In this document: positions 1-64,000 of the stretch, piece after piece
How positions within the stretch are numbered: position 1 is the stretch's first letter
Layout of the letters: the number at the start of each line of letters is the position of its first letter
Source: Candidatus Omnitrophota bacterium
Lineage (GTDB): Bacteria; Omnitrophota; Omnitrophia; Omnitrophales; Aquincolibacteriaceae
Assembly: GCA_030698625.1 (NCBI GenBank)
Contig: JAUYMS010000048.1
Span: 21,879 to 85,878, forward strand
Direction: 5' to 3'
Length of the DNA: 64,000 nt
Notes under the pieces: generated by a model
What the model was told of the DNA's origin: nothing
The model's input: only the letters and a program-made list of their open reading frames with translations
Databases searched by the model: none
Made by a program: the position numbers and the translations under genes

Positions 1-762
1 ATGTTTTCTTCTTCGCGCATTCGCGATACGGCGAGTGGTATGCGTGTCGTGAAGCGATCCAGTTTGCCCAAACTCATGCCCTTGCCCGACGGCTTGCATT
101 TTACGCCGGCCATGAGTGCCCGTGCGATCCTGAGCCAGGATCTCAAAATCGAAGAGATCGACATGCCTTATGCCGAACGTGTAGGCAGATCCAAATTGAG
201 CGTGTGGAAGGACGGCTTGCGCTTTTTGAGGGTCATTTTTGAGTCGGCGTCCCTTTACCGTTTTTCAAGATTGCTGAATTTCCTCGGGGTTCTTTGCCTG
301 CTATTTGCCGGCGGCCTTATGATCGTACCCATACGCTACTATCTGGAACATCGCGCACTTCAGGAATGGATGATTTACCGCTTCATGGTCGGCAATCTTG
401 CCGGGACGAGCGCGTTCCTGCTGTTTAGTGTGGCGCACATCTGTAATAAGATCGTCGCGATCACATTATCGAACCGTCCTTGGTCTGAACACCGGAAGGG
501 TCTTATGGCGCATTTGCTGGCGCAGCGCCTCTTCTGGCTTCTGCCCCTCGCACTTGCTGTGGCCGGCGGATTGCTCGTGCTCCCGAGTTTTTTAAATTTA
601 TTGACTACCGGGATGACCTTTGAACACTGGTCGCGTTTTATGGCCATGACGTTTCTTTTTATCGTAGCCATCATTCTCGTTGTGACACGTCTCGTGGAGT
701 ATGCGCTTGAGCTGGTTGCGGCCCGCGTGGCCTATTTAAAATCGAAAAAAAGTAATATGTGA
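1..762 (+). CDS. C-terminal portion of a GT2-family polyprenyl-phosphate glycosyltransferase (GtrB/ArnC/DPM1-like); the 5' end lies outside the window
   Basis: ORF is open from the window edge. Block DMPYAERVGRSKLS resembles the R-x-G-x-SK region closing GT2 catalytic domains. It is followed by 3-4 hydrophobic helices, the same layout as the complete GT2 gene at 3174-4103. Confidence 0.5.
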   Translation: MFSSSRIRDTASGMRVVKRSSLPKLMPLPDGLHFTPAMSARAILSQDLKIEEIDMPYAERVGRSKLSVWKDGLRFLRVIFESASLYRFSRLLNFLGVLCLLFAGGLMIVPIRYYLEHRALQEWMIYRFMVGNLAGTSAFLLFSVAHICNKIVAITLSNRPWSEHRKGLMAHLLAQRLFWLLPLALAVAGGLLVLPSFLNLLTTGMTFEHWSRFMAMTFLFIVAIILVVTRLVEYALELVAARVAYLKSKKSNM

Positions 763-815
763 GTGCATAAAAGGTCTAGCACACTCTGGGAGCTAAAGAT
801 TACGGGAGCAGCATA

Positions 816-2453
816 ATGTCGAGATTCGAAAACTGTAAGACTGCGCTTTTGGCCTTCATCTTGGTCTCGGCCACCTTTTTGCTGCAGAGGAATGTTTTCA
901 TTAATCTAGCGGACGAAGGCTTTCTTTGGTACGGAACCTGGCGCGCGTCGCTCGGCGAGGTGCCTCTCCGGGATTTTACCGCTTATTATCCGGGCCGCTA
1001 TTACTGGGGTGCGTTGTGGTTTAAGCTTTTTGGGGATGGGGTCTTGGCCTTAAGGGCGTCTAACGCGATATTTCAGTTCCTTGGCCTGACGTGCGGCTTG
1101 CTCGTGTTACGGCGTTTGTCGCGTCAATGGCGGTTTCTGATCCCCGCCGGACTTGTCTTGCTCCTGTGGATGCACCCTCTCTATAAAGTTTTTGAGATGA
1201 GTATCGTAATGGCATGCTTGTATTTCGCCGTTCGATTGATCGAGAACCCTACCGCTCGCCGCCTTTTTACTACCGGGGTTTTTGTAGGATTAGCAGCTTG
1301 TTTTGGGCGTCATCTCGGTCTTTATTCCTTTCTTGTATTTCTCTCGTTAATCATGATTCTGCGGTTTAGGTATGATTCTGAAACGGAAGGCCCGAGGAAT
1401 ATTTTCAAGCGCATTGCGATTTGGAGCGGTGGAATTATAGTCGGTTTTTCACCTATTCTATTAATGGTTCTCATGGTCCCCGGTTTCTTTGGCGCGTTTT
1501 TGGACGGCTTCATGATCTTTTATCGTATCAAAACGACCAATATCACCCTACCGATCCCGCTGCCATGGAACGTCTTTAGTCACCTTTATCCGCAGGTGAA
1601 CTTTTCGGCGTCATGGGCGGCACGGTTTATCCTGATGTGTGCGGGAATTCTATATATTGTTTGGTTGGGGTTTTTTGTGTTGACCCTGCTCTGTGTTGTG
1701 TTCAAGAAGCCTCGGCTCACACCGCCGATGACGGTGCTTATCGCGAGCGCTCTTGTCGCAGCCCCGTGCTTTCATTACGCGGCTACCCGATATGATTTTG
1801 ATCACATTGCCATGAACATCTATCCGTTACTGACGGGTTTCTTAGCGCTTTCGTTTGTCTTGGAACCGTACCGTAAGAGAATCACGGGTGCGGCATGTCG
1901 AGTGGTCAGAGGTGGTGTTGTGCTATCGGCCTTTCCGGCAATTCTTCTGTCCTCAGGGTATCTGAAACCGGGCGCGGAAGCGGGTGCCCTCGTTCAGGCG
2001 CAGATCGGCGAGGATCGCCTCTGGGTGAGAAAGGAACGGGCCTATTTGATTGAGCGCATACGGCAACTCGATAGAAACTGTTTTGACGCCGAGGAGGGTT
2101 TGCTGGTTGCTCCCCATTGGCCTACTATTTATCCGATGCTCAAAAGGGAATCCCCGCTCCATATGATTTACTTTCTATTTCAAGAAACCGCGGATAGGCA
2201 ACGCGATATGATTGCCGCGATTGAAGCAAAGAATGTAAACTGGGCCATCTTGGGAGACGTAAAACTCGACGGGCGTGAGGATCTGCGTTTTCGGAATACT
2301 CACCGCCTCCTCTGGGAACATATTGTAAATGAGTTCGACCCGATATCTATTTCCGGCTTCCCGGACAACTATCTGCTGTATCACCGTCGAGGGAAGGGGC
2401 ATAACATCAGCGCTTTCTGCGCCACAGCAATTAACGAGGGCCAAACGGCATAA
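816..2453 (+). CDS. Polytopic membrane protein, putative GT-C fold glycosyltransferase (ArnT/PMT-like)
   Basis: 545 aa. About 10 hydrophobic helices in the first ~370 aa, with an acidic NLADEGF (DE-type) motif in the first loop typical of GT-C enzymes. Soluble C-terminal ~170 aa. Confidence 0.5.
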   Translation: MSRFENCKTALLAFILVSATFLLQRNVFINLADEGFLWYGTWRASLGEVPLRDFTAYYPGRYYWGALWFKLFGDGVLALRASNAIFQFLGLTCGLLVLRRLSRQWRFLIPAGLVLLLWMHPLYKVFEMSIVMACLYFAVRLIENPTARRLFTTGVFVGLAACFGRHLGLYSFLVFLSLIMILRFRYDSETEGPRNIFKRIAIWSGGIIVGFSPILLMVLMVPGFFGAFLDGFMIFYRIKTTNITLPIPLPWNVFSHLYPQVNFSASWAARFILMCAGILYIVWLGFFVLTLLCVVFKKPRLTPPMTVLIASALVAAPCFHYAATRYDFDHIAMNIYPLLTGFLALSFVLEPYRKRITGAACRVVRGGVVLSAFPAILLSSGYLKPGAEAGALVQAQIGEDRLWVRKERAYLIERIRQLDRNCFDAEEGLLVAPHWPTIYPMLKRESPLHMIYFLFQETADRQRDMIAAIEAKNVNWAILGDVKLDGREDLRFRNTHRLLWEHIVNEFDPISISGFPDNYLLYHRRGKGHNISAFCATAINEGQTA

Positions 2454-2478
2454 GCTTAATCGATACCTGGTTTTTGAA

Positions 2479-3177
2479 ATGTCGACGAATAAGATTATTA
2501 TTACTCAGTCCGATTATATCCCGTGGAAGGGTTATTTTGACTCTATCCATATGGCGGATGTGGTCGTGTTGTACGACGACGCCCAATACACACGGCGCGA
2601 CTGGAGAAATCGAAATAAGATCAAAACCGCAAACGGGGTGAAGTGGCTTACGATCCCGGTTCACGTGAAAGAAAAATATCATCAAAAGATCAACGAGGTT
2701 AGAATCAGCGATCCGGAATGGAAGGAGAAACACTGGAAATCTCTCGCGGGATGTTACCGGAAGGCCAGGTATTTTGAGGAGTATGGGCCGATACTCGAAG
2801 CTCTTTACCGGAATTGCACTTTTGAATTGCTGAGTGAAATTAATTTTACTTTCTTGCGAGCGATCTGTAAGCTACTAAACATCGATACGGCATTCAAGTG
2901 GTCCGGCGAGTTTCCGGTTACCGGGGATAAGAGCGAGCGGTTGCTGCGGATATGCCGGGAACTTAACGCGACTCATTATCTTACAGGGCCCGCGGCCAAG
3001 GATTATTTGAATACGGATGTGTTTCGCAGCGAGGGAATTGAGGTGGAGTGGCTTGATTATTCGGGGTATCCTGAATACACGCAGTTACACCCGCCCTTTG
3101 AACACGGGGTTACAATCTTGGATCTTATCTTTAATGAAGGACCCAACGCCGCAAAATATATGAAAACTTTTTCATGA
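2479..3177 (+). CDS. WbqC-like family protein (polysaccharide biosynthesis accessory)
   Basis: MSTNKIIITQSDYIPWKGYFDSIHMADVVVLYDDAQYTRRDWRNRNKIKTANGVKWLTIPV matches the WbqC-family N-terminal signature (YxPxxGYF...D..Q...R.W.NRN.I....G..WLTIP). The ORF-track upstream extension from 2329 overlaps the previous gene; the first ATG after its stop is at 2479. Confidence 0.7.
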   Translation: MSTNKIIITQSDYIPWKGYFDSIHMADVVVLYDDAQYTRRDWRNRNKIKTANGVKWLTIPVHVKEKYHQKINEVRISDPEWKEKHWKSLAGCYRKARYFEEYGPILEALYRNCTFELLSEINFTFLRAICKLLNIDTAFKWSGEFPVTGDKSERLLRICRELNATHYLTGPAAKDYLNTDVFRSEGIEVEWLDYSGYPEYTQLHPPFEHGVTILDLIFNEGPNAAKYMKTFS

Positions 3178-4103
3178 AGCTCTCGATCGTCACAACCCTG
3201 TACTGTTCCGCGCCTTATCTGGAAGAATTCTACTCGCGCGTCCGCGCCGAAGCCGAAAAAATTACGAGTGACTTCGAGATTATCCTTACCAACGACGGAT
3301 CGCCCGACAATTCCCTTGATGTCGCTATAAGTATCCAGGAGAAGGATTCTAAGGTCCGAGTCATAGATCTATCCCGCAATTTTGGACATCACAAAGCCAT
3401 TATGACGGGCCTTGCTCATACAAGCGGAGAGACCGTTTTCTTAATCGATTGTGACCTGGAGGAAGCCCCGGAGCTTCTGGGGCTATTTGAGCGCAAGCTG
3501 CAAGAAGTGAAGGCTGACGTAGTTTACGGTGTTCAGAAGGCCCGAAAAGGAAATATCTTTGAAAAGATAACCGGGGCAATTTTTTATCATCTTATCAACT
3601 TTCTTTCTACAAGCGCCATCCCGAAGAACGTCGTTACGGCGCGGTTCATGAGCCGGAGATATGTCGATGCCCTGGTTCAACACAAGGATCGCGAGATCTT
3701 CCTGGCGGGATTGTGGGCGATTACGGGCTTTCGGCAGGTGCCGGTTACGGTCGAAAAGCGTGACAAAGGGAAAACGACCTACAATCTTGCGCTCAGGATA
3801 TCGGCGTTCGTCAACGCGATTACCTCGTTCAGCAGCAAACCACTGGTCTACATCTTCTATATAGGGGCGATCATCTTCTTGGCTTCGAGCGTTGCCGCTT
3901 TATACCTCATGGTGAGGCGAGTTTTCTTCGGCATCTACCTGGCCGGTTGGCCGTCCTTAATCGTTTCCATATGGCTGTTAGGGGGGTTGACGATCTTTTG
4001 TGTCGGGCTTCTGGGCATCTATTTATCGAAGGTGTACATGGAGACTAAGGATAGACCCTATACTATCGTGCGACAAATTTATGAAAAAAAAGGCAAACCG
4101 TGA
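3174..4103 (+). CDS. GT2 glycosyltransferase, GtrB/ArnC/DPM1-like (polyprenyl-phosphate sugar synthase)
   Basis: N-terminal LSIVTTLYCSAPYLEEF...ILTNDGSPDNS...DCDLEE (GT2 DxD-type catalytic domain), then RDKGKTTY and two C-terminal TM helices. ATGA overlap with the upstream gene. Confidence 0.85.
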   Translation: MKLSIVTTLYCSAPYLEEFYSRVRAEAEKITSDFEIILTNDGSPDNSLDVAISIQEKDSKVRVIDLSRNFGHHKAIMTGLAHTSGETVFLIDCDLEEAPELLGLFERKLQEVKADVVYGVQKARKGNIFEKITGAIFYHLINFLSTSAIPKNVVTARFMSRRYVDALVQHKDREIFLAGLWAITGFRQVPVTVEKRDKGKTTYNLALRISAFVNAITSFSSKPLVYIFYIGAIIFLASSVAALYLMVRRVFFGIYLAGWPSLIVSIWLLGGLTIFCVGLLGIYLSKVYMETKDRPYTIVRQIYEKKGKP

Positions 4104-4723
4104 ACTACCGGGCGATCCTCGACGACGTCGGAAATTATTACGGTGAGAAGCTCAAAGCTCACGGCGCGACACCGCAGGGCGTGGATTGGAATTCGCGCGA
4201 ATCCCAAGAGTTAAGATTCGCGCAACTCCTGAAGATCCGTGACGGGGCGGATTCCTTCTCTGTAAATGATTACGGCTGTGGTTATGCCGCTCTCGTTGAG
4301 TATCTGATCAGGCAGGGTTTTACGTTTGAATACACCGGGTTTGACATATCGGTGCTCATGATAGAAAAGGCAAAAGAACTGCACGCGAAGTCGAATTTTT
4401 GCAGGTTTGTCTCCGACGAATCTCTTCTAACCGTAGCCGATTACACGGTTGCCAGCGGCATTTTTAATGTCAAGTTGAGTTCGCCTGACGAGGAATGGCA
4501 GCCGTATGTCCTTAATACGATCAAGAAAATAGACGCCCTTAGTAAGAGGGGGTTCGCATTTAATATGCTGACAGAATACTCGGATCCTGAATATATGCGC
4601 CCTGATCTTTACTACCCGGCCCCGTCATTCTTTTTCGATTACTGTAAAAGAAACGTTTCCAAACACGTGTCGCTTTTACACGATTATCCGCTGTATGAGT
4701 TCACGATTTTAGTAAGAAAGTAA
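4100..4723 (+). CDS. Class I SAM-dependent methyltransferase
   Basis: Motif I VNDYGCGYAALVEYL (DxGCGxG). ~200 aa Rossmann-size protein. GTGA overlap with the GT2 gene. Confidence 0.7.
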   Translation: MNYRAILDDVGNYYGEKLKAHGATPQGVDWNSRESQELRFAQLLKIRDGADSFSVNDYGCGYAALVEYLIRQGFTFEYTGFDISVLMIEKAKELHAKSNFCRFVSDESLLTVADYTVASGIFNVKLSSPDEEWQPYVLNTIKKIDALSKRGFAFNMLTEYSDPEYMRPDLYYPAPSFFFDYCKRNVSKHVSLLHDYPLYEFTILVRK

Positions 4724-4733
4724 GGAGAAGGTC

Positions 4734-5393
4734 ATGGCCAAAGTGGTGATTTTCGGCGCAGGAGATATAGCGCGATTGGCGCACTATTATTTTCTTCACG
4801 ATAGCGAACACGAGGTCGTTGCCTTCGCCGTCGATAAAGAGTATCGCAAGGGGGGCACGTTTCTTGATTTGCCGTTGATCGACTTCGACAGCGTAACGGC
4901 CCGGTATCCGGTAACGGATTGCAAAATGTTTGTGGCATTGAGTTACAACCGGATGAACCATGTGCGTGCAGAAAAATATGCCCTGGCGAAAAAGATGGGT
5001 TATGAGTTGCTGAGTTATGTGAGCAGCCGGTGTTCTCTGTTAACGGAGAATCCCGTGGGAGAAAACTGCTTTATTCTGGAGGACAACACAATACAGCCTT
5101 TTGCCACCGTGGGGAACAATGTGACCCTTTGGAGCGGAAACCACATCGGTCACGATTCGGTCATCGGCGACCACTGTTTTATCACTTCACACGTTGTCAT
5201 TTCGGGGAATACGCGTGTGGGGGATTATAGCTTTATCGGTGTCAATGCGACGCTGCGTAACGGTATTACGATCGCAAATGAAACCTTGATAGGTGCCGGG
5301 GCCGTTATTATGAAAAACACGGTCGAAAAAGGGGTCTACCTTCCGCCGCGGGCAGTGCTCCATCATAAGAAGAGTGATGAAATCGAATTGTGA
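4734..5393 (+). CDS. NeuD/PglD-like sugar N/O-acyltransferase (left-handed beta-helix hexapeptide family)
   Basis: N-terminal Rossmann-like KVVIFGAGDIARL, then hexapeptide repeats (VGNNVTLWSGNHIGHDSVIGDHCFITSHVVISGNTRVGDYSFIGVNATL...IGAGAVI). Confidence 0.8.
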   Translation: MAKVVIFGAGDIARLAHYYFLHDSEHEVVAFAVDKEYRKGGTFLDLPLIDFDSVTARYPVTDCKMFVALSYNRMNHVRAEKYALAKKMGYELLSYVSSRCSLLTENPVGENCFILEDNTIQPFATVGNNVTLWSGNHIGHDSVIGDHCFITSHVVISGNTRVGDYSFIGVNATLRNGITIANETLIGAGAVIMKNTVEKGVYLPPRAVLHHKKSDEIEL

Positions 5394-5436
5394 AATGAGT
5401 GCAACAATTGACAAGCATAGGAATCGCGCAAAAAAA

Positions 5437-6354
5437 ATGAAGTGGGTTAAGAAGGGTCTTATCTTTGAGTTGCAGAGTAAGCTTCCATGGATGACAACGC
5501 ACGCGGCGATCCCCTTTGCGGATCAGGACGGCGATCATTGTCGGGTTTATTTTAGTGCCCGAGATAAAGATGGTAGGGCTCAGATCGGTTTCTTTGGGAT
5601 TGATTTCCGGAATCCCGAAAAGCTCATAGGAGTCAGTGAGAAACCGGTGCTCAGCTTGGGTTCATTGGGTACTTTTGATGATCGGGGTCTAACGACATCC
5701 TGGATCGTTAATCATGGCGGTAGGAAATATCAGTATTATTCTGGCTGGAGCCTCGGTGTGACTGTGCCTTTTTATTTGGCGATTGGTCTTGCCGTCAGCG
5801 ACGATCGTGGGAAAACTTTTCAGAAGGTCTCGGAAGGCCCGATTTTGGCGAGAAGTGAAAAAGATCCGTATCTTACGGCATCTCCCTGTGTGCTCATTGA
5901 AAACGGAATATGGCGGATGTGGTACGTCTCCGGCATGAAATGGGAGTTGGGAAGCGGGAAACCAAAGCATTATTATCATATTAGGTATGCGGAATCTCGC
6001 GATGGGGTCCATTGGGACAGACGCGGCGTCGTTTGTATCGATTTTAAGTCCCCGGATGAGTACGCCATCGCCAGGCCTTGCGTCCTTAAAGATGAGGATG
6101 GTTATAAGATGTGGTATTCCTATAGAGGCGAGAGTTACCGTATCGGTTATGCAGAATCCGAAGACGGGATAAAGTGGACCCGGAAGGATGATGAGGCTGG
6201 CATAGACGTATCCACCGCGGGTTGGGATTCCGAGATGATCGAGTACCCCTTTGTGTTCGACCACGGCAGCAAAAGGTACATGCTTTATAACGGAAACGGT
6301 TACGGCAAAACCGGCATCGGGTTGGCGGAGTTAGCCCCGCCGGCACCCTGTTAA
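5437..6354 (+). CDS. Beta-propeller glycosidase/phosphorylase-like protein (GH43/GH130 or DUF377-like)
   Basis: Repeated W-x-MWY blades (WRMWYVSG, YKMWYSYRG, YMLYNGNG) typical of 5-bladed propeller glycosidases. The ORF track starts at 5374, overlapping the NeuD gene. I chose the in-frame ATG at 5437 (MKWVKKGLIF); the true start is uncertain. Confidence 0.5.
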   Translation: MKWVKKGLIFELQSKLPWMTTHAAIPFADQDGDHCRVYFSARDKDGRAQIGFFGIDFRNPEKLIGVSEKPVLSLGSLGTFDDRGLTTSWIVNHGGRKYQYYSGWSLGVTVPFYLAIGLAVSDDRGKTFQKVSEGPILARSEKDPYLTASPCVLIENGIWRMWYVSGMKWELGSGKPKHYYHIRYAESRDGVHWDRRGVVCIDFKSPDEYAIARPCVLKDEDGYKMWYSYRGESYRIGYAESEDGIKWTRKDDEAGIDVSTAGWDSEMIEYPFVFDHGSKRYMLYNGNGYGKTGIGLAELAPPAPC

Positions 6355-6411
6355 GAGCTCAAAAAACACGACACGATCGATGCGAATACCTTATTAAAGG
6401 GTAAGGAATAC

Positions 6412-7236
6412 ATGGGAGTGCGAAACGGCAAAGTTAAAGAAAGATGGCTTGCAGATGTTTTGGAAAGCATGCGATGCCTGGGTTATGCGGTAGTTGAGGG
6501 TATTTTGGGCTCTTCGTTTGTGGAAACCACGAAAAACGCCATGTATGAAGTGCAGAAAAGAATCATAGCAGATCTTGGAAAGGAACGTTTGGATCGCGCG
6601 GGAGAGTTGGGTGTGCTGCGACTAATGATGAAATACCATCCGCACTTTTTCCGGTTTTTGGAGATACCGGAAGTCTTGGCCATTGTCGACCATACGGTTT
6701 CGGCGGCGGCAGTAATGCACCTTCAAAACGGATTCATACTTCCTTCCTGTCCGAAAGACAGGACGCCGGACGTTTTTCAAAATCGGTTTCATCCGGATTT
6801 CAGGCGCGTGCTTAATGGCTACATGGTATCCGTGAATATTATGTTTGCTATCGATGATTTTTCTAGAGAGAACGGCGGTACTCTCATTGTTCCCGGAACG
6901 CATCAAAAGGAACCCCCTGCCGATCAAGATTATATGGAGCAGAAGGCCATAGCGGTAACGTGTCCCAAGGGTAGTATGTTCGTCTTCGACTCCACTTTAT
7001 GGCATGCGGCGGGTGTGAATATCTCCGGTAAAGATCGATTGGCGATCAATCATCAGTTCACAAGATCTTATATCAAGCAGCAGATCGATTATGTGAGGGC
7101 GCTTGGAGATGAGGTGGTGCTCGCACAAAATCCGCGAACGCAACAATTGCTCGGTTGGTATACGCGCGTAGTGACCAGCCTCAATGAGTACTATCTCCCG
7201 CAAGAGGAAAGATTGTATCGGAAAGGACAGGGCTGA
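6412..7236 (+). CDS. Phytanoyl-CoA dioxygenase (PhyH) family Fe(II)/2-oxoglutarate oxygenase
   Basis: H-x-D facial triad [18 protein letters not shown], and distal His in [10 protein letters not shown]. ~270 aa. Confidence 0.65.
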
Positions 7237-7259
7237 GGAAGCGCGAGCCAGATATCATA

Positions 7260-8392
7260 TGAGACATATTCCTTTTAATAAACCGTCCTTTACCGGCCAC
7301 GAACTTCACTACATTTGCAAGGCCGTGCTGAGCGGCAAGATATCCGGAGACGGGATCTATACGGAGAAATGTAGCCGTTTCCTCGAGAAAAAATTCAACG
7401 CACCACGGGTTCTACTGACAAATTCAGGTACCGCCGCCCTAGAACTGGCCTCGATATTGATCGATCTAAAAGAAGGGGACGAGGTGATCGCGCCGTCTTA
7501 CACTTTCCCCTCGACAATTAACGCGTTTATGCTGCGGGGTGCCAAACCGGTTTTTGTCGACATTCATCCCGACACCATGAATATAGACGTGAGTCTTGTT
7601 GCAAGCCGCATCACGAGGAAGACCCGCGCGATCTACCCCGTGCATTATGCGGGTATTTCGTGCGATATGGGCACGATTCAGGAGCTTGCGAAGAAACATG
7701 ATCTCGCCGTGGTGGAGGATGCCGCGCAGGGGGTTAACTCGAAATACAAAAATGAGTACTTGGGCACGATCGGGACATTCGGTTGCTATAGTTTTCACGA
7801 GACCAAAAATGTGATGGCGGGCGAAGGCGGGGCGCTCGTTATTAATGACACGCGATTTACGGCGAGGGCTGAAATCATCCGCGAGAAAGGGACGGACCGC
7901 AGCAAACATTTCCGCGGAGAGGTTGATAAATATACCTGGCAGGAAATCGGAAGTTCGTATCTGCCGTCCGATGTTTTGGCAGCTTTTCTTTTCGCCCAGC
8001 TCGAGGCCATTGACGAAATCACGCGCAAGAGAAAAAAAATCTATGACACCTATTTTGATTCCCTTCGGTTTCTTGAAAAGGAGGGTAAGGCGAAACTGCC
8101 TTTCGTGCCTGTGGATTGCGTTCCGAATTTCCATATGTTTTATCTGGTACTTCAGAGTGAAAATGCGAGAGATGAGTTAATGAAAGATTTAAGCACTCAC
8201 GGCATAACGAGTGTCTTTCATTTCATCCCGTTGCACACATCTCCGATGGGGCGCAAGCTTGGATGGAAGGACGGTGATTTGCCGGTGACGGAGAGCATGA
8301 GCGCAAGACTCTTAAGGCTCCCATTCTATAATGATATGCTTGAGGAAGAGCAAGTTTATGTCATTGAGAAAATAAGAGACTTTTTTCGTTGA
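7260..8392 (+). CDS. DegT/DnrJ/EryC1/StrS-family PLP-dependent sugar aminotransferase
   Basis: IPFNKPSFTGHELHYI...start typical of WecE/ArnB-like enzymes; SFHETKNVMAGEGGALV region (PLP-Lys neighbourhood). The first ATG after the upstream stop is at 7260. Confidence 0.85.
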
Positions 8393-8407
8393 TGTTGATG
8401 AGGTGTC

Positions 8408-10381
8408 ATGTTTAAACCACGGCATCCTGCCGAGGCCGTTCGCTTTTCTTTTCATGCCGGGGTCGTAAGCACCCTCGTTCTTCTGGGATTTATCGTCTAC
8501 TCCAATATCGTTCAAGCCCCGTTCCAGTTTGATGACAAACGTTTTGTGCTCCACAACACCGCCATTCGCGATGCCGGTAATCTTTCCGTTATCTGGGGCC
8601 GGGATAAGACACGATTTATTCCATTCTGGAGTTTTGCGCTCAATTACAGTATGGCCGGAACAAACGTTGCGGCCTATCATTTAACCAATATCCTCATACA
8701 CGCGCTTAATAGCGTGTTGGTCTACTTTCTTCTCCTGGCTTTTTTTCAGACTCCGCGGATGCGGGGCGATCCCGCGGCAAAGAAGGCGCAGTATATCTCA
8801 GCCGCGGCAGCCTTTATCTTTCTCTGTCATCCTCTTCAGACTCAGGCCGTAACCTACATCTCTCAGCGCATGGCCTCTCTGGCGTGTCTGTTTTATCTTG
8901 CGACCGTTTTCTTCTATGTAAAAGCACGCTTGAGCCGGAACGGTTATCTGCTGATTCCGGCGCTGCTTTGTGCGGTGCTCGCGGTGTTTACGAAGCAGAA
9001 TACCTTTACGCTGCCCTTTGCGCTGGCCCTATGTGAGATCTGTTTCTGGGGCCTTGAAAAGGAGAGCAGCTTCAAGCGGACGCTCGGAGGGATTGTCGTT
9101 TTCTTTCTGCCTCTGGGAGTTGCCTATCTCGCCTTTTTTGCGCGTGAGGACATTTCATCGTCGACCCGCATGCTCACCGATGTGCCGCGGAGTCATTATC
9201 TTTTTAGCCAGATTAATGTGGTGCGAACCTATCTTAGACTGCTGATTCTGCCGGTGGGGCAGACCATTGACTACGATTATCCGCTTTCGACAACATTATT
9301 TGAATTCAAAACACTGGCGTCGCTCAGTCTGCATCTTCTGCTCCTATACCTGGCCGCGCGCAGCTGGAAGCGGTACCCGCTCTATGCCTTCGGTATTCTT
9401 TGGTTCTATCTCACGCTTAGCATTGAATCCAGCATCATCCCGATCAATGATCTAATTTTCGAGCATCGTGTCTATCTGCCGATGGTCGGATTCGTAGCCA
9501 TTGTGCCCGGCGTGGTGTTTCAAATGTTCAGCAGTGAAAGAAATGCGCGGATTTTCCTGATCGCTGCCATCGCGGCGATGAGTGTCTTAACGCTCATGCG
9601 GAATCATGTCTGGGGCGATGATCTCAGGCTTTGGCATGATGCGGTTGAAAAGGCGCCTGGGAAATCGCGGCCGTATAACAATCTTGCCAGGGCTTATGGA
9701 GACCGGCGGGAATACAAGAAGGCATTTGAATATATTACGACATCTCTGAGGTTGAACCCTGAGGATTCCAAGGCCGTATACAACCGCGGTATCATTTATG
9801 CCGCGACCGGCGAGGATGCCAAGGCCACTGCAGACTTCGAAAAAGCGATCGAATTGGGCTATGACGATTTCGCAGAACTCTATTATAATTCGGGGCGCAG
9901 CTACGGAAAGCAGGGCAATCGTGAGAAGGAAATAGAGGCTTACCGTAAAGGGCTCCAGCTCGATCCGCTCGATTATACGATTCACAATGCCGTCGGCGCA
10001 TGGTACCTGCTCGGCGGTGAACTCGAAGAGGCCGTGCCCGCGTTTCTGAAAGCTGCCGAGATCAGCCCGAAGTCCGCCGAGGTTCAGAACAATCTCGGGA
10101 GGCTGTATGGTGACCTTAAGCAGTATAAGAAATCCATCGAGCATTATCTTAGGGCCATGTTGATCGATCCCCGCGCGCTGGAACCGTATAATGGGATCGG
10201 GTGGGTTTATATTCAGATGGCCCGGTTCGACGAAGCGATCGAATATCTTGAAAAGGGAATTGAGATGTATCCGAAAGAAGAGCGGCTTCACAAAAACCTG
10301 GCGAACGCGTACTTGCTCAAAGGCGACGAAAAGGCTTTCAATGAACAGCTGGCGATTCTAAAATCACTGAAATCGATATGA
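8408..10381 (+). CDS. TMTC-like membrane glycosyltransferase (DUF1736-type GT-C) with C-terminal TPR repeats
   Basis: N-terminal ~400 aa polytopic with FQFDDKRFVLHN (DUF1736/TMTC signature). C-terminal ~250 aa with >=6 TPR-like repeats (AYNNLARAY, AVYNRGIIY, LYYNSGRSY, EVQNNLGRLY, LHKNLANAY). GAGGTG precedes the ATG. Confidence 0.7.
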   Translation: MFKPRHPAEAVRFSFHAGVVSTLVLLGFIVYSNIVQAPFQFDDKRFVLHNTAIRDAGNLSVIWGRDKTRFIPFWSFALNYSMAGTNVAAYHLTNILIHALNSVLVYFLLLAFFQTPRMRGDPAAKKAQYISAAAAFIFLCHPLQTQAVTYISQRMASLACLFYLATVFFYVKARLSRNGYLLIPALLCAVLAVFTKQNTFTLPFALALCEICFWGLEKESSFKRTLGGIVVFFLPLGVAYLAFFAREDISSSTRMLTDVPRSHYLFSQINVVRTYLRLLILPVGQTIDYDYPLSTTLFEFKTLASLSLHLLLLYLAARSWKRYPLYAFGILWFYLTLSIESSIIPINDLIFEHRVYLPMVGFVAIVPGVVFQMFSSERNARIFLIAAIAAMSVLTLMRNHVWGDDLRLWHDAVEKAPGKSRPYNNLARAYGDRREYKKAFEYITTSLRLNPEDSKAVYNRGIIYAATGEDAKATADFEKAIELGYDDFAELYYNSGRSYGKQGNREKEIEAYRKGLQLDPLDYTIHNAVGAWYLLGGELEEAVPAFLKAAEISPKSAEVQNNLGRLYGDLKQYKKSIEHYLRAMLIDPRALEPYNGIGWVYIQMARFDEAIEYLEKGIEMYPKEERLHKNLANAYLLKGDEKAFNEQLAILKSLKSI

Positions 10382-10392
10382 GGAACTGCTAG

Positions 10393-11367
10393 ATGCCGTG
10401 GCTTTCTGTGCTCATCCCCACCTATAACGGCGAAAAGTATTTGTCTGCGGCGCTTGAGTCGGTCGCGGCCGAAGCCACACCCGACATTGAGTGCATCATT
10501 AGCGATGACGGTTCTGTGGACGGAACGCTTTCTATCGTGGAGCGTTACCGTAAAAAACTAAAAATAACCGTTGAGCAACATTCGGGTTCCAAAAATTGGG
10601 CGGCCAATACCAACCGGGCACTCAGGCGGGCCACCGGTGACTATGTCTCCATCCTTCACCAAGACGATGAATGGCTCCCGGGGCGAATCCGGGTGTTTCG
10701 AAAATTGACGCGGGAAAATCCGGGGTTGGAACTCTTCTTATCCTCATCACAGTTTGCAGAAACTCAGGGAAAAAAACTGGGCCTATGGCGGTGCCCGTTA
10801 CCGGCCTATCCCGAGTATGTCGATGCGACTACCTTCATTGAACATCTTTTGATTCAGAATTTTATCTTTGTCGGGGCCCCCTTCTTTAAGCGGGAAGCTG
10901 CCCTGAGCGTCGGCGGCATGGATGAAAAACTGTGGTTTACGCCCGATTGGGATCTTTGGCTAAAACTCGGCAGCCGGGGAAAGGTTATCTATTACGCGGA
11001 GCCCCTTGCCTCATTCCGGCTGCATTCGCAGTCGCAGACGATGCTTTTGAGCGGAGACAGGGAAGGTTTCAGACAGCAATTAAGTTCGGTTACCGAACGG
11101 CATCTGGAGCGCTGGAATGGACCCCCGGGCGTGAAGGGAGCGGTGCGTAGGGCGGCTGCCTTTTCCGTCGACGTCAATGTTGCCTTAGCCGGTTCCGTTC
11201 ACGGGCGTGACCTGCCGTGGTTTGATTTGATCAAGGGCTTTCTTGCCTTGGGACCTTCGGGAGGATGCCGCTATCTTCGCGACTCCAGGATTTTGGAACG
11301 GGGCCTCGCACGGCTTCGGGCCGGTAAATGGATTGCCCGCAGGGCGACTGCTAATGCCGCAGCCTAA
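10393..11367 (+). CDS. GT2-family glycosyltransferase
   Basis: LSVLIPTYNGEKYLSAALESV...ISDDGSVDGT...HQDDEW (GT2 motifs). GAGGA Shine-Dalgarno-like sequence upstream. Confidence 0.8.
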   Translation: MPWLSVLIPTYNGEKYLSAALESVAAEATPDIECIISDDGSVDGTLSIVERYRKKLKITVEQHSGSKNWAANTNRALRRATGDYVSILHQDDEWLPGRIRVFRKLTRENPGLELFLSSSQFAETQGKKLGLWRCPLPAYPEYVDATTFIEHLLIQNFIFVGAPFFKREAALSVGGMDEKLWFTPDWDLWLKLGSRGKVIYYAEPLASFRLHSQSQTMLLSGDREGFRQQLSSVTERHLERWNGPPGVKGAVRRAAAFSVDVNVALAGSVHGRDLPWFDLIKGFLALGPSGGCRYLRDSRILERGLARLRAGKWIARRATANAAA

Positions 11368-12505
11368 TAACTCTAAAGGCAAATCCCCTTTAGCAAGCCT
11401 GACCGGGCCGGACCGCATAATTGTCTTCGCCCTCGGTTTCTGCTTTGCCGTCATAACGGTTTATTTTTTACTGCAGCCTTTATGGGGGAATGCGCTTAAA
11501 TACGATTTCTCGAGTCCCGCGACCATGAAACAATGGAAGGTTTCGGGAAATCACCTTCTGAGTCCGTCGTTGCCAGCTGATGAAAAGGGTGTCATGAACT
11601 GGGATGATTACCCCTATATCAAACTCAGCGTCAACCGCGGTGAGAAGGAGCGTAATGGCGCCCTCGTCTGGTATCCGCAGAAAGATCTCAATATAAACCA
11701 TTCTTTTATCTTTACGATTCCCGCAGGCCGGGATCAAATCATTCTAAGTGTAAAAAAAGAGGAGTTTTGGATACGTCGATCCGCTTGGTCGGGAGCGATT
11801 ATACGGTTCGGCTTTTATCTCAATCCTGATGTGCACGTGCGCACTGTCGCATTAAAATCGACTCTGTCTTTCCCCGAAAGAATCAGGGTTTTCTTGGACG
11901 AATTCTTTACCGTCGAACCGCTTCTGCCGTACAGCATTAACGGGCTCTATGGCAACACCGTCTTTAGAGTTCCCGTGGTTCTGTGCTTCGGAGTTGGGTT
12001 CTTAATCGTGGCCGCTTACTATTTCTTCAGACCCAATACATTCAGCCGTCTTGTGTTTATAGGATCAGCCGTAGCCGCGTTCGTGGCCATTGATATGCAG
12101 TGGAACCATACCTTTTGGCAAGAGGTTCGCTATAGTTCCGAGAGGTCAGCTTGGCATTATGACCGTTTTGATGAGTACGAATCGCGTTTCGGAGATTCCT
12201 TCGGGAAGCTCGCGCGTGAGTTTGAAGAGCGTGTGCCTGCGGGCGCAAACGTTTTCTTTTCTAAGGAGCGTGAATTTAGAGTCCGCGGTGAGGAAAACTG
12301 GATCGCATTTCAGTATTACCCCCGTTATAAGTCGGTATCTCTCGATAAGGCAGACTGGATTTTTTACTTCGAGCCCAAGGATGTTAAATACAACGCGGCA
12401 ACGAAACAAGTCGTGTCTAATGACGGCCAATCGCGTTCGGATACGTTAAAGACCGCTTATTCATTTACCGAAGACGCGCAAATTTTTGAGGTGATGCGTG
12501 ATTGA
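11354..12505 (+). CDS. Hypothetical N-terminally membrane-anchored protein
   Basis: ORF 11243-12505. The first ATG not deeply overlapping the GT2 gene is 11354 (MPQPNNSKGK...), then a TM helix IIVFALGFCFAVITVYFLL. No recognisable domain. Confidence 0.5.
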   Translation: MPQPNNSKGKSPLASLTGPDRIIVFALGFCFAVITVYFLLQPLWGNALKYDFSSPATMKQWKVSGNHLLSPSLPADEKGVMNWDDYPYIKLSVNRGEKERNGALVWYPQKDLNINHSFIFTIPAGRDQIILSVKKEEFWIRRSAWSGAIIRFGFYLNPDVHVRTVALKSTLSFPERIRVFLDEFFTVEPLLPYSINGLYGNTVFRVPVVLCFGVGFLIVAAYYFFRPNTFSRLVFIGSAVAAFVAIDMQWNHTFWQEVRYSSERSAWHYDRFDEYESRFGDSFGKLAREFEERVPAGANVFFSKEREFRVRGEENWIAFQYYPRYKSVSLDKADWIFYFEPKDVKYNAATKQVVSNDGQSRSDTLKTAYSFTEDAQIFEVMRD

Positions 12506-13850
12506 GGTCTTAGTCGCGGCCATGCTGGCGCAAGGTATTCTTGTGTTGGGAGGTCTCGGTCTCATGCAGTTAATCAGCGGGCGTGAACGCTTGTGCCCTT
12601 TGACGGCCCTGCCTTATGGCTGGTGCTTCGGCGTGCTCATCCTGTATCTGTTCGGGTCGATTGCGGTAAGGATTCCGGCTCTTACGGGTCGTTGGCACTA
12701 TGTCGTTGCGGCCGCATGTTGTGTGGCCGCTGTGGCCGGTTGGTGGCGATGGCGTACGGGTTCTGAGGGTGTGGAATCCCGGCAGGTTAAAAGCAAGTGG
12801 TCATGGCTTGATGGGATGTTTCTGGGGCTCATTCTGTTAAAGGTTGTTTTCGCCGCCTATGTTCTCATGGTTAATCCCGTCATTGATGCGGACGCAGCAC
12901 ATCTGGATCTTTGGGTCGGTCTCTCGAAGGTCATTGCCCATGAAGGAACGCTTCCGGAAGGGACTTCGCATCTGGCGCGGCTTTTTTGCCCTTCGCTTTT
13001 ACCCGCGTGGACGCATCGTTTTTTGCCGCGCTGGCATGACGGTCTGATTTCTTTACCGTGGCTTGTGACCTACCTATCCTTCATAGGTGTCGGCTTTACG
13101 ACATGCTATTCGCTTACGCGATCACGTGCAGCGTCGCTAGTGGCTGCGTATTTCTTGTCGGCTATTCCGCTCGGAGTGGCCCACGTCATGCGACCGGGTT
13201 ATTCTGACTTTATTGTTGCTTACTTTTTTCTTGTCGCCCTATCCTTTGTTCTGCGCATCTTCTTCAAGACAGGAGCCGCCGTGCCGGCGTCGCTGCTTGC
13301 CTGCCTCGCCGCATTCGGGGGACTGCTCACCAAAGAGGAGGGGAACCTCTTATTTGTGTGGGTTATCGCTGTGATTGGTAGTTTTTACATTAGCGACAAA
13401 AAGGGAATCGAGTGGAAAAAGATTCTCATCATTCAGATTGTGGGGCTCGCTGTTATCTACGGCGTTTATTTTTTCGGCGCAGACTTGATCCGGCCTCATA
13501 TTGAATCGGGTCGAATGCAATACCTGTTCACGAAGAGTTTTAATGTCCGTGCGATCGGCGTCTTTTTTGATGAGGTCTTCGGAAGGGGAACTTTTAATCT
13601 GCTTTGGTGGTTCGCGTTTGGGATGATGTCTTTTTTGGTGTTGCGGAAAACACCGGCGCCTTCTAAGGCGCTGACAATTTACCTAATTCTCCTTTTCGCC
13701 GGGGTCTTTTATTTCTGCTGTTTTACGGTAAATATCCAGTTTACGCTTAAGCGCACCAACGCACCCCGATTCCTGCTCCAGATTATAGGGATCTGGCTCC
13801 CTCTTTACGTGATGTTTTGCCGGGATATCCTTTTAGTTGATGAAAGATAG
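12498..13850 (+). CDS. Polytopic membrane protein of the glycan locus (O-antigen polymerase/ligase-like or glycosyltransferase-like), function unknown
   Basis: 450 aa with ~10-12 hydrophobic helices. GTG at 12498 overlaps the previous stop; an alternative ATG is at 12522. Confidence 0.5.
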   Translation: MIEVLVAAMLAQGILVLGGLGLMQLISGRERLCPLTALPYGWCFGVLILYLFGSIAVRIPALTGRWHYVVAAACCVAAVAGWWRWRTGSEGVESRQVKSKWSWLDGMFLGLILLKVVFAAYVLMVNPVIDADAAHLDLWVGLSKVIAHEGTLPEGTSHLARLFCPSLLPAWTHRFLPRWHDGLISLPWLVTYLSFIGVGFTTCYSLTRSRAASLVAAYFLSAIPLGVAHVMRPGYSDFIVAYFFLVALSFVLRIFFKTGAAVPASLLACLAAFGGLLTKEEGNLLFVWVIAVIGSFYISDKKGIEWKKILIIQIVGLAVIYGVYFFGADLIRPHIESGRMQYLFTKSFNVRAIGVFFDEVFGRGTFNLLWWFAFGMMSFLVLRKTPAPSKALTIYLILLFAGVFYFCCFTVNIQFTLKRTNAPRFLLQIIGIWLPLYVMFCRDILLVDER

Positions 13851-13904
13851 GGGGAAATCGCATAGAATGTACGCCTCCAGTCTCCAATCACGAGGTGTTA
13901 TCTC

Positions 13905-15578
13905 ATGAGTTATCTAATATTTGCCCGAAAATTCAGGCCCCAGACCTTCGACGAAGTCGTGGGCCAAGAGCCGATCGTTAAGACGCTGAAGAACGCTATC
14001 CAACAAGAACGCATTCCTCAGAGCTTTCTTTTTTCGGGACCCCGCGGTGTGGGTAAGACCTCGGTGGCGCGTATTGTGGCGATGGCCCTCAATAGCCCAG
14101 GCGGGCCGAAAGTTGACTTTGACCCAAAAAGCGATGTCTCCCGCGAAATTGCCGAAGGGCGGTCGATGGATGTCCTGGAAATCGACGGAGCCTCGAATCG
14201 CGGCATCGATGAAATCCGGAATTTGCGCGATACGGTTAAGTTCAAGCCTTCAGCGGGAAACTATAAGCTCTACATTATCGATGAAGTGCACATGCTCACC
14301 ACCGAAGCTTTCAATGCGCTGCTGAAAACGCTCGAAGAGCCTCCGCCGCATGTGAAGTTTATTTTCGCTACGACCGAGCCGCACAAGGTTCCTCTTACGA
14401 TCCTATCGCGGTGCCAGCGCTTCCACTTTAAAAGAATCGCCACTCCGGAGATCGTGGCCAAGCTCGAAGAGATCGCTAAGCGCGAAAAGATTAAATACGA
14501 CAAGAAGGCAATTTTCCTCATCGCGAAAGCCAGCGAGGGTGCATTGCGCGACAGCGAAAGCATTCTGGATCAACTGGCGAGTTTTTGTGACGAAAAGATC
14601 ACCGAAGAGGATGTGCTTTTTACTCTGGGATACGCATCCGAAGATCTTTATTTTCAGGTTTTGCAGGCCCTGAGGGCAGGAGATGCCAATACGCTCTTTC
14701 GCCTCATTCGCGAACTCTACGAAGGGGGCCGGGACCTGGTTCAGTTTGCGAAAGGGCTTTTTGAAATCTTCCGCCATCTCTTATTATTTCAGTGCTCGCC
14801 GGAGCATGCCGAGGAGTTCATCGAGATGAGCCCGGAGGGTATCACCGAGCTCAAAAAGATTCAGACTACTTTTTCGCGGGGTGAGCTGCTTCTGGCTTTG
14901 GGGATACTCGGCAATCTTCAGGGCACCTTGAGGCGCAATCTTGCTTCTCCGCGAATTTTGGTGGAGACTGCACTTTTGAAGCTGCTCCATCTGGATGGTT
15001 TGAAATCCGTTGAGGCGCTCGTGGAGTCGGGTGCGCCGGCCAGGCCGCAGGCAACGACCCGCGCGGCCAGTACCCCGGAGCCGAAGCTCCCGGTGCGCTT
15101 GCAGACAAAGGTCCAAGCCGTTGTGAAGGAGACGCCGCAGGCTTCAGGCGATGTCCCGCAGAGCCTTGATGCGGGCGGCACGGCCATTGCCACCGCCATT
15201 TCTGTCGAGGAGGCCGAAGGTGTTTGGACGCGGGTCATCGAATATGTGAAGACAAAGCGTATGTCGACCGGGATTTTCCTCTCGGAGGCCACACCTGTGG
15301 AGATGTCGGATGAGGTCGCGACGCTCGGGTTGCCGTCGGAGTTTGAATTTCACAAGGAAACCTTGGAAAAGGAAGGCAATCGCCGGCTCGTTGAAGATGC
15401 CTTTGAGGTTATCGCGGGCAAAAAGATAAGAGTCAAATATGTTGTTACGACAAGCACGACAGTCGAAGGCGTGCCCTCCGCGAAGGTTTCGGGTAAAAAA
15501 GACGAAAAGGTCGCCGATATTATCTCCGAGGCGCTAGAGATTTTTGAGGGTGCCAAGATCGTCACGAAGGATTCATGA
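13905..15578 (+). CDS. dnaX: DNA polymerase III subunits gamma/tau
   Basis: [43 protein letters not shown] (Walker A clamp-loader box), [15 protein letters not shown], zinc module [16 protein letters not shown] upstream. Confidence 0.95.
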
Positions 15579-16174
15579 AAGCCTACGCGGACTGGATGGC
15601 GCAACTCATTGAGGCATTCATTAAGTTTCCGGGAATCGGACGGCGTTCGGCGGAACGGATCGTTTTCTATTTATTGAAAACGAAGCGTGAAGAGGTAAGT
15701 CGCCTTGCCACGCTGCTTGGGAAGGTCCGCGACACGGTCTTTTTCTGTGACATCTGCCACAATTTTTCCGATGCCAAAATCTGCCACATCTGCTCGGATC
15801 CGGCGCGCGATCAGGGTGTCATCTGCGTTGTGGAGGATCCTAAAGATGTCATCGCCATTGATAAGACCCAGGAGTATGTCGGTGTTTACCACGTTCTTTT
15901 AGGTGCGCTTTCGGCTCTCGACGGCATCGGCCCTGCCGAAATCCAAATACAGGGTCTTCTGACGCGCGTCAAAACCGGTAAGGTGAGGGAGGTTATTATC
16001 GCGACCAATTCGAACACCGAAGGGGAAACAACCTCCCTTTATCTGGCTAAAGTCCTGAAACCGCTAGGCGTCAAAATTACCCGAATTGCGCGGGGGATAC
16101 CGGTCGGAAGTCACATCGAATTCATGGATCAAGCCACCCTGTCGCGAGCCCTCGAAGACCGCGTCGCGACGTAG
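15575..16174 (+). CDS. recR: Recombination protein RecR
   Basis: HhH region PGIGRRSAERI, C4 zinc finger CDICHNFSDAKICHICSD, Toprim ICVVEDPKDVIAIDKT. ATGA overlap with dnaX. Confidence 0.95.
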   Translation: MKAYADWMAQLIEAFIKFPGIGRRSAERIVFYLLKTKREEVSRLATLLGKVRDTVFFCDICHNFSDAKICHICSDPARDQGVICVVEDPKDVIAIDKTQEYVGVYHVLLGALSALDGIGPAEIQIQGLLTRVKTGKVREVIIATNSNTEGETTSLYLAKVLKPLGVKITRIARGIPVGSHIEFMDQATLSRALEDRVAT

Positions 16175-16454
16175 ACGAACGTCCGGCTTCAAACCTCACA
16201 TTCCGCACTAGCGCGGCCTCTCTCAGAATGGCCGCTTATAGCATTTCCTAACACTTTCCCCCCATCCGCTTCAGGTGCAAGTTTAATCACGTATGAGTAA
16301 TGGATTTCTAATAGAAGTAGGCTTTTGGCCCTGCCCGGTTTGACACCCCAAATTTCACATGGTTCACTTTGATAATCTTATTCTCATTAGAACTTACGTC
16401 AATTGGACTGGATTCAGAATGCCCGGGGATTGGGGCAGGCTATACCCCTAATTA
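16175..16454 (+). promoter_or_regulatory. 280-bp non-coding leader upstream of the giant ORF (promoter/5'UTR candidate)
   Basis: The only sizeable intergenic gap on this strand between 13.9 and 50 kb. AT-richer than the flanks. Contains TTGACA (16339-16344) and GATAAT (16371-16376), but with a non-canonical 26-nt spacing. No clear Shine-Dalgarno sequence before ATG 16455. Confidence 0.3.
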
Positions 16455-19400
16455 ATGAAAACAAAAAAACACGAAACCCAAAATCAGAACTTTCATCCGC
16501 TCCTGAAAACTACTGCGTGGATCATAGCGCTCGTTTTTCTCGTGGATACCGTTGCCTGGTCGGCGCCGGTGACGCCCGAGGCGAATATTCCCGCACCGAA
16601 CGTCTCAGCTTATCTTTACGATCTCCGGATTCCCGAAGCCATCGGTAAAATTGAAACGCGTTTTTTGCCGGCCGTCCCAGGGAAGGATACTCCCGTTATT
16701 ATTCACATCCAAGACGCGCACGCGCATCCGGAAGCCCAGCGAAATATCCAAGCGATCCTGGACCATCTCGGCAAGAACAACAAGATCGACAGGATTGCCG
16801 TAGAGGGTGCATCGGGAAAAATCGAGCCGGCCCTGCTTGAATTCTTCTCCGTTCCCAAAGTCAATGACGCCATGGCTGAGTACCTTACGGACATGGGGGA
16901 GTTGACCGGCACGGAACTTTATGCTCTTGAACATAAGGGGTCGGCCGCTTCGGTAAGCGGCGTCGAAAACGTCGATCTCTACCGCCGGAGTTTCTCCCTC
17001 TTTGAAGAGATCAAGTCCGAAAAAGAGAGCGTTGAAACGGCTCTGAGTTTCTACGGCCGCAAACTCGAGGAGCTGGAGATTCGGTACCTCGGAGAAGATT
17101 TGCGCCGATTCGTGGCACAGCGGAGGTTGTGGCAGGCAAAACAGGCAAGCGAGTCTCACGCCTACTTTAAGCTTATCGCCGAGTTTTCAGAGCGATACTT
17201 GGCCCTCAACTTTTCGGACCCGCGCATGCAGTTCACATGGCCGCATCTCGTGCGCATGGTCAAAACGGGCGAGATCGAAGCGGATCTCAAGCCGGAAGCT
17301 GCAGCCGGGGAGAGTTCGCAATTGGTTGTCGCTATCGCTCGGGCGTATCCCGATCGGAGTCCCATGAGAGATTTCCTTATCGGAGGGATTGAATCCCTGG
17401 GTTCCGAAGAAGGCCCTAAGGCGTGGTTGTCCCGCCAGAACGGCTTTGCCGACGTAAAAAACGTTCGCGAGTTTACGGAATTGCTCTATCGGGAATCCCT
17501 TAACAAGGATTTTAATCTCTTGAGTTATCCCCACCTGCTGAACCTTGCCGGTTTTCATATTTTGCGGGAGGAAATCGATGCCACGGCACTTTTTGCCGAG
17601 ATGGCCAAAATTGAAAAGCGTCTCGAAGAAACAGTGGTTCGCAGTGACGATGAGAAGATGATTCTGAGTCTCATCCATGATTTCGAACTCATCCAGAAGC
17701 TGCTTTCGCTTTCCATGACTCGCGACGACTACGAGGCCTATAAGACGAGAAAAGATGATCTTACGCCGCGTAGGCTGAGCGAGAGATTCCTTAAATGGAA
17801 CGTGTTACCGCAGACGTTTCCCGTACTCGAAGCAAAAGCAGTCGCGATGGCTGAAGAGTTTTATCTCCTTTCGCGTCGGCGCGACGAAACGCTCCTGGAA
17901 AACGCTTTGCGCCTTCCGGGGACCTCGCATCTCGTGCTCGTAGCCGGCGGTTTTCACAGCCAGGGTTTGCAGGCCTTAATGAAGGAGAAAGGAATTGCCC
18001 ACGCGGTCATCAGCCCGCGCATGACTCAGTTCGACAGCGATGGCCTCTATGAGAAGGTGATGCTCGGCGAGAACGCCAAGCTGGATCTGCTGCAGGCTAG
18101 AGGAACCGCGATCGTTAAGCGCCTCATGCTTCAGTTGTCGCAGGAATACAGAGCCTTGGGTCCTCTGCCGCGGGCCGAAGAGCAGGCGGTTCTGGCATTG
18201 CGCGCCATTCACAAAGGCGTCGAGGTTGCCAGAGCTCTTGGTATTTCTGAAAAGACATTGGCTGCAGAGTTAAGCCGGCAGATTACGCTCTCCAGCATTT
18301 TTAGCGGCACACGTTTTGGCGTCGAGTATGACGCGGCCCGAGACCGTGTTGTCTTCGGAGTTTGGAATGATCGGGGCCGCCTAACGCTTTTGGGTGAAGA
18401 TGCGGCCGTTACCGCACAACCTGCTGTATCCGATGCGGCTGCGTCGCCGAAACGAGTCGATGTTACGGCGTGGTATCTCGGGCCTGAGTCCACGCTTTCT
18501 GTCTCTTCGGGGTTTGTGGCAGCGGGCGAGATCTGGTCCAACCGCCGTACGTCGCGTTCCCGATCCGAACTTCGCGTGGAACTTGTCGCCCAAGAAAATC
18601 ACTGGGTCGGAAATTTCGTTAAGAACATCCTCAGAGTGGTGCGCGGGCGCGACAAAAACACGTATCAGCAGCTTATCACGGCCATTGACCGGGTTAATCG
18701 TCTCAAGCGTGAACTTCTCAATGACCGGGGTCCGGAGGGCCTTTGGGAGGTTCACAGTGAGGCCGATATCGGACCGCACCGCTACATCCTGAGAATCGAG
18801 AATATCGCGGAGCGTGTTTATAACGACCACTTGATCTATGATTTGCCCATCGCCCATCGCATCGCCTATGTGCTCGCGGTTTTTGACGCCAAGAATTTCC
18901 CCACACTGCACAAGCGAATCTACGATGTGGTTCGTGAGATCATCTACAAGCCTAACAGTGATGAGCTTGAACATAATCCCAGAGCCTATCGCAACCCGTC
19001 TTCCAAGGAAGCTGAGATTACGGCATCAGAGTACAGCCGCGTTGCCAATACGGTTTCGCTTGCCGAACATCAGGACACGATTGATCGGCACACGCTTCTC
19101 CAGTTTGCCCTCAACTGGATCGTATTCGACATTCCGCGCAGTCATCGCCTGGCCCTTAATAATGAGAGTTTTACTGCCGAGGGGCTCAAGGAACTCGACG
19201 TGCCCGGAAGCGGAAATATTCCTAAAATTGCCTTCATTACCGACTATCACGGCGCCACGCGTGTCGGGTCTCTTTTTGCCTTTCTTAGCGGAATTCGCAG
19301 CGATTACCGCAATGTGCAAAGCGTGGCAGATCTGGAAGCGAAAATTCTAAAACGATACGCACAACAGTTTCCGGGCAAGACGGCAGGCGAAATTATTGCT

Positions 19401-22400
19401 CAGATGAACATGCATGTCGTCGGAGCCGGAGACTATGTCGATCGCGGACCGTGGCCGGATCTGGGATACGAACTCAATAAGTTCTTCCGCGCTAACGGAA
19501 AACTTAAGTTCATCAACGGAAATCACGAGGTCTGGAAAGACTGGAATATTACCGGTGTGCACCTTCGAGTGCACGATGCGTTTCGTACCATCCTGGCCAG
19601 TGAAAAATTGGCAGAAAACCATATTAGCGAACACCTCAAAATCATAAGGCCGTTTGTCACCACCGTGGGGTGGGATGCTGTAAGGGATCAGGAGAAATTC
19701 ATAGAGCTGGAACGGCAATTAGCAGATCTGATGGCACGCTTCTTGGCAGAGGCAAAGAAAAACGGAGGTGTCCTGGATAATGAAACGATCGAAAGGTATG
19801 CCAATGTGGTGATTGATGCGGGAACTAACATGACGCATTCGCGTGAATATTGGTCACGGGAGTGGGGCGTTCACGGCAACTGGTTCGATACCCTGCTTGA
19901 TCGTTTGAATGCCCGCATGATCAACGAGGGCCGTGCGGCGGCCAATGACAGCATTAATGACAGCCTTCGCGATCGCTTGGCCGCGATTCTAGAGCCCGCA
20001 CCATTCGGAGAGTTGGATGCTGAGATTCGCGAGGGCCTCGAGGACGTTCGGGAACAGCTGTTGACCAATATCCGAAGCGGAGAGGGTCTCTTTACCCCGG
20101 TGGATTCTCTGATGTTTTCAGATACCGACGAAGTCCGCGCCCTTCTTCGTCGAATGAAAGAGCTCAAACGTGCCAACGAAGAAAAGCGCTTGCTGGGGCT
20201 CAGCCACGAACAAGTCAAGGTGCCGAGCCCCTTTGAGGAGACGGCAAAAGTGGCTCGGAGGTATCTGGATGAGACAAATAGGATTATCGGGTTCTTAAAT
20301 CGGGCCGTGAAAGAAGCAGAGATTCCGAGCTTTGAGGCAGAGCTGATCACGATGGAAAATATGCGCCATAACCCCGTGGTCCTCGAAACGGTGCAATGGG
20401 ATCTGGAGAATTTCAGGCAATTCTATGTTCACTCCCTCGGCATGGCGGTATCGCACGGCATCATCCCCTTTAAAGAGGGAACCACCGAGCTTAATGTCAG
20501 CTATAAGACCCGGGGCGGGCGCACCTTCGTAGGAGTTGCTGCGATCGATGCCATGCAAGTTGACATACGCCGGTTCTTTCAAAATATCGATAAGATCGAG
20601 GACACGGCTGAGTTCCGGCAGGAAATGGAAGACGCCCTCGGTCCCGCCTATGATATTTTGCAAGACTGGTACTCCGACCGACTCGGCATCCTCAAGGCGC
20701 CGGCGGTCTTACACTTTGCAGACATCGGCGGACCCACCAAATTTTACTTTTCCGACCCCACGGCTTACAGCCCCAGGAGATTTCAACCGAATGCGGGTTT
20801 TTTAATGTTTGGCCACGTCCCGATGTCAGAAATGAAAAAACGTGACCTTCCTTATCTCAACATGTCAACCCGATGGGAGTTGAGCGGATTCGTCAACGGA
20901 GATGACGGTATGTCCGAGGGGTATGACGGCCGCGGCTCGGTCGTTTTGATTTTCGACCGCGACGAGAATGGAGTGCTCGAGGGTTTCAGGCGATATGGTT
21001 TCAAGCGAACCTCTTTCTACATTATCAATAAGCTCGTGCCGCCGGAAGAGAAACTCCTCGCGGCGGCTGTGGCGGCCCTCAAAATAGCAAACGGAGAGAC
21101 CGAGGCGCCGGCCGATCAGGTTCGCGCCCGTGAACTGCAAGCGGAGATTGAAGAAAGGACGGAACGCATACGGGAATGGAAGGAAAGGGCCGAGCGTTTG
21201 GACCGAGACGGAGAAGAGATCGAAGATATTACGCTTTATAAGATTCCTCAAAAAACGGCGGACAGAATTCGCCCTTTCTTAAGCGGCGAGGGCCTGCTCA
21301 TGCATATGGTGGAGCAGAAACTGGAAGAGACCCGGAGAATTTATGGAGAGCTCTTAGAAACCGCTACTCAGTTCGGACGTGTTTGGAAGAAAGCCCATTA
21401 TAGGAAGAAGCTCAAAGCAACAAGCCGACAGCTTGCGAACTTTCGTATCACGACCGTCAAGAAGCTCCTCGATCGCGCCTCCAAGGCCTCCGGCCGGCTG
21501 CATTCGCAGGAAGTGCGGAGGCGCATCGACAAAGCGCTGTGGTACGCAAGGACTTGGCGCTATGCTCAATCCGAGAAGGCCGTTACCGCAGTTCTCAATA
21601 TCGTTCAGGGCCCGGAATTTGAATTGGGACCCAGCTCACAGCTTTTTGAGGATCTTGAGCGCGCGTATCTTATCCTCAGCAGGCATACCATGTCAGAGCC
21701 GGTTCTACTCCAACGCTCCGAGCTGCGGTCTGACCCTGCTGTTACAAGCACTGGTGAATCTGATGCTGAAGCTTTCAATGTCTATACCCCCGACAAAATT
21801 GTGCGCGGTATGGAGGAGGAGATCGGTGAGAAGCCGGTGCTCCTTGCCACCTTCTCAAAATACTTGAGGGCCATTGTGTCCCAGAGGACGGAAGGGGGCC
21901 GTACTGTGGCGATGCCTCCATTTTTCGTGATACCCGCCCATCTTTCCGAACGCATGCTGAGCAGCGGTCAGCCCTTCGACGAAATCACCAGAAGAAAGTT
22001 ATTGGAGAATCTCTTCGAGTTTAGCGAAAGAGGAACAGAAGCATTCGGTAAACCCGAATCACCGCTATTTCTTTCGATACGTGCAGCTGCACCGCGAATC
22101 GTGCCCGGCCAGTTTATTACTATCCTGAATGTCGGCATTAATGACGACACCTTTCCGGGTCTGGTTCAGCGCTTGGGAAGCCTTGAATTAGCCCAGAGCC
22201 GTTACTCGAAACTGATTCGCGACATTCTAATCGAAATCTATAATTATGAACGTGACGACATTAAGGAAAGTATGGATGAACTCCCGATCGAAAATTATGC
22301 GACAAAGGAGGAGTGGCGTTTAGCCGCACTGCGGAAGGCCTATCGAGATTTGCGCCAGGAAGAATTTCCGCAGGACGTTTACGAACAAGTGCGAATTATT

Positions 22401-25400
22401 ATGGATGGTATTTACAACCGCACACGATACACGTCAGCCGCTGCCGGAGCGCAGTTCCGAGGCGGTATTATGTTGCAACGCATGGTTTTCGGTATCGGAG
22501 AGAATTCTTACTCGGGCGAAATCGCCAGTCGGACATCAGAAGGGGACCGAATCATCCGGGGTAATATGGAGGCAGGCGTCCAAGGGGATGAAACAACGGG
22601 TGTCGTTCGGGTCGGTCAGGAATTCTTTCAGAGGTACCCGGAATTTACGAAAGCTATCGACGGTATTTTGACGGACGGTGAAAATTTTCTGCGCACCGCT
22701 GTTCAAATGGAGATTACCATCGAGAATAGCAAGGTCTATTTATTACAGCTGAAAGCGGCGGAGCGAACCAGTGATGCCGCGGCCGCCGTCATCATGGATT
22801 TGCTGGATCGAGGCGTCATTAATAGTGAGACGGCCTATGATATGGCTCAGAATGTCGACACGGATGCGCTGCGATTTGAAGAGGCGCTCGCGGGGACCGA
22901 TGCCCTGGTGAAGCTTGGCGGGGGTATTCACGTCTCACCGGGTGTTGCCGTTGGGCATCCGGTCATGACGAACGTAGGCGTGAATGAGAGCCGCCAGGGA
23001 GGAGTCCCCTACATCTTGGTAAAGCCCGAGATTCGTGCCCATGATCAGGAAGCCATTCAGGGTGCGAATGGCGATAAGGGTGCCGCGGCTATTGTGGCCC
23101 TCAATCAGATCGGAAATCATGCCGAGACCTTGGCGCTTATAGCGAAGATCCCCGCCGTGTTATCCGTACCCTTCGAGGAGATCGATTTACCACAGGGTAC
23201 ATTTTCGCTGCGTGGATCTGACGGTCAAGTGCATAGACTTCAGGAAACCAACCCGAATGACTTTATCTCGATTGATTCAGACGGCGCCATCTATTTAGGT
23301 AAGGCTGAAATTGTAAAGAGCCGCCGCAGCCTAAGTAAGCGTTCCGGTGATTTCCTTGCATGGAAAATGAAACTTGAGGGCAAGACGCCTGCCTTTGCCG
23401 TCAAAAGAGTGCCTTTCGGCTATGAAAGCTGGAGCACACCCTTCATCGAAGATGTGGTCAGTGAAAATGATTACTACCGCACGGTTCGTGACGGAGTGCG
23501 AGGCGATAAGAAGGTCTTTTTAATCGAACTTATTGATGTGGTCGAAGCCGAAGCAAAGCCGGATAAACAGAAAACAGAAAAGAAGGAACCTGAATATCGC
23601 ACTATTCCTGATTCGGTTATTATCGCGGCCGCTCAAGACGTGTTGGCTCGTGCCGACAGCATCGAGCAGTTCACTTTCTGGCTTTGGCGGCACTACGGTA
23701 AAATGGATCTTAATGCCTATCAGTTCGAAGAAAAAACGGAGAAGGGAAAAGAGATATTCTACGTGCCCTCTCACATTAAATACACAAACGAATCCGCCGC
23801 TCAAATTGCCTACATGCTGCGCGTCCTCAAGGGAAATCCTGAAAGGCTCGCGCAATCCATGTTTCATATGGTTGAGCGCCACAAGCCATGGAGCTATACC
23901 TTTAGGCGGGGGATCATTCCGCGCCTGTCGAGAGAGGATGCGTCCAAGTTCCTGGCTCTGGCGATGAACGAAGCTGTGAAACACGGGCAGAACCACATTG
24001 ATTTTATGATGCCCAGGCTCTTCGCGGAGCTTATCGAGAGTAACACCGAATTTGCGCTTGCCGTAATGCAAAAGGAATTTGGTCCCTTACAGCGCGGTTG
24101 GATGATGAATGGACTTTACGAGTTGTATGAACATCGTCGACTGCGGGAACGGACTATGGACTTTGATCTCCCTGCGGCGGAAAAATTAAAAGCGTTTCTG
24201 CTCGATAGTGTCGTGGATGCGGGAATCGAGTATCAGGTGGCGGAGAGGCATGAACACGGACCTCACGCCAGACGAGAAGTGACATGGACACATGACCCAC
24301 GCCTGCAGGACGAGATCGTTGCGTGGATTCGTACCCGAGAGAGGTCGGAATTGCGCGAGGCAGGGACCGCGATGCGGTCCGAGCTGCGCACCGGACCCGA
24401 TTCCGAGTATGTATCGAATGTCGTGTCGATATCGACAGCTGAGAATCTGTTGGATATCACGCCGGGCAGCATCAGTCAGCGATTTCCGGAATCAGACTAT
24501 GAGGCCCAAATCGATTGGAACCCCGGACTCATTCAATCAGACCGTGGTCTATCGCGGCTCACGATCATTCCGAAGACTGAAGGCAAAGCCAACCTTACCT
24601 ACGTCGTGAAGAGGGCCAACCCCATCAGGCGGGAGCTGGCGGCGCATTTCCAAGGTGAGGGCGATGTAGCCCAAGTTGCGTCTGATAGCGGGTTCGGCCC
24701 CGCCCTATTGCATCAAGAAGGCAACGTCATCATCGAAGAAAAATATCCGCCGGGGCATCACATCGCAGCTCGCGGTTTACTTCTTTCGCCCGTCGAATCA
24801 GCCGCCTTTGGCAGAAAGCTCGCCGGCGCACTTCACAGTATGATCACTCGGGGTCAGCTCGTTTACTACGGCGAAACACCTCAAACTCACATCATGATTC
24901 TGCCCACGAACAAAGACGGCCCCCGTATCCGCTTTTTGGACTGGAGCCATTCGCTTCCATTGCAGAATGACGCCGACCACAAAAATAAATTAGAGGCATT
25001 AAAACAATATGCCTACGTTATCAAAACCTTCTTGGCAAAACCGAGTAATAACATTTATGCATGGCGTAGTTTTGAAGCGACTTTCTTGAGTTTGGCGGAT
25101 ACGCTTGACATCGACTATTACGATGACCTTATCCACCAGGTTCGCAGCTACTATGCAAACAAGGAGACGAATCCGGATAAGGCATCTCGGGAATTATGGG
25201 GTGACTTTTTTTCGTATGCTGACGCGGCTCCGGACCTGGGCAGCGTTCGGACGACTATTGACCAGTCTGTGCCTGCAGAACGAGCTCCCGGAAAATTCGT
25301 TCAGAACCTACTGACATCGGTCAACATTGATTCGCAAGCCTTGCGCTCCGTCAAACTGATCTTGGAGCATGAGGAATATCTTGACGCGGAAATTGCGGAA

Positions 25401-28400
25401 GCCGTCGCGATGGACCTATTTGAGCGCGGCTACCTGGGGAGTAATGTGAATCGTTCCGGCGATGAAATTGCCAACGCTGCGGAAAGCTACCTTGCAAGTC
25501 AGGGCGTGGCCGCAGATGCCATAACGGCCATGCAGGAATCAATACGCCAGGAATTTTCCGAGAAGAACACGGGAATGGACAGAAGGTTTTTTTTAGGTGC
25601 GATTCAACGATTGGCCAAGCAACACAAGCTTTTCGAATCAATGAATCGGCGCGCGTACCGTCAGCTCGCAGAAGGTTTCTTCTCCTATCTGGTCGCTATT
25701 GAAGCAAGGCGAATCACCTTCAAAACCTCGATCTTACCCAACCTGCGAAATCGCGACGAGGGCGAGACATTGGAAGTTTACCTTGAGGGGAATCCCGATA
25801 CCCCCATCAAGGAATATGCGATTAAAGGGCGGCACAAAAACGGGGGCGGTGAACCTGCCCGTTCAACCCGTGCTTCAGAGATGAATTTGGGTCCGCACGT
25901 TGTCTTTGCGCGCAACGAGGAAAGGGTTCGGGAAAACGGGGGCATGCGGAGAATACCGCTCCGCATCGTAGAAGATTTATTGCCTCGCGAGCGGAACATT
26001 CGTCGTATCAGCCCCGGGACATTCACAGAAAATCCACAATACATGGGGATCCTGGTAGATAACGTGGCGACGAAGATTTACCGCATGGTTGATCCGAAGC
26101 GAGGCGACAGGACCATATTGCACCGTTTTGATAATGCCCCGGACCATATGTATATTTTGGACGCTGAACACGGTTTTGATTTCCTGATGATCGACTGGGG
26201 CTTTTCCAACTCGCTTATTCTCCCGACTTATGGCAACGATGCCGCCAAACATCTGGAAAGCATTTTCTCCGTCCTCTTGAGCGAGTTTAATAAGTTCGGG
26301 CCCGACTTTTGGAGCCGGTTCAGAGAGACCCTCTTGCAAATAGCGCGGATCAACGGAGGGCTGCTCGAGGCAGAAATCGAACAAGCGTTTGATAAGGTGC
26401 CCTACCAACCGTCTCGGCAGCGTTCCGAATTGCGCGAGGCAGGGACCGCGATGCGGTCCGAGCTGCGTATGCCGGATGAAGAAATTGCCGATCGGATACT
26501 GGATAAGATTTCACCCGAACGTCGGGGCAAGCGGAGCGTCACAAAGGCGCGTGTCCAAGAGCTGCAAGATGCCGTTGAAGCGGTGCGAACCATGTTGACG
26601 GTAGAAAATACCAAGAATGAACCCCCGGACAGCGACGTCTTTAAGAGCGAAATCTTTAATGCGATAGTCGACAGCAACTTAGTCCACGATTACCGGTTTA
26701 CAACCGGCCGGAACGCACCCAACTTTGCCGCAATGTTTCTTATCGACACGCAAAAACTTTTCACGATGAACGGAGATTACTTCGATGAAGCCTTTCCGGG
26801 AGAGGAAAAACCCCGCTATCTGGCAGTGATGGTAGGCCGGGATGCGGTGGTCGCAACAGCCATTCAAAGCGATCTCAATACGGATGATTTCAAATTTTGG
26901 GTGGACGGCGATTGGAAACATAAACTGTCCTCTGATTTTGACCTCGAGCAGTTTCTGCTTTCAAAAGGGGGCGTGCGCTGGTGGCAGATCGGAGAGTCGG
27001 GACCCTTGCGCGATGTTACTTATGACCAGAAAATAGCAGGAATACAAAAGATAACGAAAGACAAGCGGTTGGAGGCGAAGCATTTTCTCCTTGAACTTTT
27101 CAACCTTGCCCGAGCCATGTCGAACAAGAATCCGCCGGCGAATGTCTTTTTTGAGGGCGGGAAGACGGTTATTTTGGCAAGACAAAAGACGGACTTCGGG
27201 AAGTATCACAATCAGGATGAGATCCTCGCGCGGGCCCGGGAATTGGCTCTGGGCGCGGAGGTCCCAGTTGACGAATCATTTTCAACGGAGGATTTCAACG
27301 GTTGGTTTTCAGATGATGCGCGATCGCTAGAAAAGGACAGCCCCGTTTCAAAGCGCCACCGGATCGCGCAGCAGGTATTCAAAGAGCAAGTCGTTCGTGA
27401 CTGGGTCAAATCCGCGATCACAACAGGTGTGCTCGGGAAACGGTACCTTGCGGGACCGGACATGGCGACCGCGGATGTCATGAAGCTCGTTCAGGACACG
27501 GCTGATGAAGTCCATAACGATCTCGATTTATACCCCGCGCGCGTGACTACCAGTATCAAGGGGGAAGATGCGACCTTCGACCACATCAAATGGCGGACCA
27601 CGAGCATTAGTGTCGTGGCAACACTGCTTTCTTTTATTGATAACGAAGAGTTGATGAAGCGCGCCGGTTATGATCCAACTGATCCGGAACTAAAAATCGA
27701 TATCGTCATTCAAGGTTTTGGTGATGTGGGAACCGGGATCATTAATTACCTCTATGAGTCGCATAAGAACCGCTTGGACGGTTATGGGGGACCCATCCGC
27801 ATTGTGGGTGTTTCGGATGCCGACGGCGGGATCTACAACCATGGAGGTCTCGACATGGAGGAATTAAGGCGCCTGGCCAAGATCCGCGTGGGCGATGATG
27901 AAACTGAGGGAAGGCTTGTCGGCTTGTGGGATGAGTATTTGGGAGGGGAAGAGGCCCGCAAAGAGCCGGAGGCCAAGAAGGAGGCAAAGACACAGCGCGT
28001 TGACCACGGTAATGACATTTTCTATGTGCGTAATAAACATGAAGGGCGCATACGTGAAAGGCCGCTGATCGGAATCCCCGCCGCGGTGCCCGACGTTTTT
28101 CGCAGTGCCCAGGATATTCAGAAATTAAAGGACGATAGTGTCGTTGGGCTTATTTCGCCGGCGAACAATGTGCTCAAAGAGAACGCGGGCTTGGAGGCCG
28201 TACTGCAGGATCTCGGTATCTTCCTCTATGACGGCCCGCATGCGGGATTGGGCGGGATCTATTCGTCTTCGGCCGAGATATACGCCATCATGACGAGGGG
28301 CCTAGAAGCCGTTCGCAGAACTATGAGAGGTAACGACGATGTCTATGAAACGGATTATTATAAAATCCGTACACAGAGTGCCGTTAGAAACACTTCGCTT

Positions 28401-31400
28401 TCGATCAGCCGTTGGCTCAATCATCAGTACCTTTCAGCGATTAAAGCAGGTAGGCCCACCCATTTTTCTGAGATCCAGCGCAAGCTGGCAAAGAGCATTC
28501 GCCAAGCGAAAGGAAATTTCCTTAAAGACCCGAATCTGCGAGCAGGCCTGCTCAAACGCATTGAACGTACCATCGACAAGGTGCTGCCGAGATTGGAAAC
28601 GACTCATGAGGGCAGGGAACTCACAGAGCAACAAAAGAGGCAGCAGCGAGATCTCGTTAAACTTATTATCATTTTAAAGCACGTCGTCGATAGTGCTGTG
28701 GAAACCGTTGTTTATGGCCACGATCCCGACCATATTCAAACTCTCGTAAAAAGACTTGAAACGAACGACCGCAGTACAAGGCGAGCACGAGTAGCCCAAC
28801 AGATCGCGGCTTATGACCTCGCCGTGATGCGCGCTGCGGGTACGGCGTCGACAATGATTGCAGTCTTGCTCGATACAGACAATCGTGACGCCTTGACCCG
28901 GTCCAATGCGGCCTGGGCGCTCGGGATGCTGCGTTCGAAAGACGGTATTCCTCATCTGAAAACGGCACTAAAGGACAAAAGCGTTTATGTCCGTGTCGCC
29001 GCCAGAAGAGGCCTTGATCAATTTTCTCCGGCCGAGCTCGCAGAGACTGAGCGCTCAGAACTTCGCAGTGCGGATACTGTCGGAGAAACAGCAGAACGCG
29101 CGCCGCCTAAGGGGATAAGAATTGCGCTCGAAAAGGGTTGGGTGATCGCCAACCACATCTTTATGTCTGTCCACGCCGCGTTCTTGTTCCCCTATTATAT
29201 TGACCGGTTTGTGGAACGCGTTCTCGTTCCCCAAGGTCTGATTCCTAAAGACCATCTCGTGTTGCTCCCCGAAAGTCTCATCTTAGAATTGATCACGGGC
29301 TTCATCTTGGCGTTTGCGACCGGGTGGATTGCAATTTGGTGGCATGAGCGCGGGCATTACTGGGAGGCCGTGCGCCAAATCACGCTTCGTAAGGATCTTC
29401 TCAAGGAAGCCGGCCGCCGGCTTAAAAAGGGCGGACTCACGCGGCTTTTCTCGGAAGTAAAGATGGCCTTTCTTGCCCCTCTCGGCAAATTCCCCGGCAT
29501 CAAACGCATCGGCCTGACCTTTATGCCGGAATCTCCTTATAACCTTGACGTCGCGGCAGCGGGACCCGCAGCGAGCGGTTCCCTGGCGCGGGTGTTATTG
29601 GCTCTAGGCATCGTGTTTATCGTCATCGGTCTTTTCGGGCATATGGCCATCCCGGCCATTATCGGCCGCGTGTTTCTCGGAGTTGGAACCGTGGCTTTTC
29701 TCGACCGCCTCTTTGCCGATCCGGGTAAACTGCGCGAACTTCGCGTGCGCGAGCGACTCGCAAAAGAGGCCAGTAAGACAGTCGCAGAGAAGATGAGCGG
29801 CGGTGAAAAATGGAGTGATCAGATGGCGGATGTAAGGAATAAATTGCGGCATCAGCGTCAGGAAGTCGTCGGATGGCTCAAGGCGCCTTGGGGTTGGCGT
29901 AACTCTGCGATGGGCGGCGTTCATACCGAGAAAGAATATCCCGAGAGTAATATCAGTATGCAGGAAGGCATGTTTATTCCCATTTCACCTAGGAATGCAG
30001 AAGACGCCCAGGAAATGACGGTGGCTCTGCAGGAGCGCTTAAAGCAGATTATTGACGGTACGGAAGGTTCCCGTGTCATGGGAATCGGTTTAGAGGGAGG
30101 CCTCGCAGCCTACATCACGCCCGCAGAGGGAGACTGGGTGCCGGAACAACGCCTTTACCGAATGATGAAGCAGGCGATCATGGACCTTGGCTATATTCCG
30201 GGTAAGGACGTGGCTCTCGCCCTCGACCCCGCAGCGAGCGAGTTAGAAAATATGTATCGTGAAGAATTTCCCGATGCCGTCGGGATGTACCGTTTTTGGC
30301 GGGCCGATAACCCCATCGACGTGCCGCGCGATTCTGAGGACCCCAACCAGCCTTCTATGATGGGGATTTATCGTAAGATGATCGCCGAAGGCATTCCCAT
30401 TATCTCCATTGAAGACGGTTTCAGTGAGCGTGACTTTGAAGGGTGGCGGCTGCTGATGAAAGAATTTGGCGACAAAATGTTTGTCGTCGCCGACGATTTG
30501 GCCACTACGAATGACATGACGGTTGAAAAGGTTGCGAAAATGGGACTCGCCAATACCCTGCTTGTTAAAGCGAATCAAATCGGCACTCTTTCAGAAACTG
30601 TCTCGGCGATGCTTGTCGCCTTAGGTTATGGCATGGACCTTATCGTCTCGCATCGATCCAAGAAACCCAATGACACCATGGAAGCCCATATCGCAATTGC
30701 GGTGTCCTCAGTCGGTCTGAAAAGCGGCGGCGGCTCCAACACCGAGCGTCTGATTGTCTATCACGAGATTGTGAAAATCTTGCGGCGCATGTCTAAAGTT
30801 CAGACGGCTTCTCCGGATCAGATTCCGGAAGACGAAAGAGCCCGGCTTGACGCGATCGAACAGGCTTTCATTAATGAACTGACGATTCGCGACATCCTGG
30901 CCTTCGAAGAGCCGACGAATGCGGGCGTGCCGACGGTCGGTGTGGAGGTCGACGTTGGTATCCCCGGCGGCAGACTACGCATTCCGTTTACGGCATCGAC
31001 ACCTCTGGGAACATCATCCGGTACGGGTGAGGCCATCCATCTAGTCGATAATGCTATTCCTGGCGGAACTTTGATCCACCGCTACAAGGATCTCTTTGAG
31101 CAAACCGAAACGGTCGGGATCTACCATTTTAAAAAGCGAATCACACGAAAGGAGATCGATGCCCTTGGCGATAGTGACCTGACAAAGCTTTGGGTCAAGG
31201 CAAATCGGTTCAAGGGTAAGGGTGTTTTAAATGCGGCCGAACATGCCGAGCACATCCTTGGAAAAGATTTTCTGGATATGAAACTTGTCGAAATTGAGAG
31301 TCTAGTCGAGATTGACCAGCGTCTCCTCAGAGTCGAGTTTGATCGTGCCGGCAGCCGCGATCAGGACACTTCCGACCCTGTTGCCATCGCTCAGCGCAAG

Positions 31401-34400
31401 GCCAATTTGGGAATGAATGCGATTCTCTCTATTTCGCTGGCCATTGCACGTGTTAAAGCGTGGTCGGAGGGTAAGGAACTTTATCATATCATTCGCGAGC
31501 AGATGGAAGAGACCATGGCGAAGGTGATTGCAGCACAGGCGGATGGTGAGTCGGCTGGTCAGTGGGCGACCGTGCTTGAAGAGAATAGTTTCGATGAATT
31601 GGTGATGGCGTTTCAGGAAGCTTCGGGCAGAATCGCACAGAGTGAAACGCCTCTCTATGAAGTCGTTCGTCAACACCTGCCGGTTTATGACATCAACGGC
31701 GGCCCAAGCACCGTCAATGCCGACCGGTCCGAGCTGCGTCAGACACAGTATGAGCCTAAATCCGTTGAGGTTTTTGCCGAAGGCCTTGAGATGGGAGAGG
31801 CTGCTGCTGAACGTATCATCGAGGTGGCGGCGAAATACCACAACGAGGGCGGGGCCGTCATCCAAATTCCCACAGGATCTACACCGGTGCCGATGTACTG
31901 GCACCTCATCAAGCGCTTCGAAGAAGACCGCTCAATCGATTTGTCGCGCGTCAAATTTTTTAATCTCGATGAATATGTCGGCCTTGAGGCCAACCACCCG
32001 CTCAGCTACCAGTTTTTTATGCAGGAAGTACTCTACAAGCATCTTGATGCTATCGATAAGCAGCAGCGATTACAGCGTGCGCCGAAACCCGAAAACCGCA
32101 ATGTGCCCTCGATCGATTTTTTGGAAACGCATACCGGATACCGCCGCGAGCAGGGTGCGGACGCGGCTGCGGCCATCTATGAAGCTCGCCTTGCCGAGGC
32201 GGTGAAGGCGACGGGGCGCAACATATCGGACCTTACGATTCTGGGCGCCGGCGGCGCCTACCCCTTAGACGGACCCAACGGCTTCCTTAAGACCGACGAC
32301 GGCCGGTTTATCCTGGCCGGCGGGCATATCGGCTTTAATGAGCCGGGTTCCAAGCTGACCGACCGTACGCGTGTCATCAACCTGACGGCCAAGACCAAGA
32401 AGGACACGGGCTTTCGCTTCGGTAATATCCTCAAACGCGGCGATTATCGCGGCCAGTGGGCGGCCAAGGTGCCGGACCAGGCGATTACATTGGGTGTTGC
32501 CAATATTTTGCAGAGCGCCGAGATTCTTCTCCTCGCTAACGGCGAAGAGAAGTCGATCGTCATGAAAGAGGCCTATGAAAACGAGCCCAATCCGGATTTT
32601 CCCGTAACCTTCCTAAAATATCATAAGAATGTTCACTGGCTGCTTGACCGCGATGCCGCCAACAAGCTGCCGCATGTGCTGACACCCTGGACGGAGTATG
32701 AGGATTACGAGTGGACTCAGACAGGCATACGTCAGGCTGTCATCGAGGCACTACGCCGCAATCCCGGCATTACCATCGAACAACTGCGGCGCAGTCATCT
32801 CAACGCTATCGGCGTGACAAACCCGACTCTTGCCCGCTTCGGCGGCATTACGCAGATCAAAGAAGATCTCCGGACCTTTCTGCAGCCGCACTTTTCAACC
32901 GGCAGCAAGGCTCTGTTACCGCGCCGCCAGAACATTGTCATTTTCTCGCCCCATCCTGATGACGATGCGATTACCTCAGCGGCGACGATCCGCAAGCTGG
33001 TGGAGCGAGGCAACAATGTCACCATCGTTTATCAGACCGGAGGAGAAAATGCAGTTCGCAAGGAAGGTAAAACGATACAGATCCACGCGAAACTGGTCCG
33101 CGATTTCATTGCCCGCAAGGGCAAGGATCCGTCCGGCGTCGAAGACCTCGAGCTTCAGCGCATAGCACGTATCCTCACACGCAAAGAGGAGGCCGACAAC
33201 GCCGTTGCTGCCGCAGTTCGCGGCGCACGTTCGCGGGGAGGAGAACTCGGCACCGTGAAAACATTATTTATGGACCTGCCTTACTATTATGCGCGCGGTT
33301 TCGTTGACCAGGCCGCAGTGAGTGAGCAGAAGGATGTGATGCCCACCGTCGACGTATTGAATCAGCTGAATCCGGACCACATCTTTATTTCGGCCGAGCA
33401 GGACCCGCACGGGGCGCATGGCCTCGGCGTCAAAGCCATTCAGCGGGCGCTTCTGCACAACCGGTCCCGAGTGTCGCGGCATGTCAAGATCTGGGGTTAC
33501 CGGGGCGCTTATGAAGAGTGGCCGCTCGAAAACCCGGAAGGCCTCGTCATTGTTCCCTTCGATGAAGCGGCCATGGAAATAAAAATTGATTCAATCCTTG
33601 AGCATGTCTCCCAGCTGAAGCCTCTTTTCCCGAGTTTTGATCCGCGTGAGTTCTGGGAAAGGGCCCGTGACCGCAACGGAGCGACGGGCCGATTGCTGCA
33701 ACAGCTGGGTTTGGTTCCGCCTGACGGCAATTTCTATGCCGAGGTTTTTCGCATAATGACGTTTGAAGAGTTCACCGGGGCACGCTCGGAGCTGCGGGTA
33801 TCCGTCAAAGAAGTCTTGGTCGGGCTTGCGCTCGTGGGTGTGCTCGCGACCGGGTCGCACGGCGCACTACCGGCGAATCAGACGCCCACGCTTGCCCGTG
33901 CCACGCTTACGGACAGAAGCACGCTACCTTACGGGGTTATTTCGGATCACCCGGTGGTTGTCCTGACCGCCGATTCTTTTACGGTTCAAAAATCCGGGAG
34001 AAACCACTACCTGGTGCCTTCAGGAAGCGGTCTCAAGATTCAAGTCACTGCCGGCAGTGTCGAGGTTCGTGACGGTCTCGTGATTCAGGTCAGCGAAGGG
34101 GACCGGCACTTGGCGGCGTTCAATCTCAAAGGGGAGGTCAAAAAAGCCGTTGCGGCCTCGAATGAACGCAAACAAGGTGAGCGCGATTTGACCGACCTGC
34201 GGCAATTGGCGGTCAATTTAGGGACGGCTCTGAATCGCTCCTTTTCGAGAATAGACAGTGTTTCCCATGATTTTGAGATAATGCAGGCATTGAAGGCGTA
34301 TCGAGATCGTGTCGCAAAAGGTATTGATCTCGAGACGGATAAGGAGGCGCAGGAAGCTGTCGCCGAGATCGTCGCGGCTTATTTGGCGCGCATCGAGGCG

Positions 34401-37400
34401 GAACAACAGATTCAGCGCGGCATTGCGGATGCCGCCGAGCAATTGCTGCAAAGCAAGGACGTTTACGTCAAGGGCGCCGCGGCGAGTCTGCTGCTTGAAG
34501 TCTACGTGGCGGGCCGCATCGAGAATCTCAAGCAGTTTGATCGTAAAGCGCATCGGTTCGTTTCGCTCGGCGATCCCGCCGAAAAATACCGCAAGCAACT
34601 GGAAACGGCCCTGGCAATCGACGCGAAGGCCCTCGACATTGCGGTGACTGCGTTGGAGCAGGCGATCAAGGCATTAAAAGATGAGATCGCGAAGCTTCAA
34701 CCTCTCGTAAAGGCGGCAGACGATGAGCTAAAAGCGCTTGAAGTTGCCAGATCAACCGCCGAGAAAGCTATGGGAGATGCGAGGCAAAAAATCACGGCGG
34801 AACAGTATAAGCTTCGCCCCAAATACCTGTCGCGGTCAGGGGCCGCCGTCGGTTTGATCGCCCGTCTTGCCGAGGCGGAAAAAGATCTGACGACGAAGGA
34901 GAAGCGTGACGCGGCGATAAAAATCAGGGAAGAAATCGCTGTCGTCGAAGCGGCCATCCGTCAGCTCGATAAGGCGGTGGGTGCGGAGCAGACTAAGTGG
35001 TCCGCCGCGGACAAGGCGGTTCCCACGGCCCGCGGCAAAGCGATGCGGGTGAGTGGGCAGCTTACGCTGCGTCAGAAACCACTCAAGGCATTGGAAGATG
35101 CGCTCGGTCCGATTCGAGTCGCGCAAGAGGCCGCGGCAGCATCGCGCTCTGAATTGAGAATATTAGAAAGAGTAAAAGAAAGAACTCGGAAGATTGTCAG
35201 CGGAATCAAGTCCTACTCCGCTGCGTTCACGTATTACACGCAGGGAATAAGGCGCCGTCTCGACTTTGCCCGGGAGGTCGCATGGGCTGTTCTCAAGACC
35301 CGCCCCGCGATATTTATCGTTGCAGTGAGTCTTTACCTAGGTCTCTTTATGTGGGGCCGAGAGGCATTGCATGAACGTTATGTTCGGCCCAAGGTTGAAG
35401 TGGTCCGTTTTGATGAGCAGGGCCCGAATATCAGCCGCATCAGAATCGTCGACAACTCGATGAACCAAGCCCTGACTGCAACCGAGGAACGCCCCGAGCT
35501 CCCGTTTGCCGTCGTCCGCGCCCTTCGGACCATGGGGGCGACCGATGCGATAAGGCTTTCGCAGGTCAAGCAGATCGGCGCCACCGACTATCGCGAGCTT
35601 GACGACGGTAATCATGCCGTCACCATTAGTGCCGAGGCCCACGATCCCAATATGGTGCATCCGCCTCTGCATGATGTGACGGTTGTGTTGGAAGGCCCGG
35701 ACGAAGTCCCCAATGCCCAAGACGTGACGAATGTCCAGACGATGCTGATGGGCGAGCCGATTAAAGGCAAACTCGATTTGCAAAAGCACTTTGCCGACCT
35801 CTTCTATTTTGTGGTGGCAGGATTCGTCCCCATTCTCATTTACGTATTCGTAAGAAACGTCAAAATTGTTGCCGCAATGCCTTCAAGCATAAGAAAGAAG
35901 ACGAGGCGGAGGGTCAAGCCGAAAGAAGGCGCCGAGGATAAGCCTGCCGGCGAGGGCCAGCGACGCGACGCCGATGACCGCAAGCCCGGGGATCGCCCGG
36001 ACCGAGGCCGGCGCGACCGCTCGGAACTGCGTGAGGATGAGGGGAAAATTGTAATTGAAATTGATTTTCCGGCGAACCGCAATATCGATGACTTTCTCCT
36101 GGAGCGATTGCCTGCGATGTTACGGCAGAAGGGGCTTTATGAAACCGATGCTCTGGAGTTTGCAAGTGGTACGCTTGAGGTCGATGGGCAGACGCGCACG
36201 ATCGGTGTCAACAATATTAGCGTTCGGTACGACAAACCGGGGAAGGTTAAGCTTGTCTATAATGCGGAGCTTGCCGAAGAGCTTCGCCCCCTCAGTAACT
36301 TGAAGTATGAGGCATCCGATGCGGTAAGTGCCGCGGTTAAAAAACTTCTGTACTCTTCATATCGGCGATCGATGTTTGTTGCGGATCAAAAGTTGAACCC
36401 GTATCTCGACGTGGGTTCGGTGATTTATTTTAAGGACCCGGTCCCGGGCCTTCCGCCGGTCGTGGCCTTTGTCGGTGCAGGGAAGCAGGACGTCACTGTG
36501 GGCGAGGAGAAAGAGACGCGAAGCACAATTATCGTGAAATCTCTCTTTGCTGACGGCAAGCAATACGCGATTCCCGTCAGTAGTCTTGGCAAAGTCAGAG
36601 GCTTGGTCGATCGCATCCAAAACGATGAAGTGGAAATGGTGATTCCGAAGTCACGGATTGAGGCTGCGGTCGGACGCTATTTTATTCCAACCATTACGAA
36701 TGAGATGGCTAATCTGATTGAGAGATCGCATGCGACTTTCAAAGATCTGGCTGAGAACGTGCGTGTCAGGTTGCGTCTTTCTCCGCAAGGACAGATGCAC
36801 TTTCACCTGAGTGCTTTCGAAGAGGATTTTGATGCGCTGGCCGAGGATGGCTTTGTCCTGAGCGGTGACACCATTGCAAGCGCTGACCTCTATCTCGACA
36901 AGACGCGGCCGTCCCTGCGCGATCTCTATAAAGTGCTCACTTGGGATCTTCCCGCGAAGGCAAACAAACGGGAGGAGCGACTGCAGGAAATCAACGACGG
37001 CGCAGGATTCGGCGCTATCATTAGTGGTCTCGTCGAGTATCAAGACTCAGAAAATATGCTGTATCTTATTAGCCCGCCTGAGTTCGAAAAAGGCAAGCTG
37101 AAGCTTGGCGAGGATGCGCGCCAGATTGTTTGGACGGCCGGTTCCGAAGATGGGCTGCTTTTCGACGAATCTTTCGTTAAAGACGGCAAGCTTTCTCTGA
37201 AGTGGAATGCCCTCGACGGACAGGCGTGGTTTGTTGCCGTCATGCGGCCTACCCTTGATGTGAGTGACCGGAAACTGGTGATTCGCTTTGATCCGAAGAA
37301 GTTGGCGGAGCTCCCCGAGACGATTCATTTAGAACTCAAGAATCCGTCCGGGACCTCCATTCAACACGTTGAGTTGACCAAGGAAAGTCTTCAAGCGGCA

Positions 37401-40400
37401 AGGGGTGTTGCCAATGTCGCCCTTTATGCGGACTTCGGTTTCTTGGCTGAAGTGGCAGTAACCGTCAATCGCGAAGGGGCCGCCCTTGAAAAGGGCAGTG
37501 TCGTGATCGAGAGTATGTACACGCTGGAGCGTACGGACAAAGACCCGCCGGCAGGTAAGGCACCGTTTACGGTTGAGGAGACGACAACAAAGGGTCTGCA
37601 TGTTCGCTGGGAGGCGGCCGGTTTCTTTGACATGAAGGCAGCAAAAAAGCCTCCGCTCGATCTCCATCCCGATCTTTTAGCGAATTCCCGTTTGGGTAAG
37701 ACCTACAATGACTACCGAGTACTCGGCATAACGGGCGTAGATAAAAACGAATGGGCCCTTTCCGATGTGAAACAATTGAAGATCACCCTGAGCGGCGACA
37801 AGATTCCACAAGGGTTTTATCTTGTGGTTGCCAATACAGACCAGCCGGACGGGGTCGAATATAAGGGCCTTATCCGCCTCGCGATGCCCCAATCGATCGT
37901 GGGACAGAAGCTGGCCAAACCGACGACGCTTACCGTCGATTTTACCGCAAAGGGCCCGAAGCTCTTCCGGGACATTACGCCCGCGCGGGCGAATGCGCCG
38001 ATCGAAGCGCGCACGGTTGAGAACTTCGGTAAAGTGGGATGGGTGGCACTTCTTTTTAAGCCGGGGGACTTCGCCAAAGACCTGAAGCCCGAGGAGCACG
38101 TCGCCGACTTCAATGTTCACAGCATCGAAGTCGTGCGTTCGGAGCTGCGTAATTTAGAGAGGTTAAAGACAGAGGCAAAGGCCCTGCTCGAGCGCGCCAA
38201 GCCCTTCTACAACGAAAAGCTTGACGCAGCTATTGCCGAAATAGAGGCTGAGAATTTTACGCGTGCGAGCGACATTGTTGTTGAGGTCATTGGAATTGCA
38301 ATCGATAGGCATAACATGAAGCCCACGAGTGCCTTTGTGACGAGTCTGTGGAAGGTCCACTCCACACTCGAGCAAGCGGCGGATCTCAAGCGTTCGGAAC
38401 TACGGGTTGAATTAGCGGCGGATGAGGTGGCGACGGCCAACGGGTTGATCCGCCATCTTTCACCCAAGACGCCTCAGGCGGAGATTCCTAAGGATCACGT
38501 GCTTGTTGTGCTCGGTAATCCGCATGCGGATTATCCGGACTATGTGGCTGAGTTAGCGGAATATCTCGGCCCCACTAAGATTGTGATTGTCGGTAAAGGT
38601 GTCCGTGACGGCGAGGTCCCGGAGTGGAGAAGGATTCGCGACCGCATCGTAGACCTCAAGCCGGCGCTCGCCTCTAAGATCCTCGTGGATGAAAACGACG
38701 CCTCGATGCATACGGGTATGAATGTCACAACCGTTGCGAAGATCCTAAAAGACAACGGCATTACGAATCCTAATCTTGTGCTAACCCAAATTCCGACCGG
38801 TGTCCTGCTCTCGCGGCGTATCTTTGAAAAGCAGTGGGCCGAAAATGCGGCCCGAGCGGGCCTGAACCTGACCCCGAACTTTTTGACCTATGCGGTGGAC
38901 CGGAATTTCCGTCTCGCCGCTAACAAACCGTTAAGCAAACGTGCAGTATTCGCGGTGGAACATGCCCTGGGCCAAGTCGAACGTCTGCGCGACTGGCCGG
39001 CAAATGAAAACCCGCCTCTTGATGCGGTTGAAGGTGATGTCACGCCTGAAATTCTCAGTGCTTACGGCAGTCTGCAACGTGCACTCAAGCGCTCGGAGCT
39101 GCGTGATCTGGAACCCACGCGCGTTCTCGTCGCCGATGAACCGCAGGGCGGCGACATTGAGCCGCTGCGTGAAGTCGTGAATTTTTTTGCGGGAGACGCG
39201 GTTCTCATCGAAGGTGAAATCGAGGGCACCAGCAAGGTAGGTATCGGTGCTGATCACGATAAACTCAGAAAAGTTATTGAACAAGATAAGCCGGACGTCA
39301 TCCTGATTCGCTCCGGCGTTAAGAAAATCTTCAAGGACCCGGATTTCTTAGAATTCGCCGCGGCTAATGGCGTGCGCGCTATCATCCGCATGGGTGCGGG
39401 TATCGATAACGTTGATGATGTGATGGCCGCGGAACTCGGCATCGCTGTGATTCGTACGCATGGCAATGCAAACTCCGTGGCAAACGGGTTTTTGCGTCAG
39501 TTGCTTGCCGGTCTTGAGGCTGAAGACGGGCGGCTTGGCGAAAGCAGTGGGCCGGATCTGAGCGCCTCAGACCTCGGAGACATTTTTGACATTGATATTG
39601 ATGAGCTCGTCGCGGCAGAGGCCGAGGCCTCGAAGAATGCCGCCCGCGGTAAGACGCATCCGGATCAGGCAGGAAAAGTCTTCCACTCCATCTCCGCTGT
39701 GCGGGCCCGCGAACTACTTCAGAAGTTGGAGGGCCGTACCATCGGCCTCATGGGATTTCGTGCCGTGGCCTGGGCCGTGGCCGAAAAACTTAACGAAATC
39801 CGTACTCGCTTGAATATTGATTTTAAGATTGTCGCAACCTCTCCGACCCTCGATGGCAAGAATAAGAAAAAGGCGGCCGAGACCGCGGTCTTGCGTGAGG
39901 TCGCCGCTAAGTTTGGGGTGGAATATCCGGGCGAGGACGCGGTTTTGGCCGAATCCGATATCCTCTCGCTTCATATGTCCGCGGGTGACGAGCCTTATTT
40001 CACTAAGGAAATCCTCGAGAAAACAAAGGCCACGATTTGGATCAACACGGCAAGACAGGCGCTCATTGATGAAGACGATCCCGCATCGCTTAAGGCATTG
40101 AACAAGGCTTTCTGGGACGAATTTGTGGCGCGAGGGAACTTTTATTTCTCAGATGTGGATGCTCACGCGGCCTTTGAAGCTTTGCTGGCCGAGCATACCG
40201 GTCATCTTTTCCGCTCGCCGCATATCCTCGCCAGCACGGTGAACGCAGGTGAAGGGGTTAAGGCGCTGACGCTGCCCACGCTGAAAACCACGATCGAGCT
40301 GATGCGCGGCCTTGAGCAATCGACGCCTGACTTTGTCCTGGAGAACCTGAACGGTATATCTCTCGCTCCCAAAACCCCCGAGGTGCGCGGTCCTTTTGAT

Positions 40401-43400
40401 CCCGTCCTCGTGCAGAGCGACGGACAGACGACTTTTAGTTGGTCCCACTCGTTCCGAACCCTTGAGGCCTCGGCGATTCTCAATACGATTAACGGGTTAC
40501 CTGAGAAAAGCACGAAGAACGCTCAAGCCATGTCGCAGAAAGAAATGACGACGGTGGTTGAGTTCGACAGCGAACAACATCGCGGCTGGATTATTGATAT
40601 GAAGGTGGTCCGGGATTTCATTGCCGAACATGACCCGATGATTCGCCTCAGCCGCTGGCTCTATCAGATTACGCCGGAAGAAATTATTGTCTACGACTTG
40701 AGCGAGACGGAAATCACCACAAGTGAAGATAAAAATCTCCGCCGCTTTCTTGAAACATTACTTCACGAAATCCTCACGGCGTCGGCGATGCAGATGGCCG
40801 GAGAGAAGTCTGCGCTGACTTATGAGCTCGTACTCAATGCGATTAATAGAGAGCGAAGCGAAGATACGCGTTTCAGCCCTGATACCATTGAGTCCCTGAT
40901 GCGGGGTGAAATGATCTACAGCATTGACCGCAAGACGAGACGGATTGAACCTTCCGCCGGAACCGTTGAGTTAGGCCATCTTCCCGCTGTGTTGGCGATC
41001 CCCACGATGCAGGGTATTTATCTCAAGACGGCCTTTAGCCTGATCCACTCGCTTCACGAACTCGGTATTGACGGCGATAAAGACGACCCGGTCCTGGCGC
41101 TGCCCGATCCGCCGGCGGGACCGCTGCATCCGACGAAGCCGCATTTGGCCGCGGATGATGTCGTCATAAAAGATACGAGGAATCTTACGGCACGTTCCGA
41201 GCTTCGGGCGGCGGGTCTTGAGCGGCAACGCGAAAACAAGAGGCTGGCTACGGCCAAGCTGCTCTATCGTGATGTCTTGAAAGCCAATATCGCGCTCATG
41301 CGTGCCACCTCTGCGAAGTCGAAGGCTGCCGCCGAAAGCGAAGATGATGCCGAGGCAGCCTACCAACAGGTCGCCGCCGATCTCGCCGGTTTGCAAAAGG
41401 ACATTCTCAAGAGATGGGTGACCGCTAAGGACAAAACAGACAAGCCGTGGAAGCAAGAAGCCAAAGACAAGATCAAGCGTGCCCTTGAACTTATCGAAGG
41501 TTCCGGGGAAACGAAAAAGAATCCTATTGCCGCCAATGCCGCTTTGACTGCGGCGGTGACTCGTTTTCACAAAGAGTATGTCAACTTGCTAGCAGCGAAG
41601 TATAACCGGGTGCGGGATTATCAGATAAGCCACAAAGGCCGGTTTTCGTATGATCCGCGGAACCGGCAGTATGTGTTAATTCAGGGGGCCTATAAGATGC
41701 AGCAGGTAGTTGAAGGGCGCGAAGTCTCCATCATTTCTTTTGACGAAAGACGCTTTGATCTGTTGTGGGATGCCTTGGGCTCTCAATATCACACGATCGA
41801 CAGCGAACTAAACAACAATCGTGATACCGGGACGGCCATTGAAACGCTCGGTGAACTTGAGCAAACCCTTACGAGACTTAAACAGGATGAGAGGGATGCC
41901 TCGGCGGCCGCGGATGTTTCACGTCAGCTTACCGGGTTGGAAGAGGCGCTGAATTCGCAGTGGATTGTCGAGAAGGAACTCGCCCAGCTCGGCAGTGAAG
42001 CGGCCGCCTTACAGGTTGATCTCGGCGATTTCGGGCCGGCGCATACGACGGCGACTCAGACGAAGTCCTTGCTTGTGACCCGTCTTGGAGCCGTGAAAGC
42101 GATTATTGATAAAGTTGAAGACGGGCGCCTGCAGGAGATGCGCGATATGCATAAGGGGCGTAACCGAAACTATGACCGCAAGATTGAGAGTATGCAGCAG
42201 ACCCTGAAAAACGCTGTCTGGAGTGACGAGGAGCGTAAGATGGTTGTTGCCGCAGGCAGCCGCGCTTCCGCTTATGTGGCATTGAGTAATCCCGCAGCGG
42301 TGATCATCGACCAATTGAAGGACCGTTCCGAACCTGATCTCGAAGGCCTGAGCGGTCTCCTGCAGGGCGCGAAGCGGTCGCTCAGTGAGATGGAGAAAGC
42401 CTATAGGAGAAGTGATGCTCAGGGAGTTGCTCAGCAAAAGGCGAATGCCGTCAGGTATCTTAAGTTAGCGCGCGATATCGTTGAAGAGTCGGATCGCAAT
42501 GGGCGGTTTATGGTGGATTATCGCACCCGCTTGAAAAAGGAAAGTCTGGCGGGGAAAAGTGAAGAGCAGTTGCGTCAGGCTGCCTTCAACTACGCCCTTG
42601 ACGAATTTAGTGCCCGTGAAGGAATCGGGAAGCAATCCAAACAATTTCCTGCTTGGTGGTATCTTTTTTACCGGAACGCCTTTGTTTCCCGGCGGCCGGA
42701 GGAAAAAGAGGCACGCGAACGCGGTGACGTGAACCCCCGGTTTCAGGCACTGACGACTTTGAAACAGATCCTCAAAGCCGACACCGTGGAAAACACCCTC
42801 AAACTTAGGGCAGTTAAGAAGGATAGCCCGCTGCATACCTTTTTCACACAGGGGAGTATCAGCCCAAAGAAGAGCGTGATGAATCTGGAGGCTGAACAGA
42901 AAACAAAGTTTCTCGAAGCCCTGGCAGAGCAGCATGGAATTCAAAGGGCCGATATTCCGAATGTCCCCGCGGCGTACCGCCCGCGCACCCGCTCCGAGCT
43001 TCGGGAAACCGTGTTGGCGGCCACCGCCTCTATTCAAAGTCTGGATGCGCTGGATCGCTTGCTCGTCCTTGTGGACGGATTCGGAGAATTCTCCGAAGTC
43101 ATTTCCGAAGCGGCCACAGGTACTGAGAAAGAATTAATACAGGCCTTTCGTGCAAACAACCTGGCTGAGGTCAAAGATTCTATAAGTGCCGTGAGCGGTT
43201 GGAAAATCGGTACCCGCAATTCCTGGTTGGGTGTGAGACGTGCTATTCGCAACAGACTTCGCAAACTGATTGAACCCAGGATTGAAAGAACCATCGATAT
43301 CATTAACCAAATTGAGGATGAAGCGGCCTATTACCTTGCAGGGCAGATCTTAATCGGTGCGACTGAATTTGGCGAGTATCCGGAGCTTGAAGGCCTGCGG

Positions 43401-46400
43401 GATTATGATGCTCTTATGGCATTGGAAATGGTTCATCCGGAGATGAAACTTTGGATTTTGGATGAGGCAGTGAAGGTATCGAATGCGCTACAAATAAAGG
43501 CCTTCGAGTTCGAACATAACCACATGATGGCGCGATTCGACGAAACGGAACGGGTGATGCAATCACTTCAAAAAATAAAGGATCGCAAGGCAATGGAACT
43601 GGCGCTTTGGATTGTGATCGGGAAAGTTCCCGAACCTTTGGGCGAGGCCTACGGCAAAGGATTAGGTGTTTTAGAAGAGGCGCTTGGGGTCGAAGGATTG
43701 GACGGGGTCAGAATCCTGTTGCGGCGGCAGAATCGAAACTTCATTCGAAGCGTGATGCAGCTGGCGCTCACTCAAATTTCACAGCGCGAAGAAGCGGCAG
43801 CTTACCGGGCTCAGGTAGAGGCGCTGCCGGATAGCGATCCGATGAAAGCCCTGCTGTTGGAGGCATTTGACGCGCTCGATGCAAATCTGCAAAGATTCCT
43901 AAAGCAGTTGGACCGCTCCGAACTGCGTGCTGACGAAGCCGATAAGGTCGTCATCCACCCGGTGATTCGGGAGCATATTGCAGCGTGGCTGATCGAGTAC
44001 CTTAAGCCCGAGCGGCTGCCGCCGGGACGGGAGTTCAGCGCGGACACGCTGGATGCCGTGATTCTCGAGCCCGACAAGGCACCGGATATCCTCAATGCTG
44101 CAGGAGCACAAATCAAAAAGAAGCATAAAGCTGGTCTGGTTAGCGAGCTCAAGGTGCAGCTGCGTGTGGCCTCGGCCTTTGCTTCTGCCAAAGAAGCGGG
44201 CGTTGTGGACCAGACGACTGCGGAAGATACCCACAGGATGACCGTCATTGCAAAATTTGCTGATCGCACGGAGGCTTCCAGAAAGGACTTTGCGGCGAAA
44301 CTTGCCGTGAGTGTGAAGCAGCAAGTCGAGCAATTGTCCGACAGCCAACTGCTCGCAATTTCGATGGACCTGGAATTACTTCGCGAGCAGGCAGTGCGGG
44401 CAGCCGCGGCCGCTCCCCAGAAACTCCGGTTTCAACCGCCGTTCTTTGTGGCCATGGGCTTTGGCCCCTCAGCTCTCAGGCAGGCCTTTCGCACAAGCCT
44501 GATTCAGCGCGGCGTGAGTACGACCGGCGCAGACGATTTCTTGAATACCCTTGAAGACAAAAAGCATGTGACGCCGGTCTGGGACGCGGCTGATGTTATC
44601 GGCAAGGCGGCTGCACAGGTTACGCTTCCGGGCGGCATTACGGTAAACATTCTGGACGAAAAAGACATTCATCTCATCAACTCTCTGCTAGCGGCCGGCG
44701 GGCGGACCGAACAGCTTCGCGTCTGGCTCGTCAACGGCCGTCTCATTATGGCGCTCTTCGGTGAAGTGACGCATGAAACGCTTGCGCTTGATGAGCTGGA
44801 TGACGACACCCAACTTGGCGTCGGCATTCGCACCTATACGTCATTCACAGCGGCGACGCCGCTCGCCCTGATCGGCGAGGCCACCCGCGATCACGGAACG
44901 CTCGAGATCTACCGGCCGGTGATTCAGTTGAAGGCTTCCGAGCAGAGCCAAACAGTCAAGACCACGCTAGCCAAGGAAAATCCTGAGTTTTTCAAAGCGT
45001 GGACGAATGCCGAACGTGAGAAGTGGTCCGAACAACTCAGTGACCTCGACCGCTTTGCGGCAGACATGGAGGCCATGACCCGTTTCCGCGGTGTTAGCGA
45101 CCTTATCTCCATGATATTCAGCCAGTCGGCAAGCCAGCAGTTCGGTGACCTTGCCGAGATTTTTCAGAAACTGGCGTCGGTTGAAAGCACGGCACAGCAG
45201 CTCCCGTTTATCCCCGACACCCTCTTCGATTTCATCGGGAGATTCGACCCGTTTCAGGGTTTATATGCCAAGGTACACGAACTCGCACTTGCAAGTTCCG
45301 AAGACGCCTATCGCCTGCTGCTTCTGCAGTGGGCCCAGACGAAAAACGAAACCCGGATTACCGTACCCGTGGCCAGGCTGCGGGCAGAGCTGGAACTTGA
45401 GCTTCTCGAAGGGCTCTTGAGTGGCAAGCCGGAGGATCTCGCAGCGAATCTCGAAAAACTTCTGACGACGGATCCTCAGCAGCAACTGTTGAATCTTTTT
45501 GGGGAGCTCAATGAAGCGGCCAAACAGCACAAGGAGGCTCCCGAAGGTTTCCTTGCCGAACTCGAACAGGCGAAAGGGATGCTGAGATCTATATTGAAGT
45601 TGGACGAAGGCCGCCTCGAGCTGCCGGCTGCCGATCGGCCGGTAGAATCTGGTTTGGACGCGCTGCGCGATGAACGCGATCGCATGGGAATGGTAATAAG
45701 GATTGCGGACATTGACGATGCGGCCTTTCCTCTCGGCGAAAAAGTACGCATTGTCTCCGATGTGACAGGCGCTTTTATTCAGGAAGCGCGTTACGATGAC
45801 TCTCTCATTAAAGAATTGATCCTAAATAATCAGGATGCCCGCTATTCGGCGGCCCAAAACGAAGAGGCGCACAGAGTCGTCTCGGACCTCATCTCAAAAA
45901 CGTACAATGAGCAGTTCCGGCCGGCGATCGCCGAGGGGCGCCTTGCGGATGCCGAAAAGGCCTGGGCGCGTTTCGTGCGTCTGACTACCGGCGGCTACAT
46001 CGTTTCGATCACGGCAGATAACCACAAATTCGATTATGTCGTTCCTACGGCAACCGAAGCAGATCTTAACGAACTCGTAAAGGGCCATACCGTAAAATCG
46101 GAATTTTTCCAAGCGCTCATAGACCACAAGGCAAACATCGGTGCGGCCGAGAATGCCCGCACTTCCATTACCTTCGTGACACGCACGGCCGAGCGCTTTA
46201 CCGTAGCCCTTATGCAGCGTGCCGATATTCAACAGGCATTACGTGAAGCCGGAATCGACGAGGTCCGCATTATCGGCACCGTGATCAAAACCGACAAGGA
46301 GGCCCTCGGAATCGACGAATACGATATCGTGCGGGCGCCGGTAGAAAAAGAGGATGTGTACGTATTCCCGAGTCTAGGCGAGACCTATTTCGTGGACGAC

Positions 46401-47366
46401 AAATCCGCGGCGAAATACGAAGGCCGCTTCGAGAAACGAATCATTAATGTAGAAGCCGTGAACCGCTCCGAGCTGCGGACCGCTACGGCTGAAGTCGCAT
46501 TGCAGACTCCGTGGGAGACTGAATTTGCCGATGCATTGCGTGCGATCGAGAACGTGTTGTGGGGCCGTTACGAGATTACGCGCGAAGTCACGGTGATTGC
46601 CGCACGCCTCATTTTGCCGATTATTCCGCAGGACGTGCTGAATGCCGGGCGCGTGCGTGAATTCCTCGAGGCCGATCTGTTCGGGCCGCAGTCGCGTGCC
46701 CTCGCGGCCGTCACCGGTATCGATACCTTCTCGGATCAGGCGCAGGCGAATCTGGCGCAAGCGGCGATCAATATCCGTCTTCTGGATCGAGTGCCCGAGA
46801 ATTCCCGCTACCTTGTCGGGATCGAAAAGATTCTTGCGGACCAACCGGGTCTTTACCTTCGTGCGATTGTGGTGGACGGGGACGAAGCGCAGGTGCGAGC
46901 CGCGGGCGATTTGAATCGTGCCTTCACATATGGCTACCCGCATTTGGCTAATCGGTTCCGGATTGATGTGGTCTCTGAAAGGAGATTGAGTGCCGCTGTC
47001 CAGGAAACGATAGAAGAGACGCATAAGAATGTCCGGGCAACCGAGGCGATTTCCACAGAGGAGCTTCTGGATCGCGCCACCCTTTCGAGTGTGCGCGAGG
47101 AGTGGCTAGAGCGTGTTCTTGTTCAGGCTAAGTGGCGGGTTTATGACAATGTCGAAGAAACGCGTTTGGGCGAGGAGCTTGTCGGGATTCAACTTGAAGC
47201 CCTCCTAGCGGCCGACCACCTTGATGCCGAATTGCTCAAACAACTTGAAGGTCGGCAAAAAGAGCGTCATATTACTCGTCAGGATCTTTATAATGCCGTG
47301 GATGAGGTTGCCGCGAATCTTTGGGAAGCCTATCTCGGCGATCGTAAGTTTTACGAAGCAGCCTAA
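16455..47366 (+). CDS. Giant 10,303-aa modular membrane-anchored mega-protein built of enzyme-like domains separated by RSELR motifs
   Basis: 30,912 nt with no stop codon in one frame. Consistent codon structure throughout, and only short spurious ORFs on the opposite strand. N-terminal signal/TM anchor. Domains are recognisable by direct motif alignment (see domain features). Confidence 0.9.
   Translation: [10303 protein letters not shown]
16506..16562 (+). other. N-terminal signal peptide / signal-anchor helix of the giant protein
   Basis: [21 protein letters not shown]: positive n-region, hydrophobic core, AWS-AP possible signal peptidase site. Confidence 0.6.
16700..18010 (+). other. 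TraB/GumN/TIKI-like domain (module 1)
   Basis: [15 protein letters not shown] resembles the TraB GTAHV block. C-terminal [13 protein letters not shown] resembles the TraB-family GxGH block. Confidence 0.35.
19200..19900 (+). other. Calcineurin-like (PPP-type) metallophosphoesterase domain (module 2)
   Basis: Ordered motifs TDYHG (GDxHG-like), GDYVDRG (GDxxDRG) and GNHE in canonical spacing. Confidence 0.6.
21850..23300 (+). other. PEP synthase / pyruvate-phosphate-dikinase-like ATP-grasp nucleotide-binding domain plus phosphohistidine (PEP-utilizers mobile) domain; no C-terminal PEP/pyruvate TIM barrel (module 3)
   Basis: [29 protein letters not shown] aligns to PPDK [52 protein letters not shown]...[11 protein letters not shown] aligns to VQAMVFGN.G.TSGTGV.FTRNP...LYMLQ.[22 protein letters not shown] aligns to TSHAAVVARGWGKCCV, so the phospho-His is retained. 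[14 protein letters not shown] aligns to GDWLSLDGSTGEV. No GLCRTEHMF-type barrel follows. Confidence 0.7.
24345..24389 (+). repeat. 45-nt direct repeat copy A (encodes [15 protein letters not shown])
   Basis: tcggaattgcgcgaggcagggaccgcgatgcggtccgagctgcgc is 43/45 identical to copy B at 26424-26468, with a 41-nt perfect core. Confidence 0.9.
24650..26220 (+). other. Two protein-kinase-like (APH/RIO/Kdo-kinase-like) motif blocks within module 4
   Basis: [32 protein letters not shown] and [32 protein letters not shown] resemble the HGDLHPGNILV...IDW catalytic-loop / DFG-like arrangement. Weak. Confidence 0.25.
26424..26468 (+). repeat. 45-nt direct repeat copy B (encodes [15 protein letters not shown])
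   Basis: tccgaattgcgcgaggcagggaccgcgatgcggtccgagctgcgt, 2079 nt downstream of copy A in the same frame. Confidence 0.9.
27300..27960 (+). other. Glu/Leu/Phe/Val dehydrogenase-like domain, NAD(P)-binding part (module 5)
   Basis: [17 protein letters not shown] aligns to GDH [32 protein letters not shown]...[23 protein letters not shown] aligns to KTFVVQGFGNVG...VGESDGSIWNPDGID. The upstream GGxKGG catalytic-Lys motif is not evident. Confidence 0.6.
29100..29760 (+). other. M50 (site-2-protease)-like transmembrane HExxH metalloprotease-like block (module 6, N-terminal part)
   Basis: Hydrophobic helix [18 protein letters not shown] directly followed by HERGH (nt 29343-29357). Downstream AAAGPAAS (cf. 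M50 AGPxxN) and a further helix ending AFLDRL (cf. LDG). 3-4 TM helices. Confidence 0.4.
29900..30800 (+). other. Enolase C-terminal TIM-barrel domain (module 6, C-terminal part); no enolase N-terminal capping domain
   Basis: Colinear match to enolase: GGVHT/[153 protein letters not shown]. All barrel catalytic and metal residues are conserved. The first ~140 aa of enolase are absent. Confidence 0.75.
31760..32700 (+). other. Glucosamine-6-phosphate deaminase (NagB)-like domain (module 7, N-terminal half)
   Basis: IQIPTGSTP (LPTGGTP), FNLDEYVGL (FNMDEYVGL), [24 protein letters not shown] ([25 protein letters not shown]), [24 protein letters not shown]. Confidence 0.8.
32920..33500 (+). other. 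LmbE/PIG-L-like deacetylase domain (module 7, C-terminal half); with the NagB part this gives a NagB-II-type architecture
   Basis: [13 protein letters not shown] (AHPDDE zinc motif) and DPHGAHGLG (HxxH) about 150 aa later. Confidence 0.6.
38460..39080 (+). other. DUF218 (YdcF/SanA/ElyC)-like domain (module 12)
   Basis: [35 protein letters not shown]...[19 protein letters not shown] resembles DUF218 VLGg....R...a..l...g....iivsGG...le..StnT.eNa. Confidence 0.35.
39250..40260 (+). other. D-isomer-specific 2-hydroxyacid dehydrogenase (PGDH/D-LDH-like) domain (module 13)
   Basis: [32 protein letters not shown] (substrate-binding domain signature), [18 protein letters not shown] (NAD-binding GxGxxG-like), [14 protein letters not shown] (Arg/Glu of catalytic triad), RSPHILAST (catalytic His). 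Confidence 0.75.
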
Positions 47367-47380
47367 AAAGAAAGTACTCA

Positions 47381-48115
47381 ATGCCGCGTCGCAGCATCCT
47401 GGTCCTCGATTCTCCGGATACCCACTGGACTTCTCTTATTCAAGAATATTTTCAGGATACTTCTTCGCAGGTCGATTGCTTTGATGCAGCTGCCCCGGCG
47501 GGTCAGGCCCTGGATAAAACCGGTCACGATCTAGCCTTTATAAACCCCAAACTTCTCAATCTTGCCCTGACCCAAAAACTCCTTTCTGTACGACAGACCC
47601 GGCCGGATTTCCGTATCTTTGGTTTGGGTAAAGCCGCTCAAGCAAATAAAATTCCTTACAGCGCTCTCTTTGAAGAGGAGATCTCCTTGTTTGACTTTAG
47701 CAAGAAGGTGGTCGAGGCTGTGCCGCTTCCCGAGGCGATTCAGGTCGTGGTGGTTGACGATGAGGAGGCTATAGCCGCCATGGTTTGTGATTACTTGAAA
47801 GGGCGATCGAATCCGGTTTTTCAGGTGCGTTACGCAAAGAACGGTGAAGAGGGGATGCGGCACTTGACTGAAAAGCAGCCCGATGTGCTTATACTCGACA
47901 TCAAGATGCCCGTCAAAGACGGGCGTGAGGTGTATCGCGAAATTCAGGCGAAGAAATGGAATTTCCCGGTGGTCGTTTTCTTTGATGCGGTTTCAGCTCA
48001 CGAAATGCTTGAGATTCGAAAGGCCGGTAACCCCGTAGTCCTCGAAAAGGGTTCACGCGAAAGCACCATGCCTGAGATGATGGTCCTCATTAAAAAACTC
48101 GCCTTCTTCGGGTAA
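47381..48115 (+). CDS. Response regulator with tandem receiver domains (first degenerate), no output domain
   Basis: C-terminal half VVVVDDEEAIA...DVLILDIKMPVKDG...PVVVFF is a canonical REC with an acceptor Asp. N-terminal half ILVLDSPD...HDLAFINPKL is REC-like with Asp->Asn at the acceptor position. Starts 14 nt after the giant-ORF stop. Confidence 0.75.
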   Translation: MPRRSILVLDSPDTHWTSLIQEYFQDTSSQVDCFDAAAPAGQALDKTGHDLAFINPKLLNLALTQKLLSVRQTRPDFRIFGLGKAAQANKIPYSALFEEEISLFDFSKKVVEAVPLPEAIQVVVVDDEEAIAAMVCDYLKGRSNPVFQVRYAKNGEEGMRHLTEKQPDVLILDIKMPVKDGREVYREIQAKKWNFPVVVFFDAVSAHEMLEIRKAGNPVVLEKGSRESTMPEMMVLIKKLAFFG

Positions 48116-48119
48116 CCGC

Positions 48120-49214
48120 ATGAAACCGTTGCGTCAGCTGCTAATAGGGCTTATTTTTACCGCGCTCTTAGGGTCGGGATGCGCGTTGATGCTGCCCTCC
48201 AAAGCGATTACCGAAGATGGCTGGGGCACGGAGGGGCCTTACCGCGGCGTATTCCATGTCCACAGCGAACACTCTCACGATTCTGCCATTACCTTTGAAG
48301 ATGCCCGGAAGACGGCAAAGAAGGCGAATCTGGATTTCGTGGTCATCACCGACCATAACAATCTGGATGGGCGCGCGGCATACGCTGACGGTGAGTATGA
48401 GCCGTACCCCTTGCTTGTGCTCGGCACCGAAATCACGACCGGTGACGGCCATCTCATTGCGCTGGGTATCGACGAGTATCCGCAGAAACAGTCAACTAAA
48501 GAGCTTGTGAAGTGGATTCACGACCGCGGTGGATACGTGGTAGCGGCCCACCCCTTGTCGGTGAGAACTCCGTGGACTGACTGGAGCATCAAGGATATCG
48601 ACGGCTTTGAGGTTTATAACTTTGGTCATGCCGCCTACACGCAGAATAAGGTGCTCTTGGCCTTGAAGGCGCTTTTCTATCCGCCGCACAAATTCCTGAA
48701 ATCAACCCAAGACGCTCCGCTGGATCACATTCGCTTTTGGGAACAGAATCTCACAGGCAACCACACGGCGATCGTCGGTGCGGCGGACGCACATATTCAC
48801 TTTGAGTTCCTCGGGATGTCGCCTGAGAATTTGCGTATGTACTTTGAATCTGTTACCACTTATGTGATAGCGAATCGTCTGGAAGAAAAGGCTGTGGTGA
48901 AAGCGATCGGGGAGGGCAGAAGTTACCTCGCCTTTGAGGTGCGAGGCGATGCCTCCGGGTTTACCTTTACGGCGGTTTCCGGTTCTCGGGAATTGGAAAT
49001 GGGGGATACGGCACGGTCCGGCAAGTCCGTGGAGTTTAAGGCGGCATCGCCGGGACGGGCCTGGATGTACCTTATCAAGAACGGCCAAGTCGTTGAGAGC
49101 CGGCGCGGAACGGAACTGCGCTTCACAACGGCAGATGCGGGTGTGTATCGGGTGGAAGTTCACAAAGACGGAGGGCTGTGGATTCTCTCCAATCCAATCT
49201 ATGTGGAGCCTTAA
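48120..49214 (+). CDS. Secreted PHP-domain metal-dependent phosphoesterase
   Basis: Signal peptide MKPLRQLLIGLIFTALLGSGCA. PHP motifs GVFHVHSEHSHDS, FVVITDHNN and later His/Asp blocks. Starts 4 nt after the response-regulator stop. Confidence 0.8.
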   Translation: MKPLRQLLIGLIFTALLGSGCALMLPSKAITEDGWGTEGPYRGVFHVHSEHSHDSAITFEDARKTAKKANLDFVVITDHNNLDGRAAYADGEYEPYPLLVLGTEITTGDGHLIALGIDEYPQKQSTKELVKWIHDRGGYVVAAHPLSVRTPWTDWSIKDIDGFEVYNFGHAAYTQNKVLLALKALFYPPHKFLKSTQDAPLDHIRFWEQNLTGNHTAIVGAADAHIHFEFLGMSPENLRMYFESVTTYVIANRLEEKAVVKAIGEGRSYLAFEVRGDASGFTFTAVSGSRELEMGDTARSGKSVEFKAASPGRAWMYLIKNGQVVESRRGTELRFTTADAGVYRVEVHKDGGLWILSNPIYVEP

Positions 49215-49390
49215 ACTTCAATGAAGAAGGTGAAAAGAGGCTGTCAGAAACATGCGGCGGAGTTCTCTGGCCGTATCAGCAACTATCAAAGTCACAACCG
49301 CTTGACATGACTTTGATGGGCAGGATAGGCCAAGAAATCCGAAGCGTTTCAGGCAGACTCGTTTTCACCGCTCGTAAGACGAGGGGCGCA

Positions 49391-50470
49391 GTGAATATAA
49401 AAAGTTTTGCTCACAGGTTGCTTTCGTGTCTGATACTGTCGCTGCTGTTATCGGGGTGTGCGGTATGGCGGCCGTTCTCCGCGAACACGATTAATGCAAC
49501 CCCCGAGTTGAGCGAGGAGTACCGGGAGTATTACGATTATCCAACACCCGACCTCGACGGTCGATTGGTGTTTGAGGAGGAGAAGACCTATTATACCCTG
49601 CGTCGGTACGAGATCCCGTTAACCTTGCCCGAGTCTCTTCAGCATGATTCTCCGGCTTCCTTGAAACAAGCGGCCGAAAAAAAAGCGGAAACAGATCAGA
49701 AAAACGCCCGAGATCTCGAACTCCGGTATTTAACGCGAATCGATTACTATCTTCCGAAGAACCTGCAGCCGGGCCAGAGACGGCCGGCGATTCTGATCTC
49801 GCCGATTCTGGGCGGCAATATGGTGGTCGACCGCTTCGCTAACTATTATGCAGGTCGCGGTTTTGTCGTGGTGCTCGCACACCGCAAAAAAACTTTCTGG
49901 GTGGACGGACGCGGGATTCAGCAGGTGGAAGACTATATGCGGACCTCGGTGATCCGGCTGCGGCAAGCAGTGGATTGGCTCATGATTCAGCCGGAAGTCG
50001 ATCCCGATAGGATCGGAGCTTTTGGCATTAGCTATGGGGCGGTGCTTCACACGGTCCTGGCGGCCGTTGAACCGCGATTGAAATATCACGTGTTAGCTAT
50101 GCCCGGCGGACCTCTTCCGGAGGTGATTCGAGATTGTCCGGACGGGAACATTACCAAGCTATGGCGTAATGCACAGCGGGATACAGGGTGGCCCGACGAG
50201 AAGATTCTTGAGGAGCTGAGACGTGTGCTCAAGACCGATCCGATTTTGCTGGCACCTTATGTGCCGCGCGAAAAAGTGCAAGTGTATGTCGCCATCTTCG
50301 ATCGCGTTGTGGGTGCGGGCCGTTCCTGGGGTTTATGGAAAGCGCTTGGCAAACCCGATCTCAAAATCATGCCCTTCGGCCATTACGGCGGGGTCCTCGT
50401 GTTTCCCTTCCTACAGAGCCAGTCCGCCTGGAATCTTAAGCGGCATCTCGGCCAAGCTCGTCAAAATTAA
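49391..50470 (+). CDS. Lipoprotein alpha/beta-hydrolase (dienelactone-hydrolase/S9-like)
   Basis: The ORF is open from 49178. GTG 49391 gives a classic lipoprotein signal MNIKSFAHRLLSCLILSLLLSGC (lipobox LSGC), preceded by GAGGGG. GISYG nucleophile elbow, ILISPILGG. Alternative ATG starts are at 49307 and 49316. Confidence 0.65.
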   Translation: MNIKSFAHRLLSCLILSLLLSGCAVWRPFSANTINATPELSEEYREYYDYPTPDLDGRLVFEEEKTYYTLRRYEIPLTLPESLQHDSPASLKQAAEKKAETDQKNARDLELRYLTRIDYYLPKNLQPGQRRPAILISPILGGNMVVDRFANYYAGRGFVVVLAHRKKTFWVDGRGIQQVEDYMRTSVIRLRQAVDWLMIQPEVDPDRIGAFGISYGAVLHTVLAAVEPRLKYHVLAMPGGPLPEVIRDCPDGNITKLWRNAQRDTGWPDEKILEELRRVLKTDPILLAPYVPREKVQVYVAIFDRVVGAGRSWGLWKALGKPDLKIMPFGHYGGVLVFPFLQSQSAWNLKRHLGQARQN

Positions 50471-52874
50471 AGCGCAGGTATTCGGTTTCGGCAGCGCGCT
50501 TTCCGTCTTTTGCATTGGCAACCCAGAAATCCGGAAAAGCATAGACCACGCTTTGAATGTTGGATTGCGGTGCGATTTCGAGTGCTATCGCCTGAGCGAC
50601 TTCGGCATCAATTTTACCGAAGTGATCCTGCACGAGATTCCCGTGTTTGAGATAACGGATTTCATAGGCACTGCCGCGCGGAACTTCCAAGCCGGGCGTG
50701 TCGGGATCTCCCTTGGAGGCCCTCTGAAGATTTCGTATGACGGGGTCGAGGGCCGGGTCGCCTCGAAATACCGCGCTGTGAACAGGCAGGGCATAATTGA
50801 CGGTCAGCTCATGCGGGTCGTGATCGCGAAAGACGGCAAGGTGATTTTGTGTGGTTTCAACCGCAACCGCCTCTTTGCGCACGGCATCGGCGATCAAATA
50901 ATTGTAACCGCGGGTGCGGTAGTTCCGCTCTAAGATACCGATCGCATCCTCCAAGCTTTCAGCCTCGGCCAAAACACGCTTCAAGAGAAACGGCATAGGA
51001 ACGCCTTCCATGGTTTCATCGACGGATGTGGCACCGATCTGGCCGACAGACAATCCCCGCGCATTCATTCCTGACAGGACACCCGTGAATCCGTAATAAC
51101 CAATATTGACATAATTCGGTCCCGCGCCGTTCTCGACATATTTTACGACCGCCCACTCGTGCACCCCCATGTGACGATTCCAGTCGAGATTGCGAATCGC
51201 AATTAACTGACCGCTTGATGTTGCCGGACCCCAATAGGCCCCGTTAGAACAGAACGTAGGATACAGTTCGGGCATGGCGTGAATACGCTGCAGGACTTTT
51301 AATGAGACACCGGATCCGTCGGCCATTCCCTTAAGTTGTTGTTTTTCTTCATAAGACACATAAGGCGCCATCTTTTTCCAGGCTCGATCGCCGATGTGAT
51401 TGATGATTAGGCGATTCAACAAAGGAAGATGCAGCTCTGAGCGGAAATACTTAAAGATTGCCGAGGATCCCGTGCGGATTTCATCGCGTAGTAGCCGGCC
51501 TTCTTCATACCCGCGGTGGTAGGCCGTTCCCCCAAGTTTTAGCACGGGGAGGTCTTGGTGGTAATAGAGGTCCGCCGGTTTCTCGATTCTTTCTTCGGGC
51601 GTCTTCACGGCGGCGAGCAATTTCGCTACGCGTTCGTGATAAAAGTCACTCAGCTTACCGCCATAGAAACTGACGCGCGATTCGTATTGACCGGCGCCTT
51701 TATGGTATTGATGCGGGCTGACGGCATAGCCGACATAGTCATTGGCGTATCCGGCAATAAAGGGTTTTAACGCGGATGAGCGAATCTGCCGTTCGAGGGC
51801 ATAGCCGACATCCGAGGCAAGCTCGCCCGGAAAAGTTACGACCACGAAATCTCCCATGCGGATCGCCTGAAAGTATGTTTTTCTCGGAAAGATACGGTTG
51901 CCCAGAATTGATGGAATACGGAACCAGCCCAATCGAATGCGGGTTCGGGGCAGCCGGACCCGTTGAATCTCAGTTTTCCATACACCGTTTAAGTTGAGCG
52001 GCGCATAGGAAACTTGTGCAACCTTTGCGACTATCGCCTTGCCGTAGTTCTCCATGCTTCGCCACCGGTCTTCGGCAGCTTGGGTGTGCGGACGGAGATC
52101 GCCTGCGGCACCGTTGATGAAGACGGTTACCGATCCGGTATGCATCTCTTCAAGGCGGCTTGTCACGACTCCGGGATAATCGGCCGAAAAGGAAAGTTCC
52201 CTCCATGGTGCGAGGGTTGCATGTGCGGCCATGAACAAAATCTGCCCGGCAAGGCTCCCGTCGGTTTTCTTGAAGCGCATAAGTTTCAAGTGTTTGGGGT
52301 GAGTTAGCTTTTTGTCCATCCTGTTTTCGACTAAGTCATCAATACGTACAGAACCGTATTCGGCCCGAACGGGAATGGGATTTTGTATCGATTCAATGAT
52401 GGTTCGGGCGACCTGATCCGTGAGTTTCTCAAAAACAGATTTCCGGAATTTTCCCATGATATATTTTTCCCAATGGCGTCCTCCTATTGCGCCGGATCCC
52501 GTATGCGTGTGCGTCGCTGTCAAGAGGAGGTCTTCGGAGCGGAGAAGGACACCTGCATTCACTTTCTGCAGGATCGTCTTTCGCAGTTTCTCGTCGATGA
52601 GACAGAGGTCCAAAGAGACAAAAACAATTTTCTGATCGCCGTAACTGAGTGCAAGAGACCGCGCGTAGAGGGGGTCATGCATACCCACAGACGGTTTGCC
52701 CCGAATCTTTCCGTAGCCGGAGAGGGGGGTTCCTATGGCCGGCGTGATCTCGTTCTTTGCCGTGCCTAGGGTGAGCTCGGCGGCCCGGCATGTATTGATA
52801 TAACATGTTGATATAGATAATGTTATAAAAATAGCTGCCAGTAGGCGCCCGATGCTATGTTGGATTCTGCTCAT
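50436..52874 (-). CDS. Secreted fusion of a neutral/alkaline ceramidase catalytic domain (N-terminal) and a C45-family (acyl-CoA:6-APA acyltransferase-like) Ntn-hydrolase domain (C-terminal)
   Basis: N-terminal signal peptide. ITPAIGTPLSGYGKIRGKPSVGMHDPLYARSLAL...IVFVSLDL and TATHTHTGSGAIGG (neutral ceramidase blocks). C-terminal GTAYHRGYEEGRLL, FCSNGAYWG (Ntn Cys), RNLDW, NYLIAD (C45 blocks). Convergent 35-nt overlap with the lipoprotein gene. Confidence 0.75.
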   Translation of the reverse strand: MSRIQHSIGRLLAAIFITLSISTCYINTCRAAELTLGTAKNEITPAIGTPLSGYGKIRGKPSVGMHDPLYARSLALSYGDQKIVFVSLDLCLIDEKLRKTILQKVNAGVLLRSEDLLLTATHTHTGSGAIGGRHWEKYIMGKFRKSVFEKLTDQVARTIIESIQNPIPVRAEYGSVRIDDLVENRMDKKLTHPKHLKLMRFKKTDGSLAGQILFMAAHATLAPWRELSFSADYPGVVTSRLEEMHTGSVTVFINGAAGDLRPHTQAAEDRWRSMENYGKAIVAKVAQVSYAPLNLNGVWKTEIQRVRLPRTRIRLGWFRIPSILGNRIFPRKTYFQAIRMGDFVVVTFPGELASDVGYALERQIRSSALKPFIAGYANDYVGYAVSPHQYHKGAGQYESRVSFYGGKLSDFYHERVAKLLAAVKTPEERIEKPADLYYHQDLPVLKLGGTAYHRGYEEGRLLRDEIRTGSSAIFKYFRSELHLPLLNRLIINHIGDRAWKKMAPYVSYEEKQQLKGMADGSGVSLKVLQRIHAMPELYPTFCSNGAYWGPATSSGQLIAIRNLDWNRHMGVHEWAVVKYVENGAGPNYVNIGYYGFTGVLSGMNARGLSVGQIGATSVDETMEGVPMPFLLKRVLAEAESLEDAIGILERNYRTRGYNYLIADAVRKEAVAVETTQNHLAVFRDHDPHELTVNYALPVHSAVFRGDPALDPVIRNLQRASKGDPDTPGLEVPRGSAYEIRYLKHGNLVQDHFGKIDAEVAQAIALEIAPQSNIQSVVYAFPDFWVANAKDGKRAAETEYLRFNFDELGRDAA

Positions 52875-52944
52875 GACATGTTTCCCATAGAATTATGCCA
52901 TATGAGGCAAAGGCAATGCCGCTTTATTCCGATAAAGAGATGAT
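52875..52944. promoter_or_regulatory. Divergent 70-bp intergenic region between the ceramidase fusion (minus strand) and the CHASE2 kinase (plus strand)
   Basis: Short AT-rich spacer (ttcccatagaattatgccatatgaggcaaaggcaatgccgctttattccgataaagagatgat) flanked by two divergent start codons. Confidence 0.3.
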
Positions 52945-54963
52945 ATGGTTAAATTGCTTAGGCTGAGTCGACTCAGACATGAATTTCTTAATCTCGTCAA
53001 TGATCGCCGGAAGCAGTACGAGTTTCTGGTCGGGATTGTGATCGCGCTTGTTCTGTTCGGCATTTGGCGGGCGGGATCCTTCGATAAATTTGAGAATGTT
53101 TTTTTGGATTTGCGTTTTCTGCTTCGTCCCATCAGAGCCTTTCCGGAGGCCATCAATGTCATTGGCATTGATGAAGCCAGTCTTGATCATCCGGATCTCG
53201 GGCGCTGGCCCTGGTCGCGTCAAAAGCACGGGCACCTTCTTTATCTTCTGAGTCAGCGGAGTTTTCGTCCCGCCGAGGTGGGCTACGACGTTCTGTTTGA
53301 GAACAAGGACAAGTACGAACCCTCGGGAGACGATAGCCTTGCTTACCGGGCCGAGCAGTTTGCGCCGCATGTCTTTATGTCCTATTTTTTGGAAAAGGGA
53401 TTTGTCTCAAAGTTTGAGTACAACGAAGAGAAGCAAAAGCGGCTTGAAGACTTCGCTGTTCTGAACGACTCGCGAGCTCCGCCCAACCTATTGGAATACG
53501 ACAAAGTTTCCGTTCCTTACCTTGAGTTGGCGAAGGCCTCGAATCTCGGGTTTGTCAACGCGCCCGTCGACTCCGACGGCCGTACGAGGCGCATTCCGCT
53601 TCTCGTCCGCTACCGGGGTAAGACTTACCCGTCATTCAGTTTACTCATGGCGTTACAGCGTTTGGGTGCCGGTATATTGGATATTCAGGTGCGGGAGGAC
53701 AGAATTATAATCGAGAAGGAAGACCTGCACCGTGTCATACCTCTCACGGATCGCGGCGAAATGCTCATCAATTATTACGGCAGCAGCGCACTCATTACGA
53801 GCTATTCCTTTCTGGAGGTTCTCTCGGCCGGTAAAGCGTGGATGGACGGCGAGACTAATCCCGAAATTCTTCAGTCCTTCAAAGACAAGCTCGTGTTAGT
53901 GGGCGCAACAGCGCTTGGGCTCAAGGATAGCCGGACGACACCCTTCTTTGAGTATGAACCCGGCGTCAGTATCCAGGCGCAGGCGATTGCCAATATTCTC
54001 GACAATGCCTTTTTGGCCCACGCTGCGTGGCCGGTATCGGCCGCAATGCTGTTTCTTTTGGCCTTTCTAGTGACCGTTATCACCATGTTGACGCGAATTA
54101 CGTACTCTCTTCCGCTCACGATCGGTTTGGGGGTCGCTTATTTTTTCGGAAACCTGCTTCTGTTCATCAACGGAATATGGATCGATATGGCGGCTCATAT
54201 GGCGGCTATCGCTCTCATCTTCATTAGCATCACATCCTTCCGCTATTTTACGGCGCTGCAAGAATTGAAGCGAGCGCAGGAACAGCTTATTCACTCCACT
54301 AAAATGGCATCTATGGGGGAGTTGTCTGCGGGTATCTCGCATGAATTCCGCAATATTCTGAATGCGATCAATCTTCATATTGAATTTTGTGCCATGCCGG
54401 GACGAACCCCGGAGCAGATTTCAAAATACATGGTGAAAATCAAAATGATCATGAAAAATGCCAGCATGATTCTAAACGGACTGCTTACTTTCGCGCGCAA
54501 GAGTGAATCCAATAAGGTGCTGGGTAGTCTGAATACGACAGTAGAGGAAACCCTCCTGCTTATTGAAAAGGAAATGATGCGGCACAAGATTTCGATTAAT
54601 GCGCAGTTGCACGATGTCCCTCAGGTTGCCTTTGATAAGGGGCAGATCTCGCAGGTCATCATGAATCTCATCAATAACGCCCGTGATGCGCTTCAGAATC
54701 AGGATGAAAAACTCGTGACGCTTACACTTACCGAAGAGGCGCATTATGTGCGTCTTGATATCGGAGACAATGGGGCCGGCATCCCGCCGGAAGTGCTCAA
54801 GCGCTTGTTCGAGCCTTTCGTGACCAGTAAACCCGCGGGAAAGGGAACCGGGTTGGGTCTTTCGGTTTGTCACGGCATCATCACGAATCACGGCGGTGAA
54901 ATTAAAGTGACAACTCTCCGCGGCAAGGGTACCACCTGGCATATCTTTTTCCCAAAATCCTAG
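52945..54963 (+). CDS. CHASE2-domain sensor histidine kinase
   Basis: N-terminal TM helix plus periplasmic CHASE2-like region and 3 TM helices (aa ~330-420). HisKA ELSAGISHEFRNILNAI. HATPase N/G1/G2 boxes IMNLINNARDAL, DIGDNGAGIP, GKGTGLGLSVCHGIITNHGGEI. Confidence 0.85.
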   Translation: MVKLLRLSRLRHEFLNLVNDRRKQYEFLVGIVIALVLFGIWRAGSFDKFENVFLDLRFLLRPIRAFPEAINVIGIDEASLDHPDLGRWPWSRQKHGHLLYLLSQRSFRPAEVGYDVLFENKDKYEPSGDDSLAYRAEQFAPHVFMSYFLEKGFVSKFEYNEEKQKRLEDFAVLNDSRAPPNLLEYDKVSVPYLELAKASNLGFVNAPVDSDGRTRRIPLLVRYRGKTYPSFSLLMALQRLGAGILDIQVREDRIIIEKEDLHRVIPLTDRGEMLINYYGSSALITSYSFLEVLSAGKAWMDGETNPEILQSFKDKLVLVGATALGLKDSRTTPFFEYEPGVSIQAQAIANILDNAFLAHAAWPVSAAMLFLLAFLVTVITMLTRITYSLPLTIGLGVAYFFGNLLLFINGIWIDMAAHMAAIALIFISITSFRYFTALQELKRAQEQLIHSTKMASMGELSAGISHEFRNILNAINLHIEFCAMPGRTPEQISKYMVKIKMIMKNASMILNGLLTFARKSESNKVLGSLNTTVEETLLLIEKEMMRHKISINAQLHDVPQVAFDKGQISQVIMNLINNARDALQNQDEKLVTLTLTEEAHYVRLDIGDNGAGIPPEVLKRLFEPFVTSKPAGKGTGLGLSVCHGIITNHGGEIKVTTLRGKGTTWHIFFPKS

Positions 54964-55021
54964 ATTCAAAGCACTCTAAAAATCGCTACATTTGCCGTCG
55001 TTTCTCGCGTAAAATAAATAT

Positions 55022-56923
55022 ATGAAATTATTCATCGTATTTTTTATTGCGTGCTATGCGTGTCTTGTACCCACGGCCCGAGCCGAAATCCTTATGGGGC
55101 TTTCGGATGCCGAGTTGCTCGAGACAATCGAGCGAAAGGCATTTGATTATTTTGTCTATGAGCGGGATTCAAAAACGGGGCTCGTGAAGGACAAAGCGCA
55201 TAATTTCCAAAGGGGAGCGACAAAGTCGACATCGAGCATTGCGGCGACAGGCTTTGCCCTTACGGCTTATGGCGTAGGCGTCCAGAACGGCTGGATGGAT
55301 ATCTCAACCGCGCGCGAGATGACGCGGCGAACGCTTCATTTCTTTCTTCATAACGCGGCGTCAGAGCGTGGTTTTTTCTATCACTTCCTAAATATGGAGA
55401 CCGGTGAAAGGGCTCGTCGCAGCGAACTCTCACCCATCGATACGGCGCTTTTTCTCGCCGGGGCCCTGTATGCCGCAGAGTATTATGATGATCAGGAAAT
55501 CAGGGATCTCGCGACGCAGCTCTATGAGCGGGTGGATTGGGCATGGATGCTGCATGGTGAGCTCACTCTGGCCAAAGCGTGGTCCCCGGAAACGGGTTTC
55601 GAAAAATACCGTTGGGATAGTTATGACGAAGCGATGATTATGTACCTGTTGGCCATCGGATCGCCGACGCATCCGCTTCCGGCGGAGAGTTGGCAGGCAG
55701 TGGCCCGGCCCGTAGGAAGCTACGGCGGTTATCGCGTTATTCAAATGCCTCCGTTATTCACGCACCAGTATTCCCATATCTGGATTGATTTCCGAAATAA
55801 GAATGACGGTTACGCGGACTATTTTCAAAACTCGGTGAACGCTACTTTGGCAAACCGCGCCTTCTGTATCAAAGAGTCGGCAAAGTTCTCAAGCTACGGA
55901 GCGACCTCGTGGGGGTTGACGGCCTCCGACGGACCCTTCGGCTACCGTGCCTTCGGCGCACCGCCGGGTTGGGCGGAGCACAACGGGACGATTGCTCCCA
56001 CGGGCTGTGGGGGATCCATCGTGTTTACTCCGGAAGAATCGATTGCGTGCCTGAGGCACTTTTACGAAGACCTCGGAGAATCGCTCTGGGGCATGTACGG
56101 ATTTTCCGATGCGTTTAACCTCGATAAAAACTGGTTTAGCCGGGATGTTCTCGGGATTGATCAGGGCACACTTTTGCTGATGATTGAAAATTACCGTTCG
56201 GGTCATGTGTGGGATGTTATGAGCAGAAATACCTATTTGGCGGGGGCTATGGAGTTGGTGGGGTTTCGTTCGGGTACGAAGGAAGTGCCCTGGCCGGATC
56301 CCCCGAAGTTTCACGCGCCTTATCTCAGCGACGGCATCAAAGTCGACGGCTATTTGAAAGACTGGCCAAACGGAGAAGTGATCATCCTGGATAAATCGCA
56401 TAAGGAAACGGGAAGCATTCAGGACGACAAGGATCTCAAGGCGGAGGTGCGGTTTGCCTGGAGTGAGCAAGCCCTTTATTTCTATGCGAAGGTTACCGAC
56501 GAGTCCGTGCTGGTGAGAAAATCGGGTAAGGACATATGGCTCGATGACCTTATCGAAATTTACATTGATCCTGCCGGTGACGGCCTCTCCTGGGGCGATG
56601 ATCGCGATTATCAAATCGGTTTTCGCGCCCGAGAGGAGGATGAAGAGGTGCTAAGCTGGTCCTGGTTCCAGGGCGGCGAGGACCCGGGCGAAAAAGGAAT
56701 GGTCGCGGCGCGCGGCTTCGTTTATGAGGATGGCTACATTATAGAGGGGGGCATTCGCTGGCGATACCTGGGGCTGGAGCCAAGCGAGGTTGAGACCTTG
56801 AAGCTTTCGGTGGCTGTGCACGATATTGACCATGACCGCAGCCAGGGAAAGGTTCAGTGGTTTTTTCGTAATGAAGATGAGCTCAAACGGTTTGTCCTGG
56901 GTGAGGTTGTATTGACGCGATGA
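55022..56923 (+). CDS. Secreted (alpha/alpha)6-barrel glycoside hydrolase of the PF10091 'glucoamylase-like'/GH144-type family with a C-terminal CBM9-like domain
   Basis: Signal peptide. Blocks SIAATGFALTAYG, IDTALFLAGALY, GLTASDGPFGY, IAPTGCGGSI, GIDQGTLLLMIENY. C-terminal DGYLKDW...AEVRFAWSEQALYFYAKVTDE...DDLIEIYIDP (CBM9-like). Confidence 0.6.
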   Translation: MKLFIVFFIACYACLVPTARAEILMGLSDAELLETIERKAFDYFVYERDSKTGLVKDKAHNFQRGATKSTSSIAATGFALTAYGVGVQNGWMDISTAREMTRRTLHFFLHNAASERGFFYHFLNMETGERARRSELSPIDTALFLAGALYAAEYYDDQEIRDLATQLYERVDWAWMLHGELTLAKAWSPETGFEKYRWDSYDEAMIMYLLAIGSPTHPLPAESWQAVARPVGSYGGYRVIQMPPLFTHQYSHIWIDFRNKNDGYADYFQNSVNATLANRAFCIKESAKFSSYGATSWGLTASDGPFGYRAFGAPPGWAEHNGTIAPTGCGGSIVFTPEESIACLRHFYEDLGESLWGMYGFSDAFNLDKNWFSRDVLGIDQGTLLLMIENYRSGHVWDVMSRNTYLAGAMELVGFRSGTKEVPWPDPPKFHAPYLSDGIKVDGYLKDWPNGEVIILDKSHKETGSIQDDKDLKAEVRFAWSEQALYFYAKVTDESVLVRKSGKDIWLDDLIEIYIDPAGDGLSWGDDRDYQIGFRAREEDEEVLSWSWFQGGEDPGEKGMVAARGFVYEDGYIIEGGIRWRYLGLEPSEVETLKLSVAVHDIDHDRSQGKVQWFFRNEDELKRFVLGEVVLTR

Positions 56924-57567
56924 AAGAGCCGCGAGCCAAGAAGCAATCGATCTATGAGCTGATTGCCGCCCAGACTGAAGAACAACACCATGCAGAATCC
57001 GAAAAAGCCTCCATCGAGCTGCACCGCACGGTTCGCCGCCTCAGACAGGCCAAAGGCTTTTCGGGAGTTCGGTTGTGCCGTGAAGCCGGGGATCTCGATC
57101 CCAAGACCTTAACGGCCCTGGAGAAAGGCAGGATCAAGAATCCCTCTATTCGAACCCTTCAGTCTGTCTCAAGGGGCTTGTCTTTAAGCGTCAGCGACCT
57201 TTTCCGTGAAGCCGAATTGGAGTCGGAGTCTAGCTACTATCTGGGATCCCAAAAGGGGGAGTTTCAGGTTGATTTTCCTAAGCGGGGTATAAAAATCGTG
57301 TCTTTTACACCGTTTATAAGGGATTTTTTCTGCGGAAAGCTTCTGCTTGGTCCCCGCCGTCGCCTCGCAGACACCCTTCTCAAGCACCCCAATCCGGTTT
57401 TTGTATCTGTGCTTATAGGACGTTTTGAGGTGGACGTCGAGACTAGGAAGGCGACGCTTAAAGAGGGGGAAAACCTTTTTTTTAACGGCAGACTAAAGCA
57501 CGTGTTTTATAACCCGCTTCATCGTGAGTCCGTGCTCCTCATGGTGACGGCCCCGTCTTTTGTCTGA
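56920..57567 (+). CDS. XRE-family HTH transcriptional regulator with C-terminal cupin domain
   Basis: HTH RLRQAKGFSGVRLCREAGDLDPKTLTALEKGRIKNPSIRTLQSVSRGLSLSVSDLF. The C-terminal ~100 aa are beta-rich and cupin-like. ATGA overlap with the upstream gene. Confidence 0.7.
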   Translation: MKEPRAKKQSIYELIAAQTEEQHHAESEKASIELHRTVRRLRQAKGFSGVRLCREAGDLDPKTLTALEKGRIKNPSIRTLQSVSRGLSLSVSDLFREAELESESSYYLGSQKGEFQVDFPKRGIKIVSFTPFIRDFFCGKLLLGPRRRLADTLLKHPNPVFVSVLIGRFEVDVETRKATLKEGENLFFNGRLKHVFYNPLHRESVLLMVTAPSFV

Positions 57568-57739
57568 CCTTTAGTTAAGTCCAATGAGTGACGATACTTA
57601 AGAGACGAGAACTCGGCTAGGCCGTTACGGACACAACCTGGGTTTTTGCGAACCCAAATATGTGGAGTGTGGTATCCTTATGTCATCGGCATGGGGTGCC
57701 GCCCGTGAGTCGCGAAACGATTTAACAGAAAGCATATGG

Positions 57740-59482
57740 ATGAAGTTTAAGGTTTTATTTTTTATCGGGATAAGCGTCTGTGCCTTTGCCTACGTTGGGA
57801 TCGCGGCTGAAGATGCCTTTCTCGCAACCGCCGACGCCGACCTTTTGCCCCAACACACTTACGAACACCATGAAGTCGCAAAATCAATTCTGACGACCCC
57901 CCACGATGAAACGACTCGGCAAGCCATCCGCGAACGCGTCCGTGCTTTGCGCGTCGAGCGACACGAAGCCATGCCTTATCTTGACCGCAACATTATCCGT
58001 GCTTCTATTAGTAAGGAAACAATTGCACGCAAAGCGGCATTTCTGGATAGAGGGCAGAAGAAACTCGATGACCTTGTGGGGCGTGCTGTAGAGATCTATA
58101 CGCCTGCTCGAGCTTCTCATGAGCGGGTTTCGCTCGGCCGGCGGCGTATCATGGCGGCGGTGAGGGAACTCATGCCGGAACTCAATTTTGAATATGAAGA
58201 CCGTGACGGAAAGCTTAGCGGTACGGAGTTTAATTCGCGAGGTTATCACTTCACGTTCACTCAGCCGCTTTTTCGCGGAGGGATTCTCTGGAATACTCTG
58301 TTGCAGGAACGCGCGAATCTCAAGGCGGCAGAAAGGGAATATGACCGGGTGATCGGGGATTTGGTCCGCGACGTCGCCCAAGCTTATTTCGAATACAACC
58401 GTACGCTTCAGATTACGGCGGATCAGGCGGATGCCATTTCGCGCATGGAGCGGTTTGATAATATTTCGGAACGGAAGTTCGACGAAGAACTGATATCTGA
58501 GATCGAGCATTTGAACGTGCAATCGTTGTACAGTCAGATGAAATACGATTACGAGACGGCCAAGCAGGAATTAGAACTGGCCAAGCTTGATGTGCAGAAC
58601 TATTTGGGCCTTGAATTTGAAGACGATCTTTGGGTTTCTCCTCTTTATGATATCGATGCCCTCATCGCGGGTGATGCGACCGAAGAGGCGCGTGACACGG
58701 ATGCGGGCTGGACCGAAGAAACCTCGGAGGCTTACGCGGCAACGGAGGCGATCCCGGATTTGGAAGAATTGGTGGATCTGGCTTATCAGCATCGGCCGGA
58801 ACTGCAGGTCGAGTCGGCTCGGCTTGCTGCCGCAATCTTCGAACAGCGCGTGCGGTGGGGTGAACTATTGCCCCATGCCGACCTCGTTGTCGAGTTTGGG
58901 AGAGTAGGAGAGGCCAATGACGTCAACTCTGTGACACCCGAATGGAAACTGGAGTATCGCTTGTTCCTGGAAATGAGCTGGAATATGGCCGGGTCAACGA
59001 TCAATTACCAACATGAAACCGACGAACAGGCGCCTTCTCAAACCCAGTTTCAAGGGGGTACCGGGACCGAAACCAAGCGGAACACGGTAACCCTTAATCT
59101 GTTCGACGGGCTGGATGCATTCGTTGAGGCCAAAGAAGCCGAAGCCGATAAGTTGGATCAAATCGTTGAACTCGAAAACGCTGAGAAAGAAGTCGTTCAG
59201 GACGTCAAACAGGGCTATTACGATTATCAGAAGGCGCGCATCCAGGTAAAATCAACGCTGAAGCGCCTTGATTACCGCGGCCGCCTCGTGCATCTCATGA
59301 AGCACCGCTTAGACGGCAATGAGATTCAAATCTCGGAGTACATGCAGGCCGAGATTGATTATTTCCAGGAGAAAAGCGAATTGCATGGTGCGCTTAAGGA
59401 TTATTTTGCGGCCAAGGCCGCGCTAAACCGCGCCGTCGGAATTCGTAACCACCTTCCCATCGAGGATACGTATGGAGAATGA
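57740..59482 (+). CDS. TolC-like outer-membrane efflux protein
   Basis: Signal peptide MKFKVLFFIGISVCAFAYVGIAA at the in-frame ATG 57740 (the ORF is open from 57662). Two long coiled-coil-rich repeats with Y-rich beta segments typical of OEP family. Confidence 0.65.
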   Translation: MKFKVLFFIGISVCAFAYVGIAAEDAFLATADADLLPQHTYEHHEVAKSILTTPHDETTRQAIRERVRALRVERHEAMPYLDRNIIRASISKETIARKAAFLDRGQKKLDDLVGRAVEIYTPARASHERVSLGRRRIMAAVRELMPELNFEYEDRDGKLSGTEFNSRGYHFTFTQPLFRGGILWNTLLQERANLKAAEREYDRVIGDLVRDVAQAYFEYNRTLQITADQADAISRMERFDNISERKFDEELISEIEHLNVQSLYSQMKYDYETAKQELELAKLDVQNYLGLEFEDDLWVSPLYDIDALIAGDATEEARDTDAGWTEETSEAYAATEAIPDLEELVDLAYQHRPELQVESARLAAAIFEQRVRWGELLPHADLVVEFGRVGEANDVNSVTPEWKLEYRLFLEMSWNMAGSTINYQHETDEQAPSQTQFQGGTGTETKRNTVTLNLFDGLDAFVEAKEAEADKLDQIVELENAEKEVVQDVKQGYYDYQKARIQVKSTLKRLDYRGRLVHLMKHRLDGNEIQISEYMQAEIDYFQEKSELHGALKDYFAAKAALNRAVGIRNHLPIEDTYGE

Positions 59483-60890
59483 TTTGCCGCCGGAGCCCGC
59501 ACCTCAAGGTCCGCCTAAAAAGAATTTGCTCGATAAAGTTCGCGCTCTTCCCGGCAAAATAGCTAAGATTCCGGCGTCGTTCGGCAATCTTTTCAAGAAA
59601 CTTTTTCGGATGTTTAAAGGTGTGTTTGGTGTGTTCAAGAAGCCGGTGGATGCCGTCACAGCCGTCTTCGGTAAACTTTTTTCACGCTTCAAGAAGAAAG
59701 AGATTCCCACCCCTTTCCAGATCGAAGAACCGCGGAGCGGTTTTATCCATCGCCACCGTTTTAAAATTGTAATCTTGATCGTAGTTGCCGCAGCTGCGTT
59801 CGTGATTCCGCGATTCCTGACCAAGCCCGAAAAGCCGAAGATCTCCCTGGAGGAGACACTCTCCGAGCCCGCGCAGCCGAAGGTGAGCGTTATTGCCGTT
59901 AAGGCCTTCAAGGTGGGACGTTTTAATTATGAGGATTCTCTGAATGTGCTGGGCACGGTCAAAGGCGCCATGGAGTTCAAGCTGAGTTTCGAAGTGCCCG
60001 GGGTGGTCAGCTCCATTAACTACCGCGAGGGTGAGCGGTATGAGGAAGGCGCGCTCCTTCTGTCTTTGCGGCAGGATGATATCTTGCTCCGGCTCAAGCG
60101 GGCTCAGGCAGAGCTCAATAAAGCGGACACCGGAGTTCAGCTCGCCCAAGAGAAAGTGACGGAGCATGAAAAGTTATTCGCGATGGGGGCGATTCCTAAA
60201 CAGACTCTTGATAAGGTGAAAATTGAGTTAGACGGTGCAAAGTATGATAGCGAAGCGGCTCGGCTTGAACTCAAGGCGCATGAATCTATGCTGGAGAAAT
60301 CGAATTTATACGCACCTTCGGCCGGCATGATCGGAGAGCTCAAGATTGAAGAGGGTGAGACAGTGACCCCAAACACTTTGCTCGGCTCGCATATCATGAC
60401 CGAGTACGTCTATGCGGAATTCGGTGTCGTGGAAAGAGAAGTCAATAAAATAGCCCTCGGGCAAAAGGCGCGCGTTTTTATTGATGCCTATCCTGACAAG
60501 ACATTTGAGGGTGTGATCGAAAATATCGCTCCGGTCGTCGGGGGCACGAGCCGCACGGCGACGTCACGTATCCGTATCGAGAATCCCGAGCGCTTACTCC
60601 TGCCGGGCATGTTTTCGCGTATTCGTATCCTCCTATACAGTAAGAAGAATGCACTTGTTGTGCCTACCGATGCCCTGCAAGGAGGAGAGGGGGATCAGTG
60701 GATTTTTATTGTTCACGAAGAAGACGAAGTAGCCGAGAAAAGGGCGATCAGCGTTGGCTACACGCGCCCGGATTATTCACAGATTGATGCGGGTATTTCC
60801 GAAGGCGAACTCGTCGCCGTCACGGGCCTAGAACGTCTTGAAGACGGTGCTAAAGTTCGCCTCTTGGAGACGCAGGAAGCCGAAGCCTGA
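59472..60890 (+). CDS. Periplasmic adaptor (membrane fusion protein, HlyD/AcrA family)
   Basis: N-terminal TM helix FKIVILIVVAAAAFVIP, a long coiled-coil hairpin, lipoyl-like LYAPSAGMIGELKIEEGETV, beta-barrel and MP domains. Overlaps the TolC-like gene by 11 nt. Confidence 0.8.
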   Translation: MENDLPPEPAPQGPPKKNLLDKVRALPGKIAKIPASFGNLFKKLFRMFKGVFGVFKKPVDAVTAVFGKLFSRFKKKEIPTPFQIEEPRSGFIHRHRFKIVILIVVAAAAFVIPRFLTKPEKPKISLEETLSEPAQPKVSVIAVKAFKVGRFNYEDSLNVLGTVKGAMEFKLSFEVPGVVSSINYREGERYEEGALLLSLRQDDILLRLKRAQAELNKADTGVQLAQEKVTEHEKLFAMGAIPKQTLDKVKIELDGAKYDSEAARLELKAHESMLEKSNLYAPSAGMIGELKIEEGETVTPNTLLGSHIMTEYVYAEFGVVEREVNKIALGQKARVFIDAYPDKTFEGVIENIAPVVGGTSRTATSRIRIENPERLLLPGMFSRIRILLYSKKNALVVPTDALQGGEGDQWIFIVHEEDEVAEKRAISVGYTRPDYSQIDAGISEGELVAVTGLERLEDGAKVRLLETQEAEA

Positions 60891-60892
60891 GC

Positions 60893-63800
60893 ATGAGCTT
60901 ACCCGAGTTTGCGATACGCAAAAAAGTGACCATTGTCATGGCCACACTCGGATTGATTTTACTCGGTATGATCTACTTTTCCCGCCTCCCGCAGGAACTT
61001 TTCCCCCCTATCGTATTTCCGCAGGTGACCATCATTACCGAGTACACGAACGCGGCGCCTGAAGAAATCGAGACTCTCATCACAAAACCCATCGAAGAAG
61101 CCATCGGTTCCGTTTCCGGTTTGAAACGAATCGAATCTATATCGCGCGAGGGGCGCAGTGCGGTGATCGTCTCTTTTGACTGGGGGCAGGACATCGATTT
61201 TGCGGCCTTGGCGGCTCGCGAAAAGATAGACCTTGTCAAGGAGCGCCTGCCCAAAGAGTCCGAAGATCCTATCGTGCTGAAATTCGATCCTCTCGCACGG
61301 CCTGTATTGATTCTGTCGGTAACGGGTAAGGATCTCGAACCGATCCGGCTGAAATTTCTTGCCGAGAAGGTGTTCAAAGATAATTTGGAAAAGCTTGAAG
61401 GTGTCGCTTCCGTCAGTATCTCTGGCGGCGCTGATCGCGAAGTGCTTGTGGAAATCGATCAGGGGCGCTTGCATGCCAACCACCTCTCTCTTCTGGAGAT
61501 CATTGAAGCGATCGAAAATGCAAATGTGACGTACCCGGCGGGCAGCATTAAGAAGGGACTCTATGAGTATTTGATTCGAACCGTGGGTGAGTTTCGCAGT
61601 GTGCGTGAAATCGGATATGCCGTGGCGGGCGTAGATATTGTTGAGGAGATGCGGCGCGAAGATACTAGTTTTGTGGAGCGGGGTGAGACGGGGCCGCGTG
61701 AAACTCTCGATACGATGCGTGAGGAGGTGGAGCGTTCGATCGCAGAGAAGCGGCTCGTGCTTGTGCGTGACATCGCTGAAGTCATCGACAGTACGGCGGA
61801 ACGGACCAGTATTTCACGGTACAACGGAAGCGAAAATATCTCGATTGCTGTTCAGAAACAGGCAAGCGCAAACACGATCCAAGTCGTGGATGCCCTGAAA
61901 AAGGCGCTCGAATTTCTCGACATGGACATTAAAACACGCGGTATGGATTACAGTATTATTTACGATCACTCCAAGTTCATACGAAATTCATTGAAGAATT
62001 TGCTGAGTGAATCGCTTATGGGCGGATTCCTGGCTTTCATCGTGCTGCTCTTTTTTCTCCGGGCTGCCGGACCTTCCCTGCTGGTAACGCTTTCGATTCC
62101 TGTCACCGTCATCGGCGTGTTTTTTTTAATGGGAATGACCGGAATTACCCTAAATATCATGTCGCTTGGCGGTCTTGCGCTCGGTGTCGGAATGATCGTG
62201 GATACGAGTATCGTGGTGTTAGAGAACATTTTTCGCAGGCGTCAGCTGGGTGAAGATGCCGAAGAAGGAGCCATACGAGGCAGTGAAGAGGTGATTTGGC
62301 CGGTTTTCGCTTCAAACCTTACAACAATCTCGGTATTTTTTCCGCTAATCGTTTTTGTGCCCGGTATCCCGGGTCAGCTCTTCAAGGATCTATCCTGGAC
62401 CGTTATCTACTCCCAAGTCCTCGCAGCTTTGGTTCCGCTTACCTTGATTACGATGCTGTCGGTTTACCTGAAAGTGAAACAGGGAGGTTATGAGCCCATG
62501 CCCTGGACTCGATTTTTTGAGGAGCGCCTCGTCGGGGATCAGGATCCTGCTAAGAAAACGAGGCTTTTGCTCTGGGTATTGGCTTTGGCTTTCGGAATGT
62601 GCTCGATAGCATTGGTGATCATGCCCATGCTTGATCAGGAAGTGTTGCCAAAAGTCGACCAGGGCCAGTTCATCGTGAAGATCGATATGCGGATCGGCAC
62701 GCGCTTGGAAGTGACCGACAGGGTGATTCGGCGGATCGAAGAGGCCTTGGCGCAGGTTCCCGAAGTCAGGGATGTTGCTGTTACAATCGGTTCCGAGAAG
62801 AGTCGAAGAGGTCAGGTTCAAGTCGAATCTCTGCGTCCTTCGCAGGCATTGATCATGGTTGCCTTGGATCCTGATCGCAAGAGGACATCGGCGCAAGTGG
62901 TTGACGATGTCCGAGAAAAGATGCGCGGCGTCGGAACTGAAGGCGCACGCGTGGAATTTATTTTACAAGAAAGCGAATTCGCCTTTGCCGAGGGGGGTAC
63001 GAAACCGATCCTAGTCGAAGTTAAGGGCTATGATTTCATGGAGATGAAGCAACTCGTAGACGGCATTAAGGGTAAGCTGGGAAAAATTCCCGGAATTGTC
63101 GAAATTCAGGACGACATGGGCGAAACATCGCCGGAGACAAAGTTGAACATCGACAAGAAACGCGCCGCTCTCTACGGTATTTCTGCGCTAGACGTTTCAC
63201 TTATTGCCAAGGCGGCCATTGAGGGTGTGGTTGCGACGCAATATCGTGAAGGCGGCAAAGAATACGATGTCCGCGTGCGGTTGAGTGAGCGGGATCGTAG
63301 AAATATCCACACCCTGAACGACCTGTTGCTCTATTCGCAAGTGCTTGATGCGCTCATTCCCCTCAAAGAGGTTGCCGAGATCGTTCAGGGGGAAGGTCCG
63401 AGTGAAATTCGGCGCGCGAACCAAGAGCGAACGATTGTGATCTCTGCAGACATTGTCAAAGACATGAAGAGCAAGGATGTCTTGACCAAGGTTCAGGATC
63501 TCCTGGCGACCCTCGAAATCTCGAGTGATTTTCAGGTCGTTCTGTCGGGTAAAGCGCGCGAAGTCAAAGAGAATTTCTCCAAGGTTATCTTTGCCTTTGT
63601 GCTTTCTATCATTCTCGTCTACATGATCATGGCGTCTCAGTTTGAATCATTTATTCAGCCTTTAATCATCATGTTTACGGTGCCGCTCGCATTTTTCGGT
63701 GTTTCTGTTGCCCTGTGGATTACGGGAACTTCCATGAACGTGATCTCCATGCTGGGAATCGTAATTCTGGGCGGTATCGTCGTCAACAACGGTATCGTTC

Positions 63801-64000
63801 TTATCGAATATATCAATCAGCTTCGTGAGCAAGGCCTAGATGTTGAAGAAGCTGCGTTGACCGCTGCAAAGGTGCGCACTCGGCCGATCCTGATGAGTGC
63901 GCTGACAACCATATTCGGCTTGGTGCCCTTGGCGCTTGGATTAGGTGAGGGTTCGGAATTGCGCGCTCCCATGGCCATTACGGTCATGGGCGGTCTGTTG
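60893..64000 (+). CDS. RND (HAE1/AcrB-type) inner-membrane efflux transporter; the 3' end lies outside the window
   Basis: MSLPEFAIRKKVTIVMATLGLILLGMIYFSRLP...FPPIVFPQVTIITEYTNAAPEEIE...PIEEAIGSVSGLKRIES is the canonical AcrB N-terminus. 12 TM-type organisation continues to the window end without a stop. Not in the ORF track because it has no stop codon. Confidence 0.9.
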   Translation, partial: MSLPEFAIRKKVTIVMATLGLILLGMIYFSRLPQELFPPIVFPQVTIITEYTNAAPEEIETLITKPIEEAIGSVSGLKRIESISREGRSAVIVSFDWGQDIDFAALAAREKIDLVKERLPKESEDPIVLKFDPLARPVLILSVTGKDLEPIRLKFLAEKVFKDNLEKLEGVASVSISGGADREVLVEIDQGRLHANHLSLLEIIEAIENANVTYPAGSIKKGLYEYLIRTVGEFRSVREIGYAVAGVDIVEEMRREDTSFVERGETGPRETLDTMREEVERSIAEKRLVLVRDIAEVIDSTAERTSISRYNGSENISIAVQKQASANTIQVVDALKKALEFLDMDIKTRGMDYSIIYDHSKFIRNSLKNLLSESLMGGFLAFIVLLFFLRAAGPSLLVTLSIPVTVIGVFFLMGMTGITLNIMSLGGLALGVGMIVDTSIVVLENIFRRRQLGEDAEEGAIRGSEEVIWPVFASNLTTISVFFPLIVFVPGIPGQLFKDLSWTVIYSQVLAALVPLTLITMLSVYLKVKQGGYEPMPWTRFFEERLVGDQDPAKKTRLLLWVLALAFGMCSIALVIMPMLDQEVLPKVDQGQFIVKIDMRIGTRLEVTDRVIRRIEEALAQVPEVRDVAVTIGSEKSRRGQVQVESLRPSQALIMVALDPDRKRTSAQVVDDVREKMRGVGTEGARVEFILQESEFAFAEGGTKPILVEVKGYDFMEMKQLVDGIKGKLGKIPGIVEIQDDMGETSPETKLNIDKKRAALYGISALDVSLIAKAAIEGVVATQYREGGKEYDVRVRLSERDRRNIHTLNDLLLYSQVLDALIPLKEVAEIVQGEGPSEIRRANQERTIVISADIVKDMKSKDVLTKVQDLLATLEISSDFQVVLSGKAREVKENFSKVIFAFVLSIILVYMIMASQFESFIQPLIIMFTVPLAFFGVSVALWITGTSMNVISMLGIVILGGIVVNNGIVLIEYINQLREQGLDVEEAALTAAKVRTRPILMSALTTIFGLVPLALGLGEGSELRAPMAITVMGGLL

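What the first reader, a model, noticed from the sequence alone, without database searches (positions are those of the whole stretch)
29100..29760. Embedded site-2-protease-like HExxH transmembrane block inside the mega-protein
A hydrophobic helix runs straight into HERGH (WIAIWWHERGHYW). About 70 aa later comes AAAGPAAS, then a further helix ending AFLDRL. This order (HExxH in a helix, AGPxxN, LDG) matches the M50 intramembrane metalloprotease family. A protease domain inside a protein punctuated by a recurrent motif suggests cis- or trans-autoprocessing. Alternatively it may simply anchor the chain in the membrane.
Basis: inference. Interest (0 to 1): 0.7.

Follow-up and report, generated by a model that had tools for sequence, protein, structure and literature searches.

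The report
Protease-like membrane domain fused to enolase
The HExxH membrane block is real and is a distant relative of site-2 (M50) intramembrane proteases, but it is the membrane half of a conserved "membrane domain + rearranged enolase" protein that also exists on its own in other bacteria, so it is probably not the enzyme that cuts this giant protein at its RSELR junctions.

Summary
Observation confirmed. In the 10,303-aa ORF (16455-47366, +) of a Candidatus Omnitrophota MAG, aa 4224-4446 form a four-helix membrane domain. It has HERGH at the cytoplasmic end of TM2, a beta-hairpin (PLGK), AAAGP opening TM3, and LD...ADPGK closing TM4.

These motifs are invariant in about 60 relatives. Pfam M50 is the top hit but sub-threshold (12.5 bits against 27.2). 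27 of 31 family members hit M50. hhalign against SpoIVFB gives P=2.4e-5 (score 41.7; shuffled controls at most 22.3). It aligns HExxH, PxGG and AGP in register, and ADPGK with LDGGK in a looser, low-confidence run. The NxxP motif is absent.

The block is never independent. It is always followed by a circularly permuted enolase that appears to keep its catalytic residues. That two-domain unit is a stand-alone gene in several phyla. Here it is one module bounded by two of 18 exact RSELR pentapeptides (0.025 expected).

Other giants carry the same module with different delimiters (ERGAV, DGG). So M50-like ancestry is supported, while a dedicated RSELR-processing role is not, though it is not excluded.

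Most likely it is a zinc-site membrane domain that tethers the enolase. It may be catalytically active; no substrate is known. The N-terminal module has a Tiki/TraB/ChaN fold and is a second protease-like candidate.

The parts
16455..47366 (+). Mega-ORF, 10,303 aa, about 17 modules separated by 18 exact RSELR pentapeptides
29052..31724 (+). Focal module (aa 4200-5090): M50-like membrane domain plus circularly permuted enolase. It is bounded by RSELR at 29052-29066 and 31725-31739
   Evidence: Stand-alone homologues start 15-40 aa before LEKGW and end shortly after LPVY, which is where the RSELR motifs sit here
29124..29792 (+). M50/S2P-like four-helix membrane domain (aa 4224-4446)
29139..29207 (+). 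TM1 (aa 4229-4251) with invariant polar residues N4233, H4234, S4238 and H4240 (GWVIANHxxxSxH). This is a family-specific feature not aligned to the SpoIVFB profile here
29277..29345 (+). TM2 (aa 4275-4297), running outside to inside
29343..29357 (+). HERGH (H4297, E4298, H4301): the HExxH zinc and catalytic motif at the cytoplasmic end of TM2
29475..29528 (+). APLGKFPGIKRIGLTFMP: predicted beta-hairpin with invariant P4342 and G4344. It aligns with the SpoIVFB 'LLPFGG' strand
29553..29639 (+). TM3 (aa 4367-4395), opening with AAAGPAAS (G4370, P4371, S4374). It aligns with the M50 'AGP' motif
29652..29714 (+). TM4 (aa 4400-4420), running outside to inside. It is glycine-rich (GRVFLGVGTV) where M50 has NxxP
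29700..29729 (+). LDRLFADPGK: two invariant Asp (D4417, D4422). ADPGK aligns with SpoIVFB LDGGK (zinc ligand D137) in the low-confidence extension of the profile alignment
29940..30794 (+). Enolase C-terminal TIM-barrel domain (aa 4496-4780), placed first. The sequence motifs that carry the catalytic residues are kept (GLEGG, ALDPAAS, IEDG, DDL, KANQIG, SHRS, LKSG)
   Evidence: The residue roles are from established knowledge of enolase
30915..31490 (+). Enolase N-terminal domain (aa 4821-5012), placed after the barrel (circular permutation). The PLGTSSGTGEA loop is kept
16572..18305 (+). Module 1 (aa 40-617): EreA/ChaN/TraB/Tiki-fold domain with invariant D87, H89, E117 and H501. It is a second protease-like candidate and recurs with the M50-enolase module in other genomes

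Best explanation
The block is the membrane half of a conserved two-domain protein that is uncharacterised in the libraries and papers searched here.

Anatomy. The N-terminal part is a four-helix integral-membrane domain descended from the site-2-protease (MEROPS M50) fold. The C-terminal part is a cytoplasmic, circularly permuted enolase that appears to keep its catalytic residues. TM2 ends in HExGH. A basic cytoplasmic insert follows, with a beta-hairpin (PxGK). TM3 opens with AAGP. TM4 ends in LD...ADPGK. The two His and an invariant Asp (D4422 or D4417) are predicted to sit at the cytoplasmic face. By analogy with known S2Ps (established knowledge), this would be the zinc site.

Place in the mega-protein. 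In this Omnitrophota genome the whole unit is one module of a concatenated mega-protein. Each module looks like a complete protein, and modules are separated by RSELR.

Inferred mechanism. The domain inserts N-in/C-in and holds the enolase-like enzyme against the inner membrane, next to its recurrent partners: a PPDK-like module, kinase-like modules and a Tiki/TraB-like module. It probably still binds metal and may hydrolyse a membrane-proximal substrate that is so far unknown. It is not a protease specialised for cutting RSELR junctions.

Shown versus inferred.
- Shown: homology, motif conservation, the obligatory fusion to enolase, and stand-alone occurrence.
- Inferred: topology (from hydropathy and charge), the metal site, and any catalytic activity.
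For: M50 ancestry:
- Pfam PF02163 is the top family for the block (E 0.07-0.09) and matches 27 of 31 relatives, best 1.7e-5. One relative carries PF02163 in precomputed annotation.
- hhalign of the family profile against 25 SpoIVFB sequences gives P=2.4e-5 and score 41.7. Reversed and 30 column-shuffled controls score 10.5-22.3.
- That alignment puts HExGH on HELGH, LIPxGK on LLPFGG and AAAGP on ILAGP in register. A looser run, with near-zero per-column confidence in that stretch, puts ADPGK on LDGGK.

Motif conservation and topology:
- HExGH, P/G, GP..S, D4417 and D4422 are kept throughout the core family.
- The AF2 model has pLDDT 80.6, with four long helices and a hairpin.
- There are 14 K+R in the TM2-TM3 loop and 9 after TM4, against 2 and 0 in the other loops.

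Obligatory fusion to enolase:
- Enolase_C then Enolase_N follow the block here and in homologues.
- The sequence motifs that carry the enolase catalytic residues are kept.

Stand-alone genes:
- P0039, P0055, P0059, P0070 and P0074 are single-module proteins.
- In L002 the gene is flanked by unrelated genes.
- Named relatives come from Dehalococcoidales, Sedimentisphaerales, Hydrogenedentes, Acidobacteriota and Cloacimonadota.

Co-fusion partners.
Against: - The window's own sequence is far below the Pfam gathering score (12.5 against 27.2 bits).
- The HMM-to-sequence search of PDB finds no M50 chain, and Foldseek finds nothing.
- The M50 NxxP motif before the Asp is not present.
- No coordinates were available, so the His/His/Asp geometry was not measured.
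- Distant branches of the family have lost HExxH yet keep the enolase fusion (P0081, P0153, P0167, P0168, P0171, P0176). So the fusion persists in lineages that have lost the HExxH motif.
- No substrate is known.
Confidence: 0.7

Rival explanations
1. Built-in polyprotein protease. The M50-like domain cuts the mega-protein at RSELR junctions in cis or trans and releases the modules.
For: - It is the only Pfam-recognisable protease-like domain in the 10,303 aa.
- Its catalytic-type residues are intact.
- The same module is present in three delimiter-punctuated giants: the window, P0050 (16 exact ERGAV plus 7 close variants, 23 in all) and P0051/P0052 (5 and 13 DGG).
- Some RSELR sites lie directly before membrane segments, for example aa 5777 followed by a TM at 5785-5805.
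Against: - The domain is 36-50% identical in stand-alone proteins that have no junctions to cut.
- Giants with unrelated delimiters (RSELR, ERGAV, DGG) share the same active-site motif set.
- It is invariably tied to the enolase, not to giant size.
- The family has only 145 clusters, whereas a 2026 preprint reports thousands of Omnitrophota proteins of 10,000 aa or more.
- S2P enzymes are known to cleave membrane helices (established knowledge). Most RSELR sites are hydrophilic and far from any TM.
Confidence: 0.1
2. Pseudoprotease or pure anchor. The domain keeps the S2P fold only to insert into the membrane and scaffold the enolase, with no catalysis.
For: - The NxxP helix-breaking motif is lost.
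- Distant family branches have lost HExxH and the Asp residues but keep the fusion.
- No PDZ or CBS substrate-gating domain typical of M50 is present.
Against: - HExGH, AGP and both Asp are invariant across about 60 core members from several phyla at about 40% overall identity. Mean column identity is 59% in the membrane domain.
- Extra invariant polar residues in TM1 (N, H, S, H) are hard to explain for a passive anchor.
Confidence: 0.17
3. Coincidental motifs in an unrelated helical membrane domain (not M50-derived).
For: - Sub-threshold Pfam score.
- No PDB sequence hits.
- Foldseek negative.
Against: - Several motifs align in the same order and register in the confident core of the profile-profile alignment (HExxH, the PxG strand, AGP). 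The score is about twice the best of 31 controls.
- The D-x-G-K match extends this, but only in the low-confidence part of a looser run.
- M50 is the single top family out of 24,736 for most members.
- The predicted topology matches the S2P core.
Confidence: 0.03

Closest known systems
SpoIVFB / MEROPS M50B site-2 proteases (Pfam PF02163)
   Same: - HExxH at the end of a TM helix.
- A following P-x-G-G/K beta-strand.
- AGP opening the next TM.
- D-x-G-K after the following TM.
- Compact core with no PDZ insertion.
- Profile-profile P=2.4e-5.
   Different: - No NxxP motif.
- A ~45-residue basic helical insert between HExxH and the hairpin.
- An extra N-terminal TM with invariant N/H/S/H.
- No CBS domain; a permuted enolase sits in its place.
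- Below the Pfam threshold.
MjS2P (PDB 3B4R) and E. coli RseP
   Different: The structural match is weak (rank 30). There are no PDZ domains. The substrate-gating elements are not recognisable.
Canonical enolase (TIGR01060 / PF00113 + PF03952)
   Same: Both domains are present, and the sequence motifs carrying the metal and acid/base residues are conserved.
   Different: - The domain order is reversed (barrel first, N-domain last).
- It scores 208.8 bits against the 300-bit equivalog cutoff.
- It is tethered to a membrane domain.
Omnitrophota giant 'multi-enzyme metabolic cluster' proteins (bioRxiv 10.64898/2026.06.07.730766; West-Roberts et al. 2023, bioRxiv 10.1101/2023.11.21.568195)
   Same: A protein of 10,000 aa or more, from Omnitrophota, tiled with many unrelated metabolic Pfam domains and several TM segments.
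   Different: Term searches of those papers find no delimiter motif, no M50-like domain and no permuted enolase. West-Roberts et al. state that cleavage points are unknown.
Viral polyproteins with embedded proteases (for example picornavirus 3C, flavivirus NS2B-NS3); recalled from general knowledge as an analogy only
   Same: Complete proteins are concatenated in one ORF, with a short recurrent site at every boundary and a protease-like domain inside.
   Different: - Cellular organism.
- No evidence of cleavage.
- The embedded protease-like domain is an intramembrane type that also exists outside any polyprotein context.

Membership tests
MEROPS M50 / Pfam PF02163 site-2 protease | HExxH located within or at the end of a transmembrane helix | tested here: met
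   HERGH (aa 4297-4301) ends TM2. It is helical in the AF2 model, and the hydropathy peak is 2.02. It is invariant in 30 of 30 homologues.
MEROPS M50 / Pfam PF02163 site-2 protease | Third zinc ligand: Asp of an LDG(G) motif at the end of a later TM helix | tested here: inconclusive
   Two invariant Asp are present (D4417, D4422). ADPGK aligns to SpoIVFB LDGGK only in the greedy extension of hhalign, where per-column confidence is near zero. The metal geometry could not be measured because no coordinates were available.
MEROPS M50 / Pfam PF02163 site-2 protease | NxxPxxxLDG: helix-destabilising Asn and Pro before the Asp | tested here: not met
   The corresponding stretch is GRVFLGVGTVAFLD. 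No Asn or Pro is conserved there, and it is glycine-rich instead.
MEROPS M50 / Pfam PF02163 site-2 protease | Conserved beta-strand (PxGG) after the HExxH helix, and an AGP motif opening the next TM | tested here: met
   LAPLGK and AAAGP align in register with SpoIVFB LLPFGG and ILAGP. A beta-hairpin is predicted at model residues 135-144. P4342, G4344 and P4371 are conserved throughout the core family, and position 4370 is G or A.
MEROPS M50 / Pfam PF02163 site-2 protease | Score above the Pfam gathering threshold | tested here: not met
   12.5-12.9 bits against 27.2, E 0.07-0.09, although it is the top-ranked family. 27 of 31 relatives match at E<=1, best 1.7e-5.
MEROPS M50 / Pfam PF02163 site-2 protease | Profile-profile similarity to bona fide members | tested here: met
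   hhalign against 25 SpoIVFB sequences gives Prob 75.5%, P 2.4e-5 and score 41.7. Controls score 10.5-22.3.
MEROPS M50 / Pfam PF02163 site-2 protease | Structural superposition on a solved S2P core | tested here: inconclusive
   [not shown]
MEROPS M50 / Pfam PF02163 site-2 protease | Zinc-dependent intramembrane peptidase activity | not testable with these tools
   Needs biochemistry.
Enolase (phosphopyruvate hydratase) | Barrel and N-terminal domains with the metal ligands and the Lys/Glu/His catalytic residues | tested here: met
   Enolase_C E 2e-46 and Enolase_N E 3e-11. GLEGG, ALDPAAS, IEDG, DDL, KANQIG, SHRS, LKSG and GTSSGTGEA align to PDB enolases. The catalytic roles of these residues are from established knowledge.
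Enolase (phosphopyruvate hydratase) | Canonical N-domain then barrel order, and the equivalog score | tested here: not met
   The order is reversed: query 15-300 matches enolase 155-413, and query 334-541 matches enolase 7-142. TIGR01060 scores 208.8 against a cutoff of 300.
Polyprotein with an embedded processing protease | Recurrent short motif exactly at the boundaries of complete protein units | tested here: met
   There are 18 RSELR against 0.025 expected. The focal module's boundaries coincide with the termini of stand-alone homologues. ERGAV flanks the same module in P0050.
Polyprotein with an embedded processing protease | Demonstrated cleavage at the motif by the embedded protease | not testable with these tools
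   No proteomic or biochemical data. Comparative data argue against this particular domain.

The most novel reading that the evidence does not exclude
The 31-kb ORF is a true bacterial polyprotein. About 17 complete proteins are released by cleavage at the exact pentapeptide RSELR. The embedded M50-like domain is the built-in processing enzyme, alone or together with the N-terminal Tiki/TraB-like module. Delimiter motifs (RSELR, ERGAV, DGG) co-evolve with it in different lineages.

A broader version, cleavage at the delimiters by any protease, I put at about 0.4.
Probability: 0.12. Interest if true: 0.9.

Novelty: new variant of a known kind. Interest (0 to 1): 0.55.

Why it matters
If the domain is an active S2P-type enzyme, this is an intramembrane-protease fold wired directly to a glycolytic enzyme. 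I found no description of that combination in the papers or family libraries searched, and enolase in a permuted form was likewise not found. It would point to membrane-localised, possibly proteolytically regulated, PEP metabolism in several poorly known phyla.

In the Omnitrophota context it gives one well-delimited example showing that the giant 'multi-enzyme' ORFs are concatenations of complete proteins separated by an exact, lineage-specific pentapeptide. The giant-gene papers say the cleavage points are unknown. These delimiters make the question 'are giant proteins processed?' directly testable, whichever protease is responsible.

Tried and rejected
Searches that found nothing for the block:
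- phmmer of the block against PDB sequences gave only a chance Bestrophin hit.
- The family HMM against PDB sequences gave nothing. With the longer alignment it gave only enolases.
- Foldseek against PDB gave nothing below E 0.37.
- NCBIfam on the block gave nothing meaningful.
- The afdb50 fold library was not available.

Other dead ends:
- A literature search for 'RSELR' returned only the varSelRF software.
- 'Circularly permuted enolase' gave no papers, and the 'bacterial polyprotein / giant protein / cleavage sites' search returned nothing relevant.
- A homologue search with aa 7150-7650, which spans three junctions, was meant to show whether relatives keep RSELR. It found no homologues at all.
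- Relaxed Pfam scans of the ten unannotated modules found no protease family.

Ideas considered and rejected:
- RSELR as a DNA- or RNA-level signal: the codons vary synonymously.
- The mega-ORF as an artefact: it is 30.9 kb without a stop, and its modules are homologous to real proteins elsewhere.
- 'AFLDRL' as the only LDG equivalent: ADPGK fits the motif better, on a low-confidence alignment.
Full report
**Context**

The window comes from a Candidatus Omnitrophota MAG. Flanking proteins match MDP3921451-63 exactly, on a 346,779-bp contig.

One ORF runs from 16455 to 47366 on the + strand and encodes 10,303 aa. It contains 18 exact RSELR pentapeptides, against 0.025 expected from composition. 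Their codons vary synonymously (CGN/AGG, TCN, GAA/GAG, CTN/TTG, CGN/AGA). So the motif is selected at the protein level, not as a nucleic-acid signal. RSELR occurs nowhere else in the six-frame translation of the 64 kb.

Cutting at RSELR gives modules of 85-1,051 aa. Many carry unrelated enzyme domains:
- Metallophos
- ELFV dehydrogenase plus HEAT
- enolase
- glucosamine-6-P isomerase plus PIG-L
- D-2-hydroxyacid dehydrogenase

**The observation**

The finding lies in the module aa 4200-5090 (nt 29052-31724).
- HERGH is aa 4297-4301 (nt 29343-29357) and directly follows the hydrophobic stretch LILELITGFILAFATGWIAIWW.
- AAAGPAAS is aa 4367-4374, 70 residues later.
- AFLDRL is aa 4414-4419.

HExxH occurs once in the whole protein (0.36 expected), so by itself it is not significant.

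**Is it M50-like?**

Direct searches are weak.
- Pfam Peptidase_M50 is the top family but scores only 12.5 bits (E 0.09; gathering score 27.2).
- NCBIfam and PDB sequence searches give nothing.

Homologues change the picture.
- 30 proteins at 36-50% identity were found, and all carry HE[MLIR]GH.
- The alignment shows these invariant residues: GWVIANH...S.H in TM1, HExGH, P..G, N-L-x-V-x-A-x-x-P-x-x-S, G-R, L-D and A-D-x-G.
- Scanned one by one, 27 of 31 members hit PF02163, best E 1.7e-5.
- An exhaustive profile search of 1.84 billion cluster representatives finds only 145 members (61 at E<=1e-30). It is a small, sharply defined family.

For a profile-profile test I used a SpoIVFB sequence recalled from memory purely as bait. 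It proved 97% identical to a database entry. I aligned 25 database SpoIVFB proteins and compared the two alignments with hhalign.
- Result: probability 75.5%, P=2.4e-5, score 41.7.
- Aligned in register: HExGH on HELGH, LIPxGK on LLPFGG, AAAGP on ILAGP.
- A reversed control and 30 column-shuffled controls scored 10.5-22.3.
- A greedier run extends the alignment so that ADPGK (D4422) falls on LDGGK (D137, the known SpoIVFB zinc ligand). Per-column confidence in that extension is near zero, so this pairing is a lead rather than a result.
- The M50 NxxP motif has no counterpart here.

Structure and topology:
- The AF2 model (31 sequences, pLDDT 80.6) has four long helices plus a beta-hairpin between TM2 and TM3.
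- Foldseek against PDB is negative.
- Charge counts put the TM2-TM3 insert (14 K+R) and the post-TM4 helix (9 K+R) in the cytoplasm, and the other loops (2 and 0 K+R) outside.
- So HExxH and the Asp residues lie at the cytoplasmic ends of TM2 and TM4, as in known S2Ps (established knowledge of that family).

I conclude that this is a remote but genuine M50-fold derivative. It is not a regular member, because it fails the Pfam threshold and lacks NxxP.

**What it belongs to**

In every sufficiently long family member the block is followed by enolase. In the window, Enolase_C (aa 4496-4780) precedes Enolase_N (aa 4821-5012).

The alignment to PDB enolases confirms a circular permutation. It also shows that the motifs carrying the catalytic residues are kept: GLEGG, ALDPAAS, IEDG, DDL, KANQIG, SHRS, LKSG and the GTSSGTGEA loop. 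The roles of those residues are from established knowledge of enolase. The module scores below the TIGR01060 equivalog cutoff (208.8 against 300).

Stand-alone versions exist.
- P0039, P0055, P0059, P0070 and P0074 are single-module proteins of 817-955 aa.
- In locus L002 the gene sits between unrelated genes. In L001 it is followed by a PPDK-like gene.
- Named sources span Dehalococcoidales, Sedimentisphaerales, Hydrogenedentes, Acidobacteriota and Cloacimonadota.

The stand-alone proteins begin 15-40 aa before LEKGW and end soon after LPVY. That is exactly where the two RSELR motifs flank the module here. So the mega-protein module is a complete protein.

**Relation to the RSELR punctuation**

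The same module occurs in other giants that have other delimiters.
- P0050 (6,041 aa) has 16 exact ERGAV, and 23 instances counting the close variants (EAGAV, ERGMV, ERGTV, ERGAT, ERGAI), against 0.03 expected. Two of them flank its M50-enolase module at equivalent positions.
- P0051 and P0052 have 5 and 13 DGG (about 0.7-0.8 expected). P0051 is from Omnitrophota.
- P0063 may use SESR (my reading of the sequence; only two instances).

Hence the M50-like domain is not correlated with any one delimiter, nor with having delimiters at all. This argues against it being the dedicated junction protease. Known S2P enzymes act on membrane helices, which points the same way. It remains the only Pfam-recognisable protease-like domain in the ORF, so the idea cannot be excluded.

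**A second candidate**

That these belong to one superfamily, and that it includes proteases, is established knowledge, not a result obtained here. D87, H89, E117 and H501 are invariant across the four aligned sequences.

This module recurs with the M50-enolase module. It is fused to it in P0058, P0063 and P0067. It is a separate 527-aa gene upstream of the ERGAV giant in L003. PPDK-like and kinase-like modules also recur in various orders. This suggests a functional set rather than a random concatenation.

**Mechanism proposed**

- Shown: remote M50 homology, conservation of the putative ligands, obligatory fusion to a permuted enolase, stand-alone occurrence, and delimiters at native termini.
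- Inferred: N-in/C-in topology, a zinc site at the cytoplasmic face, tethering of the enolase-like enzyme to the membrane beside its partner modules, and possible residual hydrolase activity on an unknown substrate.

Distant branches have lost HExxH but keep the fusion (P0081, P0153, P0167, P0168, P0171, P0176). So the fusion persists in lineages that have lost the motif, which suggests the scaffold role stands without catalysis.

**Literature**

Two preprints describe Omnitrophota giant proteins, including a 'multi-enzyme metabolic cluster' class. One states that cleavage points are unknown. Term searches of both find no delimiter motif, no M50 domain and no permuted enolase. No paper on a circularly permuted enolase was found.

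**Verdict**

- The M50-like ancestry is supported.
- The autoprocessing role is not supported, but it is testable.
- The block itself is a new variant of a known fold in an undescribed fusion, of moderate interest.
- The more striking feature is the exact, lineage-specific delimiter system around it.

Noticed in passing
window 16455-47366 (sites at 18561, 21714, 24342, 24375, 26421, 26454, 29052, 31725, 33783, 35145, 36018, 38136, 38391, 39090, 41193, 42990, 43914, 46464): There are 18 exact RSELR pentapeptides (0.025 expected) with synonymous codon variation. No degenerate variants exist, and nothing is conserved outside the five residues. They sit at the boundaries of what look like complete proteins.
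   Followed up: partly
window 24342-24389 and 26421-26468: A doubled delimiter RSELR-EAGTAM-RSELR occurs twice as a 48-nt direct repeat (44 of 48 nt identical). The two copies flank the 2-kb kinase-like module (aa 2641-3322). This looks like a cassette inserted or exchanged by recombination between junction sequences.
   Followed up: no
P0050 (locus L003 9605-27730); P0051, P0052; P0063: Other multi-module giants that carry the same M50-enolase module use different delimiters. P0050 has 16 exact ERGAV, 23 counting close variants. P0051 and P0052 have 5 and 13 DGG. P0063 possibly has 2 SESR. In L003 a GEAGAV also sits near the start of a second, contig-truncated ORF.
   Followed up: partly
[not shown]
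   Followed up: partly
window 29940-31490: The enolase is circularly permuted (barrel first, N-domain last), and the sequence motifs carrying its catalytic residues are kept. The permutation is shared by the whole family. No literature on it was found.
   Followed up: partly
window 33783-33870 (aa 5777-5805); also aa 6275-6295 and 6448-6466: A signal-anchor-like hydrophobic segment starts immediately after an RSELR, as if it were the N-terminus of an independent membrane or secreted protein. The N-terminal TM (aa 18-38) and the N-in topology of the M50-like block are hard to reconcile in one uncleaved chain.
   Followed up: no
window 37902-39401 (aa 7150-7650): This region spans three junctions and two small modules (85 and 233 aa). 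It has no detectable homologue among 5.8 billion proteins.
   Followed up: partly
window 47381-50470: Directly downstream of the mega-ORF lie a response regulator, a CehA/McbA (PHP) metallohydrolase and an alpha/beta-hydrolase with weak Peptidase_S15/S9 matches. The last is another conceivable processing enzyme.
   Followed up: no
P0069, P0073, P0084, P0103: Some family members carry two or three copies of the membrane block, with duplicated enolase-like parts. Some of these copies have degenerate HExxH (HMxGH, or lost altogether).
   Followed up: no
C-termini of P0048, P0081 and P0052: These share a C-terminal motif, GG(I/V)x...LDLQIKRDGxGxPLP...NIQGF, after the enolase module. It could be a sorting or anchoring signal. 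Its function is unknown.
   Followed up: no

What the first reader, a model, noticed from the sequence alone, without database searches (positions are those of the whole stretch)
29250..35860. Several internal transmembrane helices imply a polytopic topology for a 10-kaa chain
Besides the N-terminal anchor there are 3-4 TM helices at nt ~29250-29710 and further hydrophobic helices at ~33807-33860 (VLVGLALVGVLATGS), ~35307-35360 (AIFIVAVSLYLGLFMWG) and ~35800-35855 (LFYFVVAGFVPILIYVFV). If all are inserted, successive enzyme modules would alternate between the cytoplasmic and periplasmic sides. This is hard to reconcile with one functional compartment unless the chain is cleaved into pieces. 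That argues independently for processing.
Basis: inference. Interest (0 to 1): 0.5.

Follow-up and report, generated by a model that had tools for sequence, protein, structure and literature searches.

The report
Membrane segments inside a giant modular protein
The water-repelling stretches inside this 10,303-residue bacterial protein are real, but they sit in four self-contained modules, so most of them do not flip the chain across the membrane; only two export-signal-like stretches at module starts conflict with a single uncut chain.

Summary
The ORF at 16455..47366 (+, 10,303 aa) is real, and every hydrophobic stretch named is at the stated coordinates.

- **Modules.** The pentapeptide RSELR occurs 18 times (0.025 expected, with synonymous codon variation) and divides the chain into protein-sized modules. 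Hydrophobic segments fall in only four of them.
- **29.1-29.7 kb cluster.** It is a conserved four-helix membrane domain with an invariant HExxH, distantly M50/site-2-protease-like. It heads a module that is 42-48% identical over its full length to widespread stand-alone ~870-aa proteins. The family's charge pattern indicates both ends in the cytoplasm.
- **Helices 6282-6302 and 6448-6467.** They form a hairpin in a 286-aa orphan module, again with both ends inside. Neither unit makes enzyme modules alternate sides.
- **The real conflict.** It comes from two signal-peptide-like segments with hydrophobic cores of only 10-12 aa. One is at Met1 and the other starts six residues after RSELR 5777-5781. 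Uncut, the first would drag normally cytoplasmic modules outward.
- **Processing.** Cutting at RSELR resolves the conflict. A second lineage uses a different separator (ERGAV, 21 times). Cleavage is inferred, not shown, and no protease was identified.
- **Limits.** The three isolated helices have no homologues, and their hydrophobicity alone is not beyond chance.
- **Precedent.** Giant bacterial proteins with a signal peptide plus internal membrane helices are already described.

The parts
16455..47366 (+). Giant ORF, 10,303 aa. It is a chain of 17 protein-sized modules (80-1,046 aa; two 6-aa spacers between doubled separators not counted) separated by 18 RSELR pentapeptides.
   Evidence: RSELR occurs 18 times in this frame and 0 times in the other five frames, against 0.025 expected from composition.
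16500..16571 (+). N-terminal signal-peptide-like segment or anchor (aa 16-39, LLKTTAWIIALVFLVDTVAWSAPV). The N-flank is basic and the apolar core is 10 aa.
   Evidence: Five homologues (P0085-P0089) and the giant ORFs in L001 and L096 all begin with a comparable hydrophobic segment, several with AxA-type sites.
29052..29066 (+). RSELR separator (aa 4200-4204), 24 aa upstream of the invariant GWVIANHI. It marks the ancestral N-terminus of the membrane/enolase-like module.
   Evidence: In the WOR-3-type members whose start codon is clear, the stand-alone protein begins 13-14 aa before GWVIANHI; in many other loci the start is ambiguous.
29139..29204 (+). Helix A (aa 4229-4250), with invariant N4233, H4234 and H4240. 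It is weakly hydrophobic in this protein (KD 1.32) but reaches TM grade in most family members.
29262..29357 (+). Helix B (aa 4270-4296) running into the only HExxH of the whole protein (H4297-E-R-G-H4301).
29358..29579 (+). Basic cytoplasmic loop after the HExxH. Counted over aa 4297-4375, which includes the HExxH, it holds 14 K+R. It has two short helices, a beta-hairpin and the invariant N4363...P4371..S4374 motif.
29580..29705 (+). Helices C (aa 4376-4396) and D (aa 4398-4417). Helix D ends in invariant D4417, and invariant D4422 follows just after it.
29940..31490 (+). Enolase-like domain in permuted order: the C-terminal barrel (aa 4496-4780) precedes the N-terminal domain (aa 4821-5012). 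It is predicted cytoplasmic.
   Evidence: The whole module (aa 4225-5080) aligns at 42-48% identity to stand-alone proteins.
31725..31739 (+). RSELR separator (aa 5091-5095), about 13 aa after the point where stand-alone homologues end.
33783..33797 (+). RSELR separator (aa 5777-5781), between the NagB/PIG-L-like module and the orphan module that starts with a signal-like segment.
33798..33869 (+). Signal-peptide-like start of an orphan module (aa 5782-5805, VSVKE-VLVGLALVGVLA-TGSHG-AL). The apolar core is 12 aa and small residues sit at -3 and -1.
   Evidence: No homologues were found.
35145..35159 (+). RSELR separator (aa 6231-6235).
35298..35360 (+). First helix of the hairpin (aa 6282-6302), with an 18-residue run free of strongly polar residues. 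It is preceded by a basic 46-aa segment.
35361..35795 (+). Acidic 145-aa loop (15 K+R, 23 D+E), predicted periplasmic.
35796..35855 (+). Second helix of the hairpin (aa 6448-6467, KD 2.24). It is followed by a very basic tail (aa 6468-6521, 18 K+R) and then RSELR 6522-6526 (nt 36018-36032).

Best explanation
The giant ORF is a head-to-tail fusion of proteins that are separate genes in other bacteria, often neighbouring ones. The joins carry the invariant pentapeptide RSELR. The hydrophobic segments are each module's own targeting or anchoring signal:

1. An N-terminal signal or anchor for module 1.
2. A conserved four-helix, HExxH-bearing membrane domain, distantly site-2-protease/M50-like. 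It anchors a permuted enolase-like domain on the cytoplasmic face, with both ends inside.
3. A signal-peptide-like segment that opens the orphan module starting at aa 5782.
4. A two-helix hairpin with a roughly 145-aa outside loop in the orphan module aa 6236-6521, again with both ends inside.

Units 2 and 4 have an even number of helices, so they are topologically neutral and nearly all enzyme modules stay cytoplasmic. Units 1 and 3 fit only if their modules are released from the chain.

The most likely mechanism is endoproteolytic cutting at RSELR in the cytoplasm, followed by independent targeting of each product.

Shown: the segments, the modular layout, the homology and the family-level charge pattern.
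Inferred: the actual insertion of the isolated segments, the cleavage itself and its timing.
For: **Separators act at the peptide level.**
- RSELR occurs 18 times against 0.025 expected, all in one frame.
- Codons vary synonymously at every position of the motif.

**Separators coincide with ancestral protein ends.**
- Module aa 4205-5090 aligns over its full length, at 42-48% identity, with stand-alone 800-970-aa proteins in most of the related loci examined.
- Where the start codon is clear, these proteins begin 13-14 aa before GWVIANHI.
- Module aa 5096-5776 (681 aa) spans most of the 653-residue NagB/PIG-L-type model NF002557: the best stretch covers profile positions 170-638 of 653, and a second stretch covers the NagB-like N-terminal part, E = 5.8e-99.
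- Module aa 1759-2629 (871 aa) matches stand-alone PPDK-like neighbours of about 890 aa.

**The membrane domain is conserved.**
- Invariant residues: N4233, H4234, H4240, H4297, E4298, H4301, N4363, P4371, S4374, R4405, D4417 and D4422.
- 35 of 40 members hit Pfam Peptidase_M50 weakly.
- The AlphaFold2 model has pLDDT 83.
- The charge pattern supports four helices with both ends inside.
- Helix A reaches TM-grade hydrophobicity in most members.

**Signal-like segments sit at module starts.** These are aa 19-37 and aa 5787-5805, the latter beginning six residues after RSELR. Module-1 homologues all begin with a signal-like segment.

**Separators are lineage-specific.**
- L111 is an independent giant ORF of >= 5,419 aa. 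It carries E[RA]GA[V] 21 times against 0.03 expected, with synonymous variation. One copy lies 32 aa before GWVIANHI.
- L001 has RSEVR and RSEMR.
- The Omnitrophica relative P0085 has ASELR, ARSEAR and SRSEGR after module 1.
Against: - No processing protease was identified, in the ORF or in the window.
- The three isolated segments have no homologues, and their hydrophobicity alone is within chance.
- The single-sequence AlphaFold2 model of these two modules is uninformative (pLDDT 44).
- L001 has no RSExR at its membrane-module junction.
- L043, L119 and L096 combine a signal peptide, an N-terminal extension and the same membrane domain without any repeated motif. An uncut arrangement of signal peptide plus this domain therefore exists in nature.
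- The M50 assignment is below Pfam's threshold (12.8 against 27.2 bits), and Foldseek found no significant PDB match.
- No dedicated TM or signal-peptide predictor was available.
Confidence: 0.55

Rival explanations
1. The chain stays intact as one polytopic inner-membrane protein of the signal-peptide-plus-TM type described for Omnitrophota giants. The signal peptide exports the first ~4.2 kaa. Helices B-D, with helix A not spanning, bring the chain back in. The 5787 segment is not inserted. The 6282/6448 hairpin displays one loop outside. RSELR is then a non-cleaved linker, docking or modification motif.
For: - This architecture is common. 38.9% of 916 long Omnitrophota proteins are SP+TM, with a mean of 22 TM helices at >= 10 kaa.
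- No protease was found.
- L043, L119 and L096 carry a signal peptide plus the same membrane domain in one ORF without separators.
- Helix A is weak in this protein (KD 1.32).
- With helix A and 5787 not spanning, the topology is self-consistent.
Against: - It would place outside the cell an ATP-grasp PPDK-like module and a Rossmann dehydrogenase-like module. The PPDK-like module's stand-alone relatives lack any signal peptide.
- In the ~2,000-aa homologues the PPDK-like part lies on the same side as the enolase-like domain.
- Helix A is TM-grade in most family members. Its invariant N/H/H residues sit at the end predicted to face the HExxH.
- It leaves unexplained why separators coincide with ancestral protein termini, and why a signal-like segment follows one of them by six residues.
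Confidence: 0.3
2. The three isolated segments (aa 5787-5805, 6282-6302 and 6448-6467) are not membrane or targeting elements. They are chance hydrophobic stretches or buried helices. Only the conserved cluster spans the membrane.
For: - Shuffled sequences of this composition give more KD >= 1.6 windows than observed (10.7 against 7).
- A comparable window (aa 5343-5361, KD 1.66) lies inside the soluble NagB-like domain.
- There are no homologues to show conservation.
- The AlphaFold2 model has low confidence.
Against: - None of the three lies in a recognised soluble domain.
- 6284-6301 and 6449-6466 are the only runs of >= 17 residues without strongly polar residues and with KD >= 1.8, against 0.53 expected. 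Both fall in one 286-aa module, which is 2.8% of the chain.
- Their flanks obey the positive-inside rule.
- 5787 lies six residues after a separator, mirroring the conserved signal at Met1.
- On the biological hydrophobicity scale, as recalled from memory, there is a gap. These segments score <= 3.9 and the known buried helices score >= 4.8.
Confidence: 0.15
3. The HExxH membrane domain is itself the processing protease that cuts the chain at RSELR.
For: - It holds the only HExxH in the 10,303 aa.
- It has weak M50 sequence and fold signals.
- All invariant residues are retained in this protein.
Against: - The same domain, with the same invariant residues, occurs in many stand-alone proteins from genomes that lack separator motifs.
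- It also occurs in L111, whose separator is ERGAV rather than RSELR. Its conserved role is therefore not cleavage at a lineage-specific site.
- Site-2 proteases cut membrane-embedded or membrane-proximal segments, not soluble linkers (established knowledge of the M50 family).
Confidence: 0.1

Closest known systems
Omnitrophota-type giant proteins of the 'SP+TM' and 'multi-enzyme metabolic cluster' classes (bioRxiv 10.1101/2023.11.21.568195; bioRxiv 10.64898/2026.06.07.730766)
   Same: - A single ORF of >= 10 kaa with an N-terminal signal peptide, scattered internal TM helices, many unrelated enzyme-type Pfam domains and HEAT scaffolding.
- Post-translational cleavage has been suspected for this class.
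- The closest homologue of module 1 comes from a Candidatus Omnitrophica MAG (42% identity).
   Different: - There are only 7 internal hydrophobic segments in 10.3 kaa, against a reported mean of 22.
- They are organised as module-autonomous units.
- An explicit repeated separator (RSELR) marks the module boundaries, whereas the 2023 preprint states that cleavage points are unknown.
- No C39, S8 or SecA-like domains were found here.
- The taxon of the window was not established.
Site-2 proteases / Peptidase family M50 (RseP, SpoIVFB, M. jannaschii S2P)
   Same: - A polytopic helical membrane core with HExxH at the cytoplasmic end of a TM helix.
- A following beta-hairpin, an A-G-P-type motif at the start of the next helix, and an invariant Asp at the end of the last core helix.
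- Weak Pfam M50 hits in 35 of 40 members.
   Different: - Scores are below Pfam's gathering threshold.
- There is no LDG motif; the sequence is LLD[F/R].
- An extra N-terminal helix carries invariant N-H...H.
- There is no PDZ or CBS domain. Instead the domain is fused to a permuted enolase-like domain.
- Foldseek and a PDB sequence search find nothing.
- Proteolytic activity is untested.
Viral polytopic polyproteins (for example flavivirus), from established knowledge
   Same: One long chain contains cytosolic enzymes, membrane-spanning segments and internal signal sequences placed directly after cleavage sites. A short conserved site motif marks the junctions. The topology only makes sense together with processing.
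   Different: - This is a cellular bacterial gene set among ordinary chromosomal genes (dnaX and recR upstream, a response regulator downstream).
- No cognate protease was identified.
- The modules are homologues of ordinary stand-alone bacterial proteins.
- Cleavage is not demonstrated.

Membership tests
Peptidase M50 / site-2 protease | HExxH zinc-binding motif within or at the end of a transmembrane helix | tested here: met
   H4297-E-R-G-H4301 follows helix B directly. It is invariant in the alignments of 40 and 48 family members and is the only HExxH in the giant protein.
Peptidase M50 / site-2 protease | Third zinc ligand, an Asp in an LDG-type motif in a later transmembrane helix | tested here: inconclusive
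   D4417 (in LLD, at the end of helix D) and D4422 are invariant. The motif is not LDG, and model coordinates could not be inspected.
Peptidase M50 / site-2 protease | Match to Pfam PF02163 at or above the gathering score | tested here: not met
   This protein scores 12.8 bits against a 27.2-bit cut-off (E = 0.072). 35 of 40 family members match at E <= 1, the best at 4.8e-5. One database homologue has a precomputed PF02163 hit.
Peptidase M50 / site-2 protease | Structural similarity of the membrane core to solved site-2 proteases | tested here: inconclusive
Peptidase M50 / site-2 protease | Intramembrane proteolytic activity | not testable with these tools
   This needs biochemistry.
Omnitrophota-type giant SP+TM multi-enzyme proteins | Single uninterrupted ORF of >= 10,000 aa | tested here: met
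   10,303 aa with no internal stop.
Omnitrophota-type giant SP+TM multi-enzyme proteins | N-terminal signal peptide plus internal TM helices | tested here: met
   Shown by hydrophobicity, flank charge and conservation of the N-terminal segment. The internal four-helix domain is conserved. DeepTMHMM and SignalP were not available.
Omnitrophota-type giant SP+TM multi-enzyme proteins | Many distinct enzyme-type domains tiling the chain, with HEAT scaffolding | tested here: met
   Metallophos, PPDK-N-like, ELFV dehydrogenase-like, HEAT, enolase, NagB-like, PIG-L and 2-hydroxyacid dehydrogenase domains.
Omnitrophota-type giant SP+TM multi-enzyme proteins | Encoded by a member of phylum Omnitrophota | tested here: inconclusive
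   The best homologue of module 1 is from a Candidatus Omnitrophica MAG (42% identity). The window's only exact match is an unnamed Logan contig. No marker-gene phylogeny was done.
Proteolytically processed polyprotein | Conserved short site motif at the boundaries of protein-sized units | tested here: met
   18 RSELR sites. The boundaries match the ends of stand-alone homologues for the membrane/enolase-like module, and module sizes match stand-alone proteins or models for the NagB/PIG-L-like and PPDK-like modules. L111 has an analogous ERGAV separator.
Proteolytically processed polyprotein | A cognate protease with matching specificity | tested here: not met
   No candidate emerged from Pfam or NCBIfam scans of the ORF and its neighbours. 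The HExxH domain is an unlikely candidate.
Proteolytically processed polyprotein | Demonstrated cleavage products | not testable with these tools
   This needs proteomics or expression experiments.

The most novel reading that the evidence does not exclude
This would be a cellular bacterial polyprotein. A gene neighbourhood's worth of secreted, membrane and cytoplasmic proteins is translated as one 1.1-MDa chain. It is cut at a lineage-specific pentapeptide (RSELR here, ERGAV in an unrelated giant ORF, RSE[VM]R in a third). Each product is then targeted by its own retained signal. The internal signal-peptide-like segment six residues after RSELR 5777-5781 would then be a signal that becomes N-terminal only after cleavage.
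Probability: 0.35. Interest if true: 0.85.

Novelty: new variant of a known kind. Interest (0 to 1): 0.5.

Why it matters
Giant bacterial proteins with many predicted membrane helices are described, but whether they act as one chain is an open question. The 2023 preprint says explicitly that no cleavage points are known.

This protein gives a concrete, testable case.
- Its membrane and targeting signals are organised module by module.
- The module boundaries are marked by an invariant pentapeptide that coincides with the ends of ordinary stand-alone proteins.
- The only topological contradictions disappear if the chain is cut there.

That turns the question of one chain or many into specific experiments at named residues.

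The work also points to two wider features:
- a widespread, unnamed protein family that joins an HExxH membrane domain to a permuted enolase-like domain;
- lineage-specific separator motifs as a possibly general feature of giant bacterial ORFs.

Tried and rejected
- **Homologues of aa 5778-6526.** An exhaustive HMMER search of 1.84 billion representatives gave 0 hits. A metagenome scan gave 0 confirmed relatives. Conservation of the three isolated helices could therefore not be tested.
- **Single-sequence AlphaFold2 of aa 5782-6521.** pLDDT was 44 and the model shows only long helices, so nothing can be said about packing.
- **Structure and sequence searches of the membrane domain.** Foldseek against the PDB gave nothing significant. 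A PDB sequence search with the family profile gave nothing relevant. The afdb50 library was unavailable.
- **RSELR as a repeated DNA element or RNA hairpin.** Rejected, because codons vary synonymously at every position.
- **Internal translation starts after the separators.** Rejected, because only one of the 18 sites is followed by Met.
- **The HExxH domain as the RSELR protease.** Disfavoured.
- **Literature search for RSELR.** Only irrelevant software names turned up. Searches for a bacterial polyprotein with enolase found nothing.
- **Module 1 as a TraB/Tiki-type hydrolase.** This idea came from my memory of the motifs. Only one of six members gave a faint ChaN/Tiki Pfam hit (E = 0.027) and there was no PDB hit. 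It is left as a lead.
- **Hydrophobicity alone as proof of TM segments.** Rejected after the shuffle controls.

Full report
**1. Observation**

The window holds one uninterrupted ORF at 16455..47366 (+), 10,303 aa.

Kyte-Doolittle 19-residue windows of >= 1.6 occur at aa 16-39, 4268-4294, 4377-4395, 4398-4416, 5343-5361, 5780-5805, 6275-6293 and 6448-6466. The 5343-5361 window lies inside the NagB-like soluble domain.

I also applied a central-position biological hydrophobicity scale, recalled from memory, so it is indicative only. It separates seven segments (sum <= 3.9) from the next candidates (>= 4.8). The latter lie in known soluble domains such as enolase and NagB. No candidate exists between aa 38 and 4228, or after aa 6467.

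**2. Is it more than chance?**

Hydrophobicity alone is not.
- Shuffling the 10,303 residues gives 10.7 +/- 2.9 windows at KD >= 1.6, against 7 observed.
- Runs of >= 17 residues free of D, E, K, R, N, Q and H with KD >= 1.8 are 2 observed (6284-6301 and 6449-6466), against 0.53 expected.

The case therefore has to rest on conservation and context.

**3. Modular frame**

The pentapeptide RSELR occurs 18 times in the ORF, against 0.025 expected. It is absent from the other five frames of the window, and its codons vary synonymously at every position. Selection is therefore on the peptide.

The motif cuts the chain into 17 protein-sized modules of 80-1,046 aa, plus two 6-aa spacers between doubled motifs. 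Hydrophobic segments fall in only four of the modules.

**4. The 29.1-29.7 kb cluster**

Module aa 4205-5090 aligns end to end at 42-48% identity with proteins in 141 species genomes and 108 metagenome stretches (the best 80 loci of each set were examined). Phyla include WOR-3, Dehalococcoidia, Aminicenantes, Planctomycetota and Omnitrophota. Nearly all are stand-alone ORFs of 800-970 aa, or the N-terminal part of ~2,000-2,300-aa ORFs.
- Where the start codon is clear (the WOR-3-type members), the stand-alone proteins begin 13-14 aa before an invariant GWVIANHI. RSELR 4200-4204 lies 24 aa before that motif.
- They end about 13 aa before RSELR 5091-5095.

The N-terminal ~200 aa form four hydrophobic helices: A 4229-4250, B 4270-4296, C 4376-4396 and D 4398-4417.
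- Invariant residues are N4233, H4234, H4240, H4297, E4298, H4301, N4363, P4371, S4374, R4405, D4417 and D4422.
- Helix A is weak in this protein (KD 1.32, because of an insertion) but reaches TM grade in most members.
- AlphaFold2 with 48 sequences gives pLDDT 83 and pTM 0.76. It shows four long helices, two short helices and a beta-hairpin in the B-C loop.

Evidence on the fold is mixed.
- 35 of 40 members hit Pfam Peptidase_M50 weakly, the best at 4.8e-5. This protein scores 12.8 bits against a 27.2-bit cut-off.
- Foldseek against the PDB and a PDB sequence search find nothing.

I therefore call it an HExxH membrane domain that works like, and is distantly related to, M50 proteases. I do not file it as a member of that family.

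**5. Topology of the cluster**

Mean K+R counts across the family are 2.8 in the 16-aa N-tail, 1.1 in loop A-B, 10.3 in loop B-C, 0.1 in loop C-D and 7.6 in the 29 aa after helix D. By the positive-inside rule this gives four spans with both ends in the cytoplasm.

The invariant polar residues then all lie at the cytoplasmic ends of the four helices, which fits a single active site. This last point is inference, because the model coordinates could not be inspected. On this reading the enolase-like domain and the upstream HEAT/dehydrogenase module are both cytoplasmic.

**6. The three isolated segments**

They lie in two modules, aa 5782-6230 and 6236-6521. Neither has a detectable homologue in 1.84 billion representative proteins or in the metagenome contigs. 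Neither has a Pfam domain. The single-sequence AlphaFold2 model has low confidence (pLDDT 44) and shows mainly long helices.

Segment 5787-5805:
- It starts six residues after RSELR 5777-5781.
- It reads VSVKE / VLVGLALVGVLA / TGSHG / A. That is a short charged start, a 12-residue apolar core, and small residues at -3 and -1.
- This is signal-peptide anatomy and is too short for a stable span.

Segments 6282-6302 and 6448-6467:
- Each has an 18-residue stretch free of strongly polar residues.
- The 46 aa before the first helix carry 11 K+R against 4 D+E (my count from the sequence).
- The 145-aa loop between them is acidic (15 K+R, 23 D+E).
- The 54-aa tail after the second helix has 18 K+R.
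- Together this describes a hairpin with both ends inside.

**7. The N-terminal segment**

Its apolar core is only 10 aa and its N-flank is basic. Five homologues of module 1 and the giant ORFs in L001 and L096 all start with a comparable segment. Some have clean AxA-type sites. The closest homologue is from a Candidatus Omnitrophica MAG (42% identity) and keeps the sequence DTV.WS.P. Module 1 is therefore natively exported or anchored outside.

**8.

The four-helix unit and the hairpin are topologically neutral, so enzyme modules do not alternate sides. The conflict comes from the two unpaired signal-like segments.

If the chain is uncut:
- The N-terminal signal would thread aa 38-4228 outward, because there is no stop-transfer.
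- That stretch contains a PPDK-like ATP-grasp module (aa 1818-2303). Its stand-alone relatives are ~890-aa proteins without any signal peptide, often encoded next to the membrane/enolase-like gene.
- In the ~2,000-aa homologues the PPDK-like part sits C-terminal to the enolase-like domain, with no consistently placed hydrophobic segment between them.
- The conserved membrane domain would also be inverted against its own charge pattern.

Cutting at RSELR removes every conflict.

**9. Independent support for separators**

- L111 is an unrelated giant ORF of >= 5,419 aa that contains the same membrane/enolase-like module. It carries E[RA]GA[V] 21 times against 0.03 expected, with synonymous variation. 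One copy lies 32 aa before GWVIANHI. It has no RSExR, and the window has no ERGA.
- L001 has RSEVR and RSEMR.
- P0085 has ASELR, ARSEAR and SRSEGR after module 1.

Lineage-specific short motifs at module junctions are what co-evolving protease and site pairs would produce. That reading is inference.

**10. Counter-evidence**

- No protease candidate emerged.
- The HExxH domain is a poor candidate. It is equally conserved in the many stand-alone proteins that lack separators, and in L111, which uses a different separator.
- L001 lacks a separator at its membrane-module junction.
- L043, L119 and L096 combine a signal peptide, an N-terminal extension and this membrane domain in ORFs of 1,420-3,214 aa without a repeated motif. 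Some uncut solution may therefore exist, for example helix A not spanning.

**11. Comparison with what is known**

Giant ORFs with numerous TM helices, and the suspicion of cleavage, are described for Omnitrophota.
- The 2023 preprint (10.1101/2023.11.21.568195) notes unreliable TM predictions and that no cleavage points are known.
- The 2026 preprint (10.64898/2026.06.07.730766) classifies 38.9% of 916 long proteins as SP+TM. It reports a mean of 22 TM helices at >= 10 kaa and describes a 'multi-enzyme metabolic cluster' class with HEAT scaffolding. It does not mention cleavage.

This protein fits that kind. What is new here is the module-autonomous organisation of the topogenic signals, the explicit separator, and the identification of the TM cluster as a widespread HExxH membrane domain fused to a permuted enolase-like domain.

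**12. Verdict**

The cluster is certain, the hairpin is likely, and the 5787 segment is signal-like rather than TM.
There is no alternation of sides, but there is a genuine conflict that processing would resolve.
- Interest is 0.5. It would be higher only if cleavage at the separators is shown.

Noticed in passing
window 24342-24392 and 26421-26471: Two junctions carry a doubled separator, RSELREAGTAMRSELR. The internal 41 nt (GAATTGCGCGAGGCAGGGACCGCGATGCGGTCCGAGCTGCG) are identical at both sites, which suggests a recent duplication or gene conversion of the junction.
   Followed up: partly
window 29940-31490: The enolase-like domain is circularly permuted. Pfam Enolase_C (aa 4496-4780) precedes Enolase_N (aa 4821-5012). 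The ~870-aa stand-alone family aligns end to end with this module, so it presumably shares the permuted order, but I did not check domain order in the homologues.
   Followed up: partly
L111:4487-20744 (metagenome contig ORMF011235868.1): An independent giant ORF of >= 5,419 aa has 21 copies of a different separator, (G/A)E[RA]GAV, with synonymous codon variation. It also has an N-terminal signal-like segment and the same membrane/enolase-like module.
   Followed up: partly
window 16455-18560 (module 1): Module 1 and its homologues share invariant Q-D-A-H-A ... E-G ... G-x-H motifs. From memory these resemble the TraB/Tiki/ChaN hydrolase superfamily. Only one of six members gave a faint Pfam ChaN/Tiki hit (E = 0.027) and there was no PDB hit.
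   Followed up: partly
window 21906-23363 (aa 1818-2303): This is a pyruvate,phosphate dikinase N-terminal-like (ATP-grasp) region (TIGR01828, E = 1.9e-37). Homologous stand-alone ~890-aa genes neighbour the membrane/enolase-like gene in several phyla, or are fused C-terminally to it in ~2,000-aa proteins. The giant ORF therefore looks like a fused gene neighbourhood.
   Followed up: partly
L126, L127, L135, L136 (just upstream of the membrane/enolase-like gene): A ~330-350-aa gene homologous to giant aa ~3100-3295 lies immediately upstream of the stand-alone membrane/enolase-like gene in several metagenome contigs. This is another conserved neighbour that is a module in the giant ORF.
   Followed up: no
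L043, L119 (1,420-aa ORFs) and L096 (3,214 aa): In all six ORFs examined where the membrane/enolase-like module has an N-terminal extension (the window, L001, L111, L096, L043 and L119), the ORF begins with a signal-peptide-like segment. This holds even where no separator motif exists. It is an unexplained recurrent pairing that poses the same topological puzzle on a smaller scale.
   Followed up: partly
window 816-13850 and 47381-60890: Upstream are polysaccharide-type genes: WbqC-like, two GT2 glycosyltransferases, a DegT aminotransferase, a hexapeptide transferase, PhyH and a TPR protein. They are followed by dnaX and recR. Downstream are a response regulator, a PHP-domain protein, an alpha/beta-hydrolase (S9/S15-like), a CHASE2 histidine kinase, a glucoamylase with a CBM9 module, and a TolC/HlyD-type efflux pair. 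None looks like a dedicated processing protease.
   Followed up: partly

Follow-up and report, generated by a model that had tools for sequence, protein, structure and literature searches.

A tandem-receiver regulator and three predicted exported hydrolases in a conserved neighbourhood of a giant gene of Candidatus Omnitrophota

The genes that adjoin giant genes of Omnitrophota bear on two questions: do the encoded proteins work uncut or as separate pieces, and which genes are their partners? Giant Omnitrophota proteins have been described as containing domains of glycolytic enzymes and of pyruvate phosphate dikinase, cleavage of these proteins is suspected, and their gene neighbours are reported to be conserved (West-Roberts et al. 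2023, bioRxiv 10.1101/2023.11.21.568195). For proteins of at least 30,000 amino acids, the same study places genes resembling those of type II/IV secretion upstream and PilZ downstream, and it states that the cleavage points are unknown. The terms ‘response regulator’ and ‘polyprotein’ are absent from both giant-gene preprints, as is ‘RSELR’ from the 2026 preprint.

Here we analyzed a stretch of 64,000 nucleotides (the window), the source of which is Candidatus Omnitrophota. Compared with the giants of West-Roberts et al., its giant protein comprises 10,303 amino acids and is encoded after dnaX-recR and before genes for a response regulator (RR), a PHP-type metallohydrolase (PHP) and an alpha/beta-hydrolase (ABH), the latter facing a convergent ceramidase-like/C45 gene (Cer/C45). 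According to the original prediction, RR, PHP and ABH form a probable operon with the giant gene and may be accessory factors in the maturation, processing or regulation of its product. The explanation that we favor, at about an even chance, is a conserved neighbourhood of probably functionally related genes that is likely read through in the window and is not a dedicated processing operon. By themselves, the three genes belong to ordinary protein families. The analysis contributes a reproducible neighbour set for a large family of giant genes, made up of one tandem-receiver regulator and three predicted exported hydrolases.

Gene layout and transcription signals behind the giant ORF

The giant protein opens with a G01 module, from a family of 7,434 representative clusters with an EreA/ChaN/TraB-like fold and an invariant His/Glu/His set, and ends with a G17 module that is common to the giants of three other loci (L091, L095 and L170). 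Its ORF contains 18 exact RSELR motifs, where 0.025 are expected, and the motif occurs nowhere else in the window in any frame. RSELR is under selection at the peptide level and has the family-wide form R-[SA]-E-[LVM]-R. Most modules flanked by it are cytosolic-type enzymes without membrane segments. A membrane cluster of the giant protein carries an HExxH motif at amino acid 4297.

Table 1. Features of the giant ORF and the genes downstream of it, in window coordinates.
Feature	Position	Strand	Description
Giant ORF	16455-47366	+	10,303 aa; G01 module at head (16455-18560); G17 module at end (46464-47366)
Spacer, giant stop (TAA) to RR start (ATG)	47367-47380	+	14 nt; sequence read directly
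RR	47381-48115	+	244 aa
RR N-terminal pseudo-receiver	47381-47725	+	aa 1-115; Asn55 at acceptor; AF2, Foldseek
RR C-terminal receiver	47735-48115	+	aa 119-244; Asp126/Asp127, phospho-acceptor Asp173, Lys223; PF00072, AF2, Foldseek
PHP	48120-49214	+	364 aa; PHP-type (CehA/McbA family) metallohydrolase, probable lipoprotein
PHP-ABH spacer	49215-49390	+	176 nt, non-coding; long imperfect hairpin; specific to the window's lineage
ABH	49391-50470	+	359 aa; alpha/beta-hydrolase lipoprotein; lipobox LLSGC; elbow G-I-S-Y-G, Asp, His
Cer/C45 convergent gene	50436-52874	-	812 aa; secreted neutral-ceramidase-like + C45 Ntn-hydrolase fusion
CHASE2 sensor histidine kinase	52945-54963	+	CHASE2 181 bits, with HisKA + HATPase_c

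The gene models agree with the prediction that the trio lies directly behind the giant ORF on the same strand (Table 1). Of the gap sizes given there, 14 nt between the giant ORF and RR and 4 nt between RR and PHP are borne out, whereas the third, put at no more than ~170 nt, measures 176 nt. This last value follows from the start of ABH. The longest ORF spans 49178-50470, and the most likely start within it is the GTG at 49391, because it is preceded at a distance of 5 nt by a GAGGGG ribosome-binding site, homologues begin just ahead of the lipobox and the NCBI model (P0152) also has 359 amino acids.

In a consensus scan of positions 46800-53200, all three gaps were free of canonical terminator-like and sigma-70-like sites; in particular, neither a promoter-like nor a terminator-like site falls between 47366 and 47381. 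Counts of terminator- and promoter-like sites in the scanned region equal the shuffle expectation. These scans are consensus matches only, so that the giant ORF may still contain an internal promoter near its 3' end. The claim that terminator-like hairpins are lacking thus holds for canonical sites. The 176-nt spacer nevertheless folds into a strong hairpin, which has no U-tract (MFE -74.1 kcal/mol, z = -6.56 versus shuffles; opposite strand, -64.2). Only one of ~725 window tiles folds lower. The spacer has no Rfam match, and a search for a second copy returned none. In relatives, PHP and ABH abut or overlap. The hairpin spacer that separates them here may attenuate or process the transcript ahead of ABH.

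With all genes on one strand and two short gaps without consensus sites, followed by a third gap with a strong hairpin, read-through from the giant ORF into RR and PHP is likely in the window, judging from the 14-nt and 4-nt distances. A co-transcribed arrangement with the giant gene is not conserved in relatives. There, the junction between giant and RR measures 49-188 nt and contains a terminator-like hairpin with a 15-bp stem (L172), one terminator-like site (L091) or a sigma-70-like promoter matching 10/12 positions (L171). Furthermore, in L088/L089 the trio lies 6 nt behind a short-chain dehydrogenase (SDR) gene and not behind a giant. Tight packing is therefore a property of the compact block, and it loses the value it had been given as a sign of coupling to the giant. 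Since the relatives carry putative promoter and terminator signals of their own, RR, PHP, ABH and Cer/C45 appear to be an independent unit (hereafter the cassette) that is kept beside the giant without forming a fixed operon with it. An obligatory operon of giant and trio is not supported, given the gap lengths and sites in the relatives and the position of the L088/L089 giant beyond the convergent gene.

The regulator, the hydrolases and the sensor kinase

RR was predicted to contain two receivers, the first with Asp replaced by Asn at the acceptor position, and no output domain; all three traits are confirmed. Pfam detects the C-terminal receiver alone (PF00072, aa 122-231, 62 bits versus a cutoff of 30), but the AF2 model (pLDDT 91, pTM 0.88) comprises two (beta-alpha)5-type domains. 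Its best full-length Foldseek matches in the PDB are the tandem-receiver proteins 3LUF/3MF4 and PleD, over 256-280 columns. No output domain is present.

In the N-terminal domain, AF2 places strands at residues 5-9, 30-34, 51-54, 78-82 and 95-97 and helices at residues 16-23, 37-47, 61-73 and 103-113. The acceptor column after beta3 is Asn55 in the window and N, R, V, H, P or E, but never D, in 19 homologues. Because the acceptor Asp is missing and the fold is receiver-like without helix 4 (AF2), this domain is regarded as a pseudo-receiver. The C-terminal domain has a CheY-like (beta-alpha)5 fold and matches the receivers of PhoP, RR468 and Spo0A in Foldseek with a TM-score (target) of 0.84-0.89. 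D126, D173 and K223 are invariant in the 19 homologues, of which 17 have D and the other two N at position 127. The Thr/Ser after beta4 is absent; in its place, Asp202 followed by Ala203 is invariant in the 19 homologues, a placement that rests on the AF2 strand at residues 197-201. At its C-terminus, RR ends in a conserved Y/F-F-G tail. Based on these models, RR is a cytoplasmic tandem receiver with a presumably phosphorylatable C-terminal domain and a degenerate N-terminal domain.

The REC-REC' part of PleD and 3LUF/3MF4 share with RR two consecutive CheY-like domains of which one keeps the acceptor Asp. In PleD, the pseudo-receiver is the second domain, so the order is reversed in RR. RR also differs from PleD in lacking GGDEF or any other output and in having the invariant D202 in its active receiver where Thr/Ser is usual. 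The absence of a DNA-binding or enzymatic output is reminiscent of CheY, DivK and CpdR, although RR has an additional degenerate receiver and the conserved tail, and no chemotaxis or cell-cycle genes are found near it. Receivers without output act by contacting other proteins or by serving as phosphate sinks, and one of these modes is therefore expected for RR.

PHP matches the CehA/McbA family model NF038032, a broad ‘domain’ model, over positions 3-315 of 315 with 118.1 bits (cutoff 80) and PF02811 with 36 bits (cutoff 26.4). Residues H48, D78, H79, E104 and H225 are invariant in 21 homologues, and H46, H111 and H144 are at least 90% conserved; we take these His, Asp and Glu residues to be the canonical PHP metal-binding motifs. 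A hydrophobic segment at residues 7-25 ends in LLGSGC, and a lipobox pattern is matched in 12 of the 21 homologues. The window protein thus scores above the curated cutoff of the CehA/McbA family and keeps its metal-ligand set. The namesakes are described as carbaryl hydrolases of soil pesticide degraders (PMC5141477). By contrast, the family in question is Omnitrophota-wide and its members, ~365 amino acids long, are mostly lipoproteins that carry a beta-rich extension at the C-terminus and are fixed beside an alpha/beta-hydrolase and a ceramidase/C45 gene. Nothing in the surrounding genes points to pesticide catabolism.

In ABH, the elbow (G211-I-S213-Y-G215) and residues D303 and H330 show no variation among 24 sequences, and a lipobox pattern is matched in 15 of the 24 homologues. 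Its matches in Pfam (Peptidase_S15, DLH, S9) and by sequence in the PDB (MHETase-like, S33, YcjY, lipase; E>=2.6e-7) are weak. Homologues form 190 clusters at 35-70% identity, and those with a name are Omnitrophota. ABH resembles CocE/NonD (S15) and dienelactone hydrolase in its alpha/beta core, GxSxG elbow, Asp and His, but differs from the CocE/NonD type by its lipoprotein signal and by matching the S15 profile only in part (positions 46-128 of 262, 32 bits). A scan of the 430-aa ORF translation revealed no other Pfam family outside residues 177-351. With a partial profile match and neither a C-terminal beta-sandwich nor another domain matched, an assignment as a full S15 peptidase was rejected. 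The export of PHP and ABH had been foreseen, and both indeed have N-terminal hydrophobic, lipobox-type signals (GSGC in PHP). The two are thus predicted exported lipoprotein hydrolases with complete catalytic sites.

Cer/C45 (PF04734, 90 bits; PF03417, 44 bits; NF040521, 133 bits) overlaps the 3' end of ABH by 35 nt. It follows ABH in 14 out of 14 orthologous loci and is split into two genes in L106-108. This convergent gene was overlooked in the first reading of the sequence, yet no other gene accompanies PHP-ABH as constantly. The CHASE2 kinase lies 4.8 kb downstream of RR, with a 53% identical copy at the same position in L091, and is a candidate partner of RR. In L170/L171, a single 120-aa receiver occupies this sensor slot instead, and in L095 and L090 the kinase is missing from the block.

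Conservation of the neighbourhood across Omnitrophota

Conservation of the trio beside giant genes had been chosen beforehand as a test of the prediction, and the loss of synteny that would have spoken against it was not observed. The order giant -> RR -> (PHP) -> ABH <- ceramidase/C45 is kept in at least five other genomes. A G01-headed, RSELR-punctuated giant directly 5' of RR marks one clade. It precedes RR-(PHP)-ABH in the window and in L091, L095 (P0281, with five RSELR motifs), L170, L171 and L172 (P0295), with an RR identity of just 40-45% in the latter five. The arrangement PHP-ABH <- Cer/C45 is found in all 14 orthologous metagenome loci and also in L170-172, although L170, with an RSELR-containing giant, has no PHP. 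Other arrangements occur as well. In L088/L089, the order is recR-SDR-RR-PHP-ABH <- Cer-giant, so that the giant (P0414, RSELR-containing, matching G01 at 30% identity with an E of 5e-63) lies at the opposite end of the cassette. In L106-108, it is PHP-ABH <- C45 <- Cer-CHASE2-stand-alone G01 protein of ~1,050 amino acids.

The proposed status of dedicated accessory genes is not supported by this comparison. Seven of the 14 ABH-anchored loci (L090, L097-101 and L104) contain no recognisable giant of the G01/G17 type within ~7-10 kb, and RR occurs without PHP and ABH in at least eight loci, where it adjoins the glycoamylase-HTH-RND block. The backbone consists of dnaX-recR upstream and glycoamylase-HTH-OEP-MFP downstream, and the larger block reads dnaX - recR - [giant] - RR - PHP - ABH <- Cer/C45 - (sensor slot) - glycoamylase/CBM9 - HTH/cupin - RND efflux. 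By its gene context, RR appears to be a backbone gene, and RR, PHP, ABH and Cer/C45 appear to be a cassette conserved in Candidatus Omnitrophota. Because the entire region is syntenic, including dnaX and recR, adjacency alone is weak evidence of a common function. The link between giant and neighbours is a conserved neighbourhood and not a fixed operon, which narrows the choice of experiments.

Functional readings of the neighbourhood

If the genes are functionally related, as we favor, the three hydrolases would act on substrates with ester, phosphoester or amide linkages, probably of a lipid-like kind, in the periplasm, at the outer membrane or on a prey surface, and would take part with the giant protein in one envelope or host-interaction process. 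RR would receive its signal from a CHASE2-type kinase and work by contacting other proteins. These proposed functions are derived from family-level chemistry and export signals.

A serious alternative, albeit an unlikely one, is that the neighbourhood reflects descent with little rearrangement and no common function, the hydrolases being housekeeping envelope enzymes. The unrelated dnaX, recR, SDR, glycoamylase and RND pump genes are equally syntenic in the same genomes, RR lies 6-21 nt behind SDR where the giant is absent from the site, and the PHP-ABH-Cer/C45 triad is far more widespread than its adjacency to giants. On the other hand, a G01-type gene is located less than 10 kb from the triad in three arrangements, one of which is found in distantly related lineages (40% identity for ABH) whose backbone is different. 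This would be an unlikely coincidence if a genome of a few Mb (a size that we assume) held a single unlinked G01 gene, although paralogues exist.

It is rather improbable that RR is the one relevant neighbour, phosphorylated by the CHASE2 kinase and exerting control over the giant protein or the transcription of its gene, either through direct binding or as a phosphate sink, with the hydrolases as bystanders. RR does follow a giant in seven contexts, two of which (L004/L005) lack PHP and ABH, its acceptor Asp173 and Lys223 are intact, the Y/F-F-G tail is conserved and the block repeatedly contains a CHASE2 kinase or a CHASE2-GGDEF protein. Nonetheless, RR is equally conserved behind SDR with no giant in view (L002, L006), the glycoamylase-HTH-RND genes adjoin it more constantly than any others, and the kinase is missing in L095 and L090 and replaced by the small receiver in L170/L171.

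We doubt strongly that giant and trio constitute one operon in which the trio is dedicated to maturation, processing or regulation of the giant protein, with one of the hydrolases cutting RSELR. Adjacency to G01-type giants in at least six genomes, which survives rearrangement, is in line with this idea, as are the weak similarity of ABH to S15/S9 serine peptidases and the autoproteolytic amidase nature of C45 enzymes. Moreover, RSELR is selected and family-wide, so a cognate enzyme must exist if the sites are cleaved. However, the cassette occurs without a visible giant, RR without the hydrolases, and the RSELR giant of L170 without PHP. G01 comprises 5,520 clusters (50% identity, E<=1e-10) as against 190 for ABH (90% identity), a comparison in which the search sensitivities differ. 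PHP and ABH are lipoproteins while the RSELR-flanked modules are mostly of the cytosolic type, and the additional domains found in S15 peptidases are missing from ABH. PHP, ABH and C45 are thus probably not the RSELR-cutting enzymes, and better candidates for an RSELR protease may lie in cis, namely the EreA/ChaN/TraB-like head with its His/Glu/His residues and the HExxH membrane module. Equally unlikely is a single system in which the giant is a polyprotein cut at R-[SA]-E-[LVM]-R by its EreA/TraB/TIKI-like head, ABH or C45, and RR gates processing or release on an envelope or prey signal sensed by CHASE2; were it true, the neighbours would be the first accessory machinery identified for giant-protein maturation in Omnitrophota.

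Gene order and gaps behind the giant gene

The genes of the window follow the order dnaX, recR, the giant ORF, RR (tandem-receiver response regulator), PHP (CehA/McbA-type metallohydrolase), ABH (alpha/beta-hydrolase lipoprotein), Cer/C45 (ceramidase and C45 fusion gene, on the opposite strand), a CHASE2 histidine kinase, glycoamylase/CBM9, HTH-cupin, OEP and MFP. The original prediction placed the giant, RR, PHP and ABH on one strand with gaps of 14 nt, 4 nt and at most ~170 nt. The shared strand and the first two gaps (giant-RR and RR-PHP) were borne out, while the third (PHP-ABH) measures 176 nt with the GTG start of ABH. This start is most likely the correct one, as it is preceded by a GAGGGG motif 5 nt upstream, as the aligned homologues start a few residues ahead of the lipobox and as the NCBI protein for ABH (P0152) also comprises 359 aa. 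The 430-aa ORF was dropped as a model because the homologues and the NCBI model begin just ahead of the lipobox. Since Cer/C45 is convergent to ABH and the two genes share 35 nt at the 3' end of ABH, any transcription unit stops with ABH.

Coordinates of the genes and the hairpin spacer in the window
Feature	Position	Strand	Basis or remark
dnaX	13905-15578		window
recR	15575-16174		window
Giant ORF, 10,303 aa	16455-47366	+	ORF call
RR, 244 aa	47381-48115	+	ORF call
PHP, 364 aa	48120-49214	+	ORF call
Longest ORF for third gene, 430 aa	49178-50470	+	ORF call
PHP-ABH spacer	49215-49390		
ABH, preferred start GTG 49391, 359 aa	49391-50470	+	RBS, homologues, NCBI model P0152
Cer/C45	50436-52874	-	Pfam/NCBIfam-type domain matches
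CHASE2 histidine kinase	52945-54963		window
Glycoamylase/CBM9	55022-56923		window; then HTH-cupin, OEP, MFP

A consensus scan of 46800-53200 found no promoter-like or terminator-like sites in the three gaps, with site counts equal to those of shuffled sequences, and Rfam gave no credible match in 46900-53100. The predicted lack of terminator-like hairpins thus stands as far as the scan is concerned, but the PHP-ABH spacer folds into a single long imperfect hairpin without U-tract (MFE -74.1 kcal/mol, z = -6.6 versus shuffles). None of 200 shuffles reaches this energy, only one of ~725 equal-sized window tiles folds lower, and the + strand folds better than the - strand. The hairpin has no Rfam match and no further copies in the window or any fetched locus; as a single copy, it does not support a MITE or REP-type repeat. 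The spacer is a lineage-specific insertion, as the genes overlap at the PHP-ABH junction in relatives.

Proteins encoded by the cassette

RR, PHP and ABH are members of known families, and each is 100% identical to a protein of a Candidatus Omnitrophota MAG. Nearly all homologues whose source is named belong to Omnitrophota, with a single PHP match labelled Verrucomicrobiae. In RR, Pfam recognizes one receiver (aa 122-231). The AF2 model (19 homologues; pLDDT 91, pTM 0.88) comprises two (beta-alpha)5-type domains, and structure comparison gives the tandem-receiver proteins 3LUF/3MF4 and PleD as best full-length PDB matches (E about 1e-10). In the N-terminal domain, Asn55 follows beta3 and Asp never occurs in this acceptor column across the family, which makes this domain a pseudo-receiver. 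In the C-terminal domain, D126 is invariant, position 127 is acidic in 17 of the 19 sequences, and D173 and K223 are kept. An Asp is also invariant in the family at a site that is usually Thr/Ser (Asp202-Ala203; 47984-47989). RR has no output domain; model, PDB matches and alignment together confirm its earlier description as two receivers, the first with Asn at the acceptor position.

PHP exceeds the cutoff of the NCBIfam CehA/McbA metallohydrolase model (118 versus 80 bits), and its His/Asp/Glu ligand set is kept in the homologue alignment. Sequence features fit the export signals predicted for both hydrolases: the N-terminus of PHP carries a hydrophobic segment ending in GSGC, and ABH a LLSGC lipobox. 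The G-I-S-Y-G elbow, Asp303 and His330 of ABH are invariant among its homologues. Its Pfam-type matches are weak and partial (S15 with 32 bits, DLH, S9), and the nearest solved structures, by PDB sequence comparison, are uninformative. Assignment to the S15 peptidases was dropped, since only part of the profile aligns and ABH lacks the extra domain. Judged from its sequence, Cer/C45 encodes a putative secreted fusion of 812 aa, neutral-ceramidase-like and C45 Ntn-hydrolase. In distant relatives (L106-L108; about 6.9-9.5 kb in L106), ceramidase and C45 are two adjacent separate genes, so the window protein would be a gene fusion.

Synteny and autonomy of the cassette

RR-anchored loci were drawn from 31 clusters of 36-50% identity; a profile search of genome contigs with the RR alignment returned ~5 true orthologues among 80 loci, the rest being mostly generic receivers. 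L002/L003 and L006/L007 share the order dnaX-recR-SDR-RR-glycoamylase-HTH-OEP-MFP-RND, with SDR a short-chain dehydrogenase gene, and the order 3' of RR is identical in L008-L010 and L012. L004/L005 show giant-RR-glycoamylase and onward. Hence, RR belongs to the backbone of the block, and the genes found beside it most constantly are those from glycoamylase to RND. A tblastn search with the SDR preceding RR in relatives gave no match in the window at E<=1, so the giant does not simply include SDR.

Among ABH-anchored loci, PHP-ABH followed by convergent Cer/C45 occurs in all 14 orthologous loci >6 kb, and RR precedes PHP only in L090, L091, L092 and L095. The predicted synteny was found: a giant ends just 5' of RR in L091, L095 and three further NCBI MAGs (L170, L171, L172), of which L170 has no PHP. 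Proteins P0281, P0295 and P0414, which are headed by the G01 module (EreA/ChaN/TraB-like fold), match the giants of L095, L172 and L092, respectively, with full identity. For L170 and L171, the C-terminus of the giant shares 56-60% identity with other G01-headed proteins. In L173, two tandem G01-headed giants directly follow dnaX-recR, so the recR-giant junction is conserved too. These giants (8001-29434 of L173; ENA ERZ27280021 k141_481518) comprise 4,477 aa and at least 2,603 visible aa (called product 2,888 aa). RSEVR motifs occur in both; Pfam matches CsrA in the first, and the second has a 2-hydroxyacid dehydrogenase module in common with the window giant. The content of the slot between Cer/C45 and glycoamylase varies: the window and L091 have a CHASE2 histidine kinase there, L170 and L171 one receiver of 120 aa, and L088 a giant, while the slot is empty in L095 and L090.

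In relatives, the giant-RR gap is 49-188 nt (L091: 71; L095: ~183; L170: 101; L171: 49; L172: 188). It holds a terminator-like site in L091, a hairpin with a 15-bp stem and T-rich tail in L172, and a promoter-like TTGACA-18-TACACT (10/12 consensus match) in L171. In L088/L089, RR-PHP-ABH with convergent Cer/C45 lies 6 nt after the SDR gene, and a homologous giant lies beyond the convergent gene (4,466 aa, RSELR motifs, G01 match of 30% identity, E 5e-63). Seven ABH-anchored loci (L090, L097-101, L104) have no recognizable giant with G01 or G17 (end module) within their flanks. As the cassette is packed behind SDR or occurs without a giant in relatives, tight packing is a property of the block, and RR-PHP-ABH-Cer/C45 is an autonomous unit. 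For the window, the simplest reading is predicted read-through into RR, 14 nt past the giant stop codon. Of the original interpretation, the conserved neighbourhood remains; given the gap signals and SDR placement in relatives, an obligatory operon is not supported, and neither is a role as dedicated maturation factors.

A putative functional link between the hydrolase triad and G01-type genes is nevertheless likely. A G01-type gene lies <10 kb from the triad in three arrangements that are hard to ascribe to chance: 5' of RR, 3' of Cer/C45, and as a stand-alone protein of ~1,050 aa after a CHASE2 gene (L106-108; distant lineages, ABH 40% identity). Against such a link, the whole block is syntenic and G01 paralogues exist.

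The RSELR motif and candidate processing enzymes

Giant ORFs are frequent and poorly understood in Omnitrophota (Seymour et al.). West-Roberts et al. (bioRxiv 10.1101/2023.11.21.568195) described giant proteins with glycolytic-enzyme and PPDK domains, suspected cleavage at points given as unknown, and reported secretion-system genes 5' and PilZ genes 3' of the giants. Response regulators are mentioned neither there nor in the 2026 complete-genome preprint (bioRxiv 10.64898/2026.06.07.730766), the sole preprint searched for 'RSELR', which does not contain it; a literature search for this term matched only software names, e.g., varSelRF. Unlike the surroundings reported for the largest giants, window 1-13850 has no type II/IV secretion genes; it comprises polysaccharide-biosynthesis genes (WbqC, two GT2 glycosyltransferases, methyltransferase, hexapeptide transferase, PhyH, DegT aminotransferase, TPR protein).

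With its punctuation motif, G01 head and permuted enolase, the giant has more unusual features than the trio. It contains 18 copies of RSELR against 0.025 expected, with codons varying among copies, and the motif is absent elsewhere in the window. In related giants, RSELR, RSEVR, RAEVR or RSEMR is the commonest 5-mer. Across the giant and proteins P0272-P0421, the punctuation follows a family-wide pattern, R-[SA]-E-[LVM]-R, of which RSELR is one form; one of these four or RAEMR is the commonest 5-mer (>=3 copies) in 30 of the top 150 G01-headed matches. Distant G01-headed members repeat [AG][AS]SLG instead.

That PHP, ABH or Cer/C45 cut at RSELR is not supported. The sequences of PHP and ABH suggest exported lipoproteins, while most RSELR-flanked modules are enzymes of cytosolic type that contain few membrane segments (metallophosphatase, Glu dehydrogenase, enolase, GlcN6P isomerase/PIG-L, 2-hydroxyacid dehydrogenase). 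Moreover, L170 lacks PHP, the cassette is found without giants, and the G01 family counts 7,434 clusters at 50% identity versus 190 at 90% identity for ABH, in searches of differing sensitivity. Candidate proteases in cis are an HExxH module and the G01 head. The latter was identified by fold comparison alone, with no sequence-level identification in Pfam, NCBIfam or PDB; its superfamily includes the proteases TIKI and TraB/PrgY. The HExxH segment (WWHERGHYW, ~29340-29360, giant aa 4297) has no Pfam match and lies between hydrophobic segments of a membrane cluster (aa 4268-4395); it possibly represents a metalloprotease module of the membrane type.

The enolase module (29052-31724) appears circularly permuted, with Enolase_C (segment aa 297-581) preceding Enolase_N (aa 622-813). 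A 16-aa double motif, RSELREAGTAMRSELR, occurs at 24342-24389 and 26421-26468 (giant aa 2630-2645 and 3323-3338), with the same codons for its EAGTA core in both copies. Finally, a hydrophobic signal-anchor-like segment (33783-33850, giant aa 5777-5798) directly follows one RSELR (RSELR-VSVKEVLVGLALVGVLATGS), as would be expected if each module were set free as a polypeptide of its own and carried its own targeting signal.

What the first reader, a model, noticed from the sequence alone, without database searches (positions are those of the whole stretch)
50436..52874. Unusual fusion: neutral-ceramidase catalytic domain joined to a C45-family Ntn-hydrolase domain
The N-terminal ~420 aa carry the neutral/alkaline ceramidase blocks (GYG...HDPLYARS...VFVSLDL; ATHTHTGSG). 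The C-terminal ~390 aa carry C45 blocks (GTAYHRGYEEG, FCSNGAYWG, RNLDW, NYLIAD). Both families cleave acyl-amide bonds, and fusing them in one secreted protein is not an architecture I recognise. Bacterial neutral ceramidases are themselves uncommon, and are mostly found in host-associated or sphingolipid-containing taxa.
Basis: partly seen in the sequence, partly recalled or inferred. Interest (0 to 1): 0.55.

Follow-up and report, generated by a model that had tools for sequence, protein, structure and literature searches.

The report
Exported two-amidase fusion: ceramidase-like plus C45
A secreted protein of an uncultured Omnitrophota bacterium really does join a zinc ceramidase-like amidase to a cysteine self-cleaving amidase, but this pairing, as one gene or two adjacent genes, is routine in that phylum, and its substrate, probably a fatty-acyl amide lipid, is unknown.

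Summary
Window 50436..52874 (-) encodes an 812-aa protein with a signal peptide. Its N-half is a neutral-ceramidase-like zinc amidase (PF04734). Its C-half is a complete C45 Ntn-hydrolase proenzyme (PF03417 and NF040521, both above curated cut-offs). No ceramidase C-terminal beta-sandwich was detected.

Both catalytic sets are invariant or nearly so in 31 fused homologues: H122/H124/R185/H218/E351/Y383/Y397 and C542/R561/D564. The AlphaFold model (pLDDT 89.6) matches P. aeruginosa and human neutral ceramidase in the N-half. The C-half matches isopenicillin-N acyltransferase, NAAA and acid ceramidase.

The architecture is not rare. It was found in 27 fetched loci (Omnitrophota, Nitrospirales, Hydrogenedentota) and in about 50 of the best 150 clusters in an exhaustive search. 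In 37 further loci, nearly all Omnitrophota, the two halves are adjacent separate genes, each with its own signal peptide where I checked. This is a Rosetta-stone pair.

A lipase-like alpha/beta-hydrolase lipoprotein and a CehA/McbA-type PHP metallohydrolase are conserved neighbours. In Nitrospirota they flank a stand-alone ceramidase-like gene on the same strand. Beta-oxidation genes abut the fusion in two other lineages.

Best reading: an exported, self-cleaving, two-active-site N-acyl-lipid amidase. The substrate is inferred, not shown. It is an undescribed variant of known families, and of moderate interest.

The parts
50436..52874 (-). Complete gene for the 812-aa fusion protein (stop codon 50436..50438). 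NCBI protein MDP3921461.1, named 'neutral/alkaline non-lysosomal ceramidase N-terminal domain-containing protein'.
   Evidence: ORF list. Exact match in the public collection.
52782..52874 (-). Signal peptide, about aa 1-31 (MSRIQHSIGRLLAAIFITLSISTCYINTCRA|AE). The cleavage position is inferred.
   Evidence: Basic n-region and hydrophobic h-region are read directly from the translation. The model shows a lone helix at aa 2-24 and pLDDT below 50 at aa 25-29. In my reading of the alignment nearly all of the 31 homologues have an N-terminal hydrophobic leader before the conserved GxAKxEITP. Distant fused and split homologues also have leaders.
51600..52781 (-). Neutral-ceramidase-like Zn-amidase domain, about aa 32-425. 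Putative Zn ligands are H122, H218, E351 and Y383. Putative helpers are H124, R185 and Y397.
   Evidence: PF04734 E=1.8e-25. phmmer and profile hits to 2zws and 4wgk. Foldseek 2zws E=2.9e-30. The residues are invariant or nearly invariant in A1.
51573..51599 (-). Short inter-domain linker, about aa 426-434. Its length varies among homologues.
   Evidence: Alignment A1 shows insertions here (columns ~555-620). Secondary structure comes from the model.
51252..51572 (-). C45 'alpha-subunit' segment, aa 435-541: two short strands followed by five helices. After self-cleavage it would stay covalently attached to the ceramidase-like domain.
   Evidence: NF040521 match starts at aa 449. DSSP shows H451-537. 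Foldseek matches the precursor forms of IAT, NAAA and acid ceramidase.
51249..51251 (-). Codon of Cys542, the predicted N-terminal nucleophile. The predicted autoproteolytic site is F541|C542.
   Evidence: TFCS translated. C542 is invariant in 31 sequences. It sits at the start of strand E541-547.
50439..51251 (-). C45 'beta-subunit', aa 542-812, carrying C542, R561, D564, N604 and R740.
   Evidence: PF03417 and NF040521. The RNLDW motif aligns to the RNLDY/RNMDF motif of NAAA and acid ceramidase. These residues are invariant in A1.
49391..50470 (+). Conserved convergent neighbour: an alpha/beta-hydrolase (esterase/lipase-like) lipoprotein. The likely GTG start at 49391 gives 359 aa with lipobox LLLSGC and nucleophile elbow GISYG. 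Its 3' end overlaps the fusion gene by 35 nt.
   Evidence: Pfam Peptidase_S15/DLH. Best solved relative is 'Lipase' 8yzn, E=1.7e-8. Translation. It lies next to the fusion in 13 of 15 fused Omnitrophota loci.
48120..49214 (+). Conserved neighbour: a PHP-fold CehA/McbA-family metallohydrolase, a probable lipoprotein (LLGSGC).
   Evidence: PF02811. NF038032 scores 118 bits against a cut-off of 80. Synteny.
47381..48115 (+). 244-aa response-regulator-domain protein, syntenic with the PHP/ABH genes in the fused clade. Its link to the enzymes is uncertain.
   Evidence: PF00072. Synteny.
52945..54963 (+). Divergently transcribed CHASE2 sensor histidine kinase, 70 bp from the fusion gene's start. A possible regulator, not tested.
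   Evidence: PF05226, HisKA and HATPase_c. A homologue occurs in L008, several kb upstream of the fusion gene. Other loci have a small response regulator in this position instead.

Best explanation
The gene encodes an exported (periplasmic or secreted) enzyme with two different amide-bond-cleaving active sites.

Step 1 (inferred from sequence): Sec export and removal of a ~31-aa signal peptide.

Step 2 (inferred from family behaviour): the C-terminal C45 module cuts its own chain between F541 and C542. This turns Cys542 into the N-terminal nucleophile and opens its substrate channel. The result is a non-covalent heterodimer. One chain is the ceramidase-like domain plus the helical alpha-segment (~57 kDa). 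The other is the ~30 kDa beta-chain.

Step 3 (inferred from conserved residues): the N-domain uses a Zn2+ bound by H122/H218/E351/Y383, with H124/R185/Y397 as helpers, to hydrolyse an N-acyl amide. The C-domain uses Cys542 with R561/D564 to hydrolyse a second N-acyl amide. That second bond may be in a different lipid, or it may be a second amide in the same lipid.

Step 4 (inferred from gene context): the acyl groups are fatty acids. The enzyme works alongside a lipase-like alpha/beta-hydrolase lipoprotein and a CehA/McbA-type PHP metallohydrolase lipoprotein. Together they strip ester- and amide-linked acyl chains, and possibly a head group, from membrane or envelope lipids. Candidates are ceramide-like lipids, amino-lipids, lipoprotein anchors or lipid A. 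The released fatty acids go to beta-oxidation.

The exact substrate is not known.
For: Domain identity passes curated thresholds.

The model is confident (pLDDT 89.6, pTM 0.87). Its N-half matches neutral ceramidases 2zws and 4wgk (E~1e-30). Its C-half matches IAT precursor 2x1c (TM 0.77), NAAA precursor 6dxw (0.71) and acid ceramidase 5u84 (0.69).

All seven residues that I aligned to the P. aeruginosa ceramidase Zn site and helpers are identical. They are invariant or nearly invariant in 31 homologues.

C542, R561 and D564 align to the Cys/Arg/Asp of NAAA and acid ceramidase (roles from PMC5915598) and are invariant. Of 103 proteins carrying both halves, 72 keep both catalytic sets.

Functional coupling of the two halves is supported by 27 fused and 37 adjacent-split loci, always in the order CER then C45. 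Some splits are a single in-frame stop codon. Others have 4-nt overlapping stop and start codons. Both split products have their own signal peptides.

Hydrolase partners: the ABH is convergent and abutting in 13 of 15 fused Omnitrophota loci. PHP, CER and ABH lie on the same strand in 6-7 of 7 Nitrospirota loci.

Fatty-acid link: an enoyl-CoA hydratase gene (ECH_1, 4.6e-63) overlaps the fusion's start by 4 nt in L074. Relatives sit in the same position in L056, L066, L067 and L068. FadB-like and acyl-CoA dehydrogenase genes plus a large alpha/beta hydrolase lie directly upstream in L003.

Precedent for a ceramidase working with an adjacent lipid-head-group hydrolase: P. aeruginosa PlcH and its neighbouring neutral ceramidase (PMC8634861).
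Against: No member of this subfamily has been assayed, so there is no biochemical evidence for it. The protein fails the neutral-ceramidase equivalog model (39.6 against 1200 bits). It lacks the C-terminal beta-sandwich. It has Arg where classical enzymes have the Ser of the NxGDVSPN motif, so ceramide itself may not be the substrate.

The ABH and PHP genes are on the opposite strand in Omnitrophota, and in the split clade they are separated from the pair by housekeeping genes such as ispH. Part of this 'association' may therefore be inherited synteny.

Beta-oxidation neighbours are seen in only two lineages, not in this window. CehA/McbA relatives are carbamate hydrolases and the ABH has PETase-like similarity, so non-lipid amide or ester substrates are possible.

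I could not inspect the model's pockets or the distance between the two active sites.
Confidence: 0.6

Rival explanations
1. A deacylase/transacylase remodelling enzyme. The C45 half works like isopenicillin-N acyltransferase and transfers an acyl group via a Cys542 thioester onto an amine acceptor. The ceramidase-like half, whose relatives also catalyse the reverse reaction, removes or installs the other acyl chain. The protein would then edit N-acyl chains of the cell's own envelope lipids rather than degrade lipids.
For: By fold and curated HMM the C-half is closest to IAT/C45, a family whose founding member is an acyltransferase. The pair is conserved near housekeeping genes in the split clade: CCA-adding enzyme, IspH, PmbA/TldD. 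That fits a house-keeping envelope function.
Against: The protein is exported, and no acyl-CoA is available outside the cytoplasm (established knowledge). By sequence profile the C-half is nearer to the hydrolases NAAA and acid ceramidase than to IAT: E=2.7e-6 and 3.2e-5 against 0.18. The beta-oxidation neighbours point to catabolism.
Confidence: 0.12
2. A hydrolase set for non-lipid amide, ester or carbamate compounds. These could be peptides, beta-lactam-like or aromatic amides, N-acyl-homoserine lactones, or polyester/polyamide-type organic matter. The four exported hydrolases would simply broaden substrate range.
For: The PHP neighbour belongs to the CehA/McbA family, named after carbaryl hydrolases. 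The ABH shows PETase, acetyl-xylan-esterase and dienelactone-hydrolase similarity. Ntn-hydrolases include penicillin, cephalosporin and AHL acylases, which appear among the weaker structural matches.
Against: The closest solved relatives of both halves are lipid amidases. Fatty-acid beta-oxidation genes are the only metabolic genes repeatedly coupled to the fusion. AHL acylases are Ser/Thr Ntn enzymes of another family and match poorly (TM ~0.2).
Confidence: 0.18
3. Only one half is catalytic. The C45 module has been recruited as a structural or regulatory replacement for the missing ceramidase C-terminal beta-sandwich, or the reverse.
For: The C45 module occupies the position of the classical C-terminal domain. 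In the wider family about 25-30 of 103 two-domain proteins show substitutions at the Cys nucleophile or at the Zn ligands, so loss of one activity does happen.
Against: In the window's clade, and in 72 of 103 two-domain proteins, both catalytic sets are intact. The C45 half is the more conserved half: 57-64% against 46-52% identity in all but the deepest-branching fused orthologues. Stand-alone ~450-aa ceramidase-like proteins exist in large numbers without any C-terminal partner, so no replacement is needed.
Confidence: 0.07
4. Artefact: two neighbouring genes merged by a sequencing or assembly error, such as a lost stop codon.
For: In related genomes the two halves are separate genes, sometimes divided by a single in-frame stop.
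Against: The same 812-aa sequence was recovered independently from a Logan assembly of run SRR13727534 and from an NCBI MAG. 27 loci from three phyla have the uninterrupted frame, and the fused Omnitrophota sequences form one clade in a C45-domain tree. The model shows a compact two-domain protein with pTM 0.87.
Confidence: 0.01

Closest known systems
Neutral ceramidase (P. aeruginosa CerN/PaCD, PDB 2ZWS/2ZXC; human ASAH2, PDB 4WGK); Pfam PF04734
   Same: The catalytic-domain fold matches (Foldseek E~1e-30). Identical residues sit at the positions I aligned to the Zn ligands His97/His204/Glu411/Tyr448 and to His99/Arg160/Tyr460 of PaCD (alignments; residue roles are from my own knowledge of Inoue et al. 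2009 and Airola et al. 2015). It is exported. Like PaCD, it is encoded beside another lipid hydrolase.
   Different: Only 16-19% identity. It lacks the C-terminal immunoglobulin-like domain (PF17048). It fails the NCBIfam equivalog (39.6 against 1200 bits). The Ser of the NxGDVSPN motif is Arg (GDLRP). It belongs to the large group of ~450-aa 'N-terminal-domain-only' bacterial proteins, for which I know of no assayed member.
Acyl-CoA:isopenicillin N acyltransferase (IAT/AAT, P. chrysogenum, PDB 2X1C-E); MEROPS C45, Pfam PF03417, NCBIfam NF040521
   Same: It passes both curated HMM thresholds. This is the best structural match for the C-half (TM 0.77 over ~395 columns). The layout is the same: a ~100-aa N-terminal segment, then a Cys that becomes the N-terminal nucleophile after self-cleavage.
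   Different: 13-14% identity. IAT is a peroxisomal, acyl-CoA-dependent transferase (my own knowledge). This protein is exported and fused to a second amidase. The residue before the Cys is Phe here and varies between homologues, whereas it is Gly in IAT (IAT residue from my own knowledge).
Acid ceramidase (ASAH1) and N-acylethanolamine acid amidase (NAAA); MEROPS C89
   Same: These are the closest solved relatives of the C-half by sequence profile: NAAA beta E=2.7e-6, acid ceramidase E=3.2e-5. Structural TM is 0.62-0.71. The Cys...R-N-x-D motif is shared. In acid ceramidase Cys143, Arg159 and Asp162 are the catalytic and autocleavage residues (PMC5915598). Both are fatty-acyl amide hydrolases activated by self-cleavage that exposes a hydrophobic channel.
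   Different: No Pfam hit to the NAAA or CBAH families was reported. These are eukaryotic lysosomal enzymes with an acidic optimum and a saposin helper. The spacing to the oxyanion Asn differs, and I could not map it.
Adjacent-gene version of the same pair in Omnitrophota (for example L035 5932..7236 plus 7233..8450; NCBI 'C45 family peptidase')
   Same: The same two families occur in the same order, and both products are exported. C45 identity to the window's C-half is 42-49%.
   Different: They are two polypeptides instead of one. The ceramidase-like partner is only ~30-35% identical.

Membership tests
Neutral/alkaline ceramidase (PF04734; EC 3.5.1.23) | Match to the catalytic (N-terminal) domain profile above Pfam's gathering score | tested here: met
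   90 bits against a cut-off of 32.1, E=1.8e-25. Foldseek 2zws E=2.9e-30.
Neutral/alkaline ceramidase (PF04734; EC 3.5.1.23) | Zn2+ ligands His/His/Glu/Tyr and catalytic His/Arg/Tyr. PaCD numbering is 97/204/411/448 and 99/160/460 (from my own knowledge). | tested here: met
   HMMER alignments to 2zws place H122, H218, E351, Y383, H124, R185 and Y397 on these positions. They are invariant or nearly invariant in 31 homologues.
Neutral/alkaline ceramidase (PF04734; EC 3.5.1.23) | C-terminal beta-sandwich domain (PF17048) packed on the catalytic domain | tested here: not met
   No such Pfam hit at E<=1. The region after aa ~435 is a C45 module.
Neutral/alkaline ceramidase (PF04734; EC 3.5.1.23) | Orthology to characterised neutral ceramidases (NCBIfam equivalog NF041649) | tested here: not met
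   39.6 bits against a cut-off of 1200.
Neutral/alkaline ceramidase (PF04734; EC 3.5.1.23) | Hydrolysis of ceramide to sphingosine and fatty acid | not testable with these tools
   Needs an enzyme assay.
MEROPS C45 / PF03417 / NF040521 (autoproteolytic acyltransferase/hydrolase) | Profile match above curated thresholds | tested here: met
   PF03417 scores 44.5 bits against 23.2. NF040521 scores 133 bits against 85.
MEROPS C45 / PF03417 / NF040521 (autoproteolytic acyltransferase/hydrolase) | Ntn-hydrolase alpha-beta-beta-alpha fold with the nucleophile Cys at the start of a central strand, preceded by a ~100-aa pro/alpha segment | tested here: met
   Model DSSP shows helices 451-537 and then strand 541-547. 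TM is 0.77 to the IAT precursor 2x1c. C542 is invariant.
MEROPS C45 / PF03417 / NF040521 (autoproteolytic acyltransferase/hydrolase) | Self-cleavage in front of the Cys | not testable with these tools
   The predicted site is F541|C542. Testing needs SDS-PAGE or mass spectrometry of recombinant protein.
MEROPS C45 / PF03417 / NF040521 (autoproteolytic acyltransferase/hydrolase) | Acyl-CoA-dependent acyl transfer (founding member) | not tested
   Judged unlikely because the protein has a signal peptide. This is inference only.
MEROPS C89 (acid ceramidase / NAAA) | Cys-Arg-Asp catalytic constellation (C...R-N-x-D) | tested here: met
   RNLDW aligns with RNLDY of NAAA and RNMDF of acid ceramidase. 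Residue roles come from PMC5915598.
MEROPS C89 (acid ceramidase / NAAA) | Family-level sequence membership | tested here: inconclusive
   Profile hits of E=2.7e-6 to 3e-4 cover only ~120-170 residues. No Pfam NAAA or CBAH hit was reported. I treat this as a superfamily relative, not a member.

The most novel reading that the evidence does not exclude
The fusion and its conserved partners form a dedicated extracytoplasmic 'total deacylation' kit. The partners are the lipase-like lipoprotein and the PHP metallohydrolase lipoprotein. The kit would dismantle complex bacterial envelope lipids that carry both ester- and amide-linked fatty acids, such as lipid A (two N-acyl chains, one for each amidase site), triacylated lipoprotein anchors or ornithine lipids. 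Ultra-small, host-dependent or predatory Omnitrophota would use it to harvest fatty acids from prey or host membranes. This would be the first bacterial enzyme shown to remove the N-linked acyl chains of such lipids.
Probability: 0.1. Interest if true: 0.75.

Novelty: new variant of a known kind. Interest (0 to 1): 0.4.

Why it matters
If both halves are active lipid amidases, the family shows that bacteria have repeatedly coupled the two mechanistically unrelated ceramidase solutions known from animals. One is the Zn-dependent neutral type and the other is the Cys-Ntn acid type. Here they occur in one exported protein or one operon.

This gives a concrete, clonable entry point to two problems. 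One is the function of the very large and unassayed group of ~450-aa bacterial 'ceramidase N-terminal domain' proteins. The other is how uncultured Omnitrophota, Nitrospirota and Hydrogenedentota turn over N-acylated lipids.

The practical value is modest until a substrate is found.

Tried and rejected
1. The AlphaFold-database fold search (afdb50), meant to find named full-length fusions, failed because the library was not available.

2. Literature searches found nothing on this architecture. I tried neutral ceramidase with C45 or Ntn, Omnitrophota with ceramidase, PF04734 with PF03417, and peptidase C45 in bacteria. Three Omnitrophota papers do not mention ceramidase or C45; only the Nature Microbiology paper was also searched for lipid, lipase and amidase, and it has none. 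The only PF04734 paper deals with partial-domain annotation.

3. I could not find open text giving the P. aeruginosa ceramidase active-site numbering. Those residue roles are therefore marked as my own knowledge.

4. A broad MAFFT alignment of 35 distant fusions (A2) was too gappy to read catalytic columns. I replaced it with an HMM-anchored check.

Pocket hydrophobicity and the distance between the two active sites could not be measured.

6. Chimeric or frameshift artefact: rejected.

7. C-half being the ordinary ceramidase beta-sandwich: rejected.

8. Direct link to the adjacent giant ORF: not pursued. It is syntenic in two related loci, but there is no functional evidence.

Full report
**1. 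What is there**

The minus-strand ORF 50436..52874 encodes 812 aa.

Pfam assigns aa 36-267, plus a second stretch, to PF04734 (neutral/alkaline ceramidase N-terminal domain; 90 bits, cut-off 32.1). It assigns aa 555-693 to PF03417 (AAT; 44.5 bits, cut-off 23.2). NCBIfam assigns aa 449-687 to NF040521, 'C45 family autoproteolytic acyltransferase/hydrolase' (133 bits, cut-off 85). The neutral-ceramidase equivalog model scores only 39.6 bits against a cut-off of 1200.

No ceramidase C-terminal domain is reported even at E<=1.

The identical protein is public (NCBI MDP3921461.1) and was also recovered in an independent Logan assembly.

**2. Structure**

I built an AlphaFold2 model from an alignment of 31 fused homologues. 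It has mean pLDDT 89.6 and pTM 0.87. It shows these parts:
- an N-terminal lone helix at aa 2-24, the signal peptide
- a mixed alpha/beta domain to about aa 425
- a short linker
- two strands and five helices (aa 435-537)
- a strand that begins at residue 541 (F541, with Cys542 next)

Foldseek against the PDB matches the N-half to P. aeruginosa and human neutral ceramidase (E 3e-30 to 7e-28). The C-half matches the isopenicillin-N acyltransferase precursor (E 1.6e-16, TM 0.77), the NAAA precursor (1e-12, 0.71) and acid ceramidase (4e-12, 0.62-0.69). Bile-salt hydrolases and penicillin V acylase match at TM ~0.5.

With a sequence profile of the family, the best solved relatives of the C-half are NAAA (2.7e-6) and acid ceramidase (3.2e-5). 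These are ahead of the acyltransferase (0.18). In effect, the protein joins a 'neutral-ceramidase-type' amidase to an 'acid-ceramidase/NAAA/IAT-type' amidase.

**3. Active sites**

*N-half.* In the HMMER alignments to 2zws I counted chain positions. Query H122, H218, E351 and Y383 fall on His97, His204, Glu411 and Tyr448. H124, R185 and Y397 fall on His99, Arg160 and Tyr460. The roles of these residues (Zn ligands and catalytic helpers) are from my own knowledge of the PaCD and human structures. I could not retrieve the papers. The Ser of the classical NxGDVSPN motif is Arg here (GDLRP).

*C-half.* RNLDW aligns with RNLDY of NAAA and RNMDF of acid ceramidase. Query C542/R561/D564 therefore correspond to acid ceramidase Cys143/Arg159/Asp162. 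Their roles in self-cleavage and catalysis are described in PMC5915598.

*Conservation.* In the 31-sequence alignment, H122, H124, R185, H218, Y383, Y397, C542, R561, D564, N604 and R740 are invariant. E351 is nearly so, with Asp in one sequence. An HMM-anchored check of 103 proteins carrying both halves found both sets intact in 72. Substitutions in one or both sites occur in roughly 25-30, mostly distant members, and may partly be alignment error.

**4. How common is the architecture**

The word-indexed search found 45 full-length proteins with both Pfam domains at 46-57% identity, and two more distant ones. Those that carry names are labelled Candidatus Omnitrophica.

A scan of one genome per GTDB species returned 78 loci, most of them labelled Omnitrophota MAGs. 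I tested open reading frames in 83 of the fetched loci, including a few duplicates:
- In 27, both halves lie in one frame. Seven of these are from Nitrospirales and Hydrogenedentota. Pfam confirmed two of them, at 796 and 822 aa.
- In 37, a ceramidase-like gene is immediately followed, on the same strand, by a separate C45 gene.
- In 19, only one half is present.

In four split loci (L022, L023, L024, L026) the two genes are in the same frame and separated by a single stop codon. In L035 and L063 stop and start overlap by 4 nt. In L035 each split product has its own signal peptide. Many stand-alone C45 proteins of 380-440 aa at 42-49% identity exist in Omnitrophota.

A rough neighbour-joining tree of the C45 halves puts the window in a monophyletic fused Omnitrophota clade. 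Its sister is a mostly split clade containing two fused members. The Nitrospirales/Hydrogenedentota fusions form a deep outgroup. Fusion or fission has therefore happened more than once.

The exhaustive HMMER search of 1.84 billion representatives lists about 50 fusion-length proteins among the best 150. These are 740-1,126 aa with one match spanning the junction. Many stand-alone versions of each half are also listed.

The pairing is thus a conserved Rosetta-stone relationship, not a curiosity of one genome.

**5. Gene neighbourhood**

In the window the fusion gene converges on, and overlaps by 35 nt, an alpha/beta-hydrolase gene. From the likely GTG start at 49391 this gene encodes a 359-aa lipoprotein with lipobox LLLSGC and serine motif GISYG. 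It has weak S15, DLH and AXE1 profile hits. Its best solved relative is annotated 'Lipase' (8yzn, 1.7e-8).

Upstream of that lies a PHP-fold protein that passes the CehA/McbA metallohydrolase model (118 bits, cut-off 80). It also has a lipoprotein-like leader. Further out are a response-regulator protein and a giant ORF.

On the other side are a divergent CHASE2 histidine kinase, a glucoamylase-like/CBM9 protein, an HTH-cupin regulator and an RND-type efflux set.

The adjacency counts are as follows:
- The ABH gene abuts the fusion gene (typically 4-84 bp away, opposite strand) in 12 of 15 fused Omnitrophota loci, and lies 3 kb downstream in a 13th. PHP follows in 9.
- In the split clade ABH lies within 6 kb downstream in 21 of 37 loci.
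- In seven Nitrospirota loci a stand-alone ceramidase-like gene is preceded by PHP (7/7) and followed by ABH (6/7) on the same strand.
- The distant fused clade lacks ABH and PHP. Instead it has an enoyl-CoA hydratase gene upstream (ECH_1, 4.6e-63, 4-nt overlap in L074; tblastn hits in the same position in L056, L066, L067 and L068). Downstream it has a conserved, membrane-anchored 513-530-aa protein without Pfam hits.
- In one Omnitrophota genome (L003) a FadB-like gene, an acyl-CoA dehydrogenase and a 720-aa alpha/beta hydrolase lie directly upstream on the same strand.

**6. Interpretation**

Shown here:
- the fusion is real
- both halves belong to their families by curated thresholds and by fold
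- both catalytic constellations are conserved
- the two families are linked by fusion or adjacency across three phyla
- in my reading of the N-terminal sequences, the products I examined carry export signals

Inferred:
- self-cleavage at F541|C542, giving a two-chain enzyme
- Zn-dependent and Cys-dependent hydrolysis of N-acyl amides
- fatty-acyl lipids as substrates, based on the closest solved relatives and on beta-oxidation neighbours in two lineages
- cooperation with the lipase-like and PHP lipoproteins

P. aeruginosa offers a precedent. Its neutral ceramidase is encoded next to PlcH and enhances its action (PMC8634861).

I put 0.6 on 'exported bifunctional N-acyl-lipid amidase'. The rivals are an N-acyl remodelling transacylase (0.12), a non-lipid amide/ester/carbamate degradation set (0.18), one half being non-catalytic (0.07) and an artefact (0.01).

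**7. Novelty and score**

Both domains are well-known families. The combination is already in public protein databases, under generic names such as 'neutral/alkaline non-lysosomal ceramidase N-terminal domain-containing protein', 'neutral ceramidase' or 'hypothetical protein'. I found no paper that describes it.

I class it as a new, undescribed variant of known kinds. A specialist in sphingolipid or Ntn-hydrolase enzymology would find the pairing neat and worth cloning. It is not startling, it does not on its own open a long-standing question, and the substrate is unknown. Interest is 0.4.

The most novel reading not excluded is a dedicated kit for complete deacylation of lipid A or other prey envelope lipids by host-dependent Omnitrophota. 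That would be considerably more interesting (0.75), but I give it only about 0.1.

Noticed in passing
window 16455..47366 (+): A giant ORF of 10,303 aa. The first 10,000 aa show only sparse Pfam hits, and all are to metabolic-enzyme domains: Enolase_C/N, Glu/Leu/Phe/Val dehydrogenase, glucosamine-6-P isomerase, PIG-L deacetylase and 2-hydroxyacid dehydrogenase. Syntenic giant ORFs in L001 (PPDK_N, Gp_dh_C) and L005 (FBPase_glpX) sit in the same place, upstream of the response-regulator/PHP/ABH genes. Giant genes are a known Omnitrophota trait, but this domain content was not looked into.
   Followed up: partly
L059 8328..9893; L065 8292..9884; L074 8412..9953: In the Nitrospirales/Hydrogenedentota fused clade, the fusion gene is followed by a conserved 513-530-aa protein with stop and start overlapping. 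It has an N-terminal membrane anchor and no Pfam hit. L059 and L065 are 32% identical.
   Followed up: partly
proteins P0198, P0204, P0240, P0246, P0255, P0260, P0286, P0289: Proteins of 895-1,689 aa with three or four separate matches to the C45 half of the profile. These may be tandem C45 modules in one polypeptide.
   Followed up: no
L022, L023, L024, L026: The ceramidase-like and C45 genes are in the same reading frame, separated by a single stop codon. This could be recent fission or fusion, or possibly read-through. It was not examined at nucleotide level.
   Followed up: no
window 55022..56923 (+) and 56920..60890 (+): A glucoamylase-like (PF10091) + CBM9 protein, an HTH-cupin regulator and an OEP/MFP efflux set are syntenic with the fusion gene in at least eight related Omnitrophota loci. 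Any functional relation to the amidase is unknown.
   Followed up: partly
L074 9946..12387 (-); L067 9949..12366 (-): A convergent ~810-aa multidomain sulfur-carrier-type protein (Pyr_redox_2 + rhodanese + TusA + DsrE-like) is conserved next to the distant fused operon in two phyla.
   Followed up: no
L069, L070, L073: Nitrospirota/Manganitrophaceae loci carry a second, weaker (21-23% identity) ceramidase-like match between the PHP gene and the main ceramidase-like gene. This suggests a tandem paralogue.
   Followed up: no
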